Origin: Girardia tigrina
Lineage: Eukaryota
Direction: 5' to 3'
Length of the DNA: 63,325 nt
Assembly: GCA_001938485.1 (NCBI GenBank)
Contig: MQRK01221508.1
Location: 88,166-151,490 of the forward strand
Part shown: positions 1 to 63,325 of the stretch, piece after piece
Layout: every line of letters begins with the position of its first letter
Position numbering within the stretch: the stretch's first letter is position 1
Notes under the pieces: generated by a model
Databases searched by the model: none
What the model was told of the DNA's origin: nothing
The model's input: the letters and a program-made list of their open reading frames with translations, nothing else
Program-made: the position numbers and the translations under genes

Positions 1-109
1 AAATATCAATTTTCCATCTGGGTGGGAGAAACACATTTCCAAATACTAAACTCAACATACAAAATTCAACAAACCAATTTCAACATACCAAATTTAAAAT
101 ATTCCTCAC
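1..109 (-). repeat. TGTGAGGAAT-family LTR fragment (related copies start near 14144, 20261, 44832 and 46050 on the plus strand)
   Basis: Shared TGTGAGGAAT...CTCC(T/C)AC.CAGATGGA core. Confidence 0.75.
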
Positions 110-1833
110 AAACGTAATTTGACATGAACACAATCGCAAATTTTATGCATGTTGAGGTTAAAAAAGTGCCTTAGGTCGAGTTGAATTAGGAAATATAGAA
201 AACAAAATTTTATTTTTAAAAAACAAGTTGTACATAACTTTTTGTATATATTGTTTACGAGCAGTCGACATTTATTTGACTTAAATGTACGATGCAATCG
301 AAATTCTCAATGTAATTTACTTTTTACGCTTGATAAAAAATCTCTAGACGGACGTTGTTATTCAAAACAGACGGTACATGTAGTGACCACTAAATAACAC
401 GTCAAATGTTTCAGTAAAATATTTTCCCTCAAAAAAAATCTTTTTTTACAAGCTTTTATTACGTTTCATTTGTTTGTCTGTCCGGATGCATCAAATCTTG
501 CGATCGAAAATTCACCCATTTCCTGTTCACCTAGCGACATGAAACTTTCAGGACTGATGTATTCTAGGTGACAATACACTTTTTCACAGTCACTGCTCAT
601 CTACCGCCTTTAGTTTGGCAGCAAAAAGTAATTAAATTGTCGTTCTCATGTTTTCCTCAGTAGTAGGCTTTGAAATTTGCTACATCTAAATGCAAATAGA
701 AAGCGGGTTTTCGCCTAGTAGGCTTTGATAATTCAATGGGAAGTGGTTGAAATAGATACAGAACCGCAAACATATGACAAATTATAAAAGCTTGTACACC
801 AAAAATTTTTTTGGTATGATTATACTTATTTGTTATTAAAATTTTTTTTCACAAGAATATTAGTTACACAAAATAAATGTAAAACGAACGAACTTCAACA
901 ATTATTAATTTTTTTCACATCTTTTTAATTCTTGCAACCAAAAACACTCTATGAGTAATTATAAAGTGCATGTGAAAGAAGTTAGAAAAAGAACCGAAAA
1001 ACAATAGTACAAATAAGAAAAATGTCGGACACTAAACAAAATAAAGCATTGTTTAAATAAATTAAAAAAACAAGCAAATGAACAAAAATTTAAAAGGTCA
1101 TGGGATGGTCAACTATGTAATGATAAAAATATATGATGCATGTGTTCAATTCGAATTTTCGATATATTTCGACACGAAGTTGATTTCTATTTTGTCCGTC
1201 ATGGGAGATTTGTTCCTGAATTTACCGACCAGGCGGATTTGGACCGTCGGACCACGATGTATGAAAACAATTTGGCTAGATGGAAGTCTATGCTACATTT
1301 TTCGAGTGTCATCCGCCGACGGTAAAGTTTATATTTTGATTAAAGATTTCGCTCCCGTTACAATGCATACCAAGGCCGTTCGGGCAGAAATAAAGAGCAT
1401 CCTGTCGCATTTATGTCGGTCTAACAACTACATAAAACAATATTAAAAAAGGTTCATTAAAAGCGACCACATATAACGGGATTGAAGAATTTTATTTTCA
1501 TCAAGCAAATTTGTTTCACGATTAAAGAAGCAAAACAACAGTAGAAATCGATTAAAAGAAGATTGAGAAATTTAATATAATAATAACTAAAGAAACAAAG
1601 TGTTTTGTACTGAAATATTAAAAACTCTAAAAGCAAAATAGAAAGTGAGATTGAATAATAAATTATTAATCACTTATTACCACATTTGGAAAAATGAAAG
1701 TATCAAATGTATGTTCTCTAGGAAGAAATTCTTCTTACCTGATATATATATGCATGTTGTCCAGACACTCTTCGAAAATTTATCAAGTTAAATATATATA
1801 TTTAGTTCAAAAGAATTATTATTAGCTCAAAAG

Positions 1834-1880
<47 letters not shown>

Positions 1881-4800
1881 AAGCTAATAAAAAGAATGGA
1901 ATAAAAATTACAATAAAATAAAAAAAACATTCTGCTTAAATACCATTAACTGAAATTTTAGAAATTTAAATTTAGTTTTGCGAAATATAAAATGAAATTA
2001 ATTATTTACTTTAATTCTAAAGGATAAAGTTAGATTGAAAATCGAAATTCTGATGTTTCAATCTCAAATTAAAAGAACTCGATTGAGTTTCCCAATAAAA
2101 ATGAACAGAAAATATATTAAAAAGAATAAAATTTCTTTTTAAATTTAAAATTAAATCTAGGAATTTTTTATTTTCAATTTATGTTTATGCGTTACCCTCC
2201 CATACATTAAAAATCTAAGACTTTTTTGATGTAGAATATTTGAATTATTGTATTTTAAAATTTAATTATTATCATTATTTATAAAATCGAAAAGAAAGAA
2301 ACCAGAAAATTTTCTATCTCCAAAATTTTATTCGTTATCATCGAAATTTTGTTATGACTATTGTATTGATGTAAAATATTTTTTTTGAAAAATTAATTTT
2401 GATGTAAATAACACTGATTATCATTTAAAAAAGACTTTTAAATTTATTATTAAATTTGATAGTGACCTTGAGGATTTGTTTTGTCGAATTAAATTAGATA
2501 AACTTTTGTAAATATTGTGGAAAATAAAAAGTATTGAAGGTGCGCATTTCTTTTTGATATATTTTTATCATATCAGATTTCCCGCGAGGTTTCGATTTTG
2601 TGATTTAATTGTCGATTCGATTTTGTCGACCGCATTGTTGACCGCTGGATATTCGGTGTTATATTTGGACAGGGGTGATTATTACGGCGATTGTAATGGA
2701 TGTTAGCGACTCACTGACTTGAAAGAATTGTTGGAGAAATGGAAAATCGATCCGGTTCTTGAATGTTTGTGTTGAAGAAATCACAAAAAATGGTTTATCA
2801 GATTCGATTGCCCATCATTAGAATCGGAAGTCTTTTGGAAAAATTATATGCGGTTTTGAAGTCGAGTTATACCCAAGAGTTTTGTTCTCCGAAAGTCAAA
2901 AAGTCGATGCTCTTATTCAGTCTGATGTAATCGGTAATTAGAGAATAAATTTATTTCCAAATTTGCTTCATTTTCTGATAACAAAATCATACCGATTCCG
3001 ATTAATCGATCAGATATTATAAAAACTAAAGTGTTTTCATTTCGACAAAAGTGACAGTTAATATCATTTCTTAAATGGTGCTTTGCAGTTGTTTTGACAA
3101 AAGACTTGGTGGAGAAGTATTCTAATCGTTCATTGTTTGAACTTCTGCGTACTGAAAGAAATATAGATGAATTCACAGAAAAAATAATTATTGAATTTTT
3201 AGCTTTATCTCCTGGGAACGTTGAAACTAAAGAAGAAATTTCAAAAATAAAACGCCTTTTACAAATTTTGACCTTATCCTATCATGTGGCTCAATTATGG
3301 ATGTGGAGAAATTCCTCAAGCCTTTTACAGTGTTTGGAGCAGTCTACAGTTTAAATATATCAATTGTATCATGTAATTCTCAACTATCACAAAATGGAGA
3401 ATTTCCAATGACTCAAGAAGAAAGAAATGTATCAATTAATTATAGGAAACTAAAATTAACATTGTCAAATCAAAGCGATGTTCATACATATAAAATTATT
3501 TTTCACAAGCCCTGTTTAAATCCAAAATTTCTTGTTAACATTGATTAAATGAGATGGGTATCTCGAGCGTTTCTCATAACAAATAAAATTTTAATAAAAG
3601 AAACCAGAGAAAACAGTGATATATTGATGTTACCATTTCATGTTGATCACGCTTGAAATCCTTCTTTACCATTGGAATTAAAAAATCGACAACGTTCGAA
3701 ATGAGAACAGAACAATGTTAATCTTTTTTTCCCTGACTGGATTTGATGAATTATTGACAATCATATCGGAAAAATGGAGGGATTGTGACTTATTAAGACA
3801 TTCAATATGGGCCCAGCACTTGATCGAAAGAGCTTCCCTGCGCAATCCTGCTGCCTCCGTTCGATTCTTGGGGCAACCTCAAAGTTTGGCGGAAGAAATT
3901 ATATTAATTCACATTAAAAAAATTATGAAAAAAATATTGGTTTGTTTAAAATAATTTCCGTGGAAAGACTGAAATTTTTAATGTGAATGTTGTTTGATTT
4001 ATAAACATTTTTGTTTGAGTCACACAGTTTTTATCAGAAAAAAATGTCGTTAATCGATTTGTATGACTTATCGATCTATCGAAAATCGACTGGCTTATTT
4101 AATCTACCGAAAGAAGCGGAAATCGCTAAAGATTTAATTGAGAAACTCAAAAATTTGTGTAGCGAAAGCGACTTTTTTTGTTTGCTCTCACCGACGGATT
4201 AGAGTTCACTAATTCGTGTCACATGTGTCAGTTGGACTATCGCGATTTAATTAAAGACGAATTTTGTGTTTTAATGAGCGTCCTGAATGATAATTATGAC
4301 AAATTAATTGATGAAATTCAATCGATCGATAATCAAATCGAATTGAGAATTATTGACAAAGAATTTCTCGGTGATAATAGAGGCTATAAACTAAATTTTT
4401 AATGGGCCCAGCACACTCATGCCGAGATCGAAATCATATAAAAAAATCCACCTTGTGTACCTGTTACCTCCGTCCGGTTCTCGCGGCAACTCATAGATTG
4501 TCACGAAATTTAGTCGAGCTGAATTACTATTACAAGTATTTCTTTAAAACGATTTTGTTAATTAATTGAAAACATTTTTACGACTTCATGAAATTCTTAT
4601 TATTGATTTGAATATATTTCATATTGTCTGTTTAACTTTTTTCTAAAGAAAAAGAAGAGAAAACAATATATAAAAAAGTACTTATAATGATTTGGACGAA
4701 TATTAACAATTAATAAAAAAAATATAAAATGTGCCCAGCACAACTGAGACTGTGCTGCCACCAGTGAGTCTCTTGGACAATCTAGAGGCGTACAATCACT

Positions 4801-4998
4801 GAACAATCATTTTAGCCTAAAATATTAGACATATATGCTTTAACAAAGTATAATATTTAAACTTTAAAAATAAAATAAGATTTTTAAATAGATTTTTTGG
4901 AAAGTTTCTATTTTCTGGAAAAAACTACATTTGCATTTAAGTGTTATCTAAAATTGTATAGTTGAGAATAAATAACATTCTTCAATGAAGCATTTTAA

Positions 4999-5137
4999 TC
5001 ATGGATTATTGTAATTATTGTTTACAAATTCAGCGAGAGGAAGAGCTGATATGGTTTGAAGCTCCATGGAACTGATGGCTTGGGGATCGAGTTTGAACCA
5101 GGTGTTTGTTAACCAGTAATCAGCATTGCCTCGTTCA
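4999..5137 (-). CDS. obscurin-like terminal coding exon
   Basis: atttcag acceptor; SERGNADYWLTNTWF...NNP then TGA. Confidence 0.8.
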
Positions 5138-8100
5138 CTGAAATGATTTTTGTATTAATCTATAGTAATGTCGGATTAAATCAAAAAAATCAAATTCAAA
5201 CTTATTTATAAATCAGAAAAACTGAAAAAAAAACTTGTCTGTTAATTTGTATTACTTGCTAAATTATAATAAACTAATATTTAACGTTCATGTCATAAGT
5301 TGAAAGTTTTTTAATAATTTTTTGAAAATGTATTCAGACTTTCTTGTATTTAGAAATCTCATAACCTTTATTAAGGTCTTTAAACATCAAATATTAGAAC
5401 TAGTTATTAGTTTTTAATATCCAGGTGACATAAATTATTCTTTCGACATTATGTATAACAATCGTGATGTACATGAATCAGCAAACTAGGTTTTTTAGAC
5501 CCTCAGTTACGGGGTCCAGTAGTCCCTATATAAATTTGCAGTGTTTCGAGTTTCAAATAAATAATTAATATAACTATTTTTTTTAAAAGAAATGAATTAT
5601 ATATATATATATATGTGTGTGTATTTCCTAAAATAACGAAAAAAACGAAAAAATTATATTATGTATTTGAGCCTCAAAATATTTATCATAATGAAATTTA
5701 TATTTAAAGATATTTTTATAATTTGATGAAATATTTATAAATGAAGTAAAATAGAAATTTATTCAAAGTTTTTATAACGTAATGGTGTTAAAATAATGTA
5801 AACTAAATTCTGAGGTTTTAAAAGAAACATAAAGATTATTAATTTTAAAAATTATTTTTGAAATTAAAATATAATAAATAGTTTAAAAAGATAAAGAAAA
5901 AGGTAGAAAAACACAAATTAAAATAACGAAAAATTATGAAAGATCTTCCAAACGTTGTGATGAACGTAATTGGATGTTAATAAAAGTTTGCAGAACAATT
6001 GTGTCAGTGTTCTTAACAATTATGTTTAATTATAAAAATTATTATAAAAGTTAATTAAAAATATATAATATTGATACTGCGTAAGGTTTCCTATTTTCGA
6101 TATTAATCATTGGGTTATAGTGTCTGATTATATTAATTTAAATTTAAGTTTAGCTCTCATTGTGTAGCCGGTTTTGATTTCGCTGTATGAAAGTCTTTTA
6201 TTTGATCTGCCCCTGAAACTATTCGGACATTATCGATATTTTTATAATTGTCACTTTAAATATTCTAATATCCTTCAGAAAATTGAAATTTTTACATTAT
6301 TTGTATGTGCACCTCGTTAGGAATGTTTTGAATTGTGTGTTGATATTGTGCATGTTGCATGTTCATTCGGATTGTGCCTCTCCTACACAGATGGATGATT
6401 GATATTTTATTTGATTACTACTAATTAAAAATAATTTAATTTAATTTTAAAGTAAAAAGATTTAAAATTATTTTTGAATGTATTATTTAATTTTTAATGC
6501 AATTTAAAAAATTTTAATATATGATTTTAATATATGATTTAATATGCACTTTATAAAAAATGTTTAGATTTAATTTTAACCAATTAGATTCTTTATAATT
6601 AATAATTTTTATTCCAAGATTTTCATTTATTGAAAATAATTAGTATGGATTCAGAAATATATCGATCAAGAACAATGTCAAATAGTGAAGGCGCTTGTGA
6701 TAATAATAAATGTTGTAAAACTCATATTGATGTTGTTAATACACCCCAAATATTTTCTTGGTCTCATGTTTGTAGATATATATTATTAGTGAAACGTTTT
6801 TGGAAAATGTCAAATTTATCAGGCGTATTCTTATAACAAGAAAAAATAGTCAAAACTCCCTGAAATATTTGACTTTTATAATTCTCCTGTCAGTAAATTT
6901 GGATGTTGAATAAAGTCTTTTGTTGGTTGATTTTCTACACTATTCCGTTTTATTTATACCATTTAGCCTTTTTAAAGAAAATCTAACAGTAGAGGATGAT
7001 TATTATTCTCCAATTCTATCGTATATTTATATTTAAATGAATACAAATCAAATAACATTAATTTAAGTTCTCTCATGTTTTACTAAAATTTCCAGAACAA
7101 AGTACTGCAATACGTGTACTATGTTCTTAATCGTTTGGCGACACTTTATCACTACAAATTAGAGGTTGCAAATCGCTGCATTTTCCCAATCCCGGGATTT
7201 CTGGATAAATTCTGACCCTAATTCATTTTTTCATAAACTACAATCATTTTGAAAAGAGCTGTTCATTGTTTACCAGTTATTGCTATGGTTCCGTCCTATA
7301 ATGTTTGCAGAAGCTTTTTATTTACTGACTGATAGCAAACCTGATCATAAAACATGCAAAAGCTTTTTACTTATTTTGAGTTGACTTGTATAAGAAGTAA
7401 GCGCCCACCAGATCAAAAAGAACGATGTGATGAAGTAATTTTCCCGATTCAAAAATGGTATTCCTTTGAAAGTGATTGTGAGGGAATAGATAGAACAACA
7501 AATATTATTGAGAGATAGCACTATGCACTTCAGTCTTCTCTGCAATGCCATCCCCCAACATTGTGGATAGTTTTGAAAGGAATTCGTTAAGATATGCAAA
7601 TACAATAAACGTCATTGTTAAATGGAATTTTGGATCTTCAGCCAGCCTTGTCAAAAAGATATTAGGTTTTGAAACAACGAGTAACGAATACCGTTAATTT
7701 ATACTCATACAGTGACACTTTGACCTATCTGAATTCTATTATTTTTATACAGTTTATTTTTATAAAGTGATAAAGTGTCGGTACACCGTTCCTAATACGT
7801 TTCATCAAGCGAATCTTCTTCGTTCAAATCAACAAAATTAAGATTTCTGATATTTAATGTTAGAATGGACTCCACCGTACTTTGTAATCTCTCTGTACAT
7901 CCATATAAATTACGCCAGTCAATTTGTATATAACCTTTCTCCATTAATGTTTCAAATATTTGGGATTATGTTTTCATAAATTCCATGCAAAATTTACACT
8001 AGAGGAATTCTTATTGAAAATCAAAGATTTATTATTCGTAATTTATTGTACTGATTAATATTGAAAATGCTTTCTTAATATTAATAATATTTTCATTATT

Positions 8101-9176
8101 TTTAATAATATCCATTAAAAAGTAAAAAAACATTTTTTTTTAAATTCAATTTTGTCCGGAAATATTTTGATTCTATAACATTTATTAAATCAAATATTTA
8201 TACTTATTTAAAAGGATGAATTTATAATTGTACCGACATTAGTAATACTAAATGTGTTGAAAATTTTATGTTTTTGATGTCGGGAGATAGAAATAATATA
8301 ATAATATAAAACATAGGAAATTTATTTCTTGACATTTTAATTATTCAAAAGATAACATAATTATATTATTCATTATTATTCAACTTTTTTGAATATTTAT
8401 TGATATTTTTACATGTTGATAAACGGAGCTAACCTTGGATTCTTTTTTAGGGAATTATGAACAAATTTTCTTGCTCCTTTTGAAAATCTGTGCAATAAAG
8501 ACAGTTTAGGGGCTCGAATATGTGAATGAGTCGTCGGAAGAAGTAATGTCTTAGTGTTTTTTACACAACATTGGACATCAGAATCGGAGCAAGCATCTTC
8601 GATTGCTGGAAGTTTGGTCGCCAATCTAAAAGCCAGAGTTACTACATAATAATAAAATAAAACAGTTACAATAAAAACGTCAATACTCCCAAACTCCAAA
8701 TGTCAGTTTCACTTTTTGTAATACTTTCATATCGAAACTCAGGAGCTAAGAAAAAGTTTTATTAATAATAAATCATTTAAAATACAAAATAATTGTAAAC
8801 TTTAATTAATTTTTCTGAAACAATAAAACAATTTCACTAGCTGTTTTGAACACTAAAAATTACGATCTAAGGTCCACAAAATAACTTTCTATTTTACTTG
8901 CTTTCAAAGTTTTTTACAAAGCCACAAACTTTTAGTGAAATTTTAAGGGATTTTTCGATTATGCTTTGCAAACTCACTTTTTTGATTACAATATAACAAT
9001 CAATTACCCAAGTTACTATCATAATTAATACTTAATCATTTTTTTTCTAAAATAAACAAGTTTGAGATTGAATCTTAATTATCCTTTATTTATAATTTAA
9101 ATAGAAAAAAATAAGTTCGAATTTGTATTTTTTTATATTTAGCGTAACCTGATGAAGTTTAGTTATTTATTTTTAA

Positions 9177-9215
<39 letters not shown>

Positions 9216-12200
9216 CGAAAATATAATTTGATTAAAGCTTTTATTTAATTATATATAATAAATATATTATATATAATATAATAAATATATTATATATAAT
9301 TATATATTATATATAATTATATATAAATAAATATAAAAAATATAAAAAAATATAAATAAATATATCTGTTGAAATTGTATTATTCAAACAATTCAATATT
9401 CATATACTAAACATCCAAAAATTGCTGATGATGATGTATGTAAACATCGAAACATGTCCAATAATTATATAAAAAAAGCTTTAATCAAATNNNNNNNNNN
9501 NNNNNNNNNNNNNNNNNNNNNNNNNNNNNNNNNNNNNNNNATATATATATATATATATATATTTCGAAAATATAATTTGATTAAAGCTTTTATTTAATTA
9601 TTGGACATGTTTCGATGTTTACATACATCATCATCAGCAATTTTCGGATATTTAGTAAATGAATATTGAATTGTTTGAATAATACAATTTTAATAAAAAT
9701 TGTGATTTGCAAGCTAATCTGGTATATAAATTTAATTGTCTCCGGTGTCAAAACTTGAACATCGGAGAGACAAATCGTTATTTCAAAACGCGGATTAGCG
9801 AGCACTCGCAAATGAGTCGATCGAGTAAGGTTCTTGATCATTGGTTATGTTGTAAGGATAGAACCTCATCCATTTCAAAAGATGAGTTTTCTGTTTTACA
9901 ATAGGGTTTTGATTCACATTACGAACGACAGTTTTGTGAATCTCTACTAATAAGACACTACAACCCATCAATTAACATTCAGAATGGGCAAAGTAAGGTT
10001 ATTTCAATACTTAAAATTTTTAATTGAAATAATTTTTGCCATTATTACCCAATAATATTTTCATAAATAATAATGTTTAATTTTTTTGTTACTTTTTAAA
10101 GTAAATTATCTATTAAAATTGTATTAAAATTGTATTATTCAAACAATTCAATATTCATTTACTAAACATCCGAAAATTGCTGATGATGATGTATGTAAAC
10201 ATCGAAACATGTTCAATAATTATATAAAAGCTTTAATCAAATTATATGTACACTCTATCACCAACACTTTATCATGCGACATTTTATCACAGTGACACTT
10301 TATCACTGGATAAAAATAAACTGTATAAAAATAATGAATCAATAAAGAACTTTCTTAATTAACTTTATATTAAAAACAAGATAAATGAGAAATAGAATTC
10401 AGATAGGCCAAAGTGTCACGTTTTATGATAAACATATAAGAAGCATGTTGCGTGTGAGATTAAAATCAAGATTCATTAATTACATTTTAATGTTTATCCT
10501 TTTAAGAATTTTAATTTTCTTAACTCAACCATTAAATATTAAATTTTTGGAATGATGATTTCAGTACTTTAATGTTTTAATAAAATTTCATTTTTTAAAA
10601 AAACTCATTTTACGAAAATTTGATTATTCTAGAAATTAATTTTTCCTTAAATAAACATCAATTTTTAAAAACCGATTATTTGAGTTTGAATAACTTATTT
10701 TTGTTTTGGGAATTACTTGTTTAACTTATTATTATAAATTTCTTATTATTTTGATATTATATATTTTTTTTTAATTTTAGATCTTCAAAAATTTATGAGT
10801 TCGCCCGAGATCCTAACAAAGCTCTGGCATATTTTTTTTATGATCAGGCGTGTTATCAGAAAATAAATATAATAAGTTTATAGTTTATAATTGATTTATA
10901 AATAATAAATGTATTGACAAATAAATATTATTATAAGTTCATTTTACAAAAAAAAGTTCAGTAATATACTTGACACTTTTATACGTTTGATATTTAAAAG
11001 GACAAAAAACATAGAAAGAAAAAATATCATAGATTATTTATATCTAAAGAATTTGTAAATGTAAATTAGACCAAACAAAGTTAGGGCCATTACAACAATA
11101 AGTTTGACAGGGAAAAAAATCAACTGAAAATGATTGCATGTTTTAAAGTGATAAAGTGTCGCAGTGATAAATATATTTATCGGAAATTAAAATCCATATA
11201 AAATTTATATATAAGGGTAGAAAACTGTATAATAATCTCATCATCATGTCAATCCACATCAGGCATTAAATTAAAACATTATACGGGACTGTACAATAAT
11301 TAAAATACATTCTACCAATAAATAATTGAATTAAAATGAATATATTAAGTTTCTTTAAATCAAATGGCAATTTAGTCATTAAACAAATTGGATCACATAG
11401 TGAAATGTCATGGAACTCAAAGGAGGGTATTTGATAATAATTTTCGGGTTTTGATTAACGGATAACATGAAATAGTAGGACACCTACTATTTTAATAGTA
11501 GGTGGAAAAAAATTGAAAAGGCGCCCAATATTGGTTTACACCTACTATTTGGTGCTTTTGTTTTGAANNNNNNNNNNNNNNNNNNNNNNNNNNNNNNNNN
11601 NNNNNNNNNNNNNNNNNNNNNNNNNNNNNNNNNNNNNNNNNNNNNNNNNNNNNNNNNNNNNNNNNNNNNNNNNNNNNNNNNNNNNNNNNNNNNNNNNNNN
11701 NNNNNNNNNNNNNNNNNNNNNNNNNNNNNNNNNNNNNNNNNNNNNNNNNNNNNNNNNNNNNNNNNNNNNNNNNNNNNNNNNNNAGTAGGTGGAAAATTTT
11801 TTGAAAACTTCATTACACCTACTATTTCATGTCCACCTACTATTTGATGTTATCCGTTAGTAACTTTGATCACAATTATGAAAGGACAATTACTGAAGCA
11901 CTGTTGATAAAGTTTTATAAACCTAGTTTAAATGTGCAGAGTGATTCGCCCAATCATATTAGAGTATTTTGACGTAACACACTGTGACGTAATGGTCATC
12001 TTTCTATATAAACAATAACTTTCTAATTAAATAAAGAACTGAAGATGCCACAAAAGTGGCGAAACATGTTTTCCAATAAAAATTTAAAATTAAAATGGTG
12101 TTAATTTTGTTTAAAATGAATATATTTAATTTTCCTTAAAGATTAAGCGAAAATACACTACACGCGATAAAGTTTATTCTTACCAATCAACAGTTGGTAT

Positions 12201-13117
12201 CACGTGTTAGTTTAATACATGGTTTGGGACCCCAGATGATGAGATTGTCATCTCGCAATGTGTCGTCTTATTTTTATCATTTCTATATAAATATAAATAT
12301 AGTTGCGTTTCACATTTAAACTATTATAATAAAAAAAATTAATAAAATAATTTGTAATTCTATTACACTCTGCATTATATCGTTAATTAAATACACTTAA
12401 TCTCTAAGATAACTCAAATCAACTTTATTGATGACATTGAAATTCAATTTTAATTTCAAGAACTCATTACTTTTATTACATCCGAATTATATATTTTATA
12501 ATAAAGTAATTTAATTTAAGAAACTTAAATTCTGAAGAAATTCAATGTGTACCTTTAAAAATTGGTGTTTTGTGGGTCGTCTGAGGAACCAAATCACTGA
12601 CCGTCCCTATAAACTGGCAGGTCTCTAGCCCAATTAATTTAATGTCAAATAATTGATTAGTTCTTCTTGCAACCAGAATGTTTGATGGATCAATGTTTGC
12701 ATGGACAATATTATTTGAATGGAGGAATTGAACAGTCTCTAAAAGTTGCCGTATTATTGTGTGAACTGAGAATTCAGAATATGTGTATCGAGCCAACAAA
12801 ACAGACAAAAGGTTTCCACCAGGAACATATTCTTCATAGGTTGTTCGGTAACCAGTGACTGAATCTCGTAGTTCTCCATAAATAATTGGAAAATGATAAT
12901 ATTTTATTCGGGTACATAAATCTATTGCAGGATAAGTATCATCTGATTTGAATGTTCTTTGGACAGTATAATCTGGAAAACTAACGTTGTGATTTTTGAG
13001 TTTTAGGATAGTTATGGCCCTATAAAAATAATTAATTTATATATTATATACATATTATAGTGTGGTCAAATGATAGTTTCAGTTTTTTACACGAATATCA
13101 ATAAAATGATAAATAAA

Positions 13118-13173
<56 letters not shown>

Positions 13174-16100
13174 NNNNNNNNNNNNNNNNNNNNNNNNNNN
13201 NNNNNNNNNNNNNNNNNNNNNNNNNNNNNNNNNNNNNNNNNNNNNNNNNNNNNNNNNNNNNNNNNNNNNNNNNNNNNNNNNNNNNNNNNNNNNNNNNNNN
13301 NNNNNNNNNNNNNNNNNNNNNNNNNNNNNNNNNNNNNNNNNNNNNNNNNNNNNNNNNNNNNNNNNNNNNNNNNNNNNNNNNNNNNNNNNNNNNNNNNNNN
13401 NNNNNNNNNNNNNNNNNNNNNNNNNNNNNNNNNNNNNNNNNNNNNNNNNNNNNNNNNNNNNNNNNNNNNNNNNNNNNNNNNNNNNNNNNNNNNNNNNNNN
13501 NNNNNNNNNNNNNNNNNNNNNNNNNNNNNNNNNNNNNNNNNNNNNNNNNNNNNNNNNNNNNNNNNNNNNNNNNNNNNNNNNNNNNNNNNNNNNNNNNNNN
13601 NNNNNNNNNNNNNNNNNNNNNNNNNNNNNNNNNNNNNNNNNNNNNNNNNNNNNNNNNNNNNNNNNNNNNNNNNNNNNNNNNNNNNNNNNNNNNNNNNNNN
13701 NNNNNNNNNNNNNNNNNNNNNNNNNNNNNNNNNNNNNNNNNNNNNNNNNNNNNNNNNNNNNNNNNNNNNNNNNNNNNNNNNNNNNNNNNNNNNNNNNNNN
13801 NNNNNNNNNNNNNNNNNNNNNNNNNNNNNNNNNNNNNNNNNNNNNNNNNNNNNNNNNNNNNNNNNNNNNNNNNNNNNNNNNNNNNNNNNNNNNNNNNNNN
13901 NNNNNNNNNNNNNNNNNNNNNNNNNNNNNNNNNNNNNNTGTAACGATTATATTTTTGCTTATTGATACAAAGTTAACATTGATGTCTTTAACTTATTTCA
14001 TCTGAGTAAATTAAAGTGAAATTGTTTTTAGATCACTCTATATATTATTTTATGAGATGTATCTTACTTTTACTTATTTTAAGAGTACTTGTTTTTAAAT
14101 TTGAAATAAAGGTTATAATTTTGTACTAATAAAATACTTTGACTGTGAGGAATGTTTTGAATTGTTTGTTGTTTTATATTTTGCATGTTGTATGTTGATT
14201 CGGATTGTGCCTTTCCTACACAAATGGATGATTGGTATTTTCTTTGATTCCCACTAATTAAAAATAATTTATTTTTAAAGTAAAAAGATTTAAAATATTT
14301 ATCGAATGTAATCTTTAATTTTTAATGTAATTTAAAATTTTATTTTTTTAATTTTTTTTAATGTAATTTAAAAAGAAGTCATAGGGTACAATGTCAGATG
14401 AGTCAAGTGTTTAGATAACAAGGATGTTAGAGTGCTTTACAATACATCGCGACCAATCATTGTTAAGTGCGATGTTCTTTCTTCATATTTTTAGTCGGCT
14501 TTTACACAAAGCCTCTTGTAAGGGACGTGAAATGAATTCATAATATTTATTTCTTACTTTTGTTCAGAGAGAAAAAATTATCAACGTACTATATTATAGT
14601 GGTCGGCAACCTGCGGCAAGTAACTATAACACAAAAATCAATGACAGTCAATAACACATTGATCTTTGATCGACTTTGGTGTGATTTCTCTGATTCAATT
14701 TACCTAGATAGCACCGTTTTGCCCGCCCAACTCTTATCGCCTGTAATAATGCGCTTTACAAAGCTGGTGTCATTTTCACCGTTAAAACTTAATTTCTCTG
14801 AACCAGCCGCTCGTCGTTGTTCTCGAATGGAATTCAACGTCCCATGAATTCGTCACATCGAAACGTTTCTCTTTCCTAATTACCCAGTCAAAATGAGATG
14901 TGCACTTGTTAGAATATTTGAAATATTGTTTGACACATTTGAAATATTTGAATATAAATAATAATAATTTCCAAACATAATAGGAATTTAATTTAATTTC
15001 CATAACTGTCTTTGTAATGGGGTCTTCGTTTGTTGATATCGAATTTATTCTTTAACTTAGCTCTACTTCCACGTCATATTGTCCATTTTTGAAGGACTTG
15101 TGTCATTCGAAACTCCTTTTACGTGACAGAAAACATTTGGGGAAAGCCTTTTGCACCATTTTATTCTTCGTTGTTGTAGCTATTGAATTCATAATACAAA
15201 ACTCTTTCATATTTCCCCTTACAAACATTGTAGTGACCACAAAATAAACACTGATATAAGTGACTTGTTTAAACACAAATTATTTTGAAGTTATATAATT
15301 AGTAATGGAGAACAAGTACATTATTGAAAACAACTGAGCAACATACATCGCCCTATCTTTTTTCCACGACAACTGACATCAAATTAGTTTTAATACGATT
15401 CAGACAGAGAATACATTGATTGTGTAGACCCACCTTTCCGGGACTGCTTCTTTTCCTCAAGTTATACATAGAAGATAATATAAAGAATGTTTTATTCTTG
15501 ATAGATTGTTACTACATTTTTAATTTAAATTTGTTTAATACTCTGCAGCTGGTAAAACTATCCAGAATTCAGTCTCGACTTTATGAACCTCAAACCGTCT
15601 AGAATTTCAGTGCTCACTCTGAGTTTCATAACAGTATGATTTGATTTCACAAAGTCATTTTATCACAAAATCAGATAACCCCCCAAAGAAATGTTCTTTG
15701 ATTTTCAATAAAGCTTTTCCTTTTAAAGACTCGCTAAACAAAAGAATATCGATTTCTAACAAATCGATATCTTTATTCTAATTCAATAACAACAAACGCA
15801 AAAGACATCCTCCTATCCCCAAATAAGCACTAGGAAACCGTCAATTGACACATAATTTATATATTTTAAATTATATTTATTTAATGCTAAACAATTATTT
15901 TTTATTGAAATTCGACATTATTAAAAAGTCTAATTTACTAACAAAACTAATATGCATTAATCAAGTCAAGGGGATAAGACTACAAGTTTAATCCGCCATT
16001 AATAGCTGGCTATATATCCCATTAATGAGTAATATTATTACTTGTAAAGTGTTAAATACTTCATATTGTATTCAAATATGTATAATCATGTAGATAGTCA

Positions 16101-19100
16101 AAATAAATAACAAGTATTTTTTTGATTCCTTTAATTCAGCATCAGTTACAAGATCGAAATCACCAAAAAAATGTGTTCGCAACTTATTTTTGTCAATAAT
16201 GTACAATAGAGAAGCAACTGTATTCTAGGTTTACCTTTTAGCCTCAGTTGTAGAAGAATAATGTTCTTGTATTATATTCATACGAATATCCTCTGGGGTT
16301 ATATCTTTGATTAAATCATGCAAATCGTTCAGAGTATTCGACTGGCGAGACGACAACATCCATTTACGGTTGAAAATCAAAGGCTGTTTTAAAGTGTAAA
16401 CAATTTCTAAATTAAAAATGAGAATAAGTTGTTACTGAATTATTGTTTTATTTATAAACAATTTACTTTGATTAATTTGAAAGACAGCTGTAGCAATACT
16501 ATATGAACTGTATCCATACTTATTTTGAGCAATAATTCTAGCTATAAATTGTACTCCTTCTCCAAGGTCTTCCAATAAATAGCGATTGTCAACGCTGTAT
16601 CCAATAGTTTTCCAAGAGCTTGTGGAATCTAGATTCATAATAAAATGTTTTATCAACAGTTAGACTTCAAGTTATAAGAGCAGAGTACCAAACGCAACTA
16701 ATAGCATAAATACTTGAGGAGTCTTTAACAAAATTGGTAATAATTTTTTAAATATACGAATGGTTAGTACTAAGTTTCCAGATGCAGTATAATTTCAAAT
16801 TATCTATTAAGCATTACAACTTTTATAAATATTCATCCTTGCTGTCTATATAAAGTTGTATCCTTATAAATTAGTTAGTCCACACTGAATCGGGTAACCC
16901 TTTCATCAATTTTCTTTAAGCCTTGGCCGTCTTTTCTGGTCACGACGTAGAAAATCATCTGTCTAATGAGTTTTTCATTTGAACACACAAAGAAGTCGCA
17001 GGAGGAGACGTACTGACTGAAATATTGGATTAGTTCCTCGTTGTGCTATCTGGCCAGAAAACATATCACAACATACTACATTCTTCCAATCCAAGTCCTT
17101 AATTGATATCTGGAAATGGTCCAAGGCAACTACATATGCTACATTAGTCACACCTGGAAACTTATTTCTTTTCTCTCATATATACACATTTAACTATTTA
17201 TTATAAATATTACTCCCAAGTAAATTATTTTCAAAATTATATTTTTTAAAAGTAAAAAGATTATAACGGCAAAAAAAACAATAGCTAAAAAATATTTATT
17301 GGATTAATCTGGGTGGACAGGAAGCCGTGTCTCCAGAATATTTTGGAAAGAAAAGAATTATTTTTCATTGTGCATGTCGGTTGACAAGTGCTTTTCATTT
17401 TATTGAACAAAATATTCATCGGAAATCCATCTCGTTTACGCAATTCAAATGTGGCGATATCCCAACCGAGAAAATGATGACACGCATCTTTATTTGCCGG
17501 GAAAACTTCGAGTGATAGCGCACTCTTTATCGATGTTATAATGAATTCAGACATCAATTTTAAATTGGCTGAACAAATGACTTTCAGTTGTTCATCTTTA
17601 TATTGGCCTTTAACTTCTTGACCAAATTTTTCCCACATTTTTATTATTTTTGTCAATTTATTTTTTTTAAATCGCCGTAAAATTATTTATAAATTTCGAT
17701 TAACTGAACTCTTCTTTTTATTTAAATTGAATTAAGAGAACTCCCTTTTGAAAAACTTTTATTTGACATTAAAAACATTAAAATGACTTTTCAAAAAATT
17801 GATTTAAAAAATTGAAATTGTTATTATAATTCACAAAAATAACTTTTTACACACACATAACAAACAGACCAATCATTTTACATATCATACACAATACATA
17901 TCACATATTAACACACATTCATGCAGACAATTCATTCATACAACACAAGCATACTTACATGCAGAGAAAATCTGTTTATTGCAATTAAAATAAAAATAAA
18001 ATGAATGAGGCTCACAATTTGATTCAAATATCTCTTTTCGAATTTTTTGAGAACCCATGAATACATTTAAAGATTCGGGATTGGAATTTTTGAAATATGC
18101 CAAAATAAATTGTGTAACTCATTATTAAATCAGTATTTGGATCATTTTGCTAATTTAATTTTTATTTTAATATATTTTATTTAAATTATTTAATTTATTT
18201 AATTTTTTTTCTTTAATTGGTTAATTAAAAATATGATTTATTTAATTATTTTAATTTCTGAAACTGGCAAAAATGTTCGGTCAAATTGGCAATTCTCCGC
18301 TCCACTGGGTTAATATTAGGTTGGTCGAAAAATAATGGCGGTTTTTGAGCTTTATACTTTGTTTATCTACTTTGATATGTATATAAGTTTAAATGAATTA
18401 GTGTTAGATATTATTTGAAATCTTATGTCTAGCTGTATATTCCTAGAGCCATTATTAACATATTGCTGTTATTTTTTAGAATATTTACGGTGCTAAATTA
18501 ATAATGGACAAAATTAAAATTCGAGCAATTTTCTTGTACGAATTTAAACTGGGTCGTAAAGCAGCNNNNNNNNNNNNNNNNNNNNNNNNNNNNNNNNNNN
18601 NNNNNNNNNNNNNNNAGCAATTTTCTTGTACGAATTTAAACTGGGTCGTAAAGCAGCAGAAACGGCTCGCAATATCAATAAAGCGTTTGGCAAGGGAACA
18701 GTTTCTGAGCGCACAGTGCAACGATGGTTCCGAAGATTTTCCGATGGAGATGAAAACCTTGAAGATGAAGAAGGTCGTGGTCGTCCAGTTGCTGTGAACA
18801 ACGACAATTTGAGGACAATGGTGGAAACAGATCCCCGTGCAACAACCAGAGAACTTGCAGATGGGTTGGGCATTAGTCATTCAACAGTCCTGGATCATTT
18901 AAAACAACTTGGAAAAATCAAGAAACTTGATAAATGGGTTCCACATGATTTGAATGAAAGTCAAAAGAACCAACGCTATGAAATTTGTTCTGCCAATCAT
19001 CTTCGCCATAAAAACGATCCATTTCTTGATCGTATTGTTACCTGTGATGAGAAATGGATTCTGTATGATAACCGACGTCGATCTGCACAGTGATTGGACA

Positions 19101-20039
19101 AAGATGAAGTACCGAAACACTTTCCAAAACCGAAACTAACATCCCGTAAGGTTATGGTGACAGTTTGGTGGTGTGATGCTGGAATCATCCACTATAGTTT
19201 CTTTAATCCAGGTAAAACAATCACAGCGGAGAGGTACTGTCATGAAATTGATGAAATGCATAAAAAATTGAAAACCCTTTGTCCGGGATTGGTCAATCGA
19301 AAAAGTCCCATCCTTCTTCATGATAAAGCTAGACCTCATATTTCAAATGTGACTCTTCAAAAGCTTACTGAGTTTGGCTATGAAACCCTGCTTCATCCAC
19401 CATATTCACCAGACCTCTCACCAACAGACTTCTTCCTTTTCAGGCATTTGTACAACTTCTTATGTGAAAAAAATTTTTAAAAACCAAAATGATGCTCAAA
19501 ATGCCTTCCAAGAATTCGTCGTTTCGAGAACCGATGCATTTTATGCTAATGGAATAAAACAACTTGTTTCTCGTTGGCAAAAATGTATTGATGCGAACGG
19601 TTCATACTTTGATTAATAAACTTTTGTTTCTGTGAATTTACACGTCTTTGAAGTTTGTGTCCCAAAACCGCCATTATTTTTCGACCAACCTAATATAATC
19701 AGTAAACAAAAATCAAATTATTATACATATTTATACATATTATATATAAATGAAAAATCCAACATGTCTAAATACAAAAAACCGAAGATACAGAGAAAAA
19801 GCCCAAAACAGTTAGTAGTATCTATAATATTGTTAACCCTGTGATAGAGCATCATATTTGTCAAAAATCAAAATGAAAATAATTTAATATTTATCTTAGA
19901 AATTTAAAGGTATTTTTACAATATATTTTTTACAATATATTTAATTTATAATTTTACAATATATTTTACAATATATATATATATATATANNNNNNNNNNN
20001 NNNNNNNNNNNNNNNNNNNNNNNNNNNNNNNNNNNNNNN

Positions 20040-20098
<59 letters not shown>

Positions 20099-23000
20099 GT
20101 TATAACATAAATATTGCACAATAGAATAATAATAAAATTATTTAGAAAAATCCTATGAAAAAGAAGAAATAGACGAAAACATAGCTTTATGACATTATTA
20201 TCTTATTAAAATCATTTACAACTACATTACCGTAAACTGAATCCGTTAGTATTTGGTTGTTGTGAGGAATATTTTAAATTAAGTACGTTGAAATTAGTAT
20301 GTCGAGTTTAGTATTTGGGAATATGTTTCTCCCACCCAGATGGAAAATTGGTATTTTGCATGTTTGAATTGAACAGTTATTTGAGCATAGTTTGCATTTT
20401 ATAATATTTAATAAATTAATATTTGATAAAGTAAACAATTTTAAACTTGATTAAATAAACTTGATTTAAAAATAATTTATGTAAGAAATAAAATAAATTT
20501 TAAGGTAGGTTTATTAAAAGATTTATGTAAAGAATTATTATAAAGTAAAAAAGTTAATTTCAAATTGGATGAAAATATTTAAGTGAAATAAAATCAAAAG
20601 TAATATAAAGTTTAATATTTAATTTGCGAAATGAAAGTAAACTAAACTATTTTTTCTAACCTTTAAAGCGAAGTAAATTAAAAATGTAATTGTAATTTTC
20701 TTTTGGAAATTTTAATTGGAATCAAATGTAATTGTAAAACTATTAAATCGATTTAAATGAAACCGCGGTTTTTATTTTATTTTGGAAAACGTAATTATTA
20801 ATGGAAATATAATTTTATTTTTTATGTAACAAAGGGGGTAATTTAAAAGTTGTTAAACTAAACGAAATTGCGATTTTAAATTCTATTTTCAAAATATTTT
20901 TAAATCCAAAGTAATTTTTAAAACTATTATGAAAACGAAATGAAAAATGCTATTGTATAGAATTAGAAAATTTAATTGAGAAATAGTTAAATTTAAAGGT
21001 ACAATAAAATTGTAATTTAATAAAAGAAGCAACAAAATCCTTGTGACAAAATTTTAATTCACTTTATAATTTTTTATTAAAAAAAAGTAAAGAATTTTAA
21101 TTCGTAAAAATACAATAACCATATTTATATCAATTTTATTTATAATGGTCTGTGAAAAAAAAGAAAGTGCAAAAGTTCCTCGGAAATATTTGCTTAAAAA
21201 AACTAAAATTGTGGTAGAAATAAAATTTTGTGTTGATGACAACGTCTTTTGATCAAGAACCCAATAACTATTATGTATAATTATTTGTTAAACAATAGAT
21301 ACGTCATTCCCAGATATATTTTTTGTGATAATATATTTCGACTGTTTTATAGTCATCTTCAGATAACTGAATTTTAGCTTCTTTATTGATTATGTATATG
21401 AAGTCGATGAATGTGCAATCTGTTATATAAAATTAATTGAAAACTCCTAACAAATGGGTTGAGAGGGCCGTTTGAACATTAATTTTAAAGTCCCGAGACG
21501 TTATTCTCCAATAATTTTGAAAATGCTTCCATGGAATTTTGAAATCATTTATAATTACATCACATTTACAAGTTTTCCTATGTTCAGCAATATTACTGTT
21601 ACCTTGTTTTATAAAAAATTGCCATTGTTTTTTAAATGCAGTCATAATTATTTATTAGTTACATTTTTTATAATTATTTATTTGGTCTTTATTTATTTAT
21701 TTATGAATTATCGCCAAAATGACTTATAGTCGTTATAATTATAATTAGAATAAAATTTTAAATATTTAAATTGAAAAATAATCAATGGATTATTAATTAG
21801 TAATTATAAAATGTTTTTTGTCAACCTTTTATTTTTTTGTGATATTATCAGTGGTCTTTCATCATACTTATTTACTTTAACATTTATATTGCCAGAAAAT
21901 TAAACATATTCCAATTAATTATCTGATCGACTCAATTTTTCCAATATTTTTATTAGCATACATTTTATATAGGTATATATATATCCCTGGAATTTAGAAA
22001 CTTGTTTTTGAAGGCCTTTTGCTCAATCGATTTTCTTCAAACTTTGCACGCTTACTCATTCTAGATGACAATAAATGATTTTAAAACTTTAATCTAAAAG
22101 GACTTTTTAAGGTTCCGAAAGGGGAAAATCGGAAATTCGGATTTCCTGAACAATATTATTTGAAAAGATCTACTTATAAATTATAAGCAATTTATATTAA
22201 TTTTTTATTGTGTTTTTTTAAATTATTTTTTTCTAATTAAAACTTTGTTTGCAAAATAGAGTTCTGTCTACATAAAGAATGGATATAAAAATTAAATTGT
22301 TTGATTTATTAGTTAGTCTTATTTGAGCTAAAGATGAGTTTTATCACAAACTGTTATTTACACTCAAATATCTGTAGACCCTTCGAAGCATCGTAATATC
22401 ATTTGAATTCAATGGTATACCGAACCATTTAAGCTAACCCATGTCCTAGGATTATTAGACATTAAATTTTTAATGGACAATAGAAATTATGTTTTTAATT
22501 GTTGATGTATCTTTATTTTCCGCCCTTCTTGTTTAGCAATCAGTGAAACTTTTTTTTACAATTCTTTTCGTTAATAATTGTATTAATTAATATAATTATT
22601 ATTTCAGAAAATATTTTTTTATTTAATTTATAAGCATTGGATTAAAGTGAGTTGATTGATATAACAACGTCCTATTATTCAATTCACTTTTATAAATTTA
22701 TAATACTTTATTATTTATTGATGATATACAATATATTATTCCACAAAATAATATTTCAAAAACATTAAATCATGATGTATATCTAATTAAAAAGGAAATA
22801 AATATTTAATTTATATTATGTTATTAAGATGACATACCACAAACTTTGATATCAATCCGGTAAATAATATCATCAATCGCCGAAAGATTTGGTTTCCATT
22901 TCAATAAAATGCCATTCTGATTTACATGAGTTATGGTCACTTGCTCTGGTTGGGAGGGAACATCCCCAATAAGAAGTCTAGCACAAGTTTCGGTTCTCAA

Positions 23001-26000
23001 TGAATGGCACCTGGCCACACATCTATAAATACCGACATCATTTTCAGATGTGTTCGAGATAACGCATGATAAAAAACCGCCTTTTATAACTTCTAATTTT
23101 ATTTTCGAATCGTCTGTTAATAACTCTTGATTTCGGTACCATGATATACTAATGGGTTCGCTACCAAGAAGAGAAAGCTGACATGTAAGAGTTACTGAGA
23201 ATTTTTCTCCCGATGAACTAATTCTAAATGTTTGATCTTTTAATGGCACAGTGAACAGAAGTTCTAAAAAAATAATTAATAATTCTTTGAAATGGAACCT
23301 CAAACCTTTGGTAGTATTAGATACAAAATGTCTATCGATTCCTTGCAGCATTTCACTTTTTTCTGACTTTTCGTTTGCATAAATGTTTCCTGACTGGTCG
23401 CAACTTTCGTAACTATATCAAAGACAATATAATTGTAGTAAGAAGTCCAGATCTTTTAACAATTTATTTATAAAGTTATTGAAAATTAATATTTTTAATA
23501 ATTTAACATTCTTATTGTGCAGTATATAAATTTTTTGTGGAGGTGATTGTATCAAAGCTATTTAAACATATATATGATCCCATTAAATGTTAAGTTATTA
23601 AACAATCTCCTTGCATATATAATCTAAAACGATCTTAATATGCATTCAAAAACAAAATAAATAATCTATTTATCTTTTAATATCACTAGAACGCGACAAT
23701 TGAACTGAGTGTTCACGTTTTAACTTCACAATTTTAAACCTTAACAAAAGTTTCAATTTAATAATAAAGAATTAACGCGACATTTTATAATTGTCATACA
23801 AGCGCTTTGTTTCCTTTAAAATTAAGGCTAGTATTTTAATAGAAAGTATTTTAACCACATATCCATAATATTTAAAGTGTCAGTAAAATTTATATTGAGA
23901 GGATTTTTTTACAATGTATTCTGATAGTCTCCAGATTGCCCGAGAGACTTACCGTTGTTATCAAAGTTGTAAATTCGCTTCTCAAAATTTCATATAAATT
24001 TCAGATCGTCAACAAATAAAATTCCTGGAAATGATTCCGATAGTTAACAAATTCATATTTTCAGCAATTCGTTAAAATATCAAAATCGTAAATTAATTCA
24101 GATTGTTAAAATATTAAAAAATCGTCAAAATATTTAGTTCGTTATTTCAAAGCAAAATAAAATTAAAAAGTGAAATTAAACTTCATTTTTGATGCCTATC
24201 TCACTCTGATTGGTTAACCAATCAACTCGAATATTTCATAATTTGCACAATAACTCGGCACAGACGGAAATTCGGTCAATCTTAAAATTCAGACAGAGAA
24301 CTTTTTGTCAGGATTTGAATTTAATTCAAATAATAAATAATTATTATTTTTTCAAAACTTAAATTATTTAATTTAATTTCTTTTTACTTTTATTAATTTT
24401 AATTTACTTATATTTTTAATTGTTTCATATTATTATTTAAAAGTATCATTAGGATACCCTTAACCCATGTAAATATAAATTATTTACTGTCTTACTTAAT
24501 TCCATCTCTTGAAGCTGAGGATGCTCGTGATGATACTTGACTAATTGGGGGACTAACTGAATCTTCTAGATTGGTCAAAGAATTATTGAATGTAACTTTT
24601 GGTCGAGAATTTATGAGAAACGTTTCAATAGCATCTTTCATCTCTGTTGGAAAATTTGGAACCTGTAAATGACATATGAAATTAATGTTATAAATTACAA
24701 AAAGTTTGGAACCATTTCTTCGGGATATGTCATTAAATTCACAGTTTGATCAACAATGTCATCGAGGGCTGCATCAAGAAAGTGTCCTCTGCTTGTAAAC
24801 CATTCGTGATTGACCCCATCAAATGATTTCAGTCGTCGTCTGAAAACGATTAATTTTTAATAATTAGAGCATCAACTAGAATTAGTTGTTCAGTTGTTTG
24901 ATTTATATTGTTCTTTAAAATTCAATACAAAAAAATTTAATAAAATTTACAAAAACTGTTGATTCATAAACATCTATTGTAATTAAAAATTAATTTTTTT
25001 AAATGATTTGTTCTTAAAATAAGTGATTAATTTCGACTGATTATCCTTCAACATCAGACAAAACAAATAATCCATAATACCAATTATATAAATGAAAGCA
25101 GAACTTATGTGTTCCTTTTTTTAATTCTCACTGATTAAAGACGCATGCATTAGAAATGAGACAAAAAGAATCAATTGTTGCTATCAAATCTATTGGAATA
25201 TGCTGTTTTAAAGTAATGAAGACATATTATATTATTTGTGATAAACATATAAATAATTAAACATCTGGCGACTAAACGTTACGTACCGCTAAAAAAATAT
25301 ATATTTCATATCATGAATTTTGAAATAATAAATGGTTATTTGAAGAATGTTTATTTATTTTTCACAATGATAAATCAAGTAAATGATGCTTATATGATGC
25401 TTAAATGATATATATATAAAGAAAATAAAGAACAAACCCAATTTTAGAAGTTTTGTATTTGCCAAACATGTTTCGCCAATGCAGCATCATCAGTTGTGAA
25501 ATAAATTTCAAATTACAAGTCATTTATAGGGCATATTGACTATTACGTAATATATCTTTCTTTTGTAATATTAAAAGATTTTAATATGATTGGATAATTC
25601 ACTTTGAACATTTAAGCATGGTTTTAATAATGCCTCAGCGACTATCCTCTCATGTTATGTGTCAAAATGTTTCTTCAAAACTGTATAATTTTGACACATA
25701 TCATGACAGGATAGTCACTGAGGCATTATTACGGTACCAAAAAAAATTTAAAATTTACTTCAGAACTGATGATGCCGTATTGGCAAATTTGTTTGTTTGG
25801 CAAAATACAAAACTTCTAAAATTGCGTTTGTTCTTTATTTTCTTTATAAATAAATTGCAATTGAATCTATATGTTATGTATATATAACTAATAAATATAC
25901 CCGGTTTCCATTACTAAACATTTTTTAACAAAATCGCTCGCAAAGTTACTGATATTTTCAGATCCATTTTCAGTTGATAATTTTTCCCCTTCAAAATCCA

Positions 26001-29000
26001 CTTTTACATGGCCATGGAAACTAAATTGTTTTTATCAAATGAAAAATAATCTAAAAGAAAATTCCCCTTACCAAAGAAATGTCAAAATTCCAATTGACCA
26101 AATATCTGAATTAAAATGAACGGGTTCCCCCTTCAATAACTCCGGTGCGCTAAATGGAGACGTTGTGAATACGTGACGACGATTTCTGAAATCTTCTTCA
26201 CGTACGGCATTTGAAAATCCACATAATTTTACAATTTCATTATATTTTCCGGTCATGATTATGTTTTCGGGCTATGGAAGATTAAAACAAGTTTGAAGAA
26301 AACTTTGCCATACTTTTATGTCCAAATGGCTGATCCCATGATGGTGCAAATGGGCGGCCGCTTGAATCAATTGATGAATGATGGGTCGTATCTGGGATTC
26401 GCACCAGTGGTTTAGACCGGATAAGTATTCAACTAGGGATAAACCTTGAAGTCTGAATAATGTTTAAATTTTTAGTTTAGAAAATGACAGATTAAAATAA
26501 ATAAATTTTTTAGATTTTACCTAAAAAGAATATTGTTTTTGATAAAATAAAATACATCAAAAATAATTTTAATCACTACGTTTTGTATTTCAAATTTTAT
26601 ATTATGGTTTTTTGATTTGTAAATATAATTAATATGAGAGTCAAAAAACTGAAAAATCATTCAACAAACACTTATCGCGATACAAGTTCAAGATTCCCCT
26701 CAAAACAAAACTAATATCTCATGATTTTTAATTCGTCAAATAATTTACAAAATTATTTTAATTTAAAATTTTAACAAAAATTAAATAATTACGTAAAACA
26801 AAAAAAGTACCGTGTTTCGCACAATATAAGACACTATCCAATATTAATCGATGTAACGAAAAAGTTAATAAGTCTTATACTAAATAGGTCTTATAAATAA
26901 ATTATTATAAATTAATTATGATAAATATTTTTATTATAAATAAGAGTTTTATAATTATAAATAAATAATGAACTCAGAAAGTAAATGCAGAAAATAAGAA
27001 AATACGTTTTTATACATCAATATAGATTTCATCATCTTCCATTTCTTTCTCATCAATTGTTACATTTGATGGTTCTTCATTACGATTCTGTTTAATACAA
27101 ATTCACGTATTTTTTACCTAACTTCTCATGCTTAGCAATATAGGTGTCATTAAACTGCTTTTCGGGAGTGAGATAACTTGCACGTAATGCATTCTCAACT
27201 GTATCCCGAGTAATTCAATCCCAGGAATTCTTCACCCACCTTGACACTTCTTGAATACCTGGCTTGACGTAATTACTCCTTTCATTTTTGATTTGTCTTA
27301 GTTCAATAAAATCATTTATCTCTATCCTTAAAAAATCTTTAAAAAGGCTTGTTGATAGCCAAATCTAATGATTGTAAGTAAGCCGTCATACCTGAGGGAA
27401 TCATAACCTGATCAATTTTCTTTCCACTTAAAAACTCTTTCATCGCTAGTGCTCTGTTTGTACTAGCAGAATCCCAAATAAGAAGTCCTTTTCTACCACA
27501 CCTGAGAACTAAAAGAATAGTGATGTCAATCCATTTTTTGATGAAATCTTGGGTACACTATGCTTTTGGACTTTTTATGATATAGACCCCATTAACCTTC
27601 TCTAATGTCTTCTTAGTTCCTTTAGTAATAATACATGGGACTACTTTCGAAACATTCATTCTTATAGCCCAAATACAGGTTATTCTAGTGCTTTCATAAC
27701 CGGTAGATGGAACATAGACCGAGGTGGCACCTTTTAAGTTTATTATGGTTTCAGCAGACTGACCTAAGTAAACAGAAGTTTCATCCATAGCTACAATATT
27801 CGTCAATTGGTAGCTAGTAAAATCAATACCGTCAATAAATTGTTTGTACTGCATGGCGGATGATCTCAGTATCTTCAATTTTAAAAAGAGAAGTTGATCT
27901 AAGAAACTCATTCTACTAAGAAACTCATCAAGCCATTTGTTCGAGGCTTTGAAGTTATTGGAGGAAATCGCATGTTCATTCGCAATATAAAGGGCGACCT
28001 CCTGGACATCTAATCTCTGGACTACGAAAATTGGCCTCTCTTCGAGTCAAAATCCAATTAAAAATGTAATCTTCCGCTAAATTCAGGTTTCCTCCCTGCA
28101 CCCTTTCTACTGCTTCCTTGCACTTGCATGTCATTTAGGAGTAGATATTTGTAATCTGCTCGCCATTTACGAACAAGTCGCAGGTCCAACTTCTTTTCTT
28201 TACAATATTGCGTCAAATTTTTGTTTCTTCATTCTTTAAGGACATTAATTTTGAAATTAATTGTATAACTTTTCCTTTTAATAATGGATGATTTAAATTT
28301 TTTTAAAAATAATAAATATTTTTATTTAAGCAAAATTGATTTTAAAAATTTAATTTTTAAATAATTTGAATTTAATTTATTAAAAAAACTTAGAAAATTT
28401 GCCATAAATCTGTAGTAGATCTTATACCAGGGGGTGTCATATATTGTGCGAAACTCGGAACATAAAGTTTAAAAATCTAAAAAGTTTGTAATTATTAAAG
28501 TCGATATATTTCATAACGAAAATATTTAGTAAAAGTTTTAAAATAAGAATTTTAAAATAAATAATAAAAAATATAAATTAAATAAAATTTATAATGTAGA
28601 ACGAAATTATTTTGAAAGAAATTAAAACTAGACAAAGTTACATATTTTTTACAAAATTATTTAAAAAATAAAAAGTTTATTATAAATAAATTTCAAATAA
28701 GTTAAATATCTTTTAACAAAAATAGTAAACTTCCATACATAAAATTTAATAGTGAAAGTTTCATAAATTTATACAAAAGTAGAAAATTAATTTTAAGTAA
28801 AGTGTAATAAAAGAATTTTGGCGAAATGATTAAATTGAATTTACAAGAATAAATTTGTTTAAATTTTTGTGTTTTTATGTTTTAAAAATTCTAAAATTTT
28901 GAATGTATTGTTTAAGTTAACATTATTTTATAATGTATTAATTGTAAGTAGCGTTTATGCCACTTTCATTATTATCAGATTCAGGCTCATAATTCAACAC

Positions 29001-32000
29001 CAAAATTTTTACTATGACAACAATTCACATATTTAAACAAATTTTTTGTTAATTCAATTATCTCACCAAAAATTAATTTATTAAATTTTTTTTTATTCAG
29101 TTTTTAAAATTTAGCAAATAGCTCCAGCATACTGGCCATTGTAAGATGCTTTTCTGACGGCATATCCGGTTCTAAAATAAATGCTTCTCGTAGCTTATCA
29201 TTATGTATGCCATGGACTACAATTGCTTTAATAATTTCATCCATTGCTTCTGGCCTCTTAAAAATTTCGGTAACTAATGATCTTACCCGTAACTCGAAAC
29301 ATTGATATCGTTCGTCGTGTCGTTGAGAAACGTTGCTCAGCTCCTTGACTTTGTCCACGACACTCCTCGGTTTGGTAAATGTTGATAGAAACCATCTACT
29401 CACTTCTTCGTACGACAAATCTTTCCGATTAGCACTAAATTCGTTCCATAACAGACGGCAGTCCCCTCGTAGAAGCATGTCGAAGGCAAATAACATTTCC
29501 ATTTGGTTGAATAACGCAAACTCCTTTGTTTCGTCCAGCCATTTCTCTGCGTTATCCGCTTTACCATCAAAAAATGATACCTTCGGTGTCATTTTTTGAG
29601 CAGCAAGTGGTAATTTTGAAAATAATTTTCTTCTCTCTTCCGCTCTGCTCACTGCGCAAATCACCGGTTTGGTTTCGAGATTTGATTGGCTGTGGTCGCC
29701 AGTAAGAACACAATCGAAATCCATCAGAATAAATATATTTAAAATCTAACACAAATAATCAAATATTAAAACAACAGCAATAATTGAATATTAAAAGAAC
29801 ATTCAATTATCCAACTAGTATATTTAACAAGATGGTTGGTAATCCTCCTATTGACCAAGTATATATTGAACTTTTCACCTAAATTGGATATGTATTTGTA
29901 CAAGTTTAAATCATGCAACTGTTTATTTTTGTGTCTTTTGTACTATGCATATGTTTTTCATGAAAATAATTTAATGTTTACTTGAATGTTTTGAAGTATC
30001 ATTAATCAATGAAGTCTGTAAAGCATTTTCTACAAAATAAATTTATAACTATACGAAACAAAGTTACACAGAGTTCTAACCACTCAATGAAGATGTGTAT
30101 TAGTTACTAGTCCCATGTTACTTGTTGTATGTGATTTATGATTTCAGAAAGTTCTATATATGTATATATACACGTATCATATTCACTTATGACTTCTCAA
30201 TGTTTGTATGAACCCTTTTTTGATAAACATATTTGAAGAAGACTATCAAGATACATCCATAAAATATATCAAGAAGAGAAATTTTGATTAAACCGACGAT
30301 CACCACCATCAAAAAAAAGATCAAGCTTAAATATGTCGAAAGAATACAAATAAATCATAAAGAAAAATTTATCAAAATATATTCGAATCAAAAAAAATAA
30401 AAGCAGAAAAATCTGATGGAAATTTCTGATTATATCTTGGTAATAAAAAATAACTGGATAATTAATTTTATAATTCTAATCTCCCACAGAAATATGGGAT
30501 ATTTGAATTCAAAAATTAAAAAAAATCATTAATAAAATTAATTATCAAATACTGATTCATTTTTATAATGAATGAATTCAGTAATTTTCGACGACCACTA
30601 TTGCAATTTTTGATGATGAAACTATGATATTTTTCTTCAAACATATATGACAATCGTTACTACAAGTCGAAACCAATTATTAAAGATCTCAACTGAATCG
30701 TTTCTCGCTATACTACCTGAATAATTATAAAAAAGAATATCAATTCTGAGATGAACTACACCTTTAATTTACGATTTGAAAGTAACAGTTTATTATTTTA
30801 TAGCAGTTGTAATTGTTCTCTGTGAACTATTTTTCGGTTATTGTTTATAGATAATACAGTTATTTTGAACATTTATTTATTTTGCTACTACTGATCTCAG
30901 CGAACTAGATTGTTGGATTAGCTCAGTAATTTACACATCATATAGAATAACGCACTTATCCATCCATTCGATCCGATAAGTGAGTTATTTTGTATACTTA
31001 CCATTCTATATTCAATGTAGTTGTGAATTTCTTCTTGTAGTGACCACAATTTATTAATTTAATTATTATCAATTTAATTATTAATTTAATTTTAACAATC
31101 AAAATTTAATAACAAAAAAATGTGTAAAAAATACAAAATTTAATTTTTAAAAACAATGGAGTGAATCGATTACATTAAAACAGAAAAAAATATTTTTAAA
31201 TAATTTAAAAATAAATTTTTCGTGTTGGAATGCATTTTCAATTGCTCATTATTATGTTTTCAACAAAAATCTGATTTTTTTTTATTTTACGATTAAAAAT
31301 CCGACGTTAAATAATCCCATGAATGATTACTCGTCAAATCCGATCGGTTACCACGAGAACTACATCCAAAAACCGGACATTTACAATCAATTCTACAATC
31401 AAGCCCATTTTTTAGCGCCAGGAATCAACGTCTACGACTCAAAAATATATTCGATTCCCGAGTCCGATCCGATTTTGCAATCGTCTAATATCAGCAACAA
31501 TCACATCAACTCGACCAGGTTACTCAACCAGTCGCTCTCGACCGGTTTCAATCTGTCTCAATTGGATCAATTAGCGACCAACAACAACGGTAACACATCA
31601 CCAATCATATCAACAGCACCAACGGCGAGGAATTCGATTTCCCCGTGCTATCAACGCATCTCAGCTCGTTCGCCCTAAAATCGAATTGACGTCGTTCCGG
31701 AGCTGTCGGGCAAGATTGCGACCCCCACTATATCCCAACGCCATCCGAAACCGGTAGGTTATTATTATTTTTGAACAGTTTCTCGCGAAATAAACTCCAG
31801 GGTCACTGGTCGGTGATTGGACCCGTTGAATCCACAGCGAAGCGGCACAGCGTCCCCACAACACTTCTTTTAAATAATCTTTGAATGACTTATTTATCCA
31901 CTCAACCAATATATCTTCAAGCATAGGAAGAAGGACTTTTATCCCGCCATCCTCTATTCTAGATGTTCTTCCTTGCATGGCTGAATCTCTAAATTTAATT

Positions 32001-34671
32001 TCATTGGCCTTCCAAAGTTTTACCATTCGTAAATCAAGCATTTTTCTACGACAAAACTCAGCCATCAATTGGTTAGAAGAATGAAGTTCTTCTATAATTT
32101 AAAGCTTAAACTCAATAGTAAAGTTTTTTCTCGGGACTAGGTGAGTCATGTTTTGCATTTTAAAAAACAGCAATGTTTTACGAAGAATAATCTATGTTAT
32201 TAAAAAAACACGATATTTTGAAAAAAATAGTTATTAATACTTTTTTTCAAAATGTTCCACCACTAAAAAATTTTTTAAAAAATTTATATAAATGAGTAAA
32301 AAAAGCGTGTTTTTTAATATTTTGATTTTTTACAACATATTTTCTGGTGGCTAGTAATAAGCTAGTGGTTTGTATTAATTTTTTTTACAAAATAGAAGAA
32401 AAACGCATGAGTTGCTTGTAATAGGGCGAACACGGTAATATTTTTTCCTTCCACTTGTCTGAGTGATGTTTGAGTTAGAGAGTTAAGCATAAAAGAATTA
32501 CATAAATAAATATAATTTAATTAATATTAATAAATAAATAAGTATCCGTCATTTCAGTGACTATAAATGTACCTGTATTTTTAAAGTTAAAGAACAAAAG
32601 GAGCTAAATAGACATCTCAACCGGGATCACACGTAATCCACAGTAAGCATCCCTCTTCAGCTCCCAGAAGATGAAAAACCGTTCAAATGTACCAAATGCA
32701 GCAAAGGTTACAAAACGAAAGGATGGTTCACTATGCATCTGCGTAAAGATCATCGAATAGAAGCGAGGGAGAATATCAGTGAACATCCGACAGAATCATC
32801 AGTGCAATCCAACAGAAGAAGCGACAATCCAGACAGAGACGAAGAACCCACACTTATCCAAACGACCAATTTTCAGCCAGCAACAGTCACCCCGACTATT
32901 TCAACGGTGGTGGAGCAAATGACTTATCCCGAAGATACACATTTGACTTTTAGGATCGCAGATCCAAATGCGAGGGGAAAGTTCAAATGTCCCTTTCGCG
33001 GCTGTACCAAGTCCACCAATACAGCTCAATCATGGTACCACAATTCATGATTGGTCGTTTGCAACAGGGAAGCCTAAGAAATTTCGGAGACTGAAGCACT
33101 CCGTCCCCGTAGGAGGCTTATCGGGAGGCAGCTAGCACTCTTTAGTTTGGGTGGACCCTCTAAAGAGCCTAGTGGCACAATACCATTTGAAAGAGATGGG
33201 AGGCCCACCTGTATTTTTAAAATATTCATAATGATTTTGAATTTTTAATCATTGAATTGTTTATTATTTTATTTTATATTTGATGTTATATGAAGGCACT
33301 TTTTTCTTTAACATATTAAGATATATCGATGCTTTTCACGAAATGTAAAATTTTTAAGGTAATTTTATCCTGAATAAAAATTTTAAATATTGAAGTCAAG
33401 TGAATTATGAATTTTATGAATTTTATTTTATAATATACGAATGGCTAAATACTTATGCGGAATATTTATCTCTGGAAAATCAGTTATGGGATACAAGAAA
33501 GCCTAGTACCAAAACACTCCAAACTAAGACCTTCGATCTTGAATGGTAAATATAGTTGGGTTCTTCATCATTTATTGAATTACATAGATAAAGTAAATGT
33601 TGATAATAATATGGAGCTTTGTGTTCTGTGTAAAAACTGAGATTATAAAATCCTGTTCAATAGCGTATTTATGAGCTGTAACGTGTAAGTCTGAATTTTA
33701 AAGTTCTTTTATTGTTTCAATAGTTTCAACTATAATTTTTTTTCATTTCCTTCTAGAACCAAATCAAAGTTTACATATATATATATATAAATATATATTA
33801 ATAATAAAAATCTAACTCTGTTAAGTTTTAAATGTCACAATCTAAAGCGTGTAACGCCAGATACGCATGGTTAATATTTCCGTTAGAATTGCCAAAACAT
33901 AGTACCACTAAAAGTATCAAAGTTGAATATACAAAAAAATGTGATTAGTATTTTTATCATAAAAGTGTAAAATTAAGTAGACTTAAGTAGTAAGTAAGAA
34001 TATTTGGAAAAAAATAATAAAAAACAACTGAAATAAGCTTAAAAGCTTAATCATATTTCTACATTAATGTCACCATAGGGTATGTTTGAGTGTTTAAGTA
34101 ATGTTTTCGTTACGCATTAACGACAAAATTTTATAGTATATGAGATCGTCTTTGATAACCTTTTAAGATCTGGTTCTAGAGCGAAATAAAAAAAGAGTTT
34201 AATTAGAAACTATAAAATCAATAAAAGGACTTTAAAATTATATAAGTAAAAGTAGATCCGAAGCTCGACTATTTTGATAAGAATCATCATATTAACCTCC
34301 AGACTATACTTTTAAGAAGAAGGGAATATTGGTTAATAAGCATCTAGACGTCTAATGATACACAAAAAAGATACAGGAACCATGAATGATAAGGAATGAG
34401 TCCTAAAAAGGATATTTCCTCATATTCAAAACAGACAAAAAATATGATTGAAGGTTTCGAGTCATATCAGAACGAAAACAACAAATTTTTTCATAAATCC
34501 CTAATATTATCGATGTAGCAATATTTATATAAATAATATTAAAACTTATTACTGAAGATGTTTAGACTCCATTTACCATAATAATGATAATGTCAATTTA
34601 GAAACAGAACGACTGAATCTTTATCAGAAACAGATGTCAGAAAGGTTAACCTAGGACTAATCATTAGGAGA

Positions 34672-34725
<54 letters not shown>

Positions 34726-37700
34726 CAAATAATAGTACTTACTTTTCGTAAACCAAAACTAAATATTGATCTGCCATGGAAATTGCATCGAATATTTCCA
34801 CAATATTTCTATTATTTATATTTTGAATGCACAGGAATTCCGAATTTCCAACTCCTATGTTATTAACATCGAAAAACTTTCCTATAAATTCACATTCTGT
34901 TGATTTTTCAATTAATATTTGGCAAGTACTGTAGGATCCTCTGAAATAAAATGTTTGATAATCTTGTTATTGTTTTTTACATCATCAGAATTGAAAATCA
35001 CAATACAAAACAAACGAAAACCAACTTGGTCAACTTCCTCATTGTATAATATCTATCATTGATATCTCCTTCATTGATCTGTACAGATTTTCGTTCTGGT
35101 TGAGCTAGAAAAACGTTAATGGTATTGAAAGGAAGGTTTTACGAATAGTAAATTTACCATCAATTCTCAAATTAAACTTGATTTCAGCGAACCCCGCCGC
35201 ATTTTCAGCTCTTATGCTATATTCTCCACTGTCCGACAAAATACATTTAGAAATCAGTAAGGAATATATTCCAGTTTCTTTATTTTCGGAAATAACGGTT
35301 CGATAACTGGAAAACATTTTTTTCCAATTTCGTCTCCAAACAACTTCCGGTGGCGGTTGTGCATCTATTTGAATGGAAATAAACAAATTCTCATGAAGGT
35401 TTAAACTTCTGTTTGGAAGACAATTCAAAAATGTTGGTGCATCTATAAAATTAACGTTCAGAAAAACAAATGTTTGAGTTATCAATATAAACCTGATTTA
35501 ATAAGAATAAAAGATTGTATGACCTCTTGAGAATTGTTTAGAGCACAATATTCTCCAAAATCTTCAGCTTCGAGATTTTTAACAACGAAATATATACCAT
35601 AGGATTCAGCAGAGTAAATTTTGTACTTTTCTAAAATATTTTTAAAAATGAAAAATAATAAAACTGTATTTCTTTAAGATTCTTTACCATTTATAGACAT
35701 TTAAAAAACATTAAATAAATTTGGGATAAAATAATATAAAATATTACTCTTTAAGTTCTAATTGCAAGTTATATCAATCTTTGAATTCATAATAACAGAA
35801 TTAAATAATTTTTTTACAAACAAATTTCTACTTTCTATGAAAAATCAATTTGTCGATATTTATTTTATTAATAATCTTTTATTCTTAAATCCTGATTAAT
35901 TTTTTAAAACTCAAAATTAAAAATGTTTAATTAATCGGATTTTAATTTAAACTAATATATTCTACCATAATATTAGGTTGTTCGATATGAAACGGGTCAA
36001 AATTAAAGTAAAATGTAAATCGATTTTTTTTAAATAATAACATTTTATTTTTAATCAAAATATCCCCCCATGTTGTCAACACANNNNNNNNNNNNNNNNN
36101 NNNNNNNNNNNNNNNNNNNNNNNNNNNNNNNNNNNNNNNNNNNNNNNNNNNNNNNNNNNNNNNNNNNNNNNNNNNNNNNNNNNNNNNNNNNNNNNNNNNN
36201 NNNNNNNNNNNNNNNNNNNNNNNNNNNNNNNNNNNNNNNNNNNNNNNNNNNNNNNNNNNNNNNNNNNNNNNNNNNNNNNNNNNNNNNNNNNNNNNNNNNN
36301 NNNNNNNNNNNNNNNNNNNNNNNNNNNNNNNNNNNNNNNNNNNNNNNNNNNNNNNNNNNNNNNNNNNNNNNNNNNNNNNNNNNNNNNNNNNNNNNNNNNN
36401 NNNNNNNNNNNNNNNNNNNNNNNNNNNNNNNNNNNNNNNNNNNNNNNNNNNNNNNNNNNNNNNNNNNNNNNNNNNNNNNNNNNNNNNNNNNNNNNNNNNN
36501 NNNNNNNNNNNNNNNNNNNNNNNNNNNNNNNNNNNNNNNNNNNNNNNNNNNNNNNNNNNNNNNNNNNNNNNNNNNNNNNNNNNNNNNNNNNNNNNNNNNN
36601 NNNNNNNNNNNNNNNNNNNNNNNNNNNNNNNNNNNNNNNNNNNNNNNNNNNNNNNNNNNNNNNNNNNNNNNNNNNNNNNNNNNNNNNNNNNNNNNNNNNN
36701 NNNNNNNNNNNNNNNNNNNNNNNNNNNNNNNNNNNNNNNNNNNNNNNNNNNNNNNNNNNNNNNNNNNNNNNNNNNNNNNNNNNNNNNNNNNNNNNNNNNN
36801 NNNNNNNNNNNNNNNNNNNNNNNNNNNNNNNNNNNNNNNNNNNNNNNNNNNNNNNNNNNNNNNNNNNNNNNNNNNNNNNNNNNNNNNNNNNNNNNNNNNN
36901 NNNNNNNNNNNNNNNNNNNNNNNNNNNNNNNNNNNNNNNNNNNNNNNNNNNNNNNNNNNNNNNNNNNNNNNNNNNNNNNNNNNNNNNNNNNNNNNNNNNN
37001 NNNNNNNNNNNNNNNNNNNNNNNNNNATCTGTCAAGAAATACCTTATTTATTTTCATACGATAGTTCAAAGTTAAGTTATACGCGATTGAAATGTAAGGT
37101 GTGAAGTTTGACCCGTTTCATATCGAACAACCTAATATTTAGTTTACAACTATAAAAAATATTTAATAAATTATAATCTTTTAATTTCAAATTATTCAAA
37201 TCAATTAAAATATTAAAAATTATTTAAAAGCTCAAAATTATTATTTTTAAAAATTATATATTTCATAAATTATAATTTATTTCAATTGTATTAAGAAAAT
37301 TTATTTCCGAATTTAATTTAAAATATTCGTATACAAAATTTATATTTTAAAATTTAAGCGTTTTTTAAGTTTTTAAATTATTTAAATTATTATTAGTGAA
37401 ATGAATATTAACTAATTCATAACAGCAGGGGTCTCCAAACTTTTAATGCATTTTGGATGGAGCGTTTGAAGATAGTCCTGCGGGTCACATATATAAATTA
37501 TGGTATTAAAAACGCATAATCAGTGAATACACAGATAAATTATACGTTTATTAATAATATGAACATATAAAATTATAATTGTAATTACATTATAGTGCAA
37601 ATTTTGATAATATATTCAAAACAATAACATTAAATTCCATTTAATAAATATTTCTAAAAAATTGGACGATTAACAGGAGTTCTAACTAGTGAGAATAGTG

Positions 37701-38897
37701 TAACTGTTGTTGATTTTCTAAAATATGAGTAATCCGGTTTAATCTTCGAAGCACTAATCATAAGTATTTTAAATGTGAGTCTGACAAGGAAGTTCTGTAT
37801 TTTGATTTGATATACTTCATTTTGGAAAATATTTGTTCGCAAAAATAAGTCTCGCCAAACATAGAAGTAAACTTGCAAGTAAATGTTTTTAAATTTGGAA
37901 ATTGGTCCAAATCCATTTTTTATGAAAATCAATCAAGTTTTCTTCCCTATATTTATTTATTGTTAATAATAATAATATTAAATACTGTTATATTTTATGA
38001 AGTTATATTTTGAAGTTCAATAATATGAAGTTCCACTTTAGTTAACAAAATCTTCTGTTATAAAAAGAGTGATAATTACCGTCATTCATATTAATTTCCG
38101 ATTTGTTGAAGGTCCAATAAATTTGATCAACATTATAATCCACAAGTTTTGTGAATTTCAGTTCGGCATTTTGTGAAAGGCAACAAAACACTTCAGACGT
38201 CGTACTTGGTCTATCTAAAAAACGATTGTCTTTAATAAAAATAACAAAAGCAATGTCAAATTAGATATTAAAGTTAAAGTAATCATGTTATAATAATTAT
38301 GGCAATATATTATCGTGTTGAGATTTGTTCTTTGATTTAGATTAATCGCTCATATTTATGATTATGCGTGTTAAATCAAGTTGCCAGATAAAATGCAATA
38401 AATAACATAAGGCAACGGAAGTTTCATATGAGTTTCCGAAATGATACAATGCAGTTCAAGTGATGAAGAAGTTTGCTGAAGTTTTTGGTGAACATGTAGT
38501 TACCATTCACTCAGTTCAACTTTATGTTAAACAGTTCAGAAAAGGAGATCATAACTTAGCAGAGGCAACTTGTTTATACAGGCTTCATGTGTTGATGACG
38601 GAAATTTCAAATCTGAACTTAAAGAGGAAAAATACTTCACTGCAAGTAACGCTTGGTGTTTTAAAACCTTTATTCATAAAAAAAGGACTCATTCAATAAT
38701 AGTCTTACTTAACGGTTCCATGAAAATTCGACACATTTATTAATTCGAAATATTTTTCATTCGACGCAGTAAAAGTTAATTTGACAATAAGACGACACAA
38801 ATTTTTTGATTCGATACAAAATTTAATATGAACAAATGTTTTAAAAATTCATTCGTTTACAATTCAGTCTGCCATATTATTTACAACACAGATTTCA

Positions 38898-38941
<44 letters not shown>

Positions 38942-41900
38942 CAATTTAATATAAAAATAACAATTTAATAAAAAAAAATCATATATTAATAAAATATTAT
39001 TAATAAAATATAAACATAAAATAAAAAAAACAATATTAATGTGTCGAATTAAAAAATTTGTATCGAATTGTCTTGTGTCGAATTGTCTGGCTACCTTACT
39101 TAACACAGCATACTTTAATTAAAACATATCTGTGATAATATTTCAGTTTAATAAAATAAATATTCGCTTCTTCTTCAGAAAATATGTTTTAACGTTTTTT
39201 ACCGCATTTGTTTTAACATTTGGCTATTTTGTAATACTTAATTTTTGATTCAACATATTTTCTGACAGAAGTACAAAAAATTGTTTCGGGATTTTAAGAA
39301 AACATGAAAAATGAAATTTAAAAATGAATACTAAAATGAATTTTATTTTGATTTATTCAATCAACAGCCTACTTGCTCTGCTTTTTGTAATTTGAGATTT
39401 TATGTTGGAGTTATAGAGATATAAGTTAGTAATATTTTTTGCACTCAGTCAATCTTCATTATTATTTCTATTCGTCTCTTCTCCTGCCCAAAGGCAATCT
39501 TTCAACTAAGATGGTGAAGAGGTACTGATCATACAGCTTACAAGTAGATGAACGATTTCTAATTTTACAGAAAAAAATGTACACAATGAAGAGATGAACA
39601 GGAGACCACGATAAATTGGTTTAGAAAATAAAATTTAAAGCAAAATAAATAGAAAGCAATGAATGAACAACTTGCGAATGCCTTAAACGTCAGCTTACAA
39701 ACAATACATAGCCCGCATTTTTGATTTTGTGCCCACTATTGGATGTGACCACATTTTTAATTTTTAGATAAATGTTTTAATTCGGTCATATTTTAGTCAT
39801 TTTCCTTGCAGTGCCTTTTAAATCTTTTGAAAGTTTGCTTCTTTCTTTCAAAACACAAACTCTAATCATATTATACCTATTTGCGATTTAAGACCAGAAT
39901 TAGGGTCCATAAATTTTGAAGGTCCGAGTCAAAAATAAGTTGTTAAATTGAAAAAAATATATTCAAATTTTTTCTAGGAAAAATTAATCATAGTTACACA
40001 CTCCTCAATAATAATTGTAAATTATACGGCTTCTGTTTGATTATTATTCACTTACAAAATTTATGATTTGGCTACCAGAAGTCGAATATGCATTACATTT
40101 TCAGAAAATTTATAAAGACACGTATGTAGGCCCATAAGGGTTTATTCATGAAATGTAATAGAAATAAAATATTTCAGTTTTGTATTAAAATGGTGAATAT
40201 AATCACCTTGATATGTAAATATAACACTCATTACCATTAATGTTAGGAATATTTGTACAAAGATTAGAACGTTTATTTAGTTTATAAATGTAATTCAAGT
40301 AAGCCTATACTGAATGTTTTCCAAAATTCTGGAAATCGAAAACCAATGAGAGTAATGTAAATAAAAAATTTTAGGATAAATATTTATTTAACTTTATGAT
40401 TTCCATCTCAATTCCTCAACGAACAGATTCACAAATTATTTCCACTTTTCCTTCAGAGATACATTAAGTTGTTTGAACTTTATGGTAAGGACGGGGTGTT
40501 AAATTTAAAAAACTAATATCGTTATATTTATTATTAATTCAATCAAATAAAAGTTAATCTTACCAGGATATTTCATTTTATTTTCAATGAACATGTTCTT
40601 TTGATAATCTACTTCAAACGATTAAAAAATATAAATAAATTACTTAGATATTACCATGATTTCGGATACGTTTAGTAATCATTGATGGTTTACCCCTTCC
40701 AAAATCTGTAACTGGCACAATTCTTAATTGATAATTCATATTCGGATCCAATTCAGATATATCAACGCGATTTTTTTTAATATTCTGCTTGAGAACAATC
40801 CAGTCATCGTTGTTTGCGTCTGCCATACTCATCTCACGGTATTGAACATCAACTGAGAATGGAGTATAAAGATCTGAAGACATTCTCGGAGGTGTCCATG
40901 ATAATATAGACTCCATCTTCCCATTCGTTCCAGGAATCACGATATCCTCCATATTCAAACGAACAAATGAGAAATCCGGTATGGCTGAATGTTTAATAAT
41001 TATAAAACAAATCAAAACAAAATTTTCACTTAATGATAAAAATAACTTTTACTTTATTACCTTCTTTTAAACTTAAAGGTTGTCCAAATAAATGTAGTTA
41101 ACGTAAATCATAAAATATATATTTCTCTAACTACGAATTTTCAATTTATGTGTTCCGGAATGGAATAATAAAAAATAATTAATATTAAAGAATAAAATTT
41201 TAAATTAATTGTAAATTATTGTAAAAATTTGTATTAAAAAATTACAAACTTTTTCGTGTAAATGTAGAAAGTTCTTTTTAATGTTTATCGAAATAGTTGC
41301 TTAGCAACTTTTGTTTAATAATAAGAAAAAAATTTGAATATTCAGATTCTATTTTGAAGTGCGACTTTTTGTTTTGGTGGTATAAATTCTGAATTGACAA
41401 TTTCGACAAAATTATTTTGAGGAAAATTATTGCATTTTAAATTCTGTTACTACGTGTTGCTGAATATTAGTTTCGGTAATTCGAGTATGGTGATAAACAT
41501 CAAATTCAATCTTCTACTACAAGATCTGATTTATTCTTTCGACAAGAACATCGATTTCTACAACAATAATCTCCAGCATTTCAATTTAGATGGAATTTTC
41601 GGAATGAGCATAGAAAATTACGCTAACCTAAAAACAAACCTAATTTAAATGTTGGAGCGGAAATTAGCCGATTTGACCAAACATTTTTACCAGTTTCAGG
41701 AAAATATAAATAAAATATATAATTAAATTAATAAATTAAAATAATTAAATAAATTTATCAAATAAAATAAATTAAATAAATAATTAAATATAAAACAATA
41801 AATAAAATTAAAAATTGGCTCTCTTTCTTTCTTTTATTAATTATTTTCCAAATTTATCAGTCACATTTACAATAGACTTAATTTGTATTTTCTTTTCATT

Positions 41901-44900
41901 GTCTTTTATGAATTCTCTTTGTTGGATTTGCAGATGAGAGTGAAAATAATTTTACTGAGCAAGAAGAGGCAACATTATATAAGTTAAAACACATTATCAA
42001 TCGATAATGTGAATATAATATAATTAATTGAATGGTGAGCCTCATCTTTGCATGTTAATCTTTCTGCTTTGTAATTACATGATGGTGTGTGTGTCTGGAT
42101 TGCGTGTGTGTGAAAATGTTATATGTATATAAGTGAGTGTGAATGCACGTGTGTTTATGTTATGTCCAATAGGACAAAAATGTAAAATAAATAAATCTAA
42201 TTTGTTGGTAAATGTATGTAAGGTATGCGAGTGTGTGTGTGTAGCCAGAGAATTGTTGTTATGAGCATTTGTCAGAAATTTGAATGAAAGTTGGAAAAAA
42301 AAGTTGAATTTTGAGTTGTATTAAAAATTTAAAAGAACAAATAAAATATTTCAAATTGGAAAATAATTTTTTGTCTTCATTTTCAATTCCACGAAAACTT
42401 AAAAATGATCTTGCTGACAAATTTAAAAATAAACGATGCCATGGTGTTAGCGGCTTCAATGCAAGAAGATGAAAAGATTAAAAGTTTAAATAATCATCAA
42501 AATCAGGTGAAACCATTGTTTAAGAAAATGACTAATTTATATTATTCAATTTCTTCCATAGAAAGTGATCTATATATGTTTCATGATTTAATTGATAGAG
42601 AAATTTGTTGTATCATCTTAACTAAAAAGGAATTTTCTAAAAAAGTGGCATTTGCATTTTTGATTGTTATTATAGGTGAATTTCATAATAAATATGGCAG
42701 TAAATTTGAAATTGCATCGAGACCGTATGCATTTATTGAGTTCGATAAAGATATTCAAAATTCACAAAATAAATATACAGTCACCCGAACACCAATAACT
42801 TTTACTCAAATTAATTCTAATTTAAACGTTCAAAGAATTATAGTGAAAAACATTAACGATGTAATTCAACGAGGAGAATCTCTGAGTGATTTAGATGATG
42901 AATCGACAGACAGTTCTTCTCTTTCCAAAACATGGAGACACGGCTTCCTGTCCAAATGTGTTGAATGAATAAACATTTAAAATCAATTAAAATTTTATAA
43001 ATTATTTGAATTAAAATATTAATTAACTGTCAATAATAATTAAAATTAAATATAAAAAAAATATTCTGTTGAGTACTGTCATTATAAAATATTCAATCAA
43101 ATTCCTTAGTTAAATAAGTTTAAAATAAATAATTTTATTTCATTAAAATGTCTTACTAATTTGAGGATGTAATTTGACTATTTGTGAAGGTATTCCTGAA
43201 CCAAATTGATTTGAGGCAATTATTCTGAACATATATTCTTGGCTCGGATCAGGACTTTCCCAATGGAAGGAGTTTTCCTCTAAACCGGATATCAATTCTA
43301 TCCAATTCAATCGTTTAATGTCTTTTGAACGGTTTTTTATATTATCATTAGAACTAAGAACAACGTATTGAACTTCGTATTGCATGTCTATCAAAAGTGC
43401 AGACGGTATACAAATTTCATTACTTTCCGGCGAGAATCCCGACTGCAAGTCAGGCTCTGTCCATTCTATAACAAAATCCGTAACTGAATCCGAGATGAGT
43501 TTCGGTTTCATCAAAGACATGTCTGGAACAAGAAGATCTGAACCGAAAATGATTTAATGAGCCTTTTATGAAGTACTATAAAAATTATATATAATGTAAG
43601 CGCTAGTTCATATTACAATCATATTTAAAATAAATTACTAATCTGTCTAAAATATACATATTTGTATCTAATTTCTATTCAATTATAATTGCGATTTTCC
43701 CATAATAAACGGTAATCTTGTAAAAATAAAGGTCCAATGTCATATATAAACGTTATCGTCATTTTAAATAATATAAATATATTTTAAATATAATTATAAT
43801 AAGTAACAACGAATTTCAGTAAAATATTACATTAAAGAAATAAAGGTTTTGGGAAATTAATAAAGACTTGTTTCATAGATAATTGTACTTTTCATATGTT
43901 AATAAAATACAACTTTTGGTTTCATCCTTAACTTAAAGAATATTTGATTTTTTTTATTTTTCTTTTTCTCATAATCTTAATCGTATTAAAAAGAAATACT
44001 AAGTTTAGACTAAGATTACCAAAACAAAATTAACGGGATGATTGGGACACAGTTGAATCTGACCTTTATTTTGAGTTTGGAATTGATGTATTTTATTGAC
44101 AATAAAAAGAAGATTAATTTGATTGTTCATTTTCAAAATGATCGATTTTGTCAAATAGAACACATGAAATATGCGATTTATTTCAATTGTTCTTCAAGAC
44201 TCCAGTCTACAAGGACAAAAAATTGGTCATTTAAGCAAAATTTTCAATTCAATTTTCCCGTTGACCATTAAAGAGGAGAGGGAGGAAATCTCGCAAAATG
44301 TAACTTATTTTTCCCGTGGAGGGGGCCCCCTATAGGTTGGTGGGGCTCATTTTTGTCATCCAAAAACTGAAAAGAACACTAAATGTGTTACATAAGCATT
44401 CTTTCAGTTTACTTAAGGATTTTATTTTAAAAAATCACCAATTTTTCGAAATTTATTTACAATCTTTAAATAAATGATTTAATAATATTTAAAATTATTT
44501 TGTGCTTGCAAAAGTTCTTATGCTTTTTCAATGTGTTTTGTATCAATTCAAGAGTTTTTTCTGTCCATATCTTCGTCTATTATAGAAGGTACCTGTTTCT
44601 TTGAAATGGTCTAGAAATACGGAGACTTTTACACAATTAACACTAAAAAATTTACCCACATCATATATATTGATAATTCTCTAATTTCATCCGAATACCA
44701 AACTGCTGGTATGAAACTTTTATTATTAAAATATTTAACAAGATAAATAATTTCAATTATTTATATGCTATTCAATATAAAAATTTCAGAAATAAACATT
44801 GCGAGGAGTTGGTTTAAATTTGCATTTCGCCTGTGAGGAATATTTTGAATGTTTGATGTTTTGTGTTTGAATGTGTATGTTGATTTGGAAATGTGTCTCT

Positions 44901-47900
44901 CCTACTCAGATGGATGATTAATGTTTTAATTCTTATTATATAAAAATAAGTAATGTTTAAATTTATTTTTAATTTCATATAATTTTAAAATTTTAAATAA
45001 GTTAATTAAGTTTTATAATATTTAATAAATAAATCAAATTAATATTTTTTAAATAATTAATTATCATTTTAATTATTATCCAATAAGTTTTGAGTGAATA
45101 TTTTATTTAAATATTTATTTCCCCATTTTCTAAAAAAGTAATGAGAATTAAACCATTAATCAATTTTCTCTTTGAATGCAAATATACGAAAGTTTTGACA
45201 AAGATTGTTTTGAGGACAATCAAAATTGTTGCTTAAATAAAAATATAAAAAATCAAATTGGTGTTCTTAATATCGCCAAAATAGTTTATTACTTTTTTAA
45301 TTTAAAAGTATTAAAAAAAATAAAAAATCAAAAGTTTTAAAATTAAAAATGATATTATAAAGAAAACTATCAAAATTTAAATGCTTATATAAAAATAAAA
45401 AAAATTTACAGTTATAAAAATTGATATATTTTTTAAAAAGTTTTGAAATAAAAATTTTTAAATAAATAATAAACGGATTAAACTTTATAATATTTTAAGA
45501 AATAATTTTTTAAATGACAGGTTTATGTTAAATTTAAATTAACCCATTAATACCGAGAATTATGTAATATGAATTTTTCATAATGCCTGGTGACAGAGAA
45601 ACAAAACATATTCCGTATGTGTTCTGAACCTTCAGAGTACACACCTTATCAACGAAACATAGCTAAATTCAATGTATTTACTTTTACAGCCATTTTTATT
45701 AGCTGGGCACGAATGTTCCCGTTCGGCGTTAATGAGTTTTAATGAGTTAAGGATAATGAGTTTTAGGATAAAATTTTATAAAAATTTTTATTTATAAATT
45801 AAAATTTAATTTTATTGATTTAAAGTTTGAAAATTTAAAAGTTACGAAATTTTACAAATTGAATAGAAGAACATTTTAATAGATTGATGTTGGCGGAATA
45901 ATTGAATTAACAAGATATTTGTTTAATTACGTGAATTATTGTCATTAATAAAATTTTGGTGTTAAATTATGAATATTGAATCTAGTGATAATGTGGCATA
46001 AAAGCTACTTGCACACATTATTTAAATATGGTCATAAATTTACTCGGCATATGAGAAATATTTTAAATTGTGTATTAATGTGGAGTGTTGATTTATGTGT
46101 GCTGAAATTGGAATTGTGATTCTTCAAACCAGTTGGAAAATTGGTTCTTCAATGTCTTTATCTTAACTTATCATTCGAACAATATTGAAATTTTTAATAA
46201 TTCGATAAAATTTAATTTTAAAAAGTAATAAGTTATCATAAATCTTAAATTTTTGTAATCTGTTTCAAATTTTTAAATGAACATGTTTAATATATTAATT
46301 AAAGACATTATGGAGGTTTTAATTAATTTTACAATAAATTTGATTTAGTTTTTATAATTTAATGAAATATTTTTCAAATAAATTAAAACATAAACTACGT
46401 AATTTTGTAATGTAATTGTATTAAAAAAATTTTTATCTAGATTTTTTTATTTAAAATCAAATTTAAATAAAATAATATTGAAATTAAAAACGTAAAATTG
46501 ATGATGACATTAATTGAAATTATAAGAAATGTTTTAACAATAATTGCACCAGAGCATACGGCACATCATAGTATTCCAGTTATATGGATCAAGGATTTTC
46601 TACAGTATCGTTGACCAGTGACATGAATCAAGGTGAAAAGTTACATTTCAAGGGTACGAGATCTACAGAGACCTGAAACAATGGAAAAATAAGGTAATGT
46701 AGAAGCAAGTGTGCGATTCCATAGTGTCGAGATTCGAAGTCTCAGTGGCTGTTGGTCTGCCGGGTGATGAGTGATTAAAACGGCTTCCTCTGATAAGTCG
46801 ACCAATCAAAGCCAGTCTTGTCAGAGACACAAAATATAAAAGTAATTAAAATCACTTTTTAAATTCTTTTGTGTGATTACTATATTTTTTGCTTCGATTT
46901 TTTTGAATCGCAAAATTTGTTGAAATCAATTATTTTTTTATGTATCAATTTTAAAATAAAACGAATTTATTTTTATAAAACTAAAATTTGTTTTTCATGA
47001 TTTTAGGAATTTTTGTTTTTATATTTTTGTAAAAATGAAGATTGAAAAACGATTTGAATTATTTTCTGCGATTGTAAAACGAATAATAAAAACTACTTGA
47101 AGCTTTTATAAGATAATAAATAAATGAATTTTGTTATAAAACTTTGAGTTCTTTTGATTTGATATGATATCAACAATCAAAATACTTTTACTTGAGTAAA
47201 ATAATGATCTTCTGAACAATATTTTAAAGTGAACCATGCATGAAATGCCTGAGCTTCAAATCCTTTGCATCTCTGCTACTACCGGTCAGTCTCTGGGGAA
47301 ACCTGGGGACTGTACCAAACATAATTGTGTGAAAACAACCACTAAATGTAAAACTCAACAATTATTTTATTTTAATAAAATGTCCCCTTAAGTTCTTTGA
47401 TTTTTTAAAAGTTTTATCCCGCATAAGGATCGTTGATAAAAATCAGTATATGCTAAAGAAGATAAAATTAATTTAAGTTACACAGTATAAGAATTATATT
47501 AATAAAGGCTATATGAAACTTGGTTATATTCTACGATATTCATATACTTTAGAAAATGCTTTAAATATAAATTAAAAAAAATACCAAAATAAAATAGTAT
47601 AAAAACCTTTTGATATAAAAATTCTGAATATTCGACTTGGACTCAGTTTCTCTCCGTTATAAAAGGGTTGGATTCGGAAAAGACTCTCTTGAAACGTAAT
47701 TGGAATTATTATTGAATTACCAAATACTTTGGCCGAAGTTTCCGTCCAGTTAGACGTCTCTTTAGCAAATTTCTTTTCGATTTGAAAACTTAATTCATCG
47801 GCACTTATATCATTATCGAAAATAGATTCGCAAAGGTGCCATTTGATCTCGATTTCCTCACAGTTTATGACAAAGTATCGAATGGATTTAATAACTTGTT

Positions 47901-50900
47901 CATTTGATAAAACGTTTATCAATGAATGCATGGAAACCTCTTTACTGGGCCCACTGAAACTCAGAGCATTTTTTGCCAACACTCGATAAGTTGTCACTCC
48001 AAACTTATCGATTTTTGAATTTTTGAAGCTACATTTTTCTAACTTTTCAACAAGGGTGAACCAGTACTGGTGACCAGTTTTACATTGTAAAGTGTACGAT
48101 ATTGGACAATCAATAAGTTTATGACATGTGGATTCTGACCATTTTATTTCATGGTATCCGTTGAGATCGAAAACTTGAACATTTTCTGGAGTTGTTGGAA
48201 TGCATTCGTTTTTAGATGGAATAGTCACAATATTATAACCATCGTGAAAGTCACTTTTATTTTCCTCTAAGGCTAAAATTTTTAGTTGACGAGAAAAATT
48301 CTCTGATAGAGGTAATTCTAAAAAGCAATCTTCCCCAAAAATTATTGATTGAACTTGATCCCAATCTGAATTATAAAAATTTTTCTTTTGAATAATATAT
48401 TTATTATTTTTGTCCGGTAACCACGGATCCCATTTTAGATTTAATCCATCGCATGAAAGAGACACTATTTCTGCAGATTTCAGAGTATCATAAGTAATTA
48501 TATTTCTTGTTTTCTCTACTGATGGCGAACGGGTAGACGGTTTACTAACTATGTTAGCTTGAAGTCGGTAGCTTCTTGTAGGTCCATTTTGTCCAAACTT
48601 ATTCCGACAGCTCACTCGAAACTCCTGTGCAGCTTCAATTATATTTTGAGTTAGATAAACCTTACTTTCAGTAATATTTTCTTGATAGATTTTCCATGGT
48701 GAAAGTCTTCCGTTTCTATATTCAACCTTATAGTCAGGAGCAATTCCAGGAACACAAGATTCACAATATTCTGGTACGATTGCAGCACGCCATTTTAAAC
48801 ATGGTTGACCTTTGACATGAAGCCATGGTGGTTCAAGTGAAAAATCTGGTACTAATTTCAAACGATCTAATCTAGATATTAAACTTTGACTTGGTTCACT
48901 TATTCCATAATCATTAAATGCAGTAACCCGAAACATGTAAGAAACTCCTGGTTCCAGAGGCATTGAATATTCATTGTTTGTTAACTCATTACTCACGATT
49001 TGCCAACTACTTTTGGGATTATCTTTCATTTCTAAACAATAAAACACTTTACCAATGCTTTCTTCAATACTTAAATCTTTGCATCTTCCTCTGGACCATG
49101 AAAGTTTTGCACATGTTGCATCTTTAAAAACTATAGTGGGTTTATCAGAAAGTAATATTGGAGCACTGGCTCTAATCGGGATTTCGATAACATTCGATAT
49201 AGTGTCGAATCCATATTCACTAGTCGCCACACATCTTAAAGTATGGGGCTCGTTAAGTGAAAGGTATAAAGATGACAATGAGCAGGTTGTGTTGGTAAGA
49301 TTTTTTAAAATTTTCTTCCATTTTGTAGAAGTTAAAGACTTTTGTTTTTCTATACTATACGTAACATTTACACCATCTTTAATGGTAACACTGGTCCAAG
49401 ATAAAATGACATCAGCATTTTTGGAAAAATCAACTGTTAAAACTGGTTCACTCTGTGGCTTAACTGTAACAACGCAATTAAATGCGCAAAAAACTTTTAA
49501 AAAAATCTTACCTAATATAAGATTCGAATTATCCTCGAATTTATCATCTTTATCGTCATTTTCTAAAATCAAATATTAATATGGTTTAAAGGTTAATTCA
49601 TATTAATACAAAATTAAAATTGATAATCAAAAATATGCTTAGTTTTAATATATTTCTAGTTAAATGTATTACAAAGTTAAGAAATAAATAAATATGTTAT
49701 TATAATTATTTAAATTAAAATATTATATTTATTTAGCTTATGACTAATTCAATTATTGCTACTCAAAAAGTATTGATATCAATCAACTTGTTAATCACGT
49801 CTCATTGGAAAATACAAACCATATTAGTAATTACGTCCTCTTTACTTTTTCAGACCCACTCTTTTTTCTTTACCTTTCAATTTTGTGGTTAAAAATATCA
49901 CACCCTTCATAAATATGTCAAAGAATATGATTTGTTAATTTCAAATTCCTTTCTTTGTACAAAAATTAAAATCCAAAAAAGAAAAGAGAGCACATCTTTC
50001 TATTTTTCGAAGATTTGTAGCTTCTGCTCTGCAATATCGGCCCACAATGATAATACTAAAAAGATTCTTAGTTTAATAAGAAACTCAATGGTCCCACGAA
50101 AGAGACAGGTTACTTATTCAACTTAAAACATTTAAAACATTTTGATTGCTCGAAGTTTTATTCAAATTGTTTATTTAACAAACAGCTGTTATCCGAAATT
50201 CAGGTAACATATAATATACATTATTTATAAAGTAGAAATGTATTGTTGACTGAACTCCTATACCTCTTATATTAGATTTTGTACTATTTCTTATTAAAAT
50301 TTATTATTGTTTTCGTATATTTTGTGCGCTGTTTGTTTTCTTTTTCATGGATTTTTACCAAAATACACAATTTTGAAAAATGAAATGTAGTAACACATTC
50401 ATTAGTCTTTGTTTCATTGATATTGTAAGGTCTATTTTACTTTAATTTTCTTATTTATTTTTATTAAAATATTACTTTGAAAATTGTTAATGGTTCTTTT
50501 TAAAAAAATTCTCATAAATTTTTTGAAATATTTTTTTTTCACTTAATAATATAAAAATTCAAATTATCTCAGAAAACAGGAAGATTGAACAAACACAGTT
50601 GATCAACAACGTTTTTAGAAAAGATTGTAGTTAAAATTCATGAATAGAAATATATAAGACTTAAATAATAATAATTCTAAAATTTAAAATAAAAACAAGT
50701 AAATTAAACATGAAAAATCAGGTTTATATTAAATGAGTGATTTTATCACGAATTATCATCATACATCGATTTATTATGACTTACTTATGTTTTCTTACTA
50801 ATTAATCCATTAATTGGGAAATATTGGGAAACAATTTATCAGGAATGAATAAAGAGGTAAGATTTTAAGTCTATTCAATAATGAAAAGTTGGAGAAATGA

Positions 50901-53900
50901 TGGCTAAAAGATTTGTAGCAAACAGACAAAGTGAATGAAGTCTAATAGTAGTAAACATCAGGCTCATTCAGATCGTAATCATTTAGTCAGTAAATTTAAA
51001 CGACAAACAGCGAAATTTCTAATCTTCAAATCAACTATACCAGAATCACTTAAACCCTTTGAATATCGAACTTTTTTGATAAAAATTGTCTAGAATGCAA
51101 AATAAATCTCAATAAATCTCATATAATATTCAAGTTCATGTTTATTCATTTTATGGGAACCATATGCAATTAATCTTTCTCTTCCACACATGTCTTTCCT
51201 CCTATTGTATCAAAACTTGCGTCTGTATCGAGTGTAAAGTCTTTAGAAAAAACCGGGTATGACAAAATTGGTGTCTTAATCATTTTTTCTTTTAATTTTT
51301 GAAAAGCTGCATCACATTCTTCAGTTCAAATCAGTTTTTTATCCTTTCTCTTACCACATAAGCCTTTTCAAACCTTTGCATATCTAGCGTAATCCTTTAT
51401 GAATTTCCTGTAGTAATTCGTCAAACCTAAAAAGCATCTTAAATATTTGATACATGACGGGTTTTGAAATTTTCTAATCGCATCAATCTTTATTTTATCT
51501 ATCTCAATACCTTTTTTACTTATAACAAATCCTAAAAATTAATTTTTTTCTACTAGGAATTGACATTTCTCTGGATTTATTCTCAATTCTTTAATTTTCT
51601 CAAATACTTTATGTATTCTTTGAAGATGTTCTTCTTTATCTTTTGCAACAATCAAAATATCATCTAAATATACGACTGCTTCTTTCAAATTCAAATCTCA
51701 CAGAACTTTCACCACTAATTCTTGAAAATTTACTGGAGCCGCTGCAATTCCAAAAGGCATTCTCTTAAAACAATATTGAACATTCTTTGTTGAAACGCTG
51801 TTTTAATCTTTGATTCTTCTTCAACCTGATAGTATGCATTTCCTAGATCGAATGTACTAAAATATTTTGCTCCATTCAACGTGTTTAACATGTCATCCAT
51901 ATTTGGCATAGAAAATGCCGGTCTTACCGTATTTTTATTCAACTGTCGAAAATCGACACATACTCGGATGTCTTTTTTCTCTTTTTTCCATACACACACC
52001 AGAGGAAAGTTCCATGGAGAACTACACTTTTCAATTATACAGTTTTCTTTAAAATTTCTAATAACATCATTTAGTTTCTCTTCAAAATGTTGTGGTAGTC
52101 AATAAGGCTTCACTAAGACTTATTCTTCACGAGTTTCCATTTTGTGTTTCGTTAAGGAAATTTTCCCAACATCCAACTTGTCAGCCATGAATATTGATTT
52201 ATATTCTGTTAAGTCTCATTAGTTCGTTGTCAACTTTGGTATTATATATTTCTTTAATTCTCTTTAGTCTGTCATCATCTGTTGGACGATCTCTAATCAT
52301 CCATATATCACCTGAATCTATAGTTTCCTTCTTTAGTTTTATTCCAAATTTGTCCAAAAAGTCAACTCCTGCTATCATTTCTGGGTTGAGTTCTTTGACT
52401 ACATAAAACTCTATAATTTTTTGTACTCCTTCAATTATTACTTTTAATTTAACAATTCCAAAATGTATAAGGCCTGAGTCATTTGCACAATGAATGGGTT
52501 TACTCGTTTTCTTTATCTTAACATCTTTCATACTTTTAAGTATATTTGATTTAATAACATTTACTTTCGCACTGATATCCAAAAGACATTCAGCATTCAT
52601 ATTATTGTTATTAAATTCAATGCTTGACCTTTGATATTTTCAACATTTCTTCCTGTTTCAACTTTTTCGATTTTTTTATCTACTTATCAAAACAGTTTGT
52701 GTCAAATTCTTCCTTCTAACAATCTAATTCACAAACTTCGAGAGGGATATCTTCCAACGCACAATCACACATACAGTCATACATACCATTAAATACACAA
52801 TCACATACACAAACATTTTTACTTTTTAGTGAAGCATACTGATCACCTCTCCTTGTGATCGTGCATCCTCGTTTCCCTGGTCTTTATCGTATACTTGTCT
52901 ATTATATGTAAACATTCTTTGCCTCGAGTCTCATTTATTTGATTGTGTTTCTTCGTATTCGTTGTAATCGTCGCCATCATGCATTTTTGCAATATGATAT
53001 CTTTGATTTTGATGCCTCTATTGATGTCGTGGGTTATTTGCTCTAGTCCATTCATTTTTTCTGGCGTATTGGTCTCTTTCTCTAAATCTATGCTTGTTCA
53101 TGTAGCATTGCTTCCTGATATGGCCATTTCTTTAGCAAAAAGAACACTTTATATTCGGACAGTTTCTTCTTATGTGTCCTTCTTCGTGCATGCCCAGCAT
53201 TTTACAACTTTTGAATAGTTATTTCTCAGTTTTTATTCATTATTTCTTTGACTAGTGTACCTATTTTCGAAATTTCTTTGTTGGGTTCGTTCTTTATAGT
53301 GTGGTTTACGTTAGCCTACCGTTTTCCATTCATTATGTTTACCTACTATTTTGTATGCGTTTCTTCTTTTTCCATTTTTCAATATTCTATTTTCATGTCA
53401 AGACCACTCAGAAATTTTATCCATGTTTGAAACTGTGGTGTAATAGGGTTTTTCGTAGTCATCATAAAAGTGATAGCTTTATGATCCGTTCGTAACAAAA
53501 ATCTTTTCCCATACAAAAAATGTTTAAAATGTTGAGTGAAATAATAAATTGCAAGCAGTTCTTTCCTTGTTATGCAATATCAGCATAACGTTCGAAATTT
53601 TTTTATGAAGTCACCTAATTTCGACTCGGTTCCATCGAATTTTTCGTGTCCTATAATGTTCATTGTCACATGAGCAGTGGTCGCCATATTAACAACATCA
53701 AAATGAGTTTTTAAACATTTATTATTATCAAAAACGCCTTCACTATTTAACACTTTTTTTGATCAATATATTTCTGAATTCAATCTAATTATTTTCAATA
53801 AATTAAAATCTTTTAATAAAAATTATTAATTATAAAGAATCTAATTCGTTAAAATTAAATCTAAACATTTTTAAAAAAGTACATATTAAATTAATATATT

Positions 53901-56900
53901 ACTCCCTCCGTCCGGAAATATGGTATATATTTCAACAGAAATCGTAGATTATCGTGATTATAAAAATAAATTGGCAACTGTCATTACATTGCTATAGTAA
54001 ATACTCATGACAATATAACCTTAAATATTTTACGTAAGCAATATCATTCTTAATTAAACACTTAACGCTCAAACATCTGTGTTTCTTGAGACAAATAAAA
54101 TTAATACCGCTGCAAGACGAGTATAGAAAATTCTGAAGAAAATTTTTTAAACTTAGAAAGAAGGGATTCCAAATATAAACAATTAACCAAAGAACAACGT
54201 CAAGGTATATTAGAAAAATTATTACAGCAGATTAAGGAGAATAAGCTAAAACACGATGCAATCAATGAAGTTGCTACTGCGTTTCGAGTTTCCAGGCCAA
54301 CCGTTAGTAGAATTTGGCTTGAAGCACAAACTCAATACAGAGAAGATAAAATATCTGCCTATGTTTCTTCAAAAAAGAAAGAAAGATGCGGAAGAAAACC
54401 TTAGGACTATTCAAACAATTTAGCGCAAATAAAGAATACACCATTAAATCGACGCGGAACGCTTCGCAGTCTTTCCTTCGCAATTGGTATTCCAAAATCA
54501 ACTTTGTTTGATATATTCAAGACGGGAAAGTATATCAAGAGAATATTTTCTACAGTTAAACCAACTTTAACAGATAAAAATAAAATGGACAGATTGGAGT
54601 TTGCTTGTCTAAAGTAAGTCTTACTATTAATGGAGATTTGCTTTTTGATGATTGGTACGATTACTTTCACATTGATGAAAAGTGGTTTTATCTAACTAAA
54701 GTTAAGCACTCTTATTACTTAATGTTAAACGAAGAAGAACCGGAGAGAAACTACAAAAGTAAAAGATTTATTACGAAAGTAATGTTCATGGCTGCAGTTG
54801 CTCGACCACGGTATGATGCACATCGAAAGCATTATTTTGATGGAAAAATTGGAATATGGCCATTTGTTTATCAAGAACCAGCTCAAAGAAATTCTAAGAA
54901 CAGGGCTAAAGGGACAATAATAACAAAAAATGTGGAATCTGTTACAGCAGTAAATGGCAAAATTATGATCATGGAAAATGTAATTCCCGCAATTAAATCT
55001 AAATTTCCGCCAGCATACAAAAAGAAAACAATTTACGGACAACAAGACAATTCGAAACCCCATTTTTCTGATAATGATGCAGATATTGTCACTCTTGGTT
55101 CTGCTGATGACTGGAATATTAAATTTAAGGCGCAACCAGCAAATAGTCCCGTAGATATATAATCCTATGTTCTCGATTTAAATGTTCTCGATTTAGGTTT
55201 TTTCAACTCCATACAATCGCTGCAACTTGAAGCTTCGCCAAACACAATTGATGAATTAATAAATTGTGTTTAAGATGCATTTCATCAATTAGAAGTAAAT
55301 ACTCTCGATAACGTTTTTACAACATTACAAGCATGTATGGAGTTAATTATGTTAGCAGGTGGAGGAAATTGCTATAAAATACCTCATTTATGTAAAGAAA
55401 AACTTCGTCGCGAAGGTGGACTGCTAGAAATATATGTATGTTCCAAAGAAGCGTACAATAAAGCCAAATCAAATTTCGAGTGAAAAAAATCATTCTTATT
55501 TAATTTAAATGTTTCAAATAAAGTTAATATAATATACTTGTCATGTACATTTTTTGATTTATTTTTTCGCAAATGTATACCATATTTCCGGACAACAAAA
55601 ATCGCTAAAATGTATACCATATTTCCGGAAGGAGGGAGTAAAATTTTGATTTACATTAAAAATTAAATAATACATTCAAAAGTTATTTTAAATCTTTTTA
55701 CTTTAATATTAAATTAAATTATTTTAAATTAGTAATAATCAAAGAAAATACCAATCATCCATCTGTGTAGGAGAGGCACAATCCGAATAAACACACAACA
55801 TGCACAATATCAACCCACAATTCAAAACATTCCTCACAGTGAGTAATAATATTTTAAATCTTAAATAGCAATCATGACAAATAGTGTTATTGAATAAATT
55901 TTGTAACTAAAATCACATCTCTTCATCAAAATATTTTACCGTTTATGATAACATCAGCTTCTGTCGTATCATATCCGAGAAAGTTTGTAGCTAAACAACA
56001 ATATCGACCTGAATCTGTGACCGCACCATCGAGGATAGTAAGATAATAATTGGGAAAATCATCCAGAATTTTTATTCTTTTGCTAAAGATTTTTGGATCT
56101 AAAGTTTCTCCATCTTTCGTCCTATTTTAATTATTAATTAATGTCCAATAATTATGAAAGAAATTAAACATTGCATATTGTGAGATATAATTAATAACTT
56201 TATGATAATTTATAAATAAATTGGGCCTTGTCTTTTTTTCACAATTGTTGAAGAAAGACTTTTTAAAAAACCAAATATAGTGGAATTTTAATTCGTGATA
56301 TTTCAAGATGTTGTTTTATAAAAATTTATAAAAAAATAATAATTCAGTGTGAAAAATACTTTATTGAAAATCTAATTAAACTCGGTGGAAATGATATTAT
56401 TCGCCAAATAGATAAGTCAATGTTTAGATACAAAATAAGTATCACTTTGGCCAAGTCAACAGATTTTAAGTGGGTTTTTGGAATTTTTGTCATCATGAAT
56501 TTACCGGCCAATTAGTATGTTGAACATGTTGAAAATCGTAGAAGAGAAACTTTGTTACCAAAAATTGAACGAGTTTGTAGAGATGGAAGTATTAACTGGA
56601 GTGCTGATTATCAGGAAATTAATAGGCTTAATTTAACACATCAAACTGTAAATCACAGTATGTTTTTTGTTGATTTTTAATAAATTATTAAAAAAAGGTT
56701 TGTAGGGAAAAAAAGACAAAGTCCAATAAACTAACTAAATTAAACTATAAATAATAATGGTTCAAAAATAATTTCAATAAAACTCTATTTAGAATTTACA
56801 ATTTAGATAAATTAAAATATGTAATTAAATATGAAATATTTAAATTTTGTTTGAATAATCGAAAAAACGAGTATTTAATTATCGGATTGTTATAATTTTA

Positions 56901-59615
56901 AGAAGTATTTACGTTATTCCTAATACATATATCAAAAAAATATTTATCCAGATTGTCAATTAAAATTTCTTTTACATTTTTCTTAATTAATTTTTAATAA
57001 TAATATTGTTTACGAATTTATACAATGTAAGAATTGTTTATTACCAAAACATAATACACCCAACTCTTTTTTTGCATGGTAGATACGTTCTTTAGTTGAC
57101 CGTGCAAAAACAAATCGTGTAAAAAAATACCTGTAATACATTTAAATTTAAGGATGCTTACGAAAACTTAAAAAAGTCGCGTAATTTAGAAAAACCCATA
57201 AATATTTCTTTAAAAAGTCGTGCAAAAAAATAATAATAAGATAAATCTTAAGTATAAAAAATATAAAAATCGCCTTTATTACAAAAAATAAAAACTAAAT
57301 TCAAATAAGCACGAAAGAACATTAATATAATGCATGCAAATAAAATTAAAAATCAAAAGTAGAAATTAAACTTTATTTTGAGGCTATTCTTCACTGCTTG
57401 ATAAAAATTCTTGACATTTATTTCCGATCGATCCCAAATTACTTTCGCCGGAAGATATTTCTAACGACTGAAGCACATCCGAATTTTTCACGTAATTGAT
57501 AGATTCTGCTATTGGTTGTCGAATTAAAAAATATGTTATTAACTGCTGCTTTTTCGGCTTTTCAAGTTGCTTATATAACTTTTGATATCAACTTATACAG
57601 AACTGAAGATTGTGCTGAAATTTTAATACGCGCCCCGCGTCAGGATCATGAGTAAAAAAATCTCGAGTTCCACCTAACTGAACATTATCTCATAAAATCA
57701 CACACATCATTAAGCAATTTTGAGTTCCTTCAGCACCCCTCTCAGCATCCGAACTCTGAAATACGGTATGGATTAGTTTAAAGTTGTTGCAGCTTTAGTA
57801 GCTGAAACAAATGGGACAATTATCTTATCTATTTCAATAACATCAATATCTGGTCTAATTATTATGTCACATTTTTTCATGCTTCGTAATCCGATAAACA
57901 TATCTAGAGATATATATGGCATAATATCAAATACATGCTTGGTTAAAATTGGACTAACATTTACCGATAATTTGTAAATTACCGATAAATAGTAATATTT
58001 AAACAACATATAAATTCCTATTTTTGAATAATTTCTATTTTTTATTCATTTTTTAATAATTATCATAAATGATAATATAACAGTAGTGCACCTTATGGAG
58101 AGGTTTCACTGTACATCGATTTTAATTAATCTGAACTTTTTAAACTTACTATTTTGGTTTATTTTAATCATTAATATTTTTTTTTTACTTTTGATGTTTT
58201 GTATTTTTATGTACTTTTCTTTTTGACAATTATTTAATTTAGTTGGTTTTTTAAAAATCCTATTTTTAAGTTTTTTTTAGTTTTAAACTTTAAACATTCT
58301 TTATGTTTTTACATAAATATTTAATTTTTACTAGAATTTTAAATTAAATATTTTTATAAATTATTTGGGGAGTTAAAAATTTTAACTAACTCTTCATAAA
58401 AATTATACTCTAAGTTTTTAAATTTTTTAGAATCTCGATCATCAAAACGAAAGTTAACTATAAGTAGTATGAATTGAGATTAATGTGATAGTTAAAAATA
58501 AAAGTTGATTATATATGTCTTCATTATTTTCTTATTTATTGAAAAATCTGAAATGTAATGCTGTCATTATTACAGCCAAAAATTAAGTGAAGATTGCCAA
58601 TGCAAAGGTAACTCCAATCCAACTACCAGTGAAAGTTTTTAACACAACCAATCAAATACGATTTTGTAGCACTATTATTTCCAAAAATATATACATATAT
58701 AAAAATATATACAAAAAAATAGATACACTCCAAATATAGCGGATTTAACTAGTTATAACTTGCAAACTAATACATATGATTACTGAATATACTCTTTGAT
58801 CCTTAGCACTTTGGGCCATGGGTGCACCAAATTATTCACAAACATTTTGTGTTTTGGTTTTTATATATTTTTGAGTGTATCAGTATGCAAGTAACCTGGT
58901 GGCGTCTATCTCCTCTCAGGTATGAATGGCCGTTGATTCCAAGGAGCTCATCCACTCTTTGTCAGGTTTTATTTTTCATTCTGCTAGGTGTCCACACACC
59001 GGCTGAGAGAGCCGGTTTAGTCACCATCCATTGGATCATGAGTCAGAAGTACATGTTTATATAGTACCTGTTGCTGTGGTGTTTGCTGACCTGACTTGAA
59101 TAGTCAATAGCCCCGTATATTACCAATCGTTCAACCATTTAAGTACAAATGCGGTCGTTGGTTGCTTAACTTCGGAAATTGGACGGTAACCGGTGTACAA
59201 AACTGCGGCCATTGACTATCTGAATAAATAGAAACCTGTTAAAAGTCATTTTTCCGATCGGAAATATGGACAAATAAGAATCAATGTAATTTGAGCGCTA
59301 AATTAAAACCAAATTATATTTAAGATCCTAAACAGTAAATCTTAGTAAATTTGCTCTTTTCTAGTATAAAAAATAATATAATTATACATAAAAGTAACAT
59401 TTTAAATATTAACGTATCAGTTAGTAACAGTGAAATTAGGAAATATTCTAAATTTATTAATATAAATAATGATTGTTTAAGTTCAAATCACTCACCAAAG
59501 TATTTTAGGTTTAGGATCACTCATAATTCGACAATTGAGGCGAATATTTTCTTTGGTACCAACATCAACATTTGTGAGTTTCTTGGTGAACATTGGTGCA
59601 ATGCAACAAGACTCT
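4999..59615 (-). CDS. unc-89: Multi-exon giant sarcomeric protein gene of the UNC-89/obscurin/SPEG family (Ig, 8x Fn3, 2x Ig, kinase-1, linker, Ig, Fn3, kinase-2); 24 exons, about 2,080 aa, 5' end not identified in the window
   Basis: Manual splicing gives a continuous frame with GT-AG introns and matching phases: 59496-59615, 55940-56121, 49512-49562, 47607-49463, 43157-43537, 40655-40984, 38080-38214, 35493-35630, 35158-35442, 35026-35104, 34743-34940, 26314-26452, 26072-26271, 25901-26020, 24713-24839, 24496-24662, 23306-23412, 22838-23263, 16467-16628, 16235-16406, 12553-13019, 8670-8745, 8434-8625, 4999-5137 (TGA). Ig-PK1-linker-Ig-Fn3-PK2 is the C-terminal layout of UNC-89/obscurin; orthology is inferred from architecture only. 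Confidence 0.85.
6319..6743 (+). mobile_element. Solo LTR of the Gypsy family at 51150-55838
   Basis: Aligns along its length with 55838-55641 plus 53900-53687 (minus strand). Confidence 0.85.
7139..7780 (+). mobile_element. MULE/Mutator fragment; related non-autonomous copy near 10255-11170
   Basis: Inverted CGACACTTTATCAC ends; FPIQKW...RTTNIIER*H...HPPTLW transposase C-terminus. Confidence 0.7.
8434..8625 (-). CDS. obscurin-like exon, kinase-2 C-lobe
   Basis: FSKGARKFVHNSLKKNP. Confidence 0.82.
8670..8745 (-). CDS. obscurin-like exon, kinase-2 APE/DIWSLG
   Basis: APEF...TDIWSLGVLTFL. Confidence 0.9.
9421..9462 (+). ncRNA. Minimal type I hammerhead ribozyme motif
   Basis: ATTG-CTGATGA-T-GATGT(ATGTAA)ACATC-GAAACATGTC-CAAT. 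Confidence 0.75.
9600..9641 (-). ncRNA. Minimal type I hammerhead ribozyme motif
   Basis: Exact reverse complement of 9421-9462. Confidence 0.75.
10176..10217 (+). ncRNA. Minimal hammerhead motif, GUU cleavage-triplet variant
   Basis: Same as 9421-9462 except GTC to GTT. Confidence 0.65.
11458..11857. mobile_element. TA-flanked MITE spanning a gap
   Basis: TIRs ACGGATAACAT.AAATAGTAGG; internal AATAGTAGGTG repeats. Confidence 0.65.
11862..12085 (+). mobile_element. Penelope-like element 3' end, second family
   Basis: NFDHNYERTITEALLIKFYKPSLNVQ...RVF* followed by a hammerhead motif. Confidence 0.78.
12036..12073 (+). ncRNA. Minimal hammerhead motif
   Basis: GAA-CTGAAGA-T-GCCAC(AAAA)GTGGC-GAAACATGTT-TTC. 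Confidence 0.7.
12553..13019 (-). CDS. obscurin-like exon, kinase-2 (pseudokinase) core
   Basis: EYVPGGNLL...IRQLLETVQFLHSNNIVHANIDPSNIL...IKLIGLE. Confidence 0.92.
14144..14335 (+). repeat. TGTGAGGAAT-family LTR fragment
   Basis: High similarity to 6319-6510 and 55641-55838. Confidence 0.8.
14720..15200 (-). mobile_element. Old mariner transposase fragment
   Basis: MVQKAF...LSRKRSFE*HKSFK and FVKRIITGDKSW. Confidence 0.65.
16235..16406 (-). CDS. obscurin-like exon, linker into kinase-2
   Basis: atttag/gtaaac, open frame, phase 1 to phase 2. Confidence 0.75.
16467..16628 (-). CDS. obscurin-like exon, end of Fn3
   Basis: WKTI...FIARIIAQNKYGYSSYS. Confidence 0.88.
17285..17656 (-). CDS. Unrecognised 123-aa cargo ORF of element copy 1
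   Basis: Open frame ending LSKIFWRHGFLS through the element terminus; no recognisable domain. Confidence 0.45.
   Translation of the reverse strand: MTKIIKMWEKFGQEVKGQYKDEQLKVICSANLKLMSEFIITSIKSALSLEVFPANKDACHHFLGWDIATFELRKRDGFPMNILFNKMKSTCQPTCTMKNNSFLSKIFWRHGFLSTQINPINIF
17314..18304 (-). mobile_element. Cargo-bearing TG...CA element (solo-LTR-like or Pack-type), copy 1
   Basis: Read on the minus strand, ends are TGGAGCGGAGAATTGCC... and ...TGGAGACACGGCTTCCTGTCCA; 5-bp TSD ctggg at 17309-17313 and 18305-18309; carries ORF 17285-17656. Confidence 0.85.
18316..19693 (+). mobile_element. Near full-length mariner (DD34D) transposon; transposase inactivated
   Basis: About 30-bp TIRs ttaggttggtcgaaaaataatggcggtttt flanked by TA; WVPHDL, TCDEKW, HDKARPH, YSPDLSPTD; in-frame TGA at 19091-19093 and a frameshift near 19475. 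Confidence 0.95.
21325..21645 (-). mobile_element. Penelope-like element 3' end, decayed
   Basis: SNIAEHRKTC...DFKI...INVQ...GVFN* followed by a degenerate hammerhead. Confidence 0.65.
22838..23263 (-). CDS. obscurin-like exon, Ig domain plus start of Fn3
   Basis: FTVPLKD...LTC...SWYRN...DVGIYRCVA...PSQP...LLKWKP. Confidence 0.92.
23306..23412 (-). CDS. obscurin-like exon, inter-kinase linker
   Basis: needed to convert phase 2 to phase 1; open frame YESCDQSG...SNTTK. Confidence 0.7.
24496..24662 (-). CDS. obscurin-like exon, Ser-rich inter-kinase linker
   Basis: tttacag/gtaag; open frame VPNFPTEM...SSRASSASRDG. Confidence 0.75.
24713..24839 (-). CDS. obscurin-like exon, end of kinase-1
   Basis: RRL...NHEWF (R and HxW of subdomain XI). 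Confidence 0.8.
25420..25846 (-). mobile_element. Penelope-like element 3' end with inverted duplication
   Basis: HERIVAEALLKPCLNVQSELSNHIKIF* on minus, mirrored by HDRIVTEALL on plus; inverted flanks 25420-25496 and 25763-25846. Confidence 0.78.
25901..26020 (-). CDS. obscurin-like exon, kinase-1 C-lobe
   Basis: ISNFASDFVKKCLV. Confidence 0.8.
26072..26271 (-). CDS. obscurin-like exon, kinase-1 activation segment
   Basis: PENII...VKLCGFS...FSAPELL...SDIWSIGILTFL. Confidence 0.92.
26314..26452 (-). CDS. obscurin-like exon, kinase-1 catalytic loop
   Basis: IHQLIQAAAHLHHHGISHLDIK. Confidence 0.9.
26810..28458 (-). mobile_element. pogo/Tigger-like transposon, decayed
   Basis: TIRs CCGTGTTTCGCACAATATAAGACAC; MDET, IWDSAST, IPSGMTAYLQSLD motifs. 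Confidence 0.9.
29104..29790 (-). mobile_element. Gypsy gag fragment with primer-binding site
   Basis: PBS TGGCGACCAC at 29692-29701; gag-like FDGKADNAEKWL...LLRGDCRLLW...QRHDE...GIHNDKLR. Confidence 0.8.
31319..31753 (+). pseudogene. Gene-like N/S/Q-rich first-exon fragment antisense to the host intron
   Basis: ATG-initiated 119-aa ORF with higher GC; frame stays open after the TAA up to a CCG|gtaggt donor. Confidence 0.4.
31862..32435 (-). mobile_element. pogo-like internally deleted fragment with one TIR
   Basis: TA-CCGTGTTCGCCC end at 32435; RKNFTIEFKL N-terminus; LEDILVEWI fused directly to NKSFKDYLKE. Confidence 0.7.
32586..33206 (+). mobile_element. Non-LTR retroelement derivative with C2H2 zinc fingers and a structured GC-rich tail
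   Basis: 15-bp direct repeat acctgtatttttaaa at 32571-32585 and 33207-33221; KPFKCTKCSKGYKTKGWFTMHLRKDH and FKCPFRGC. Confidence 0.72.
34672..34724. repeat. (AAT)n microsatellite; (TA)n tracts also near 1836, 9180, 13123, 19970-20095 and 38900
   Basis: Direct inspection. Confidence 0.95.
34743..34940 (-). CDS. obscurin-like exon, kinase-1 N-lobe
   Basis: KGSYSTC...FIGKF...NSEF...NIVEIFDA...LVLVYE; tttcag/gtaagt. Confidence 0.88.
35026..35104 (-). CDS. obscurin-like exon, start of kinase-1
   Basis: AQPERKSVQINEGDINDRYYTMRKLTK; phases consistent. Confidence 0.75.
35158..35442 (-). CDS. obscurin-like exon, I-set Ig domain preceding kinase-1
   Basis: APTF...PPPEVVW...DSGEYSIRAENAAG. Confidence 0.92.
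35493..35630 (-). CDS. obscurin-like exon, Ig domain C-half
   Basis: KYKI...VKNLEAEDFGEYCA. Confidence 0.8.
35973..37135 (-). mobile_element. Mariner transposon whose interior falls in an assembly gap
   Basis: Perfect TIRs ttaggttgttcgatatgaaacgggtcaaa flanked by TA; minus-strand CVDN..GYFD* transposase end next to the left TIR. Confidence 0.85.
37426..37940 (-). mobile_element. hAT (Charlie/SPIN-like) 3' end
   Basis: TIR CAGGGGTCTCCAAACT; SMFGETYFCEQIFSKMKYIKSKYRTSLSD dimerisation motif. Confidence 0.8.
38080..38214 (-). CDS. obscurin-like exon, divergent Ig domain N-half
   Basis: ttttag/gtaatt; DRPSTTSEVFCCLSQNAELKF...IYWTFNKSEI. Confidence 0.75.
38410..38700 (+). mobile_element. Old mariner N-terminal HTH fragment
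   Basis: YEF...EVFGEHVVT..SVQLYVKQFRKGDHNL, similar to the element at 18316. Confidence 0.6.
38714..39095. mobile_element. Mutator-like MITE with 9-bp TSD
   Basis: TSD ttacttaac at 38705-38713 and 39096-39104; imperfect TIRs containing AATTCGACAC repeats. Confidence 0.75.
40655..40984 (-). CDS. obscurin-like exon, Fn3 domain
   Basis: LSWTPP...LDPNMNYQLRIVPVTDFGRGKPS; attcag/gtaat. Confidence 0.9.
41653..42954 (+). mobile_element. Cargo-bearing TG...CA element, copy 2 (SEC22 cargo)
   Basis: Ends TGGAGCGGAAATTAGCC... and ...TGGAGACACGGCTTCCTGTCCA; 5-bp TSD aatgt at 41648-41652 and 42955-42959. Confidence 0.87.
42405..42968 (+). CDS. SEC22: Intronless SEC22-like longin R-SNARE copy lacking the transmembrane anchor (captured gene or retrocopy)
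   Basis: MILLT...LAASMQEDE...KKVAFAFL...SRPYAFIEFD...VQRIIVKNINDVIQRGESLSDLD...SSLSK matches recalled SEC22B longin and SNARE motifs; the C-terminus is replaced by element-terminal WRHGFLS. Confidence 0.85.
   Translation: MILLTNLKINDAMVLAASMQEDEKIKSLNNHQNQVKPLFKKMTNLYYSISSIESDLYMFHDLIDREICCIILTKKEFSKKVAFAFLIVIIGEFHNKYGSKFEIASRPYAFIEFDKDIQNSQNKYTVTRTPITFTQINSNLNVQRIIVKNINDVIQRGESLSDLDDESTDSSSLSKTWRHGFLSKCVE
43157..43537 (-). CDS. obscurin-like exon, Fn3 domain
   Basis: VIEWTEP...YEVQY...YMFRIIASNQFGSGIPS; ttcag/gtaag. Confidence 0.9.
47607..49463 (-). CDS. obscurin-like large exon encoding about six tandem fibronectin type III domains
   Basis: ORF 47572-49572; repeated LxW...YxIE...W...Y/FRVxAxNxxG signatures. 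Confidence 0.9.
49512..49562 (-). CDS. obscurin-like 51-nt acidic linker exon
   Basis: ttttag / gtaag; ENDDKDDKFEDNSNLIL. Confidence 0.7.
   Translation of the reverse strand, partial: KMTIKMINSRIIRILY
51150..55838 (-). mobile_element. Ty3/Gypsy LTR retrotransposon, 3'-truncated: 5' LTR (split by mariner), PBS, gag, protease, RT, start of RNase H
   Basis: LTR starts TGTGAGGAAT at 55838; PBS TGGCGACCAC near 53677-53686; LLDISA protease; CVDFRQLN, DLGNAYYQ, MPFG, YLDD; FTLDTDAS; many frameshifts. Confidence 0.9.
53902..55638 (+). mobile_element. Plant-type (DD39D, Stowaway-TIR) mariner-like transposon, decayed, nested in an LTR
   Basis: TIRs CTCCCTCCGTCCGGAAATATGGTATA flanked by TA; IDEKWF, KVMFMAAVARPR, GKIGIWPF, QQDNSKPH, QPANSP..NVLDLGFF. 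Confidence 0.92.
55940..56121 (-). CDS. obscurin-like exon, second half of Ig domain
   Basis: W-TKDGETL...LTILDGAVTDSGRYCCLATNFLG; DxGxYxC motif; phase matches previous exon. Confidence 0.9.
56223..56724 (+). mobile_element. Merlin (IS1016-like) transposon deletion derivative
   Basis: GG-terminal TIRs ggg(c)cttgtcttttttt, 8-bp TSD aataaatt/aataaact; LGG..QIDKSMF, KWVFG, TLLPKI, HQTVNHSMFFVD. Confidence 0.82.
59103..59216 (-). pseudogene. 5S rRNA-derived sequence (pseudogene or SINE3 head)
   Basis: GTCAATGGCC...ACACCGGTT.CCGTCC...CCGAAGTTAAGC...GTACTT..ATGG...GCTATTGAC; terminal helix pairs; no oligo-T terminator follows. Confidence 0.75.
59496..59615 (-). CDS. obscurin-like exon, first half of I-set Ig domain
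   Basis: tgcag acceptor, gtgag donor; ESCCIAPMFTKKLTNVDVGTKENIRLNCRIMSDPKPKILW. Confidence 0.85.
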
Positions 59616-59855
59616 CTGCAAAAATAAATGACATTAAAATAATTACGTATGATGCAATGAAGACATCATGAATCATAGGAAAAATGAACAAATGAAAACC
59701 CTATTTATGTATATCTTTCAAGTTGACAAACAATAAGGAAATTGTATTTTGTTCTTTTTAATAATTTAATGCTTTACTCAATTTCTTTAAAAATATGTTC
59801 ATTAATTTTCTGTGGTAAAATAGTTTTTTAAAAAAAAGAATAAAAAAATAAAATG

Positions 59856-60756
59856 TGGAGTGGAAATTAATCGTTTGACTGAACATTTGCCAGTTTGAAA
59901 AAAATTATTATAAATAAATTAAACAAATATTTTGCCATTTAAATAAATAATTAAAAGAGAGTAAAAAAGTTTTAAACAAATAAAATAAAGTAAATTAAAT
60001 AATTAAGTAAATAAGATTAAATTAAAATAAGTAAAAAGAAATTAAAAATTAAATAACCAGTTAAATTAACGAATTAAATAAATTAAAATAAATAATAACC
60101 AGTATATTTTTGATGTTTGAGTGAGCTGAATTTTGTTTGAAATGTGTTATTGAGAATTCTCTTACAAAAACAACACGACAACCTCTCGCTGATCTCATCA
60201 ACTATTTCTTAATCAATTCTGCAACTGTAGAAATATATCGATTACAATTCGAATAATGGTAAGTGATAATCAGGTAATTGAAATGTGTGAGTTTTTGAAT
60301 TGACCAATGAATTTGAAGTCATTATTGCGTGTGTCTGTTATATGTTTGTGTGTGTAATTGGAATTAAAGAGAATGGTTGGTTGAAGTGTACGTGCTTGTG
60401 TGTCTTTGTAATTGATTAAATGATCAAGATCACAATTAAAAAAAAGTTTATTTAAATGAGATAAAACAATGTTTAAAAAATAAATCGGTTCGTTTTTGGG
60501 AAAATTTCGAGTTCAATTATTGTGCGAAGGAAGTTTGTAAAATTAATGCAAATAAAATGTGTAAAAAGTGTTCAATGTTATGTTTCATCATAATAAAAAT
60601 ATTTTTTTATATTCTGTATCAATTCGTCAACTAATCAAAAAATATTATAAAAATGATTAAATCTCCTTACAACTCTTTGATAAATAATAATCCAGTAAAT
60701 GAAATTGTTTCGAATTATCCGATTAATTCAAATGTGGAGGCACGATTTCCTATCCA
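59856..60756 (+). mobile_element. Cargo-bearing TG...CA element, copy 3 (decayed Cys-rich cargo)
   Basis: Ends TGGAGTGGAAATT...TTTGACTGAACATTTGCCAGTTT and TGGAGGCACGATTTCCTATCCA; 5-bp TSD aaatg at 59851-59855 and 60757-60761. Confidence 0.82.
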
Positions 60757-61250
60757 AAATGTTTTATTTTAAATTAAAAAAAATTTTCTTTACATATTGC
60801 TTTTTGGAAGAACAGATGAGGTAACCTCAAAAAATTTAGATAAAATCTTATCTTTTCTTAATGTGGCTCATTGTATTAAACAGATGTCCAGACTAAAGAT
60901 ATTCTTGGAGATATTTTATCATAAAGGTTCAATCAAGTGTTCTTTAAAAATAATTGTTCTTAATTCAACAAATTTTTAACTCGGATATGCAATTAGTTAG
61001 CAGATTGAATTATAGAACAGGATAGAAGCAACTCTGTTTAGCTTGAAAAGTTCCAACGATACTGACTAGTTTCTTAACTGGTAAAATCAATATATAAGGG
61101 ATTCAAGTAAGACAATATGTTTCAAGAAAACAATCTCATTACCAGATGTACAATGTACATCATTTATTTAAATAGTATATTATACAGAAACACAATAATT
61201 AAAGAACATTAAACCAATAAATTATCGGATTAAAATATATGTTTAATTTA

Positions 61251-62907
61251 CCGTATTTATCGAACTATAAACCGCGGCTTATATGAAAAAAAATATGAAA
61301 ATTAAAAAAAATTGGTTAGACTTATACACGTGTACGACTTATATAAAAATAAAAACATCAATATATAAAAACAAAAACAATAATTTTATTTTAAGATTAT
61401 TCGATTTCCTCGAAACTATCAAAATCTTCATCATCTATTATTTCAAATGTTTCTAAAATGTGCAAAAATTCCGTTTGAATTTCTTGTAAATCTTTATCCT
61501 CACTTTTAGTTTCAATTTCTGAATCATCATCATCTTAGATATTTTCATCATAAGTTTGAATCCCTGCTTTCTTAAATCCATTTTTAATACACTGTGGTGT
61601 AACATCTTCCCAGCTTTTAACAATCCAATCGCCTATTTCTGAATATGTCACCTTTTGATTTTCCCCGTTTTGTTGTAAATGTGGCAACCATTGATAATCC
61701 AATTTTCCCAATGTATAAGCTTAGATTTGAACGATTTGTTAACTGATAGATCAAGTGATTGAAGGAATTTAGTGAGGCCACCAGGGATCACTACAAGTTC
61801 AGAATATTTTTTGACCTCATTTTTAACTTCCTCAGTAAGATGACATCTAGCAGAATCGTATATTAAAAGTAATTTAGGCTTAAAAAAATTATTTCTTTTA
61901 ATCCAATTTTTTGTATCCATTTTTTCATTATTTCACTATTTGACCATCCATTTTCATTGACTTCAACAATAATTCCTTTTGGAAAATTTTCTTTGAGCAT
62001 TGTTAGTCTTTTAAATATCACCATTATTTTACATTTTTTCCATCGTCAGTTACAGTTAATATAACTGTAAAATTATATTTTTCATTTCCGGTTGTTTTGA
62101 TCAGAATATCTCTTTTTCCTTTTTCATCAACTGTCCTTGTATCCGGAATATCGAAATTAACAGAAACTTCATCCATATTCCCAAGATGCTACAAATCGAT
62201 ATCTCTATTTTTATTTTTAAAAAAAAGTAAAAATGTTTCTTTTTTTCTTCCCAATCAGCTGGCAACGATTGTCCCATTGAAGTTACTGCTCTCATGCTTA
62301 AATTATTTCTTTTCATAAATCTTGTGCACCAACCATTCGTAAAATTTTCTATATTAAAATCATATTTTGCCATTTTTTTCGCTGTTAATCTAATATCATT
62401 TGTAGAAACTTTAAACCATTTCTCCCTTTTCTCGATTACATACTTTGTAACGGCCTTTTCTAAATCGGGCCAATGTGCGAATCCCCTTCTTTTTGCTTTC
62501 TTTTTTTCGGCATTACGTTGAAAAGATTTTTCGATTTTCTCCAATCCTGAATGTTTTTTTCATTTATATTGAATTCTCTTTTTGCTTCTCTGATACCATG
62601 TTTTTCAGCATAAGCAATACTTTCCAATTTTCTTTTGACTGTAAACGATATTCTTGTTTTCTTCATTTTTAACGTGGATTTTAAATTCAAATTACTTTAA
62701 TAAAACAAAAATAATTAAAGTCAAAATTAAAATAATATTAATTTAAATTTAATAATTTCTTCATTTGCATAATTTAAACTAAGTTTTTGATTCAAGTTTT
62801 CAAGTCACAAAAATATTCGACATATACGCTGTTGAATTTAATTTTCAAAATTAAAATAATTGGATGCGACTTATAAGCGAGTGCGACTTATAGTCCGATA
62901 AATACGG
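61251..62907 (-). mobile_element. pogo/Tigger-like transposon, decayed
   Basis: TIRs CCGTATTTATCG(A/G)ACTATAA flanked by TA; CENP-B-like HTH (GWCTRFMKRN), YDSARCH, IPGGLTKFLQSLDLSVNKSFK. Confidence 0.93.
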
Positions 62908-63325
62908 TATTTTTCTAAAAAATTAAGAAAAAATACACTTTACGCGATCATTTCCTTTTTTGCGAACCAAGCATTGGCAGCTATTAATTGCCTTTTGAGA
63001 AAACTACAGTCTGAGTCATATAATTATCACTTTTTTAAATAAAGCCCTATCTTTTCTATTATTTAAGATATATCTCTGTAATTTAGTATATATATATATA
63101 TATTACTCATGTTATATAACAATNNNNNNNNNNNNNNNNNNNNNNNNNNNNNNNNNNNNNNNNNNNAAAAACACAAAATCATTATTTTCACCATTTTAGG
63201 CTGAGTCAGATAATTATCACTTTTTCTATAAATCAGGTTTAAATTACCACTATTGTTTTAATTTTCAATTATTTTGCAAATTTATGAAACTGTAAGTAAT
63301 ATTATTTATATTTGGCTTATAATTC

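What the first reader, a model, noticed from the sequence alone, without database searches (positions are those of the whole stretch)
41653..42954. Mobile element family with conserved ends and interchangeable captured cargo genes
Seen: three elements (17314-18304 minus, 991 bp; 41653-42954 plus, 1302 bp; 59856-60756 plus, 901 bp) share a 5' end TGGAG(C/T)GGA...TTTGAC..AACATTT..CCAGTTT, an AT-rich tract, a GTGAG donor-like site (GTGAGCCTCAT in copies 1 and 2) followed by a TG-rich tract, and a 22-nt 3' end TGGAG(A/G)CACG..TTCCT(G/A)TCCA. Each has its own perfect 5-bp TSD (ctggg, aatgt, aaatg), so they are independent insertions. The slot before the 3' end holds unrelated sequence in each: an unknown 123-aa ORF, SEC22, and a Cys-rich remnant. 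Known: TG...CA ends with 5-bp TSDs are the signature of retroviral-type integrases (Gypsy/BEL LTRs; Ginger-type DNA transposons use a related enzyme). Inference: these are either solo LTRs of a retroelement that captures host mRNAs inside its LTR, or a Pack-type non-autonomous element working as a promoter-intron-cargo cassette. Three copies in 63 kb suggest a genome-wide gene-shuffling system.
Basis: partly seen in the sequence, partly recalled or inferred. Interest (0 to 1): 0.92.

Follow-up and report, generated by a model that had tools for sequence, protein, structure and literature searches.

The report
LTR-like repeats carrying captured host genes
Three roughly 1-kb mobile repeats in this AT-rich animal genome, most likely long terminal repeats of one retrovirus-like transposon lineage, carry the front ends of different host genes (SEC22, an RNA-polymerase subunit, an ankyrin protein) in one slot, showing one element family repeatedly copying and spreading host coding sequence.

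Summary
Three units (17314-18304 minus, 41653-42954 plus, 59856-60756 plus) share a 47-bp 5' end and a 22-nt 3' end. Each starts TG, ends CA, and has its own perfect 5-bp target duplication. I found five more copies in public metagenome and SRA contigs, all at different sites.

The 5' two-thirds of the unit is diverged but homologous in all copies. The last third is a slot whose content differs between copies:
- SEC22 from residue 1 to about 180;
- an unknown ORF;
- an ankyrin-repeat piece fused to the tail of that unknown ORF;
- the first 40 residues of RPB10 fused in frame ahead of SEC22.

Where the parent is recognisable, the captured piece is the 5' part of an mRNA. Newer pieces lie 5' of remnants of older ones. 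The same cargo recurs at several loci, so it travelled with the element.

My best reading (about 0.55) is solo LTRs whose 3' part captured host mRNAs when reverse transcriptase switched templates. This is a variant of the known LTR-mediated retroposition. No full-length element was seen, so a self-contained unit moved in trans is not excluded. The proposed splice donor, the expression cassette and a genome-wide system remain untested. The organism was not identified.

The parts
17314..18304 (-). Unit c1 (991 bp), whole element, TG...CA
   Evidence: 80% identical over 621 bp to public contig L008
18258..18304 (-). c1 conserved 5' end (47 bp)
17825..18015 (-). c1 GTGAGCCTC motif (18007-18015) followed by TG-rich tract
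17285..17638 (-). c1 cargo ORF (117 aa from its ATG). It reads in frame through the 3' motif as WRHGFLS and stops 9 codons into the flank. No known family. Its last ~45 aa are shared with the ankyrin-carrying copy P0019
17314..17335 (-). c1 3' terminal motif (22 nt)
17309..17313 (.). c1 target-site duplication (ctggg); second copy at 18305-18309
41653..42954 (+). Unit c2 (1302 bp), whole element; lies antisense in an intron of a minus-strand Ig/FN3 gene
41653..41699 (+). c2 conserved 5' end (47 bp)
41706..41816 (+). c2 AT-rich tract of degenerate short tandem units
42035..42250 (+). c2 GTGAGCCTC motif (42035-42043) followed by TG-rich tract
42405..42968 (+). c2 cargo ORF: SEC22 residues 1 to about 180 (longin domain plus half of the SNARE domain, no membrane anchor), uninterrupted. 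It reads in frame through the 3' motif and stops 4 codons into the flank
42933..42954 (+). c2 3' terminal motif (22 nt)
41648..41652 (.). c2 target-site duplication (aatgt); second copy at 42955-42959
59856..60756 (+). Unit c3 (901 bp), the most diverged member, with no recognisable cargo
60259..60414 (+). c3 GTAAGT at the position of the GTGAGCCTC motif, followed by TG-rich tract
60735..60756 (+). c3 3' terminal motif (22 nt, 3 differences from c1/c2)
59851..59855 (.). c3 target-site duplication (aaatg); second copy at 60757-60761

Best explanation
The three units are copies, most likely solo copies, of the long terminal repeat of one retrovirus-like (LTR) retrotransposon lineage in an AT-rich animal genome. 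The 5' two-thirds is the fast-evolving regulatory part of the repeat. It holds the 47-bp end, an AT-rich tract, a weakly conserved stretch ending in the GTGAGCCTC motif, a TG-rich tract, a small conserved block and an A/T-rich leader. The 3' third is a slot. During minus-strand DNA synthesis, reverse transcriptase starts just outside the 3' end of the repeat and first copies the 22-nt end. At that stage it has repeatedly jumped to a co-packaged host mRNA, copied it to or near its 5' end, and jumped back into the leader. Each jump put the front part of a host message, with its start codon, ahead of whatever remained of the previous cargo. The altered repeat was then copied and inserted again by the element's integrase, which makes TG...CA ends and 5-bp duplications. 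Shown: the family, its ends, the duplications, the different cargoes, their 5'-of-mRNA character for SEC22 and RPB10, the stacking order, and the same cargo at several loci. Inferred: that the unit is an LTR, that capture went through RNA, and the template-switch step.
For: TG...CA ends and exact 5-bp duplications in 3 of 3 window copies; a 5-bp duplication is the commonest LTR signature (text quoted). The inverted repeat at the ends does not exceed chance beyond TGGA...TCCA. The SEC22 cargo occurs in c2, L001, L002 and L003 with four different 3' flanks, and the c1-type cargo in c1 and L008, so cargo moved with the element. SEC22 starts at residue 1 and lacks its C-terminal 35 residues. RPB10 covers profile positions 2-40 of 58. 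All cargo ORFs are uninterrupted. Stacking: RPB10 lies ahead of SEC22 in L001. An ankyrin piece lies ahead of the last ~45 codons of the c1-type ORF in L009. c1-type copies keep about 8 codons resembling the SEC22 segment just before the 3' motif. The cargo-to-end part is better conserved than the 5' part: 93% against 79% for c1/L008, and 89% against 78% for c2/L003. From general knowledge, this is as expected if the 5' part is U3. Partial mRNA copies, chimeras of two genes and further rounds of retroposition are the published hallmarks of LTR-mediated retroposition (PMC5131818).
Against: No copy was seen as one of a pair flanking an internal gag-pol region. All eight 3' ends run into unrelated sequence and none into a shared primer-binding site. 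The window holds no matching internal region; its one gag-like ORF is unlinked. A slot this long before the 3' end implies an unusually long R-U5. The exon-intron structure of the parent genes is unknown, so the RNA origin of the cargo is inferred, not shown. Only 8 copies were available, and 5 of them were found through protein searches, which favours copies with open frames.
Confidence: 0.55

Rival explanations
1. The ~1-kb unit is itself the complete mobile element. It would be non-autonomous, with ends recognised in trans by a retroviral-type integrase or transposase encoded elsewhere. It is not half of an LTR pair. Cargo would still be gained by template switching, or by repair synthesis.
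For: Eight of eight copies show no shared sequence beyond the 3' end, and 3 of 3 window copies are single units with intact duplications. Cargo ORFs have no stop inside the unit and run to its last base.
Against: No known replication route makes a single LTR-like unit with defined TG...CA ends from RNA. Known integrase-related DNA transposons have 40-270-bp inverted repeats, and in animals 4-bp or 6-bp duplications, whereas these ends are not significantly inverted repeats. Solo LTRs commonly outnumber full elements, so 8 of 8 is not decisive: if 20% of copies were 5' LTRs, the chance of seeing none in 8 is about 0.17.
Confidence: 0.25
2. A Pack-type cut-and-paste DNA transposon of the Ginger/TDD kind that picks up pieces of genomic DNA.
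For: TG...CA ends with a 5-bp duplication also occur in the TDD-4 and TDD-5 elements. Gene fragments inside integrase-related DNA transposons are known.
Against: No long inverted repeats. The ends start TGGAG, not TGTNR. Animal Ginger2 elements make 4-bp duplications. Cargo is uninterrupted coding sequence that begins at the start codon, and newer pieces always lie on the 5' side. That directionality fits reverse transcription better than DNA repair.
Confidence: 0.08
3. The unit works as an expression cassette. A promoter in the AT-rich part would drive a short first exon, an intron would run from GTGAG through the TG-rich tract, and the cargo would be the expressed second exon, giving the host new chimeric genes.
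For: GTGAGCCTC, or GTAAGT in c3, is kept in all 8 copies at the same place. Cargo ORFs are open in 6 of 8 copies although about 5% of random changes would create a stop.
Against: No conserved acceptor site was found. The ATG before the motif is present in only 5 of 8 copies, and an in-frame stop lies just upstream of the c2 cargo ATG. dN/dS between copies is 0.5-1.6, so the cargo proteins show little or no constraint. The SEC22 piece lacks its membrane anchor, and one copy has decayed. No expression data are available.
Confidence: 0.1
4. The shared ends are chance similarities or belong to a host gene family, and nothing here is mobile.
For: None beyond the low complexity of the AT-rich and TG-rich tracts.
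Against: The motifs are absent from shuffles. There are three exact 5-bp duplications, and related copies lie at unrelated sites in five public contigs.
Confidence: 0.01

Closest known systems
LTR-mediated retroposition by microsimilarity-guided template switching (Tan et al. 2016, PMC5131818)
   Same: Partial copies of host mRNAs embedded in LTR-retrotransposon sequence, chimeras of two parental genes, and chimeras that retropose again as non-autonomous elements.
   Different: There the retrocopy replaces internal ORFs between two LTRs. Here it sits inside a single TG...CA unit, next to its 3' end. It is always the 5' part of the message, it is stacked layer on layer, and it is in frame with the last 7 codons of the unit.
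Bs1 of maize and gene fragments in maize LTR retrotransposons (cited)
   Same: An LTR retrotransposon carrying pieces of several cellular genes and amplifying them.
   Different: Those are plant elements with cargo between the LTRs. In the maize survey no single element held fragments of more than one gene, whereas L001 and L009 each hold at least two layers.
Gene transduction by retroviruses, giving fusion proteins of viral and host sequence (general knowledge; cited)
   Same: Capture of host mRNA sequence by recombination during reverse transcription, often in frame with an element ORF.
   Different: In retroviruses the host piece replaces internal genes and the virus becomes defective. Here the slot is in the terminal repeat, and no element ORF has been seen.
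Ty1 of yeast, whose gag ORF starts inside the 5' LTR (general knowledge; one search lists PMC5454406 on the 5' terminus of Ty1 RNA)
   Same: A reading frame that begins in the repeat and crosses its 3' boundary. This would explain open, stop-less ORFs that run through the 3' motif.
   Different: This is an analogy only. No downstream gag was found, and no sequence relation was tested.
Ginger1, Ginger2/TDD and GingerRoot integrase-related DNA transposons (PMC2836005, PMC6839031)
   Same: TG...CA-type ends; a 5-bp duplication in TDD-4 and TDD-5; GingerRoot carries gene fragments.
   Different: Those have 40-270-bp inverted repeats, TGTNR or TA ends, and 4-bp or 6-bp duplications in animals and plants. 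None of these features is met here.

Membership tests
LTR of an LTR retrotransposon (solo LTR) | 5'-TG...CA-3' termini | tested here: met
   All three window units, and the 3' ends of five public copies.
LTR of an LTR retrotransposon (solo LTR) | Target-site duplication of 4-6 bp, of one fixed length within a family | tested here: met
   Exact 5 bp in 3 of 3 units.
LTR of an LTR retrotransposon (solo LTR) | The same repeat occurs as a direct pair around a primer-binding site, gag-pol and a polypurine tract | tested here: inconclusive
   No pair in the window. Eight different 3' flanks. Scans of public collections found no further copies. The genome itself was not available.
LTR of an LTR retrotransposon (solo LTR) | U3-R-U5 organisation (transcript start and polyadenylation site inside the repeat) | not testable with these tools
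   Needs transcript-end data. AATAAA hexamers are too common at 27% GC to be informative.
LTR-mediated retroposition chimera (Tan et al. 2016) | Partial, intron-less copy of a host mRNA | tested here: inconclusive
   The copies are partial and uninterrupted, but the parent loci are unknown, so loss of introns cannot be shown.
LTR-mediated retroposition chimera (Tan et al. 2016) | [quoted passage not shown] | tested here: met
   RPB10 plus SEC22 in L001; ankyrin plus the c1-type tail in L009.
LTR-mediated retroposition chimera (Tan et al. 2016) | Microsimilarity at junctions | tested here: inconclusive
   SEC22-type and c1-type copies share about 25 similar bases just before the 3' motif. Without the parent sequences this cannot be told apart from a retained SEC22 remnant.
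LTR-mediated retroposition chimera (Tan et al. 2016) | Secondary rounds of retroposition of the chimera | tested here: met
   The same cargo sits at 4 loci (SEC22 type) and 2 loci (c1 type) with unrelated flanks.
Ginger/TDD-type integrase-related DNA transposon | Terminal inverted repeats of about 40-270 bp | tested here: not met
   End-to-end alignment scores are no better than random 26-mers (fraction at or above observed 0.12-0.50).
Ginger/TDD-type integrase-related DNA transposon | TGTNR termini, and 4-bp duplications in animals | tested here: not met
   The ends start TGGAG and the duplication is 5 bp.
LINE-mediated processed pseudogene | Poly(A) tail, duplications of variable length, 5' truncation | tested here: not met
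   No poly(A), a fixed 5-bp duplication, and cargo truncated at the 3' side, not the 5' side.

The most novel reading that the evidence does not exclude
The repeat is an LTR in which the element's first reading frame begins, as in yeast Ty1. Captured host N-terminal pieces would then be kept open and in frame because they are translated as leaders fused to the element's own first protein. That would make the LTR a self-propagating platform fusing host protein fronts to a retroelement protein, with a readable stratigraphy of successive captures. Hints: six of eight cargo ORFs read through the 3' motif in one frame (WRHGFLS) with no stop inside the unit. RPB10 and SEC22 are joined in frame. The large deletions in the SEC22 cargo leave the frame open. 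Differences within the 22-nt motif fall mostly at third codon positions, 5-6 of 8-9 by my count (binomial P of about 0.04-0.09). dN/dS near 1 shows that the cargo proteins themselves are not conserved.
Probability: 0.15. Interest if true: 0.85.

Novelty: new variant of a known kind. Interest (0 to 1): 0.6.

Why it matters
Retroelements are known to duplicate and shuffle host coding sequence, but usually as scattered one-off events between the LTRs. Here a single family shows at least four capture events at one defined slot next to the end of its terminal repeat. Captures always add to the 5' side, and the cargo then spreads to new loci. If this holds genome-wide, it is a natural record of reverse-transcriptase template switching, layer by layer. 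It is also a recurrent source of promoter-linked, start-codon-bearing gene fragments inserted into introns and near genes. For annotation there is a practical point: SEC22-like, RPB10-like and ankyrin-like ORFs in this genome, and in metagenome protein sets, can be element cargo rather than host genes.

Tried and rejected
1. Scans for the 3' motif in JGI metagenome contigs, IMG/VR and prokaryotic genome contigs gave only chance matches in GC-rich bacterial contigs, or nothing. Protein-guided scans of IMG/VR with the c1 and c2 ORFs also found nothing.
2. Organism identification failed. The 666-aa Ig/FN3 exon has no relatives in the length-limited search. The nearest SEC22 is an unnamed metaclust protein at 64% identity, and the best named hits (tunicate, flatworm, acoel, fishes) are at 40-47%. 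The sample identifiers occur in no searchable paper.
3. The parent of the ankyrin cargo was not found; only generic ankyrin repeats came back.
4. An AlphaFold model of the c1 ORF had mean pLDDT 31 and was unusable, so no fold search was run.
5. Rfam found nothing in c2 and only sub-threshold microRNA noise in the public copies. No tRNA genes are present in the window.
6. I considered a terminal inverted repeat with covarying positions. It is not above chance.
7. I considered the ATG-GTGAG junction as a start codon plus splice donor. The ATG is not conserved, no conserved acceptor exists, and no in-frame join is possible for c2. I also considered TGGTGAGCCTC as an internal primer-binding site; the TGG is absent in 3 of 8 copies.
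8. I considered the 47-bp 5' end as the tail of an ORF entering the repeat. By my reading, the c1/c2 differences are 2 synonymous and 4 non-synonymous, which gives no support.
9. I considered selection on the cargo proteins. dN/dS is 0.5-1.6.
Full report
**What is in the sequence**

The window has 27% GC and contains seven runs of N. I left these runs as they are. It comes from an animal genome. A large minus-strand gene has immunoglobulin I-set and fibronectin-III exons spread over at least 27 kb. The window also holds a mariner-type element, a Tc5/pogo fragment and a gag-like fragment.

- c1 at 17314-18304 (minus strand);
- c2 at 41653-42954 (plus strand);
- c3 at 59856-60756 (plus strand).

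Each begins TGGAG and ends TCCA. The 22-nt 3' motif occurs three times in the window, against none in 100 shuffles. A 15-nt core of the 5' end occurs three times against 0.19 expected. Each unit is bracketed by its own exact 5-bp repeat. A self-BLAST of the window connects the units only through their ends. No further copies or fragments are found in the window with up to three mismatches.

**More copies from public data**

The window's genome is not in the collections I could search. Protein searches with the two cargo ORFs recovered five short public contigs that carry the same kind of unit:

| Contig | Source | Cargo type |
|---|---|---|
| L001 | ENA metagenome assembly | RPB10 piece + SEC22 |
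| L002 | ENA metagenome assembly | SEC22 |
| L003 | Logan SRA assembly | SEC22 (decayed) |
| L008 | JGI metagenome | c1-type ORF |
| L009 | JGI metagenome | ankyrin piece + c1-type tail |

All five end in the 22-nt motif with zero to three differences and then run into unrelated sequence. In L001 the flank looks, by eye, like a hAT-type transposase fragment; I did not test this. None of these contigs reaches the 5' end of the unit. c1 and L008 are 80% identical over 621 bp, and c2 and L003 are 86% identical over 549 bp. These are therefore paralogous copies from the same or a closely related species.

**Anatomy of the unit**

With eight copies the layout is clearer than with three. In order, a unit contains:
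1. the 47-bp conserved 5' end;
2. an AT-rich tract of degenerate short tandem units, a kind of sequence also common elsewhere in the window;
3. a weakly conserved stretch that ends in the 9-mer GTGAGCCTC in seven copies and in GTAAGT in c3;
4. a TG-rich tract of about 150-250 bp;
5. a small conserved block containing CACAAT in most copies;
6. an A/T-rich leader of about 110-270 bp with recurring short motifs;
7. the variable slot;
8. the 22-nt 3' motif.

The answer is split. Parts 1-6 do align at 67-80% identity. The slot does not.

**The cargoes**

- **c2** encodes SEC22 from its first residue to about residue 180 of 216. That is the longin domain and the first half of the SNARE domain, without the membrane anchor.
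- **L001, L002 and L003** carry the same SEC22 copy with different deletions. L003 has decayed: I count five frameshifting indels, three in-frame indels and two stops.
- **L001** also has the first 40 or so residues of the RNA-polymerase subunit RPB10 (Pfam RNA_pol_N positions 2-40 of 58). This piece is fused in frame directly ahead of the SEC22 start codon.
- **c1 and L008** carry a 108-codon ORF with no known relatives. Structure prediction of this ORF failed, with a mean pLDDT of 31.
- **L009** carries about 200 residues with ankyrin repeats, fused in frame to the last 45 or so codons of the c1-type ORF.
- **c3** has no recognisable cargo. Its longest ORFs are 41 aa or less, so the 'Cys-rich remnant' is not supported.

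The c1 and c2 ORFs resemble each other only in a 16-residue tail.

**Three regularities**

1. Where the parent is recognisable (SEC22 and RPB10), the captured piece is the 5' part of the message. It includes the start codon and a short leader and is cut off at its 3' side. This is the opposite of LINE-made pseudogenes.
2. Newer pieces lie 5' of remnants of older ones. RPB10 lies ahead of SEC22. The ankyrin piece lies ahead of the c1-type tail. The c1-type copies keep, just before the 3' motif, about eight codons that resemble the SEC22 segment at the same place in the SEC22-type copies and in the full-length SEC22 protein P0001. I read this as a layer sequence with SEC22 first, the c1-type ORF second and the ankyrin piece third. 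The alternative is a long microsimilarity that guided the SEC22 junction. This cannot be excluded without the parent genes.
3. The same cargo sits at several unrelated loci, so it was carried along in later insertions.

**Reading frames and constraint**

In c1, c2, L001, L002, L008 and L009 the cargo ORF reads through the 3' motif in one frame. It translates as WRHGFLS (WGHGILS in L002), has no stop inside the unit, and stops at random a few codons into the flank.

Between copies, dN/dS is 0.5-1.6, so the cargo proteins are under little or no constraint. About 5% of random single-base changes would make a stop. For the 64 differences between c2 and L001, the chance that both stay open is about 0.04, by my calculation. 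This is only a hint, because five of the eight copies were found through protein searches.

The cargo-to-end segment is better conserved than the TG-rich tract and leader: 93% against 79% for c1/L008 and 89% against 78% for c2/L003.

**Interpretation**

TG...CA ends with a fixed 5-bp duplication point to a retroviral-type integrase. The ends are not significant inverted repeats beyond TGGA...TCCA. They do not start TGTNR. Animal Ginger elements make 4-bp duplications and carry 50-180-bp inverted repeats, and GingerRoot makes 6-bp duplications with 100-150-bp inverted repeats. A cut-and-paste integrase-related transposon is therefore a poor fit.

The directional, 5'-of-mRNA, stacked pattern is what reverse transcription predicts if it begins just beyond the 3' end of the unit, where the tRNA primer of an LTR element sits. 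The first bases copied are the 3' motif and whatever lies next to it. A jump to a co-packaged host mRNA, a run to its 5' end and a jump back into the leader would replace the upstream part of the old cargo and keep its 3' remnant.

This is the published mechanism of LTR-mediated retroposition: partial copies, multi-gene chimeras and secondary retroposition (PMC5131818). The difference is where it acts. Here it acts inside the terminal repeat and not between the repeats. I therefore rate 'solo LTRs of a retroelement whose R-U5 part is a capture slot' at about 0.55.

**What weakens it**

No unit is seen as one of a pair. No internal region, primer-binding site or polypurine tract has been seen. 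All eight 3' flanks differ. If a fifth of copies were 5' LTRs, seeing none in eight has a probability of about 0.17, so this is not decisive. It does keep alive the reading that the 1-kb unit is a complete non-autonomous element moved in trans (0.25).

The proposed splice donor is conserved as a motif. However, the ATG in front of it is not conserved, and I found no conserved acceptor. Rfam finds nothing there. The promoter-intron-cargo cassette is therefore untested and not supported. The claim of a genome-wide system cannot be judged from 63 kb plus five stray contigs.

**Comparison and novelty**

Gene capture by LTR retrotransposons is known: Bs1 and about 189 captures in maize, and the survey across animals. 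What appears unusual here is the fixed slot inside a single TG...CA unit, the serial 5' stacking, and the stop-less frame crossing the 3' boundary.

The most novel reading not excluded is that the element's first ORF starts in the LTR, as in yeast Ty1 (general knowledge). The cargo would then be translated as an in-frame leader. I put this at 0.15. I could not identify the organism, and I could not check curated repeat libraries, so the family may already be catalogued under some name. I file it as a new variant of a known kind.

The exons of the Ig/FN3 host gene were searched one by one by reference. The putative first-exon-to-cargo splice was not modelled by joining.
- The degenerate patterns used for scans were written from the window's own copies.
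- I filled in no N run.
- These were spliced leaders, a retroviral primer-binding site, and C-terminal residues of human SEC22B and of RPB10.

Noticed in passing
window 18313-19696: A mariner-type DNA transposon with perfect 33-bp inverted ends (18313-18345 and 19664-19696) and HTH_48 plus DDE ORFs. The transposase is interrupted by one in-frame stop and the element holds an assembly gap. Its TA duplication lies 1 bp from the target duplication of c1, so the two insertions are almost adjacent.
   Followed up: partly
window 59102-59216 (minus): A 5S rRNA match just above the Rfam threshold (40.3 against 38 bits), about 640 bp upstream of c3. It could be a 5S gene, a pseudogene or a 5S-derived repeat. 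Some LTR elements target Pol III genes, but one case says nothing.
   Followed up: no
window 22824-49572 (minus): A large Ig/FN3 cell-surface-type gene with long introns (exons at 22827-23351, 35108-35485, 40647-41015, 43146-43520, 47575-49572). c2 lies antisense in one intron. The 666-aa exon found no relatives at E <= 1e-5 in the length-limited search.
   Followed up: partly
window 6316-6741, 14142-14371, 44818-45030, 53687-53901 + 55639-55837: A separate repeat family of about 430 bp with four copies at 70-92% identity. The last copy is split by an insert of about 1.7 kb that has its own ORFs.
   Followed up: no
window 9369-9701 and 10116-10247: A pair of inverted repeats at 93-96% identity beside the 50-N gap at 9491-9540. 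It is either a foldback-type element or an assembly artefact.
   Followed up: no
window 29107-29724 (minus); 52202-52600 (minus); 62104-62544 (minus): An isolated gag-like ORF (Retrotrans_gag, 7e-5), a weak retro-peptidase match and a Tc5/pogo DNA-binding fragment. None is linked to the c1-c3 family by sequence or position.
   Followed up: partly
L009 about 1425-1435: The 9-mer GAGCCTCAT, part of the conserved internal motif of the units, recurs about 130 nt beyond the 3' end of the L009 copy. It may be chance (about 0.003) or a neighbouring related element.
   Followed up: no
L008 954-983: The contig ends in what looks like a sequencing-adapter sequence, so this public metagenome contig is not clean at its 3' end.
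   Followed up: no
L003 1-480: In the Logan copy, the region upstream of the unit is about 50% GC and unrelated to the AT-rich 5' part of c2. This copy is therefore 5'-truncated or rearranged. It has no open frame.
   Followed up: partly

Follow-up and report, generated by a model that had tools for sequence, protein, structure and literature searches.

Captured SEC22 mRNA in the long terminal repeat of a BEL/Pao retrotransposon of Girardia tigrina: probably one of several exchangeable leaders placed before ubiquitin and Gag-Pol

How does an uninterrupted reading frame for an anchorless SEC22 protein come to lie within a transposable element, and is it kept for the SNARE that it resembles or for some other reason? 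The question is raised by an open reading frame (ORF) of 187 codons at positions 42405-42968 (+ strand) of a 63,325-nucleotide stretch of the Girardia tigrina genome (contig MQRK01221508.1, positions 88,166 to 151,490), which was analysed as a whole and is referred to as the window. A first-pass annotation, made from the letters alone, had described this ORF as a transposon-borne, intronless SEC22 gene retaining the longin domain and most of the R-SNARE motif with its zero-layer residues and lacking the membrane anchor. Pfam matches (Longin, residues 38-115, E 3e-15; Synaptobrevin, residues 135-178, E 7e-6) and the alignment to the host gene agree with this description: the frame is unbroken, the zero-layer motif QRGE is kept and the transmembrane helix is missing.

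The ORF occupies the 3′ half of a solo long terminal repeat (LTR) of 1,302 bp (41653-42954, + strand), which begins with TG at 41653, ends with CA at 42954 and is flanked on either side by the 5-bp target-site duplication AATGT (left copy at 41648-41652, + strand). The sense strand of the LTR follows from other copies, in which a primer site lies 3′ of the LTR end and a polypurine tract 5′ of the LTR start. Ahead of the start codon, 19 nt of the host SEC22b 5′ UTR (42386-42404, + strand), recognized by their match to the host gene, have travelled with it. The adjoining segment (42405-42930, + strand) corresponds to captured spliced SEC22b mRNA, comprising host codons 1-178 (the longin domain and most of the R-SNARE motif) with three in-frame one-codon deletions, and the cargo is 87% identical to the spliced host coding sequence over 557 nt. 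Directly past SSLSK (host codon 178), the match to the host ends and the frame enters the LTR 3′ end (42931-42954, + strand), which is common to all subfamilies and is followed in longer copies by a spacer of 4-5 nt and the tRNA-Ile primer site. The switch after SSLSK into element-terminal sequence had thus been placed correctly, but the last four residues and the stop codon do not belong to the element: they are supplied by the right target duplication (42955-42959) and the host flank (together 42955-42968, + strand), and the stop is there by chance. The LTR is about 96% identical to its nearest relatives among those fetched. An intact cargo frame was found in 12 of the 36 full-length cargo copies examined, which were best hits, a choice favouring intact frames; the intact frame in the window, which the first-pass annotation had taken as a hint at selection or recent capture, is thus not exceptional. 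Selection on the frame does emerge from the family as a whole, in which inherited stops are absent (see below). The window copy itself is a solo LTR remnant in an intron and most likely without effect of its own.

This intron belongs to a very large Ig/FN3/protein-kinase gene (12542-49575, − strand), which we take to be obscurin/twitchin-like and whose exons extend across much of the window; on one side of the intron lies an open frame with an FN3 exon (40644-41048, − strand) and across it an exon whose open frame has a weak FN3 match (E 0.002; 43143-43553, − strand). A second solo LTR of the same BEL/Pao family, 991 bp long and flanked by a CCCAG duplication (17314-18304, − strand), contains a different cargo ORF (17285-17686) in the identical slot and frame; neither this ORF nor the cargo ORF of locus L088 gave a convincing Pfam match. 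Both solo LTRs are situated within the span of the Ig/FN3/kinase gene, one in sense and one in antisense orientation, the SEC22-bearing one being antisense and intronic. Also present in the window is an element whose inverted ends enclose an assembly gap (35969-37139); 112 nt of its end recur without a difference in an insertion within the family copy L096. Positions 18313-19696, 54584-55162, 29104-29745 and 51730-52639 are occupied by a mariner-like transposon whose inverted ends measure 33 bp, by a further fragment resembling a transposase, and by gag, protease and reverse transcriptase (RT) fragments derived from other LTR elements.

The origin of the cargo was traced in the AT-rich genome assembly of 1.43 Gb. 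The intact parent gene (L112, SEC22b) is divided by three GT-AG introns into four exons and encodes a membrane helix at the C-terminus, and its C-terminal residues are the same as in the Macrostomum protein. All three introns are precisely absent from the window cargo, which together with the LTR and its target duplication bears out the transposon-borne, intronless character assigned to it. The cargo lacks the last 38 host residues, the cut lying inside exon 4, and capture by splicing from the host gene was rejected because the junction falls within this exon. The genome also contains two more SEC22 paralogs with introns, L114 and L115 (G000 C237353 and C226871), both of which carry a stop. 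At the 104 sites that separate L112 from L114, the window copy reads as the first gene, then as the second paralog, then again as the first, with a patch (42686-42821, limits approximate, + strand) that matches L114 and not L112. Among 47 copies, left after 9 of 56 had been dropped as duplicate insertions, the breakpoints of this mosaic vary and some copies contain sequence of the first gene only, and by this comparison mRNAs of the host paralogs renewed the cargo on more than one occasion. Since L114 gave sequence to the LTR cargo, it was transcribed at that time. As judged from these alignments, the SEC22 cargo is a copy of a spliced host mRNA patched from a paralog. With the parent identified as L112, the check for element-borne copies that the first-pass annotation had called for gave many and not one: SEC22-like matches number at least 150 (the best 150 scored of 954 candidates in a protein search). 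In subfamilies with other cargos, a short stub resembling SEC22 exon 4 is found beside the LTR end, consistent with SEC22 being the oldest layer of the slot.

The 22-nt LTR 3′ end has 581 exact occurrences in the genome, and 51 LTR ends are followed by a primer site whose sequence is the complement of the 3′ terminus of tRNA-Ile(AAT) genes in this assembly; ARAGORN detected no tRNA in four loci with partial copies, and full tRNA-Ile(AAT) genes were found at others. Among 60 fetched LTRs with both ends, which are not a random sample, 25 are followed by the primer site, 5 are associated with the purine tract and 30 are solo LTRs; a 5-bp target duplication with at most one mismatch flanks 25 of these 30 and is perfect in 18. 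A polypurine tract precedes the 3′ LTRs. The copy L090 possesses twin LTRs, 98.5-99.3% identical, with the same cargo and a target duplication, and as both LTRs contain the cargo, the cargo belongs to the LTR. Between two LTR starts, the copy L096 has an internal part of about 6.5 kb encoding DUF1759, CCCH fingers, RT, Peptidase_A17, integrase and DUF5641, and the Pfam domains of L096 and L090 are DUF1759, DUF1758, RVT_1, Peptidase_A17 (E 7e-41), rve and DUF5641 (E 4e-22). At L187, Gag, protease (PR) and RT are all in one frame, and the gag-pol order is that of BEL/Pao elements (PR-RT-RNaseH-IN). By domain content and LTR features, the element is placed among the BEL/Pao retrotransposons; a Burro/gypsy identity was excluded by domain content, and a DNA transposon by the primer site, purine tract and twin LTRs. 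Cys-His zinc knuckles are expected in BEL/Pao Gag; the Gag of L090 and L096 shows two CCCH fingers and no CCHC match. These fingers (within L090 2950-4326) are possibly another captured host domain. Three copies (L189, L192 and L090) have internal deletions, with Gag running into a long coiled-coil repeat and pol absent, and are likely non-autonomous derivatives. After an LTR on the minus strand of L107, a sister BEL family was noticed whose far more diverged ubiquitin-like domain also has a Cys-Gly-Gly end before Gag. 

Where a primer site is present, the frame of the cargo continues through the LTR end, the tRNA-Ile primer site, short tandem repeats, a Cys/Asn-rich stretch, a middle fragment of Hsp90 and ubiquitin into Gag. 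Single copies stay in frame over different parts of this path: L095 for 275 aa, beginning in SEC22 and reaching the Cys-rich part; L081 for 470 aa (no N), between the LTR and the Gag N-terminus with ubiquitin included; L189 for 915 aa (6 X), between the cargo ATG and the Gag N-terminus, again with ubiquitin and with coiled coil behind; and L187 for 1,178 aa (52 X), beginning in the leader and taking in Gag, protease and RT. The alternative raised by the first-pass annotation, that the frame passes the LTR end where internal sequence follows, is thereby borne out, and of its suggestion of a new C-terminus the continuing frame has stood; a new membrane anchor beyond the LTR end is absent, and the repeats and the Cys/Asn-rich stretch are found there instead, as parts of a leader that ends in ubiquitin and is followed by Gag. 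The junctions between unrelated cargos preserve one frame. In none of the fetched copies does an unbroken frame extend from the cargo ATG to the integrase: SEC22-bearing copies with a primer site are all broken or cut short, those with Gag (L095, L097, L099, L165, L171 and L180) are broken, and L189 is internally deleted and without pol.

From one subfamily to another, the slot filled by SEC22 in the window is taken by the 5′ end of a different host mRNA. At least seven cargo types were identified (SEC22, 14-3-3, RPB10, LSm, Sec1, Usp and a piece that we take to be kinase-like), each in tens or hundreds of copies; the 14-3-3, RPB10, LSm, Sec1 and Usp pieces were recognized by Pfam in the same LTR slot of other subfamilies, and in some subfamilies the slot also holds nested chimeras and pieces without assignment. 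The bias towards 5′ ends is pronounced. RPB10 matches end by position 41 of the 58-position profile in 62 of 66 cases, 137 of the 150 14-3-3 matches listed (LTR ends were checked for part of them) start at position 1-4 and end by position 150 of 223, that is, contain the first half only, and the LSm, Sec1 and Usp cargos match near the profile starts. In the RPB10 and 14-3-3 cargos the host 5′ UTR exon is present and spliced across its intron, and the host start is included in all three cargos for which the parent was located. A 10-nt match marks the junction between the RPB10 piece and the start of SEC22. In successful subfamilies, SEC22 is reduced to a stub of 30 residues or lost.

Leucine-73 and glycine-76 of ubiquitin and the following serine are invariant in 48 of 48 copies and glycine-75 is present in 45, with residue 74 being cysteine in 34 and arginine in 11 of the 48. 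Ubiquitin in frame and ending in Gly-Gly directly before the following protein is the feature known from pestiviruses, and host deubiquitinases are predicted, by analogy, to cut the leader off Gag. Of 47 element copies, 35 have the ubiquitin methionine and 12 lack it, one subfamily being without it, and no methionine is conserved near the Gag start, the first one of Gag lying at varying positions from 11 to 59. Among the 150 Gag relatives listed, 15 have alignments that come within 31 residues of the Gag start. Five of these distant BEL relatives (27-56% identical) have a hydrophobic-x-hydrophobic-x-GG motif no more than two residues from the Gag start, against a background of 12 in 1,615 sequence windows, a sixth shows a ubiquitin-like domain that lacks GG, and seven, including a Mya arenaria protein, begin at a methionine of their own 10-22 residues upstream. 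With a GG motif or an own methionine in the relatives and no fixed Gag methionine here, the ubiquitin with its Gly-Gly end sits where the start codon of other BEL elements lies. In one relative (P0021, 30% identity) an Hsp90-like piece and ubiquitin both precede Gag, and the leader layout is by this token old.

The copy number of the family is sufficient to separate selection on the frame from selection on the protein, which is rarely possible for captured genes. In 46 SEC22 copies (one partial copy was also left out), changes present in neither host paralog were classed by the number of copies carrying them. Private changes comprise 166 replacements, 38 silent changes and 18 stops (14.5 expected), with an omega of 1.11. 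Changes in at least three copies comprise 79 replacements and 25 silent changes (omega 0.81, CI 0.51-1.32, p 0.33) and no stop, against 6.8 expected (P 0.0009). Stops are likewise absent from this class in 14-3-3 (3.2 expected), the Cys/Asn-rich stretch (4.1) and Hsp90 (4.4); in the four leader parts pooled there is none against 18.5 expected (P 9e-9), while private stops occur at the expected rate. Of six SEC22 indels in at least three copies, five keep the frame (in 37, 41, 32, 7 and 3 copies); one 8-nt frameshift deletion is present in 4 copies. An omega near neutral together with the absence of inherited stops indicates that the frame is selected and the SNARE is not. According to the first-pass annotation, a single copy with dN/dS near 1 and no transcripts would have been a neutral retrocopy; the ratio is indeed near neutral, yet the sequence is multi-copy and free of inherited stops.

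For the internal part, 48 copies remained after 15 of 63 rows had been dropped as duplicate insertions. Omega for changes in at least three copies was 1.06 in the Cys/Asn-rich stretch, 0.58 in Hsp90, 0.29 in ubiquitin and 0.33 in codons 1-120 of Gag; the leader parts contained no stop of this class. In a wider set (54 rows, 16 of 70 dropped) the Hsp90 value was 0.66 (p 0.11); this set includes the host UBA52 gene (L205), which inflates the private silent count of ubiquitin, for which the 48-copy figure is preferred. Two stops in ubiquitin and one in Gag are carried by three copies, so the shared class includes some recurrent mutation or duplicate rows. The low ubiquitin omega stems mostly from a split between two subfamilies, could reflect recapture from different host genes and was therefore rejected as proof of function. 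RPB10 (2 of 31 rows dropped as duplicates) has only two replacement changes and one silent change in the shared class, too few for a selection test. The 14-3-3 cargo (56 copies, 1 of 57 rows dropped) has an omega of 0.30 with the host exon as reference and of 0.40 when column majorities are used (p 6e-5 to 1e-3).

Taken together, we consider it probable that a BEL/Pao LTR captured the 5′ part of a host mRNA in the form of the SEC22 piece, which acts there as an exchangeable, ubiquitin-insulated N-terminal leader of Gag-Pol and likely provides no more than a start codon with an open frame behind it. During minus-strand synthesis, reverse transcriptase, primed by tRNA-Ile and moving towards the 5′ end of the RNA, would switch at short matches onto a co-packaged host mRNA; since the 3′ part of the LTR is copied first, a switch at this point would capture the host mRNA through its 5′ end, and every capture would bring its own start codon. 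Only in-frame captures would still yield Gag-Pol. Cleavage after Gly-Gly by host deubiquitinases would then free Gag, so that the leader sequence would be largely irrelevant and could drift. The 14-3-3 omega of 0.3-0.4 speaks against a leader of pure junk, as a leader whose sequence does not matter does not predict such a value unless refreshing from host alleles explains it. Further points against the proposal are that no fetched copy is unbroken between cargo and integrase, that four SEC22 copies share the 8-nt frameshift, that a few stops in ubiquitin and Gag recur in three copies, and that cysteine prevails at ubiquitin residue 74. A bolder version of this proposal is possible but on the whole unlikely: ubiquitin before Gag would have made the LTR a free-running gene-sampling slot, and the element, without a start codon of its own, would serially steal the 5′ ends of housekeeping mRNAs, spread each to tens or hundreds of loci and profit by small-RNA camouflage or by released halves of host proteins, 14-3-3 above all.

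Among the alternatives, the cargo might be selected as RNA, the slot turning over for the sake of an efficient host 5′ UTR or of host-like sequence that small-RNA defence cannot silence free of cost. This reading is compatible with the frame and ubiquitin findings and adds a benefit of capture; the derivation of the cargos from housekeeping genes with their 5′ UTRs kept, the repeated refreshing of SEC22 from paralog mRNAs and the sweep of at least seven cargo types to tens or hundreds of copies are consistent with it. We nevertheless regard it as doubtful, because abundant mRNAs would be co-packaged most often and would give the same pattern without any benefit, and the SEC22 cargo has drifted to the 87% identity given above.

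That the released leader works as a protein, a truncated SEC22 or a 14-3-3 dimerisation half hindering a host pathway for the element, is very unlikely. The predicted cleavage would free the leader as a separate protein, the zero-layer arginine is kept in 38 of 45 SEC22 copies and leucine-163 in 46 of 46, the omega interval of SEC22 extends down to 0.51, and the 14-3-3 value is low. The SEC22 omega, however, does not differ from neutral, the radical changes Q39P, Y63D, G68E and I173S are each found in 28-35 of 46 copies, a one-codon deletion near codon 144 inside the SNARE helix, by which the helix register is broken, is present in 32 copies, and successful subfamilies manage with a SEC22 stub or none. 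As to 14-3-3, 6 of 23 shared silent changes are near-fixed relative to the host copy and one block resembles a second host allele; the low omega thus looks like partly a matter of host allele differences, which are not removable here. The soluble, dominant-negative SNARE modulating secretion that had been proposed for the window ORF is not supported: against it stand the same near-neutral omega, near-fixed changes and helix deletion, and the replacement of SEC22 by unrelated genes elsewhere in the family.

Finally, the cargo might be neutral and untranslated, with Gag beginning at the ubiquitin methionine or at an internal site and the open frame upstream simply left over from a recent capture. 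This reading would be in line with the methionine present in 35 of 47 copies and with the choice of copies as best protein hits, which favours open frames, but it is highly improbable and already contradicted by the stop counts, as the same choice leaves private stops at the expected rate (18 against 14.5) while inherited ones are absent, even from the non-coding-looking repeats and the Cys/Asn-rich part, junctions of unrelated cargos keep one frame, and one subfamily has no ubiquitin methionine at all.

The exchangeable leader remains the preferred explanation, and it is the architecture of the family, rather than any SNARE role of the window copy, that deserves attention. Capture of genes by LTR elements is usually viewed as fatal to the element and hence a dead end; in the present case it appears to be built into a living family whose gag-pol start has been borrowed and replaced repeatedly, a tolerance that a cleavable ubiquitin would explain. 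The LTRs are a layered record of the host mRNAs that entered particles, and in practical terms hundreds of truncated look-alikes of SEC22, 14-3-3, RPB10, Hsp90 and ubiquitin will confuse annotation, read mapping and the design of RNAi experiments. No description of the combination of LTR cargo and ubiquitin-Gag was found in the literature searched, mostly open papers without supplements or Repbase.

Compared with known systems, the element shares with the BEL/Pao families, whose survey includes the planarian Flow families (de la Chaux and Wagner 2011, PMC3118150), the TG..CA LTRs, 5-bp duplication, primer site, polypurine tract and the order DUF1759-DUF1758-RT-Peptidase_A17-integrase-DUF5641. 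It differs from the elements described in the text of that survey, in the main part of which the word ubiquitin is absent, by a frame that begins inside the LTR in captured host sequence, by the Hsp90 fragment and ubiquitin before Gag and by two CCCH fingers without CCHC. From SEC22b, the ER-Golgi longin R-SNARE, the cargo retains the longin domain and zero-layer arginine; unlike SEC22b, it is without a complete SNARE helix and C-terminal anchor, carries I173S and is under no clear purifying selection. Template-switch capture is known from LTR-mediated retroposition (Tan et al. 2016, PMC5131818, citing maize Bs1), which, as outlined there, joins partial spliced host mRNAs to LTR elements at short matches and gives multi-gene chimeras in repeated copying rounds; intron loss and short matches are found here as well. 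In that account the retrocopies displace some of the internal ORF sequence and leave a non-autonomous element, whereas the present cargo lies inside the LTR, is duplicated at both ends and stands in frame ahead of gag-pol, which is retained in part of the copies. Cytopathic pestiviruses contain captured cellular ubiquitin in frame in their polyprotein with unrelated host sequence in front, and host ubiquitin hydrolases cut behind it and create the next N-terminus (PMC8310069, PMC13517609). These are RNA viruses without reverse transcription and with sporadic insertions, whereas ubiquitin is here a fixed family trait, also seen in Gag relatives of 27-56% identity, and cleavage would follow by analogy. 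The giant gypsy-type Burro elements of planarians (Arkhipova and Yushenova 2019, PMC6431247) are likewise LTR elements of flatworms with host-derived domains, including a SUMO-like one, fused in the polyprotein; they exceed 30 kb, have env and carry Gag at the N-terminus, whereas the present family is BEL/Pao, has an internal part of only about 6.5 kb (L096), gave no env match and places its extra parts before Gag.
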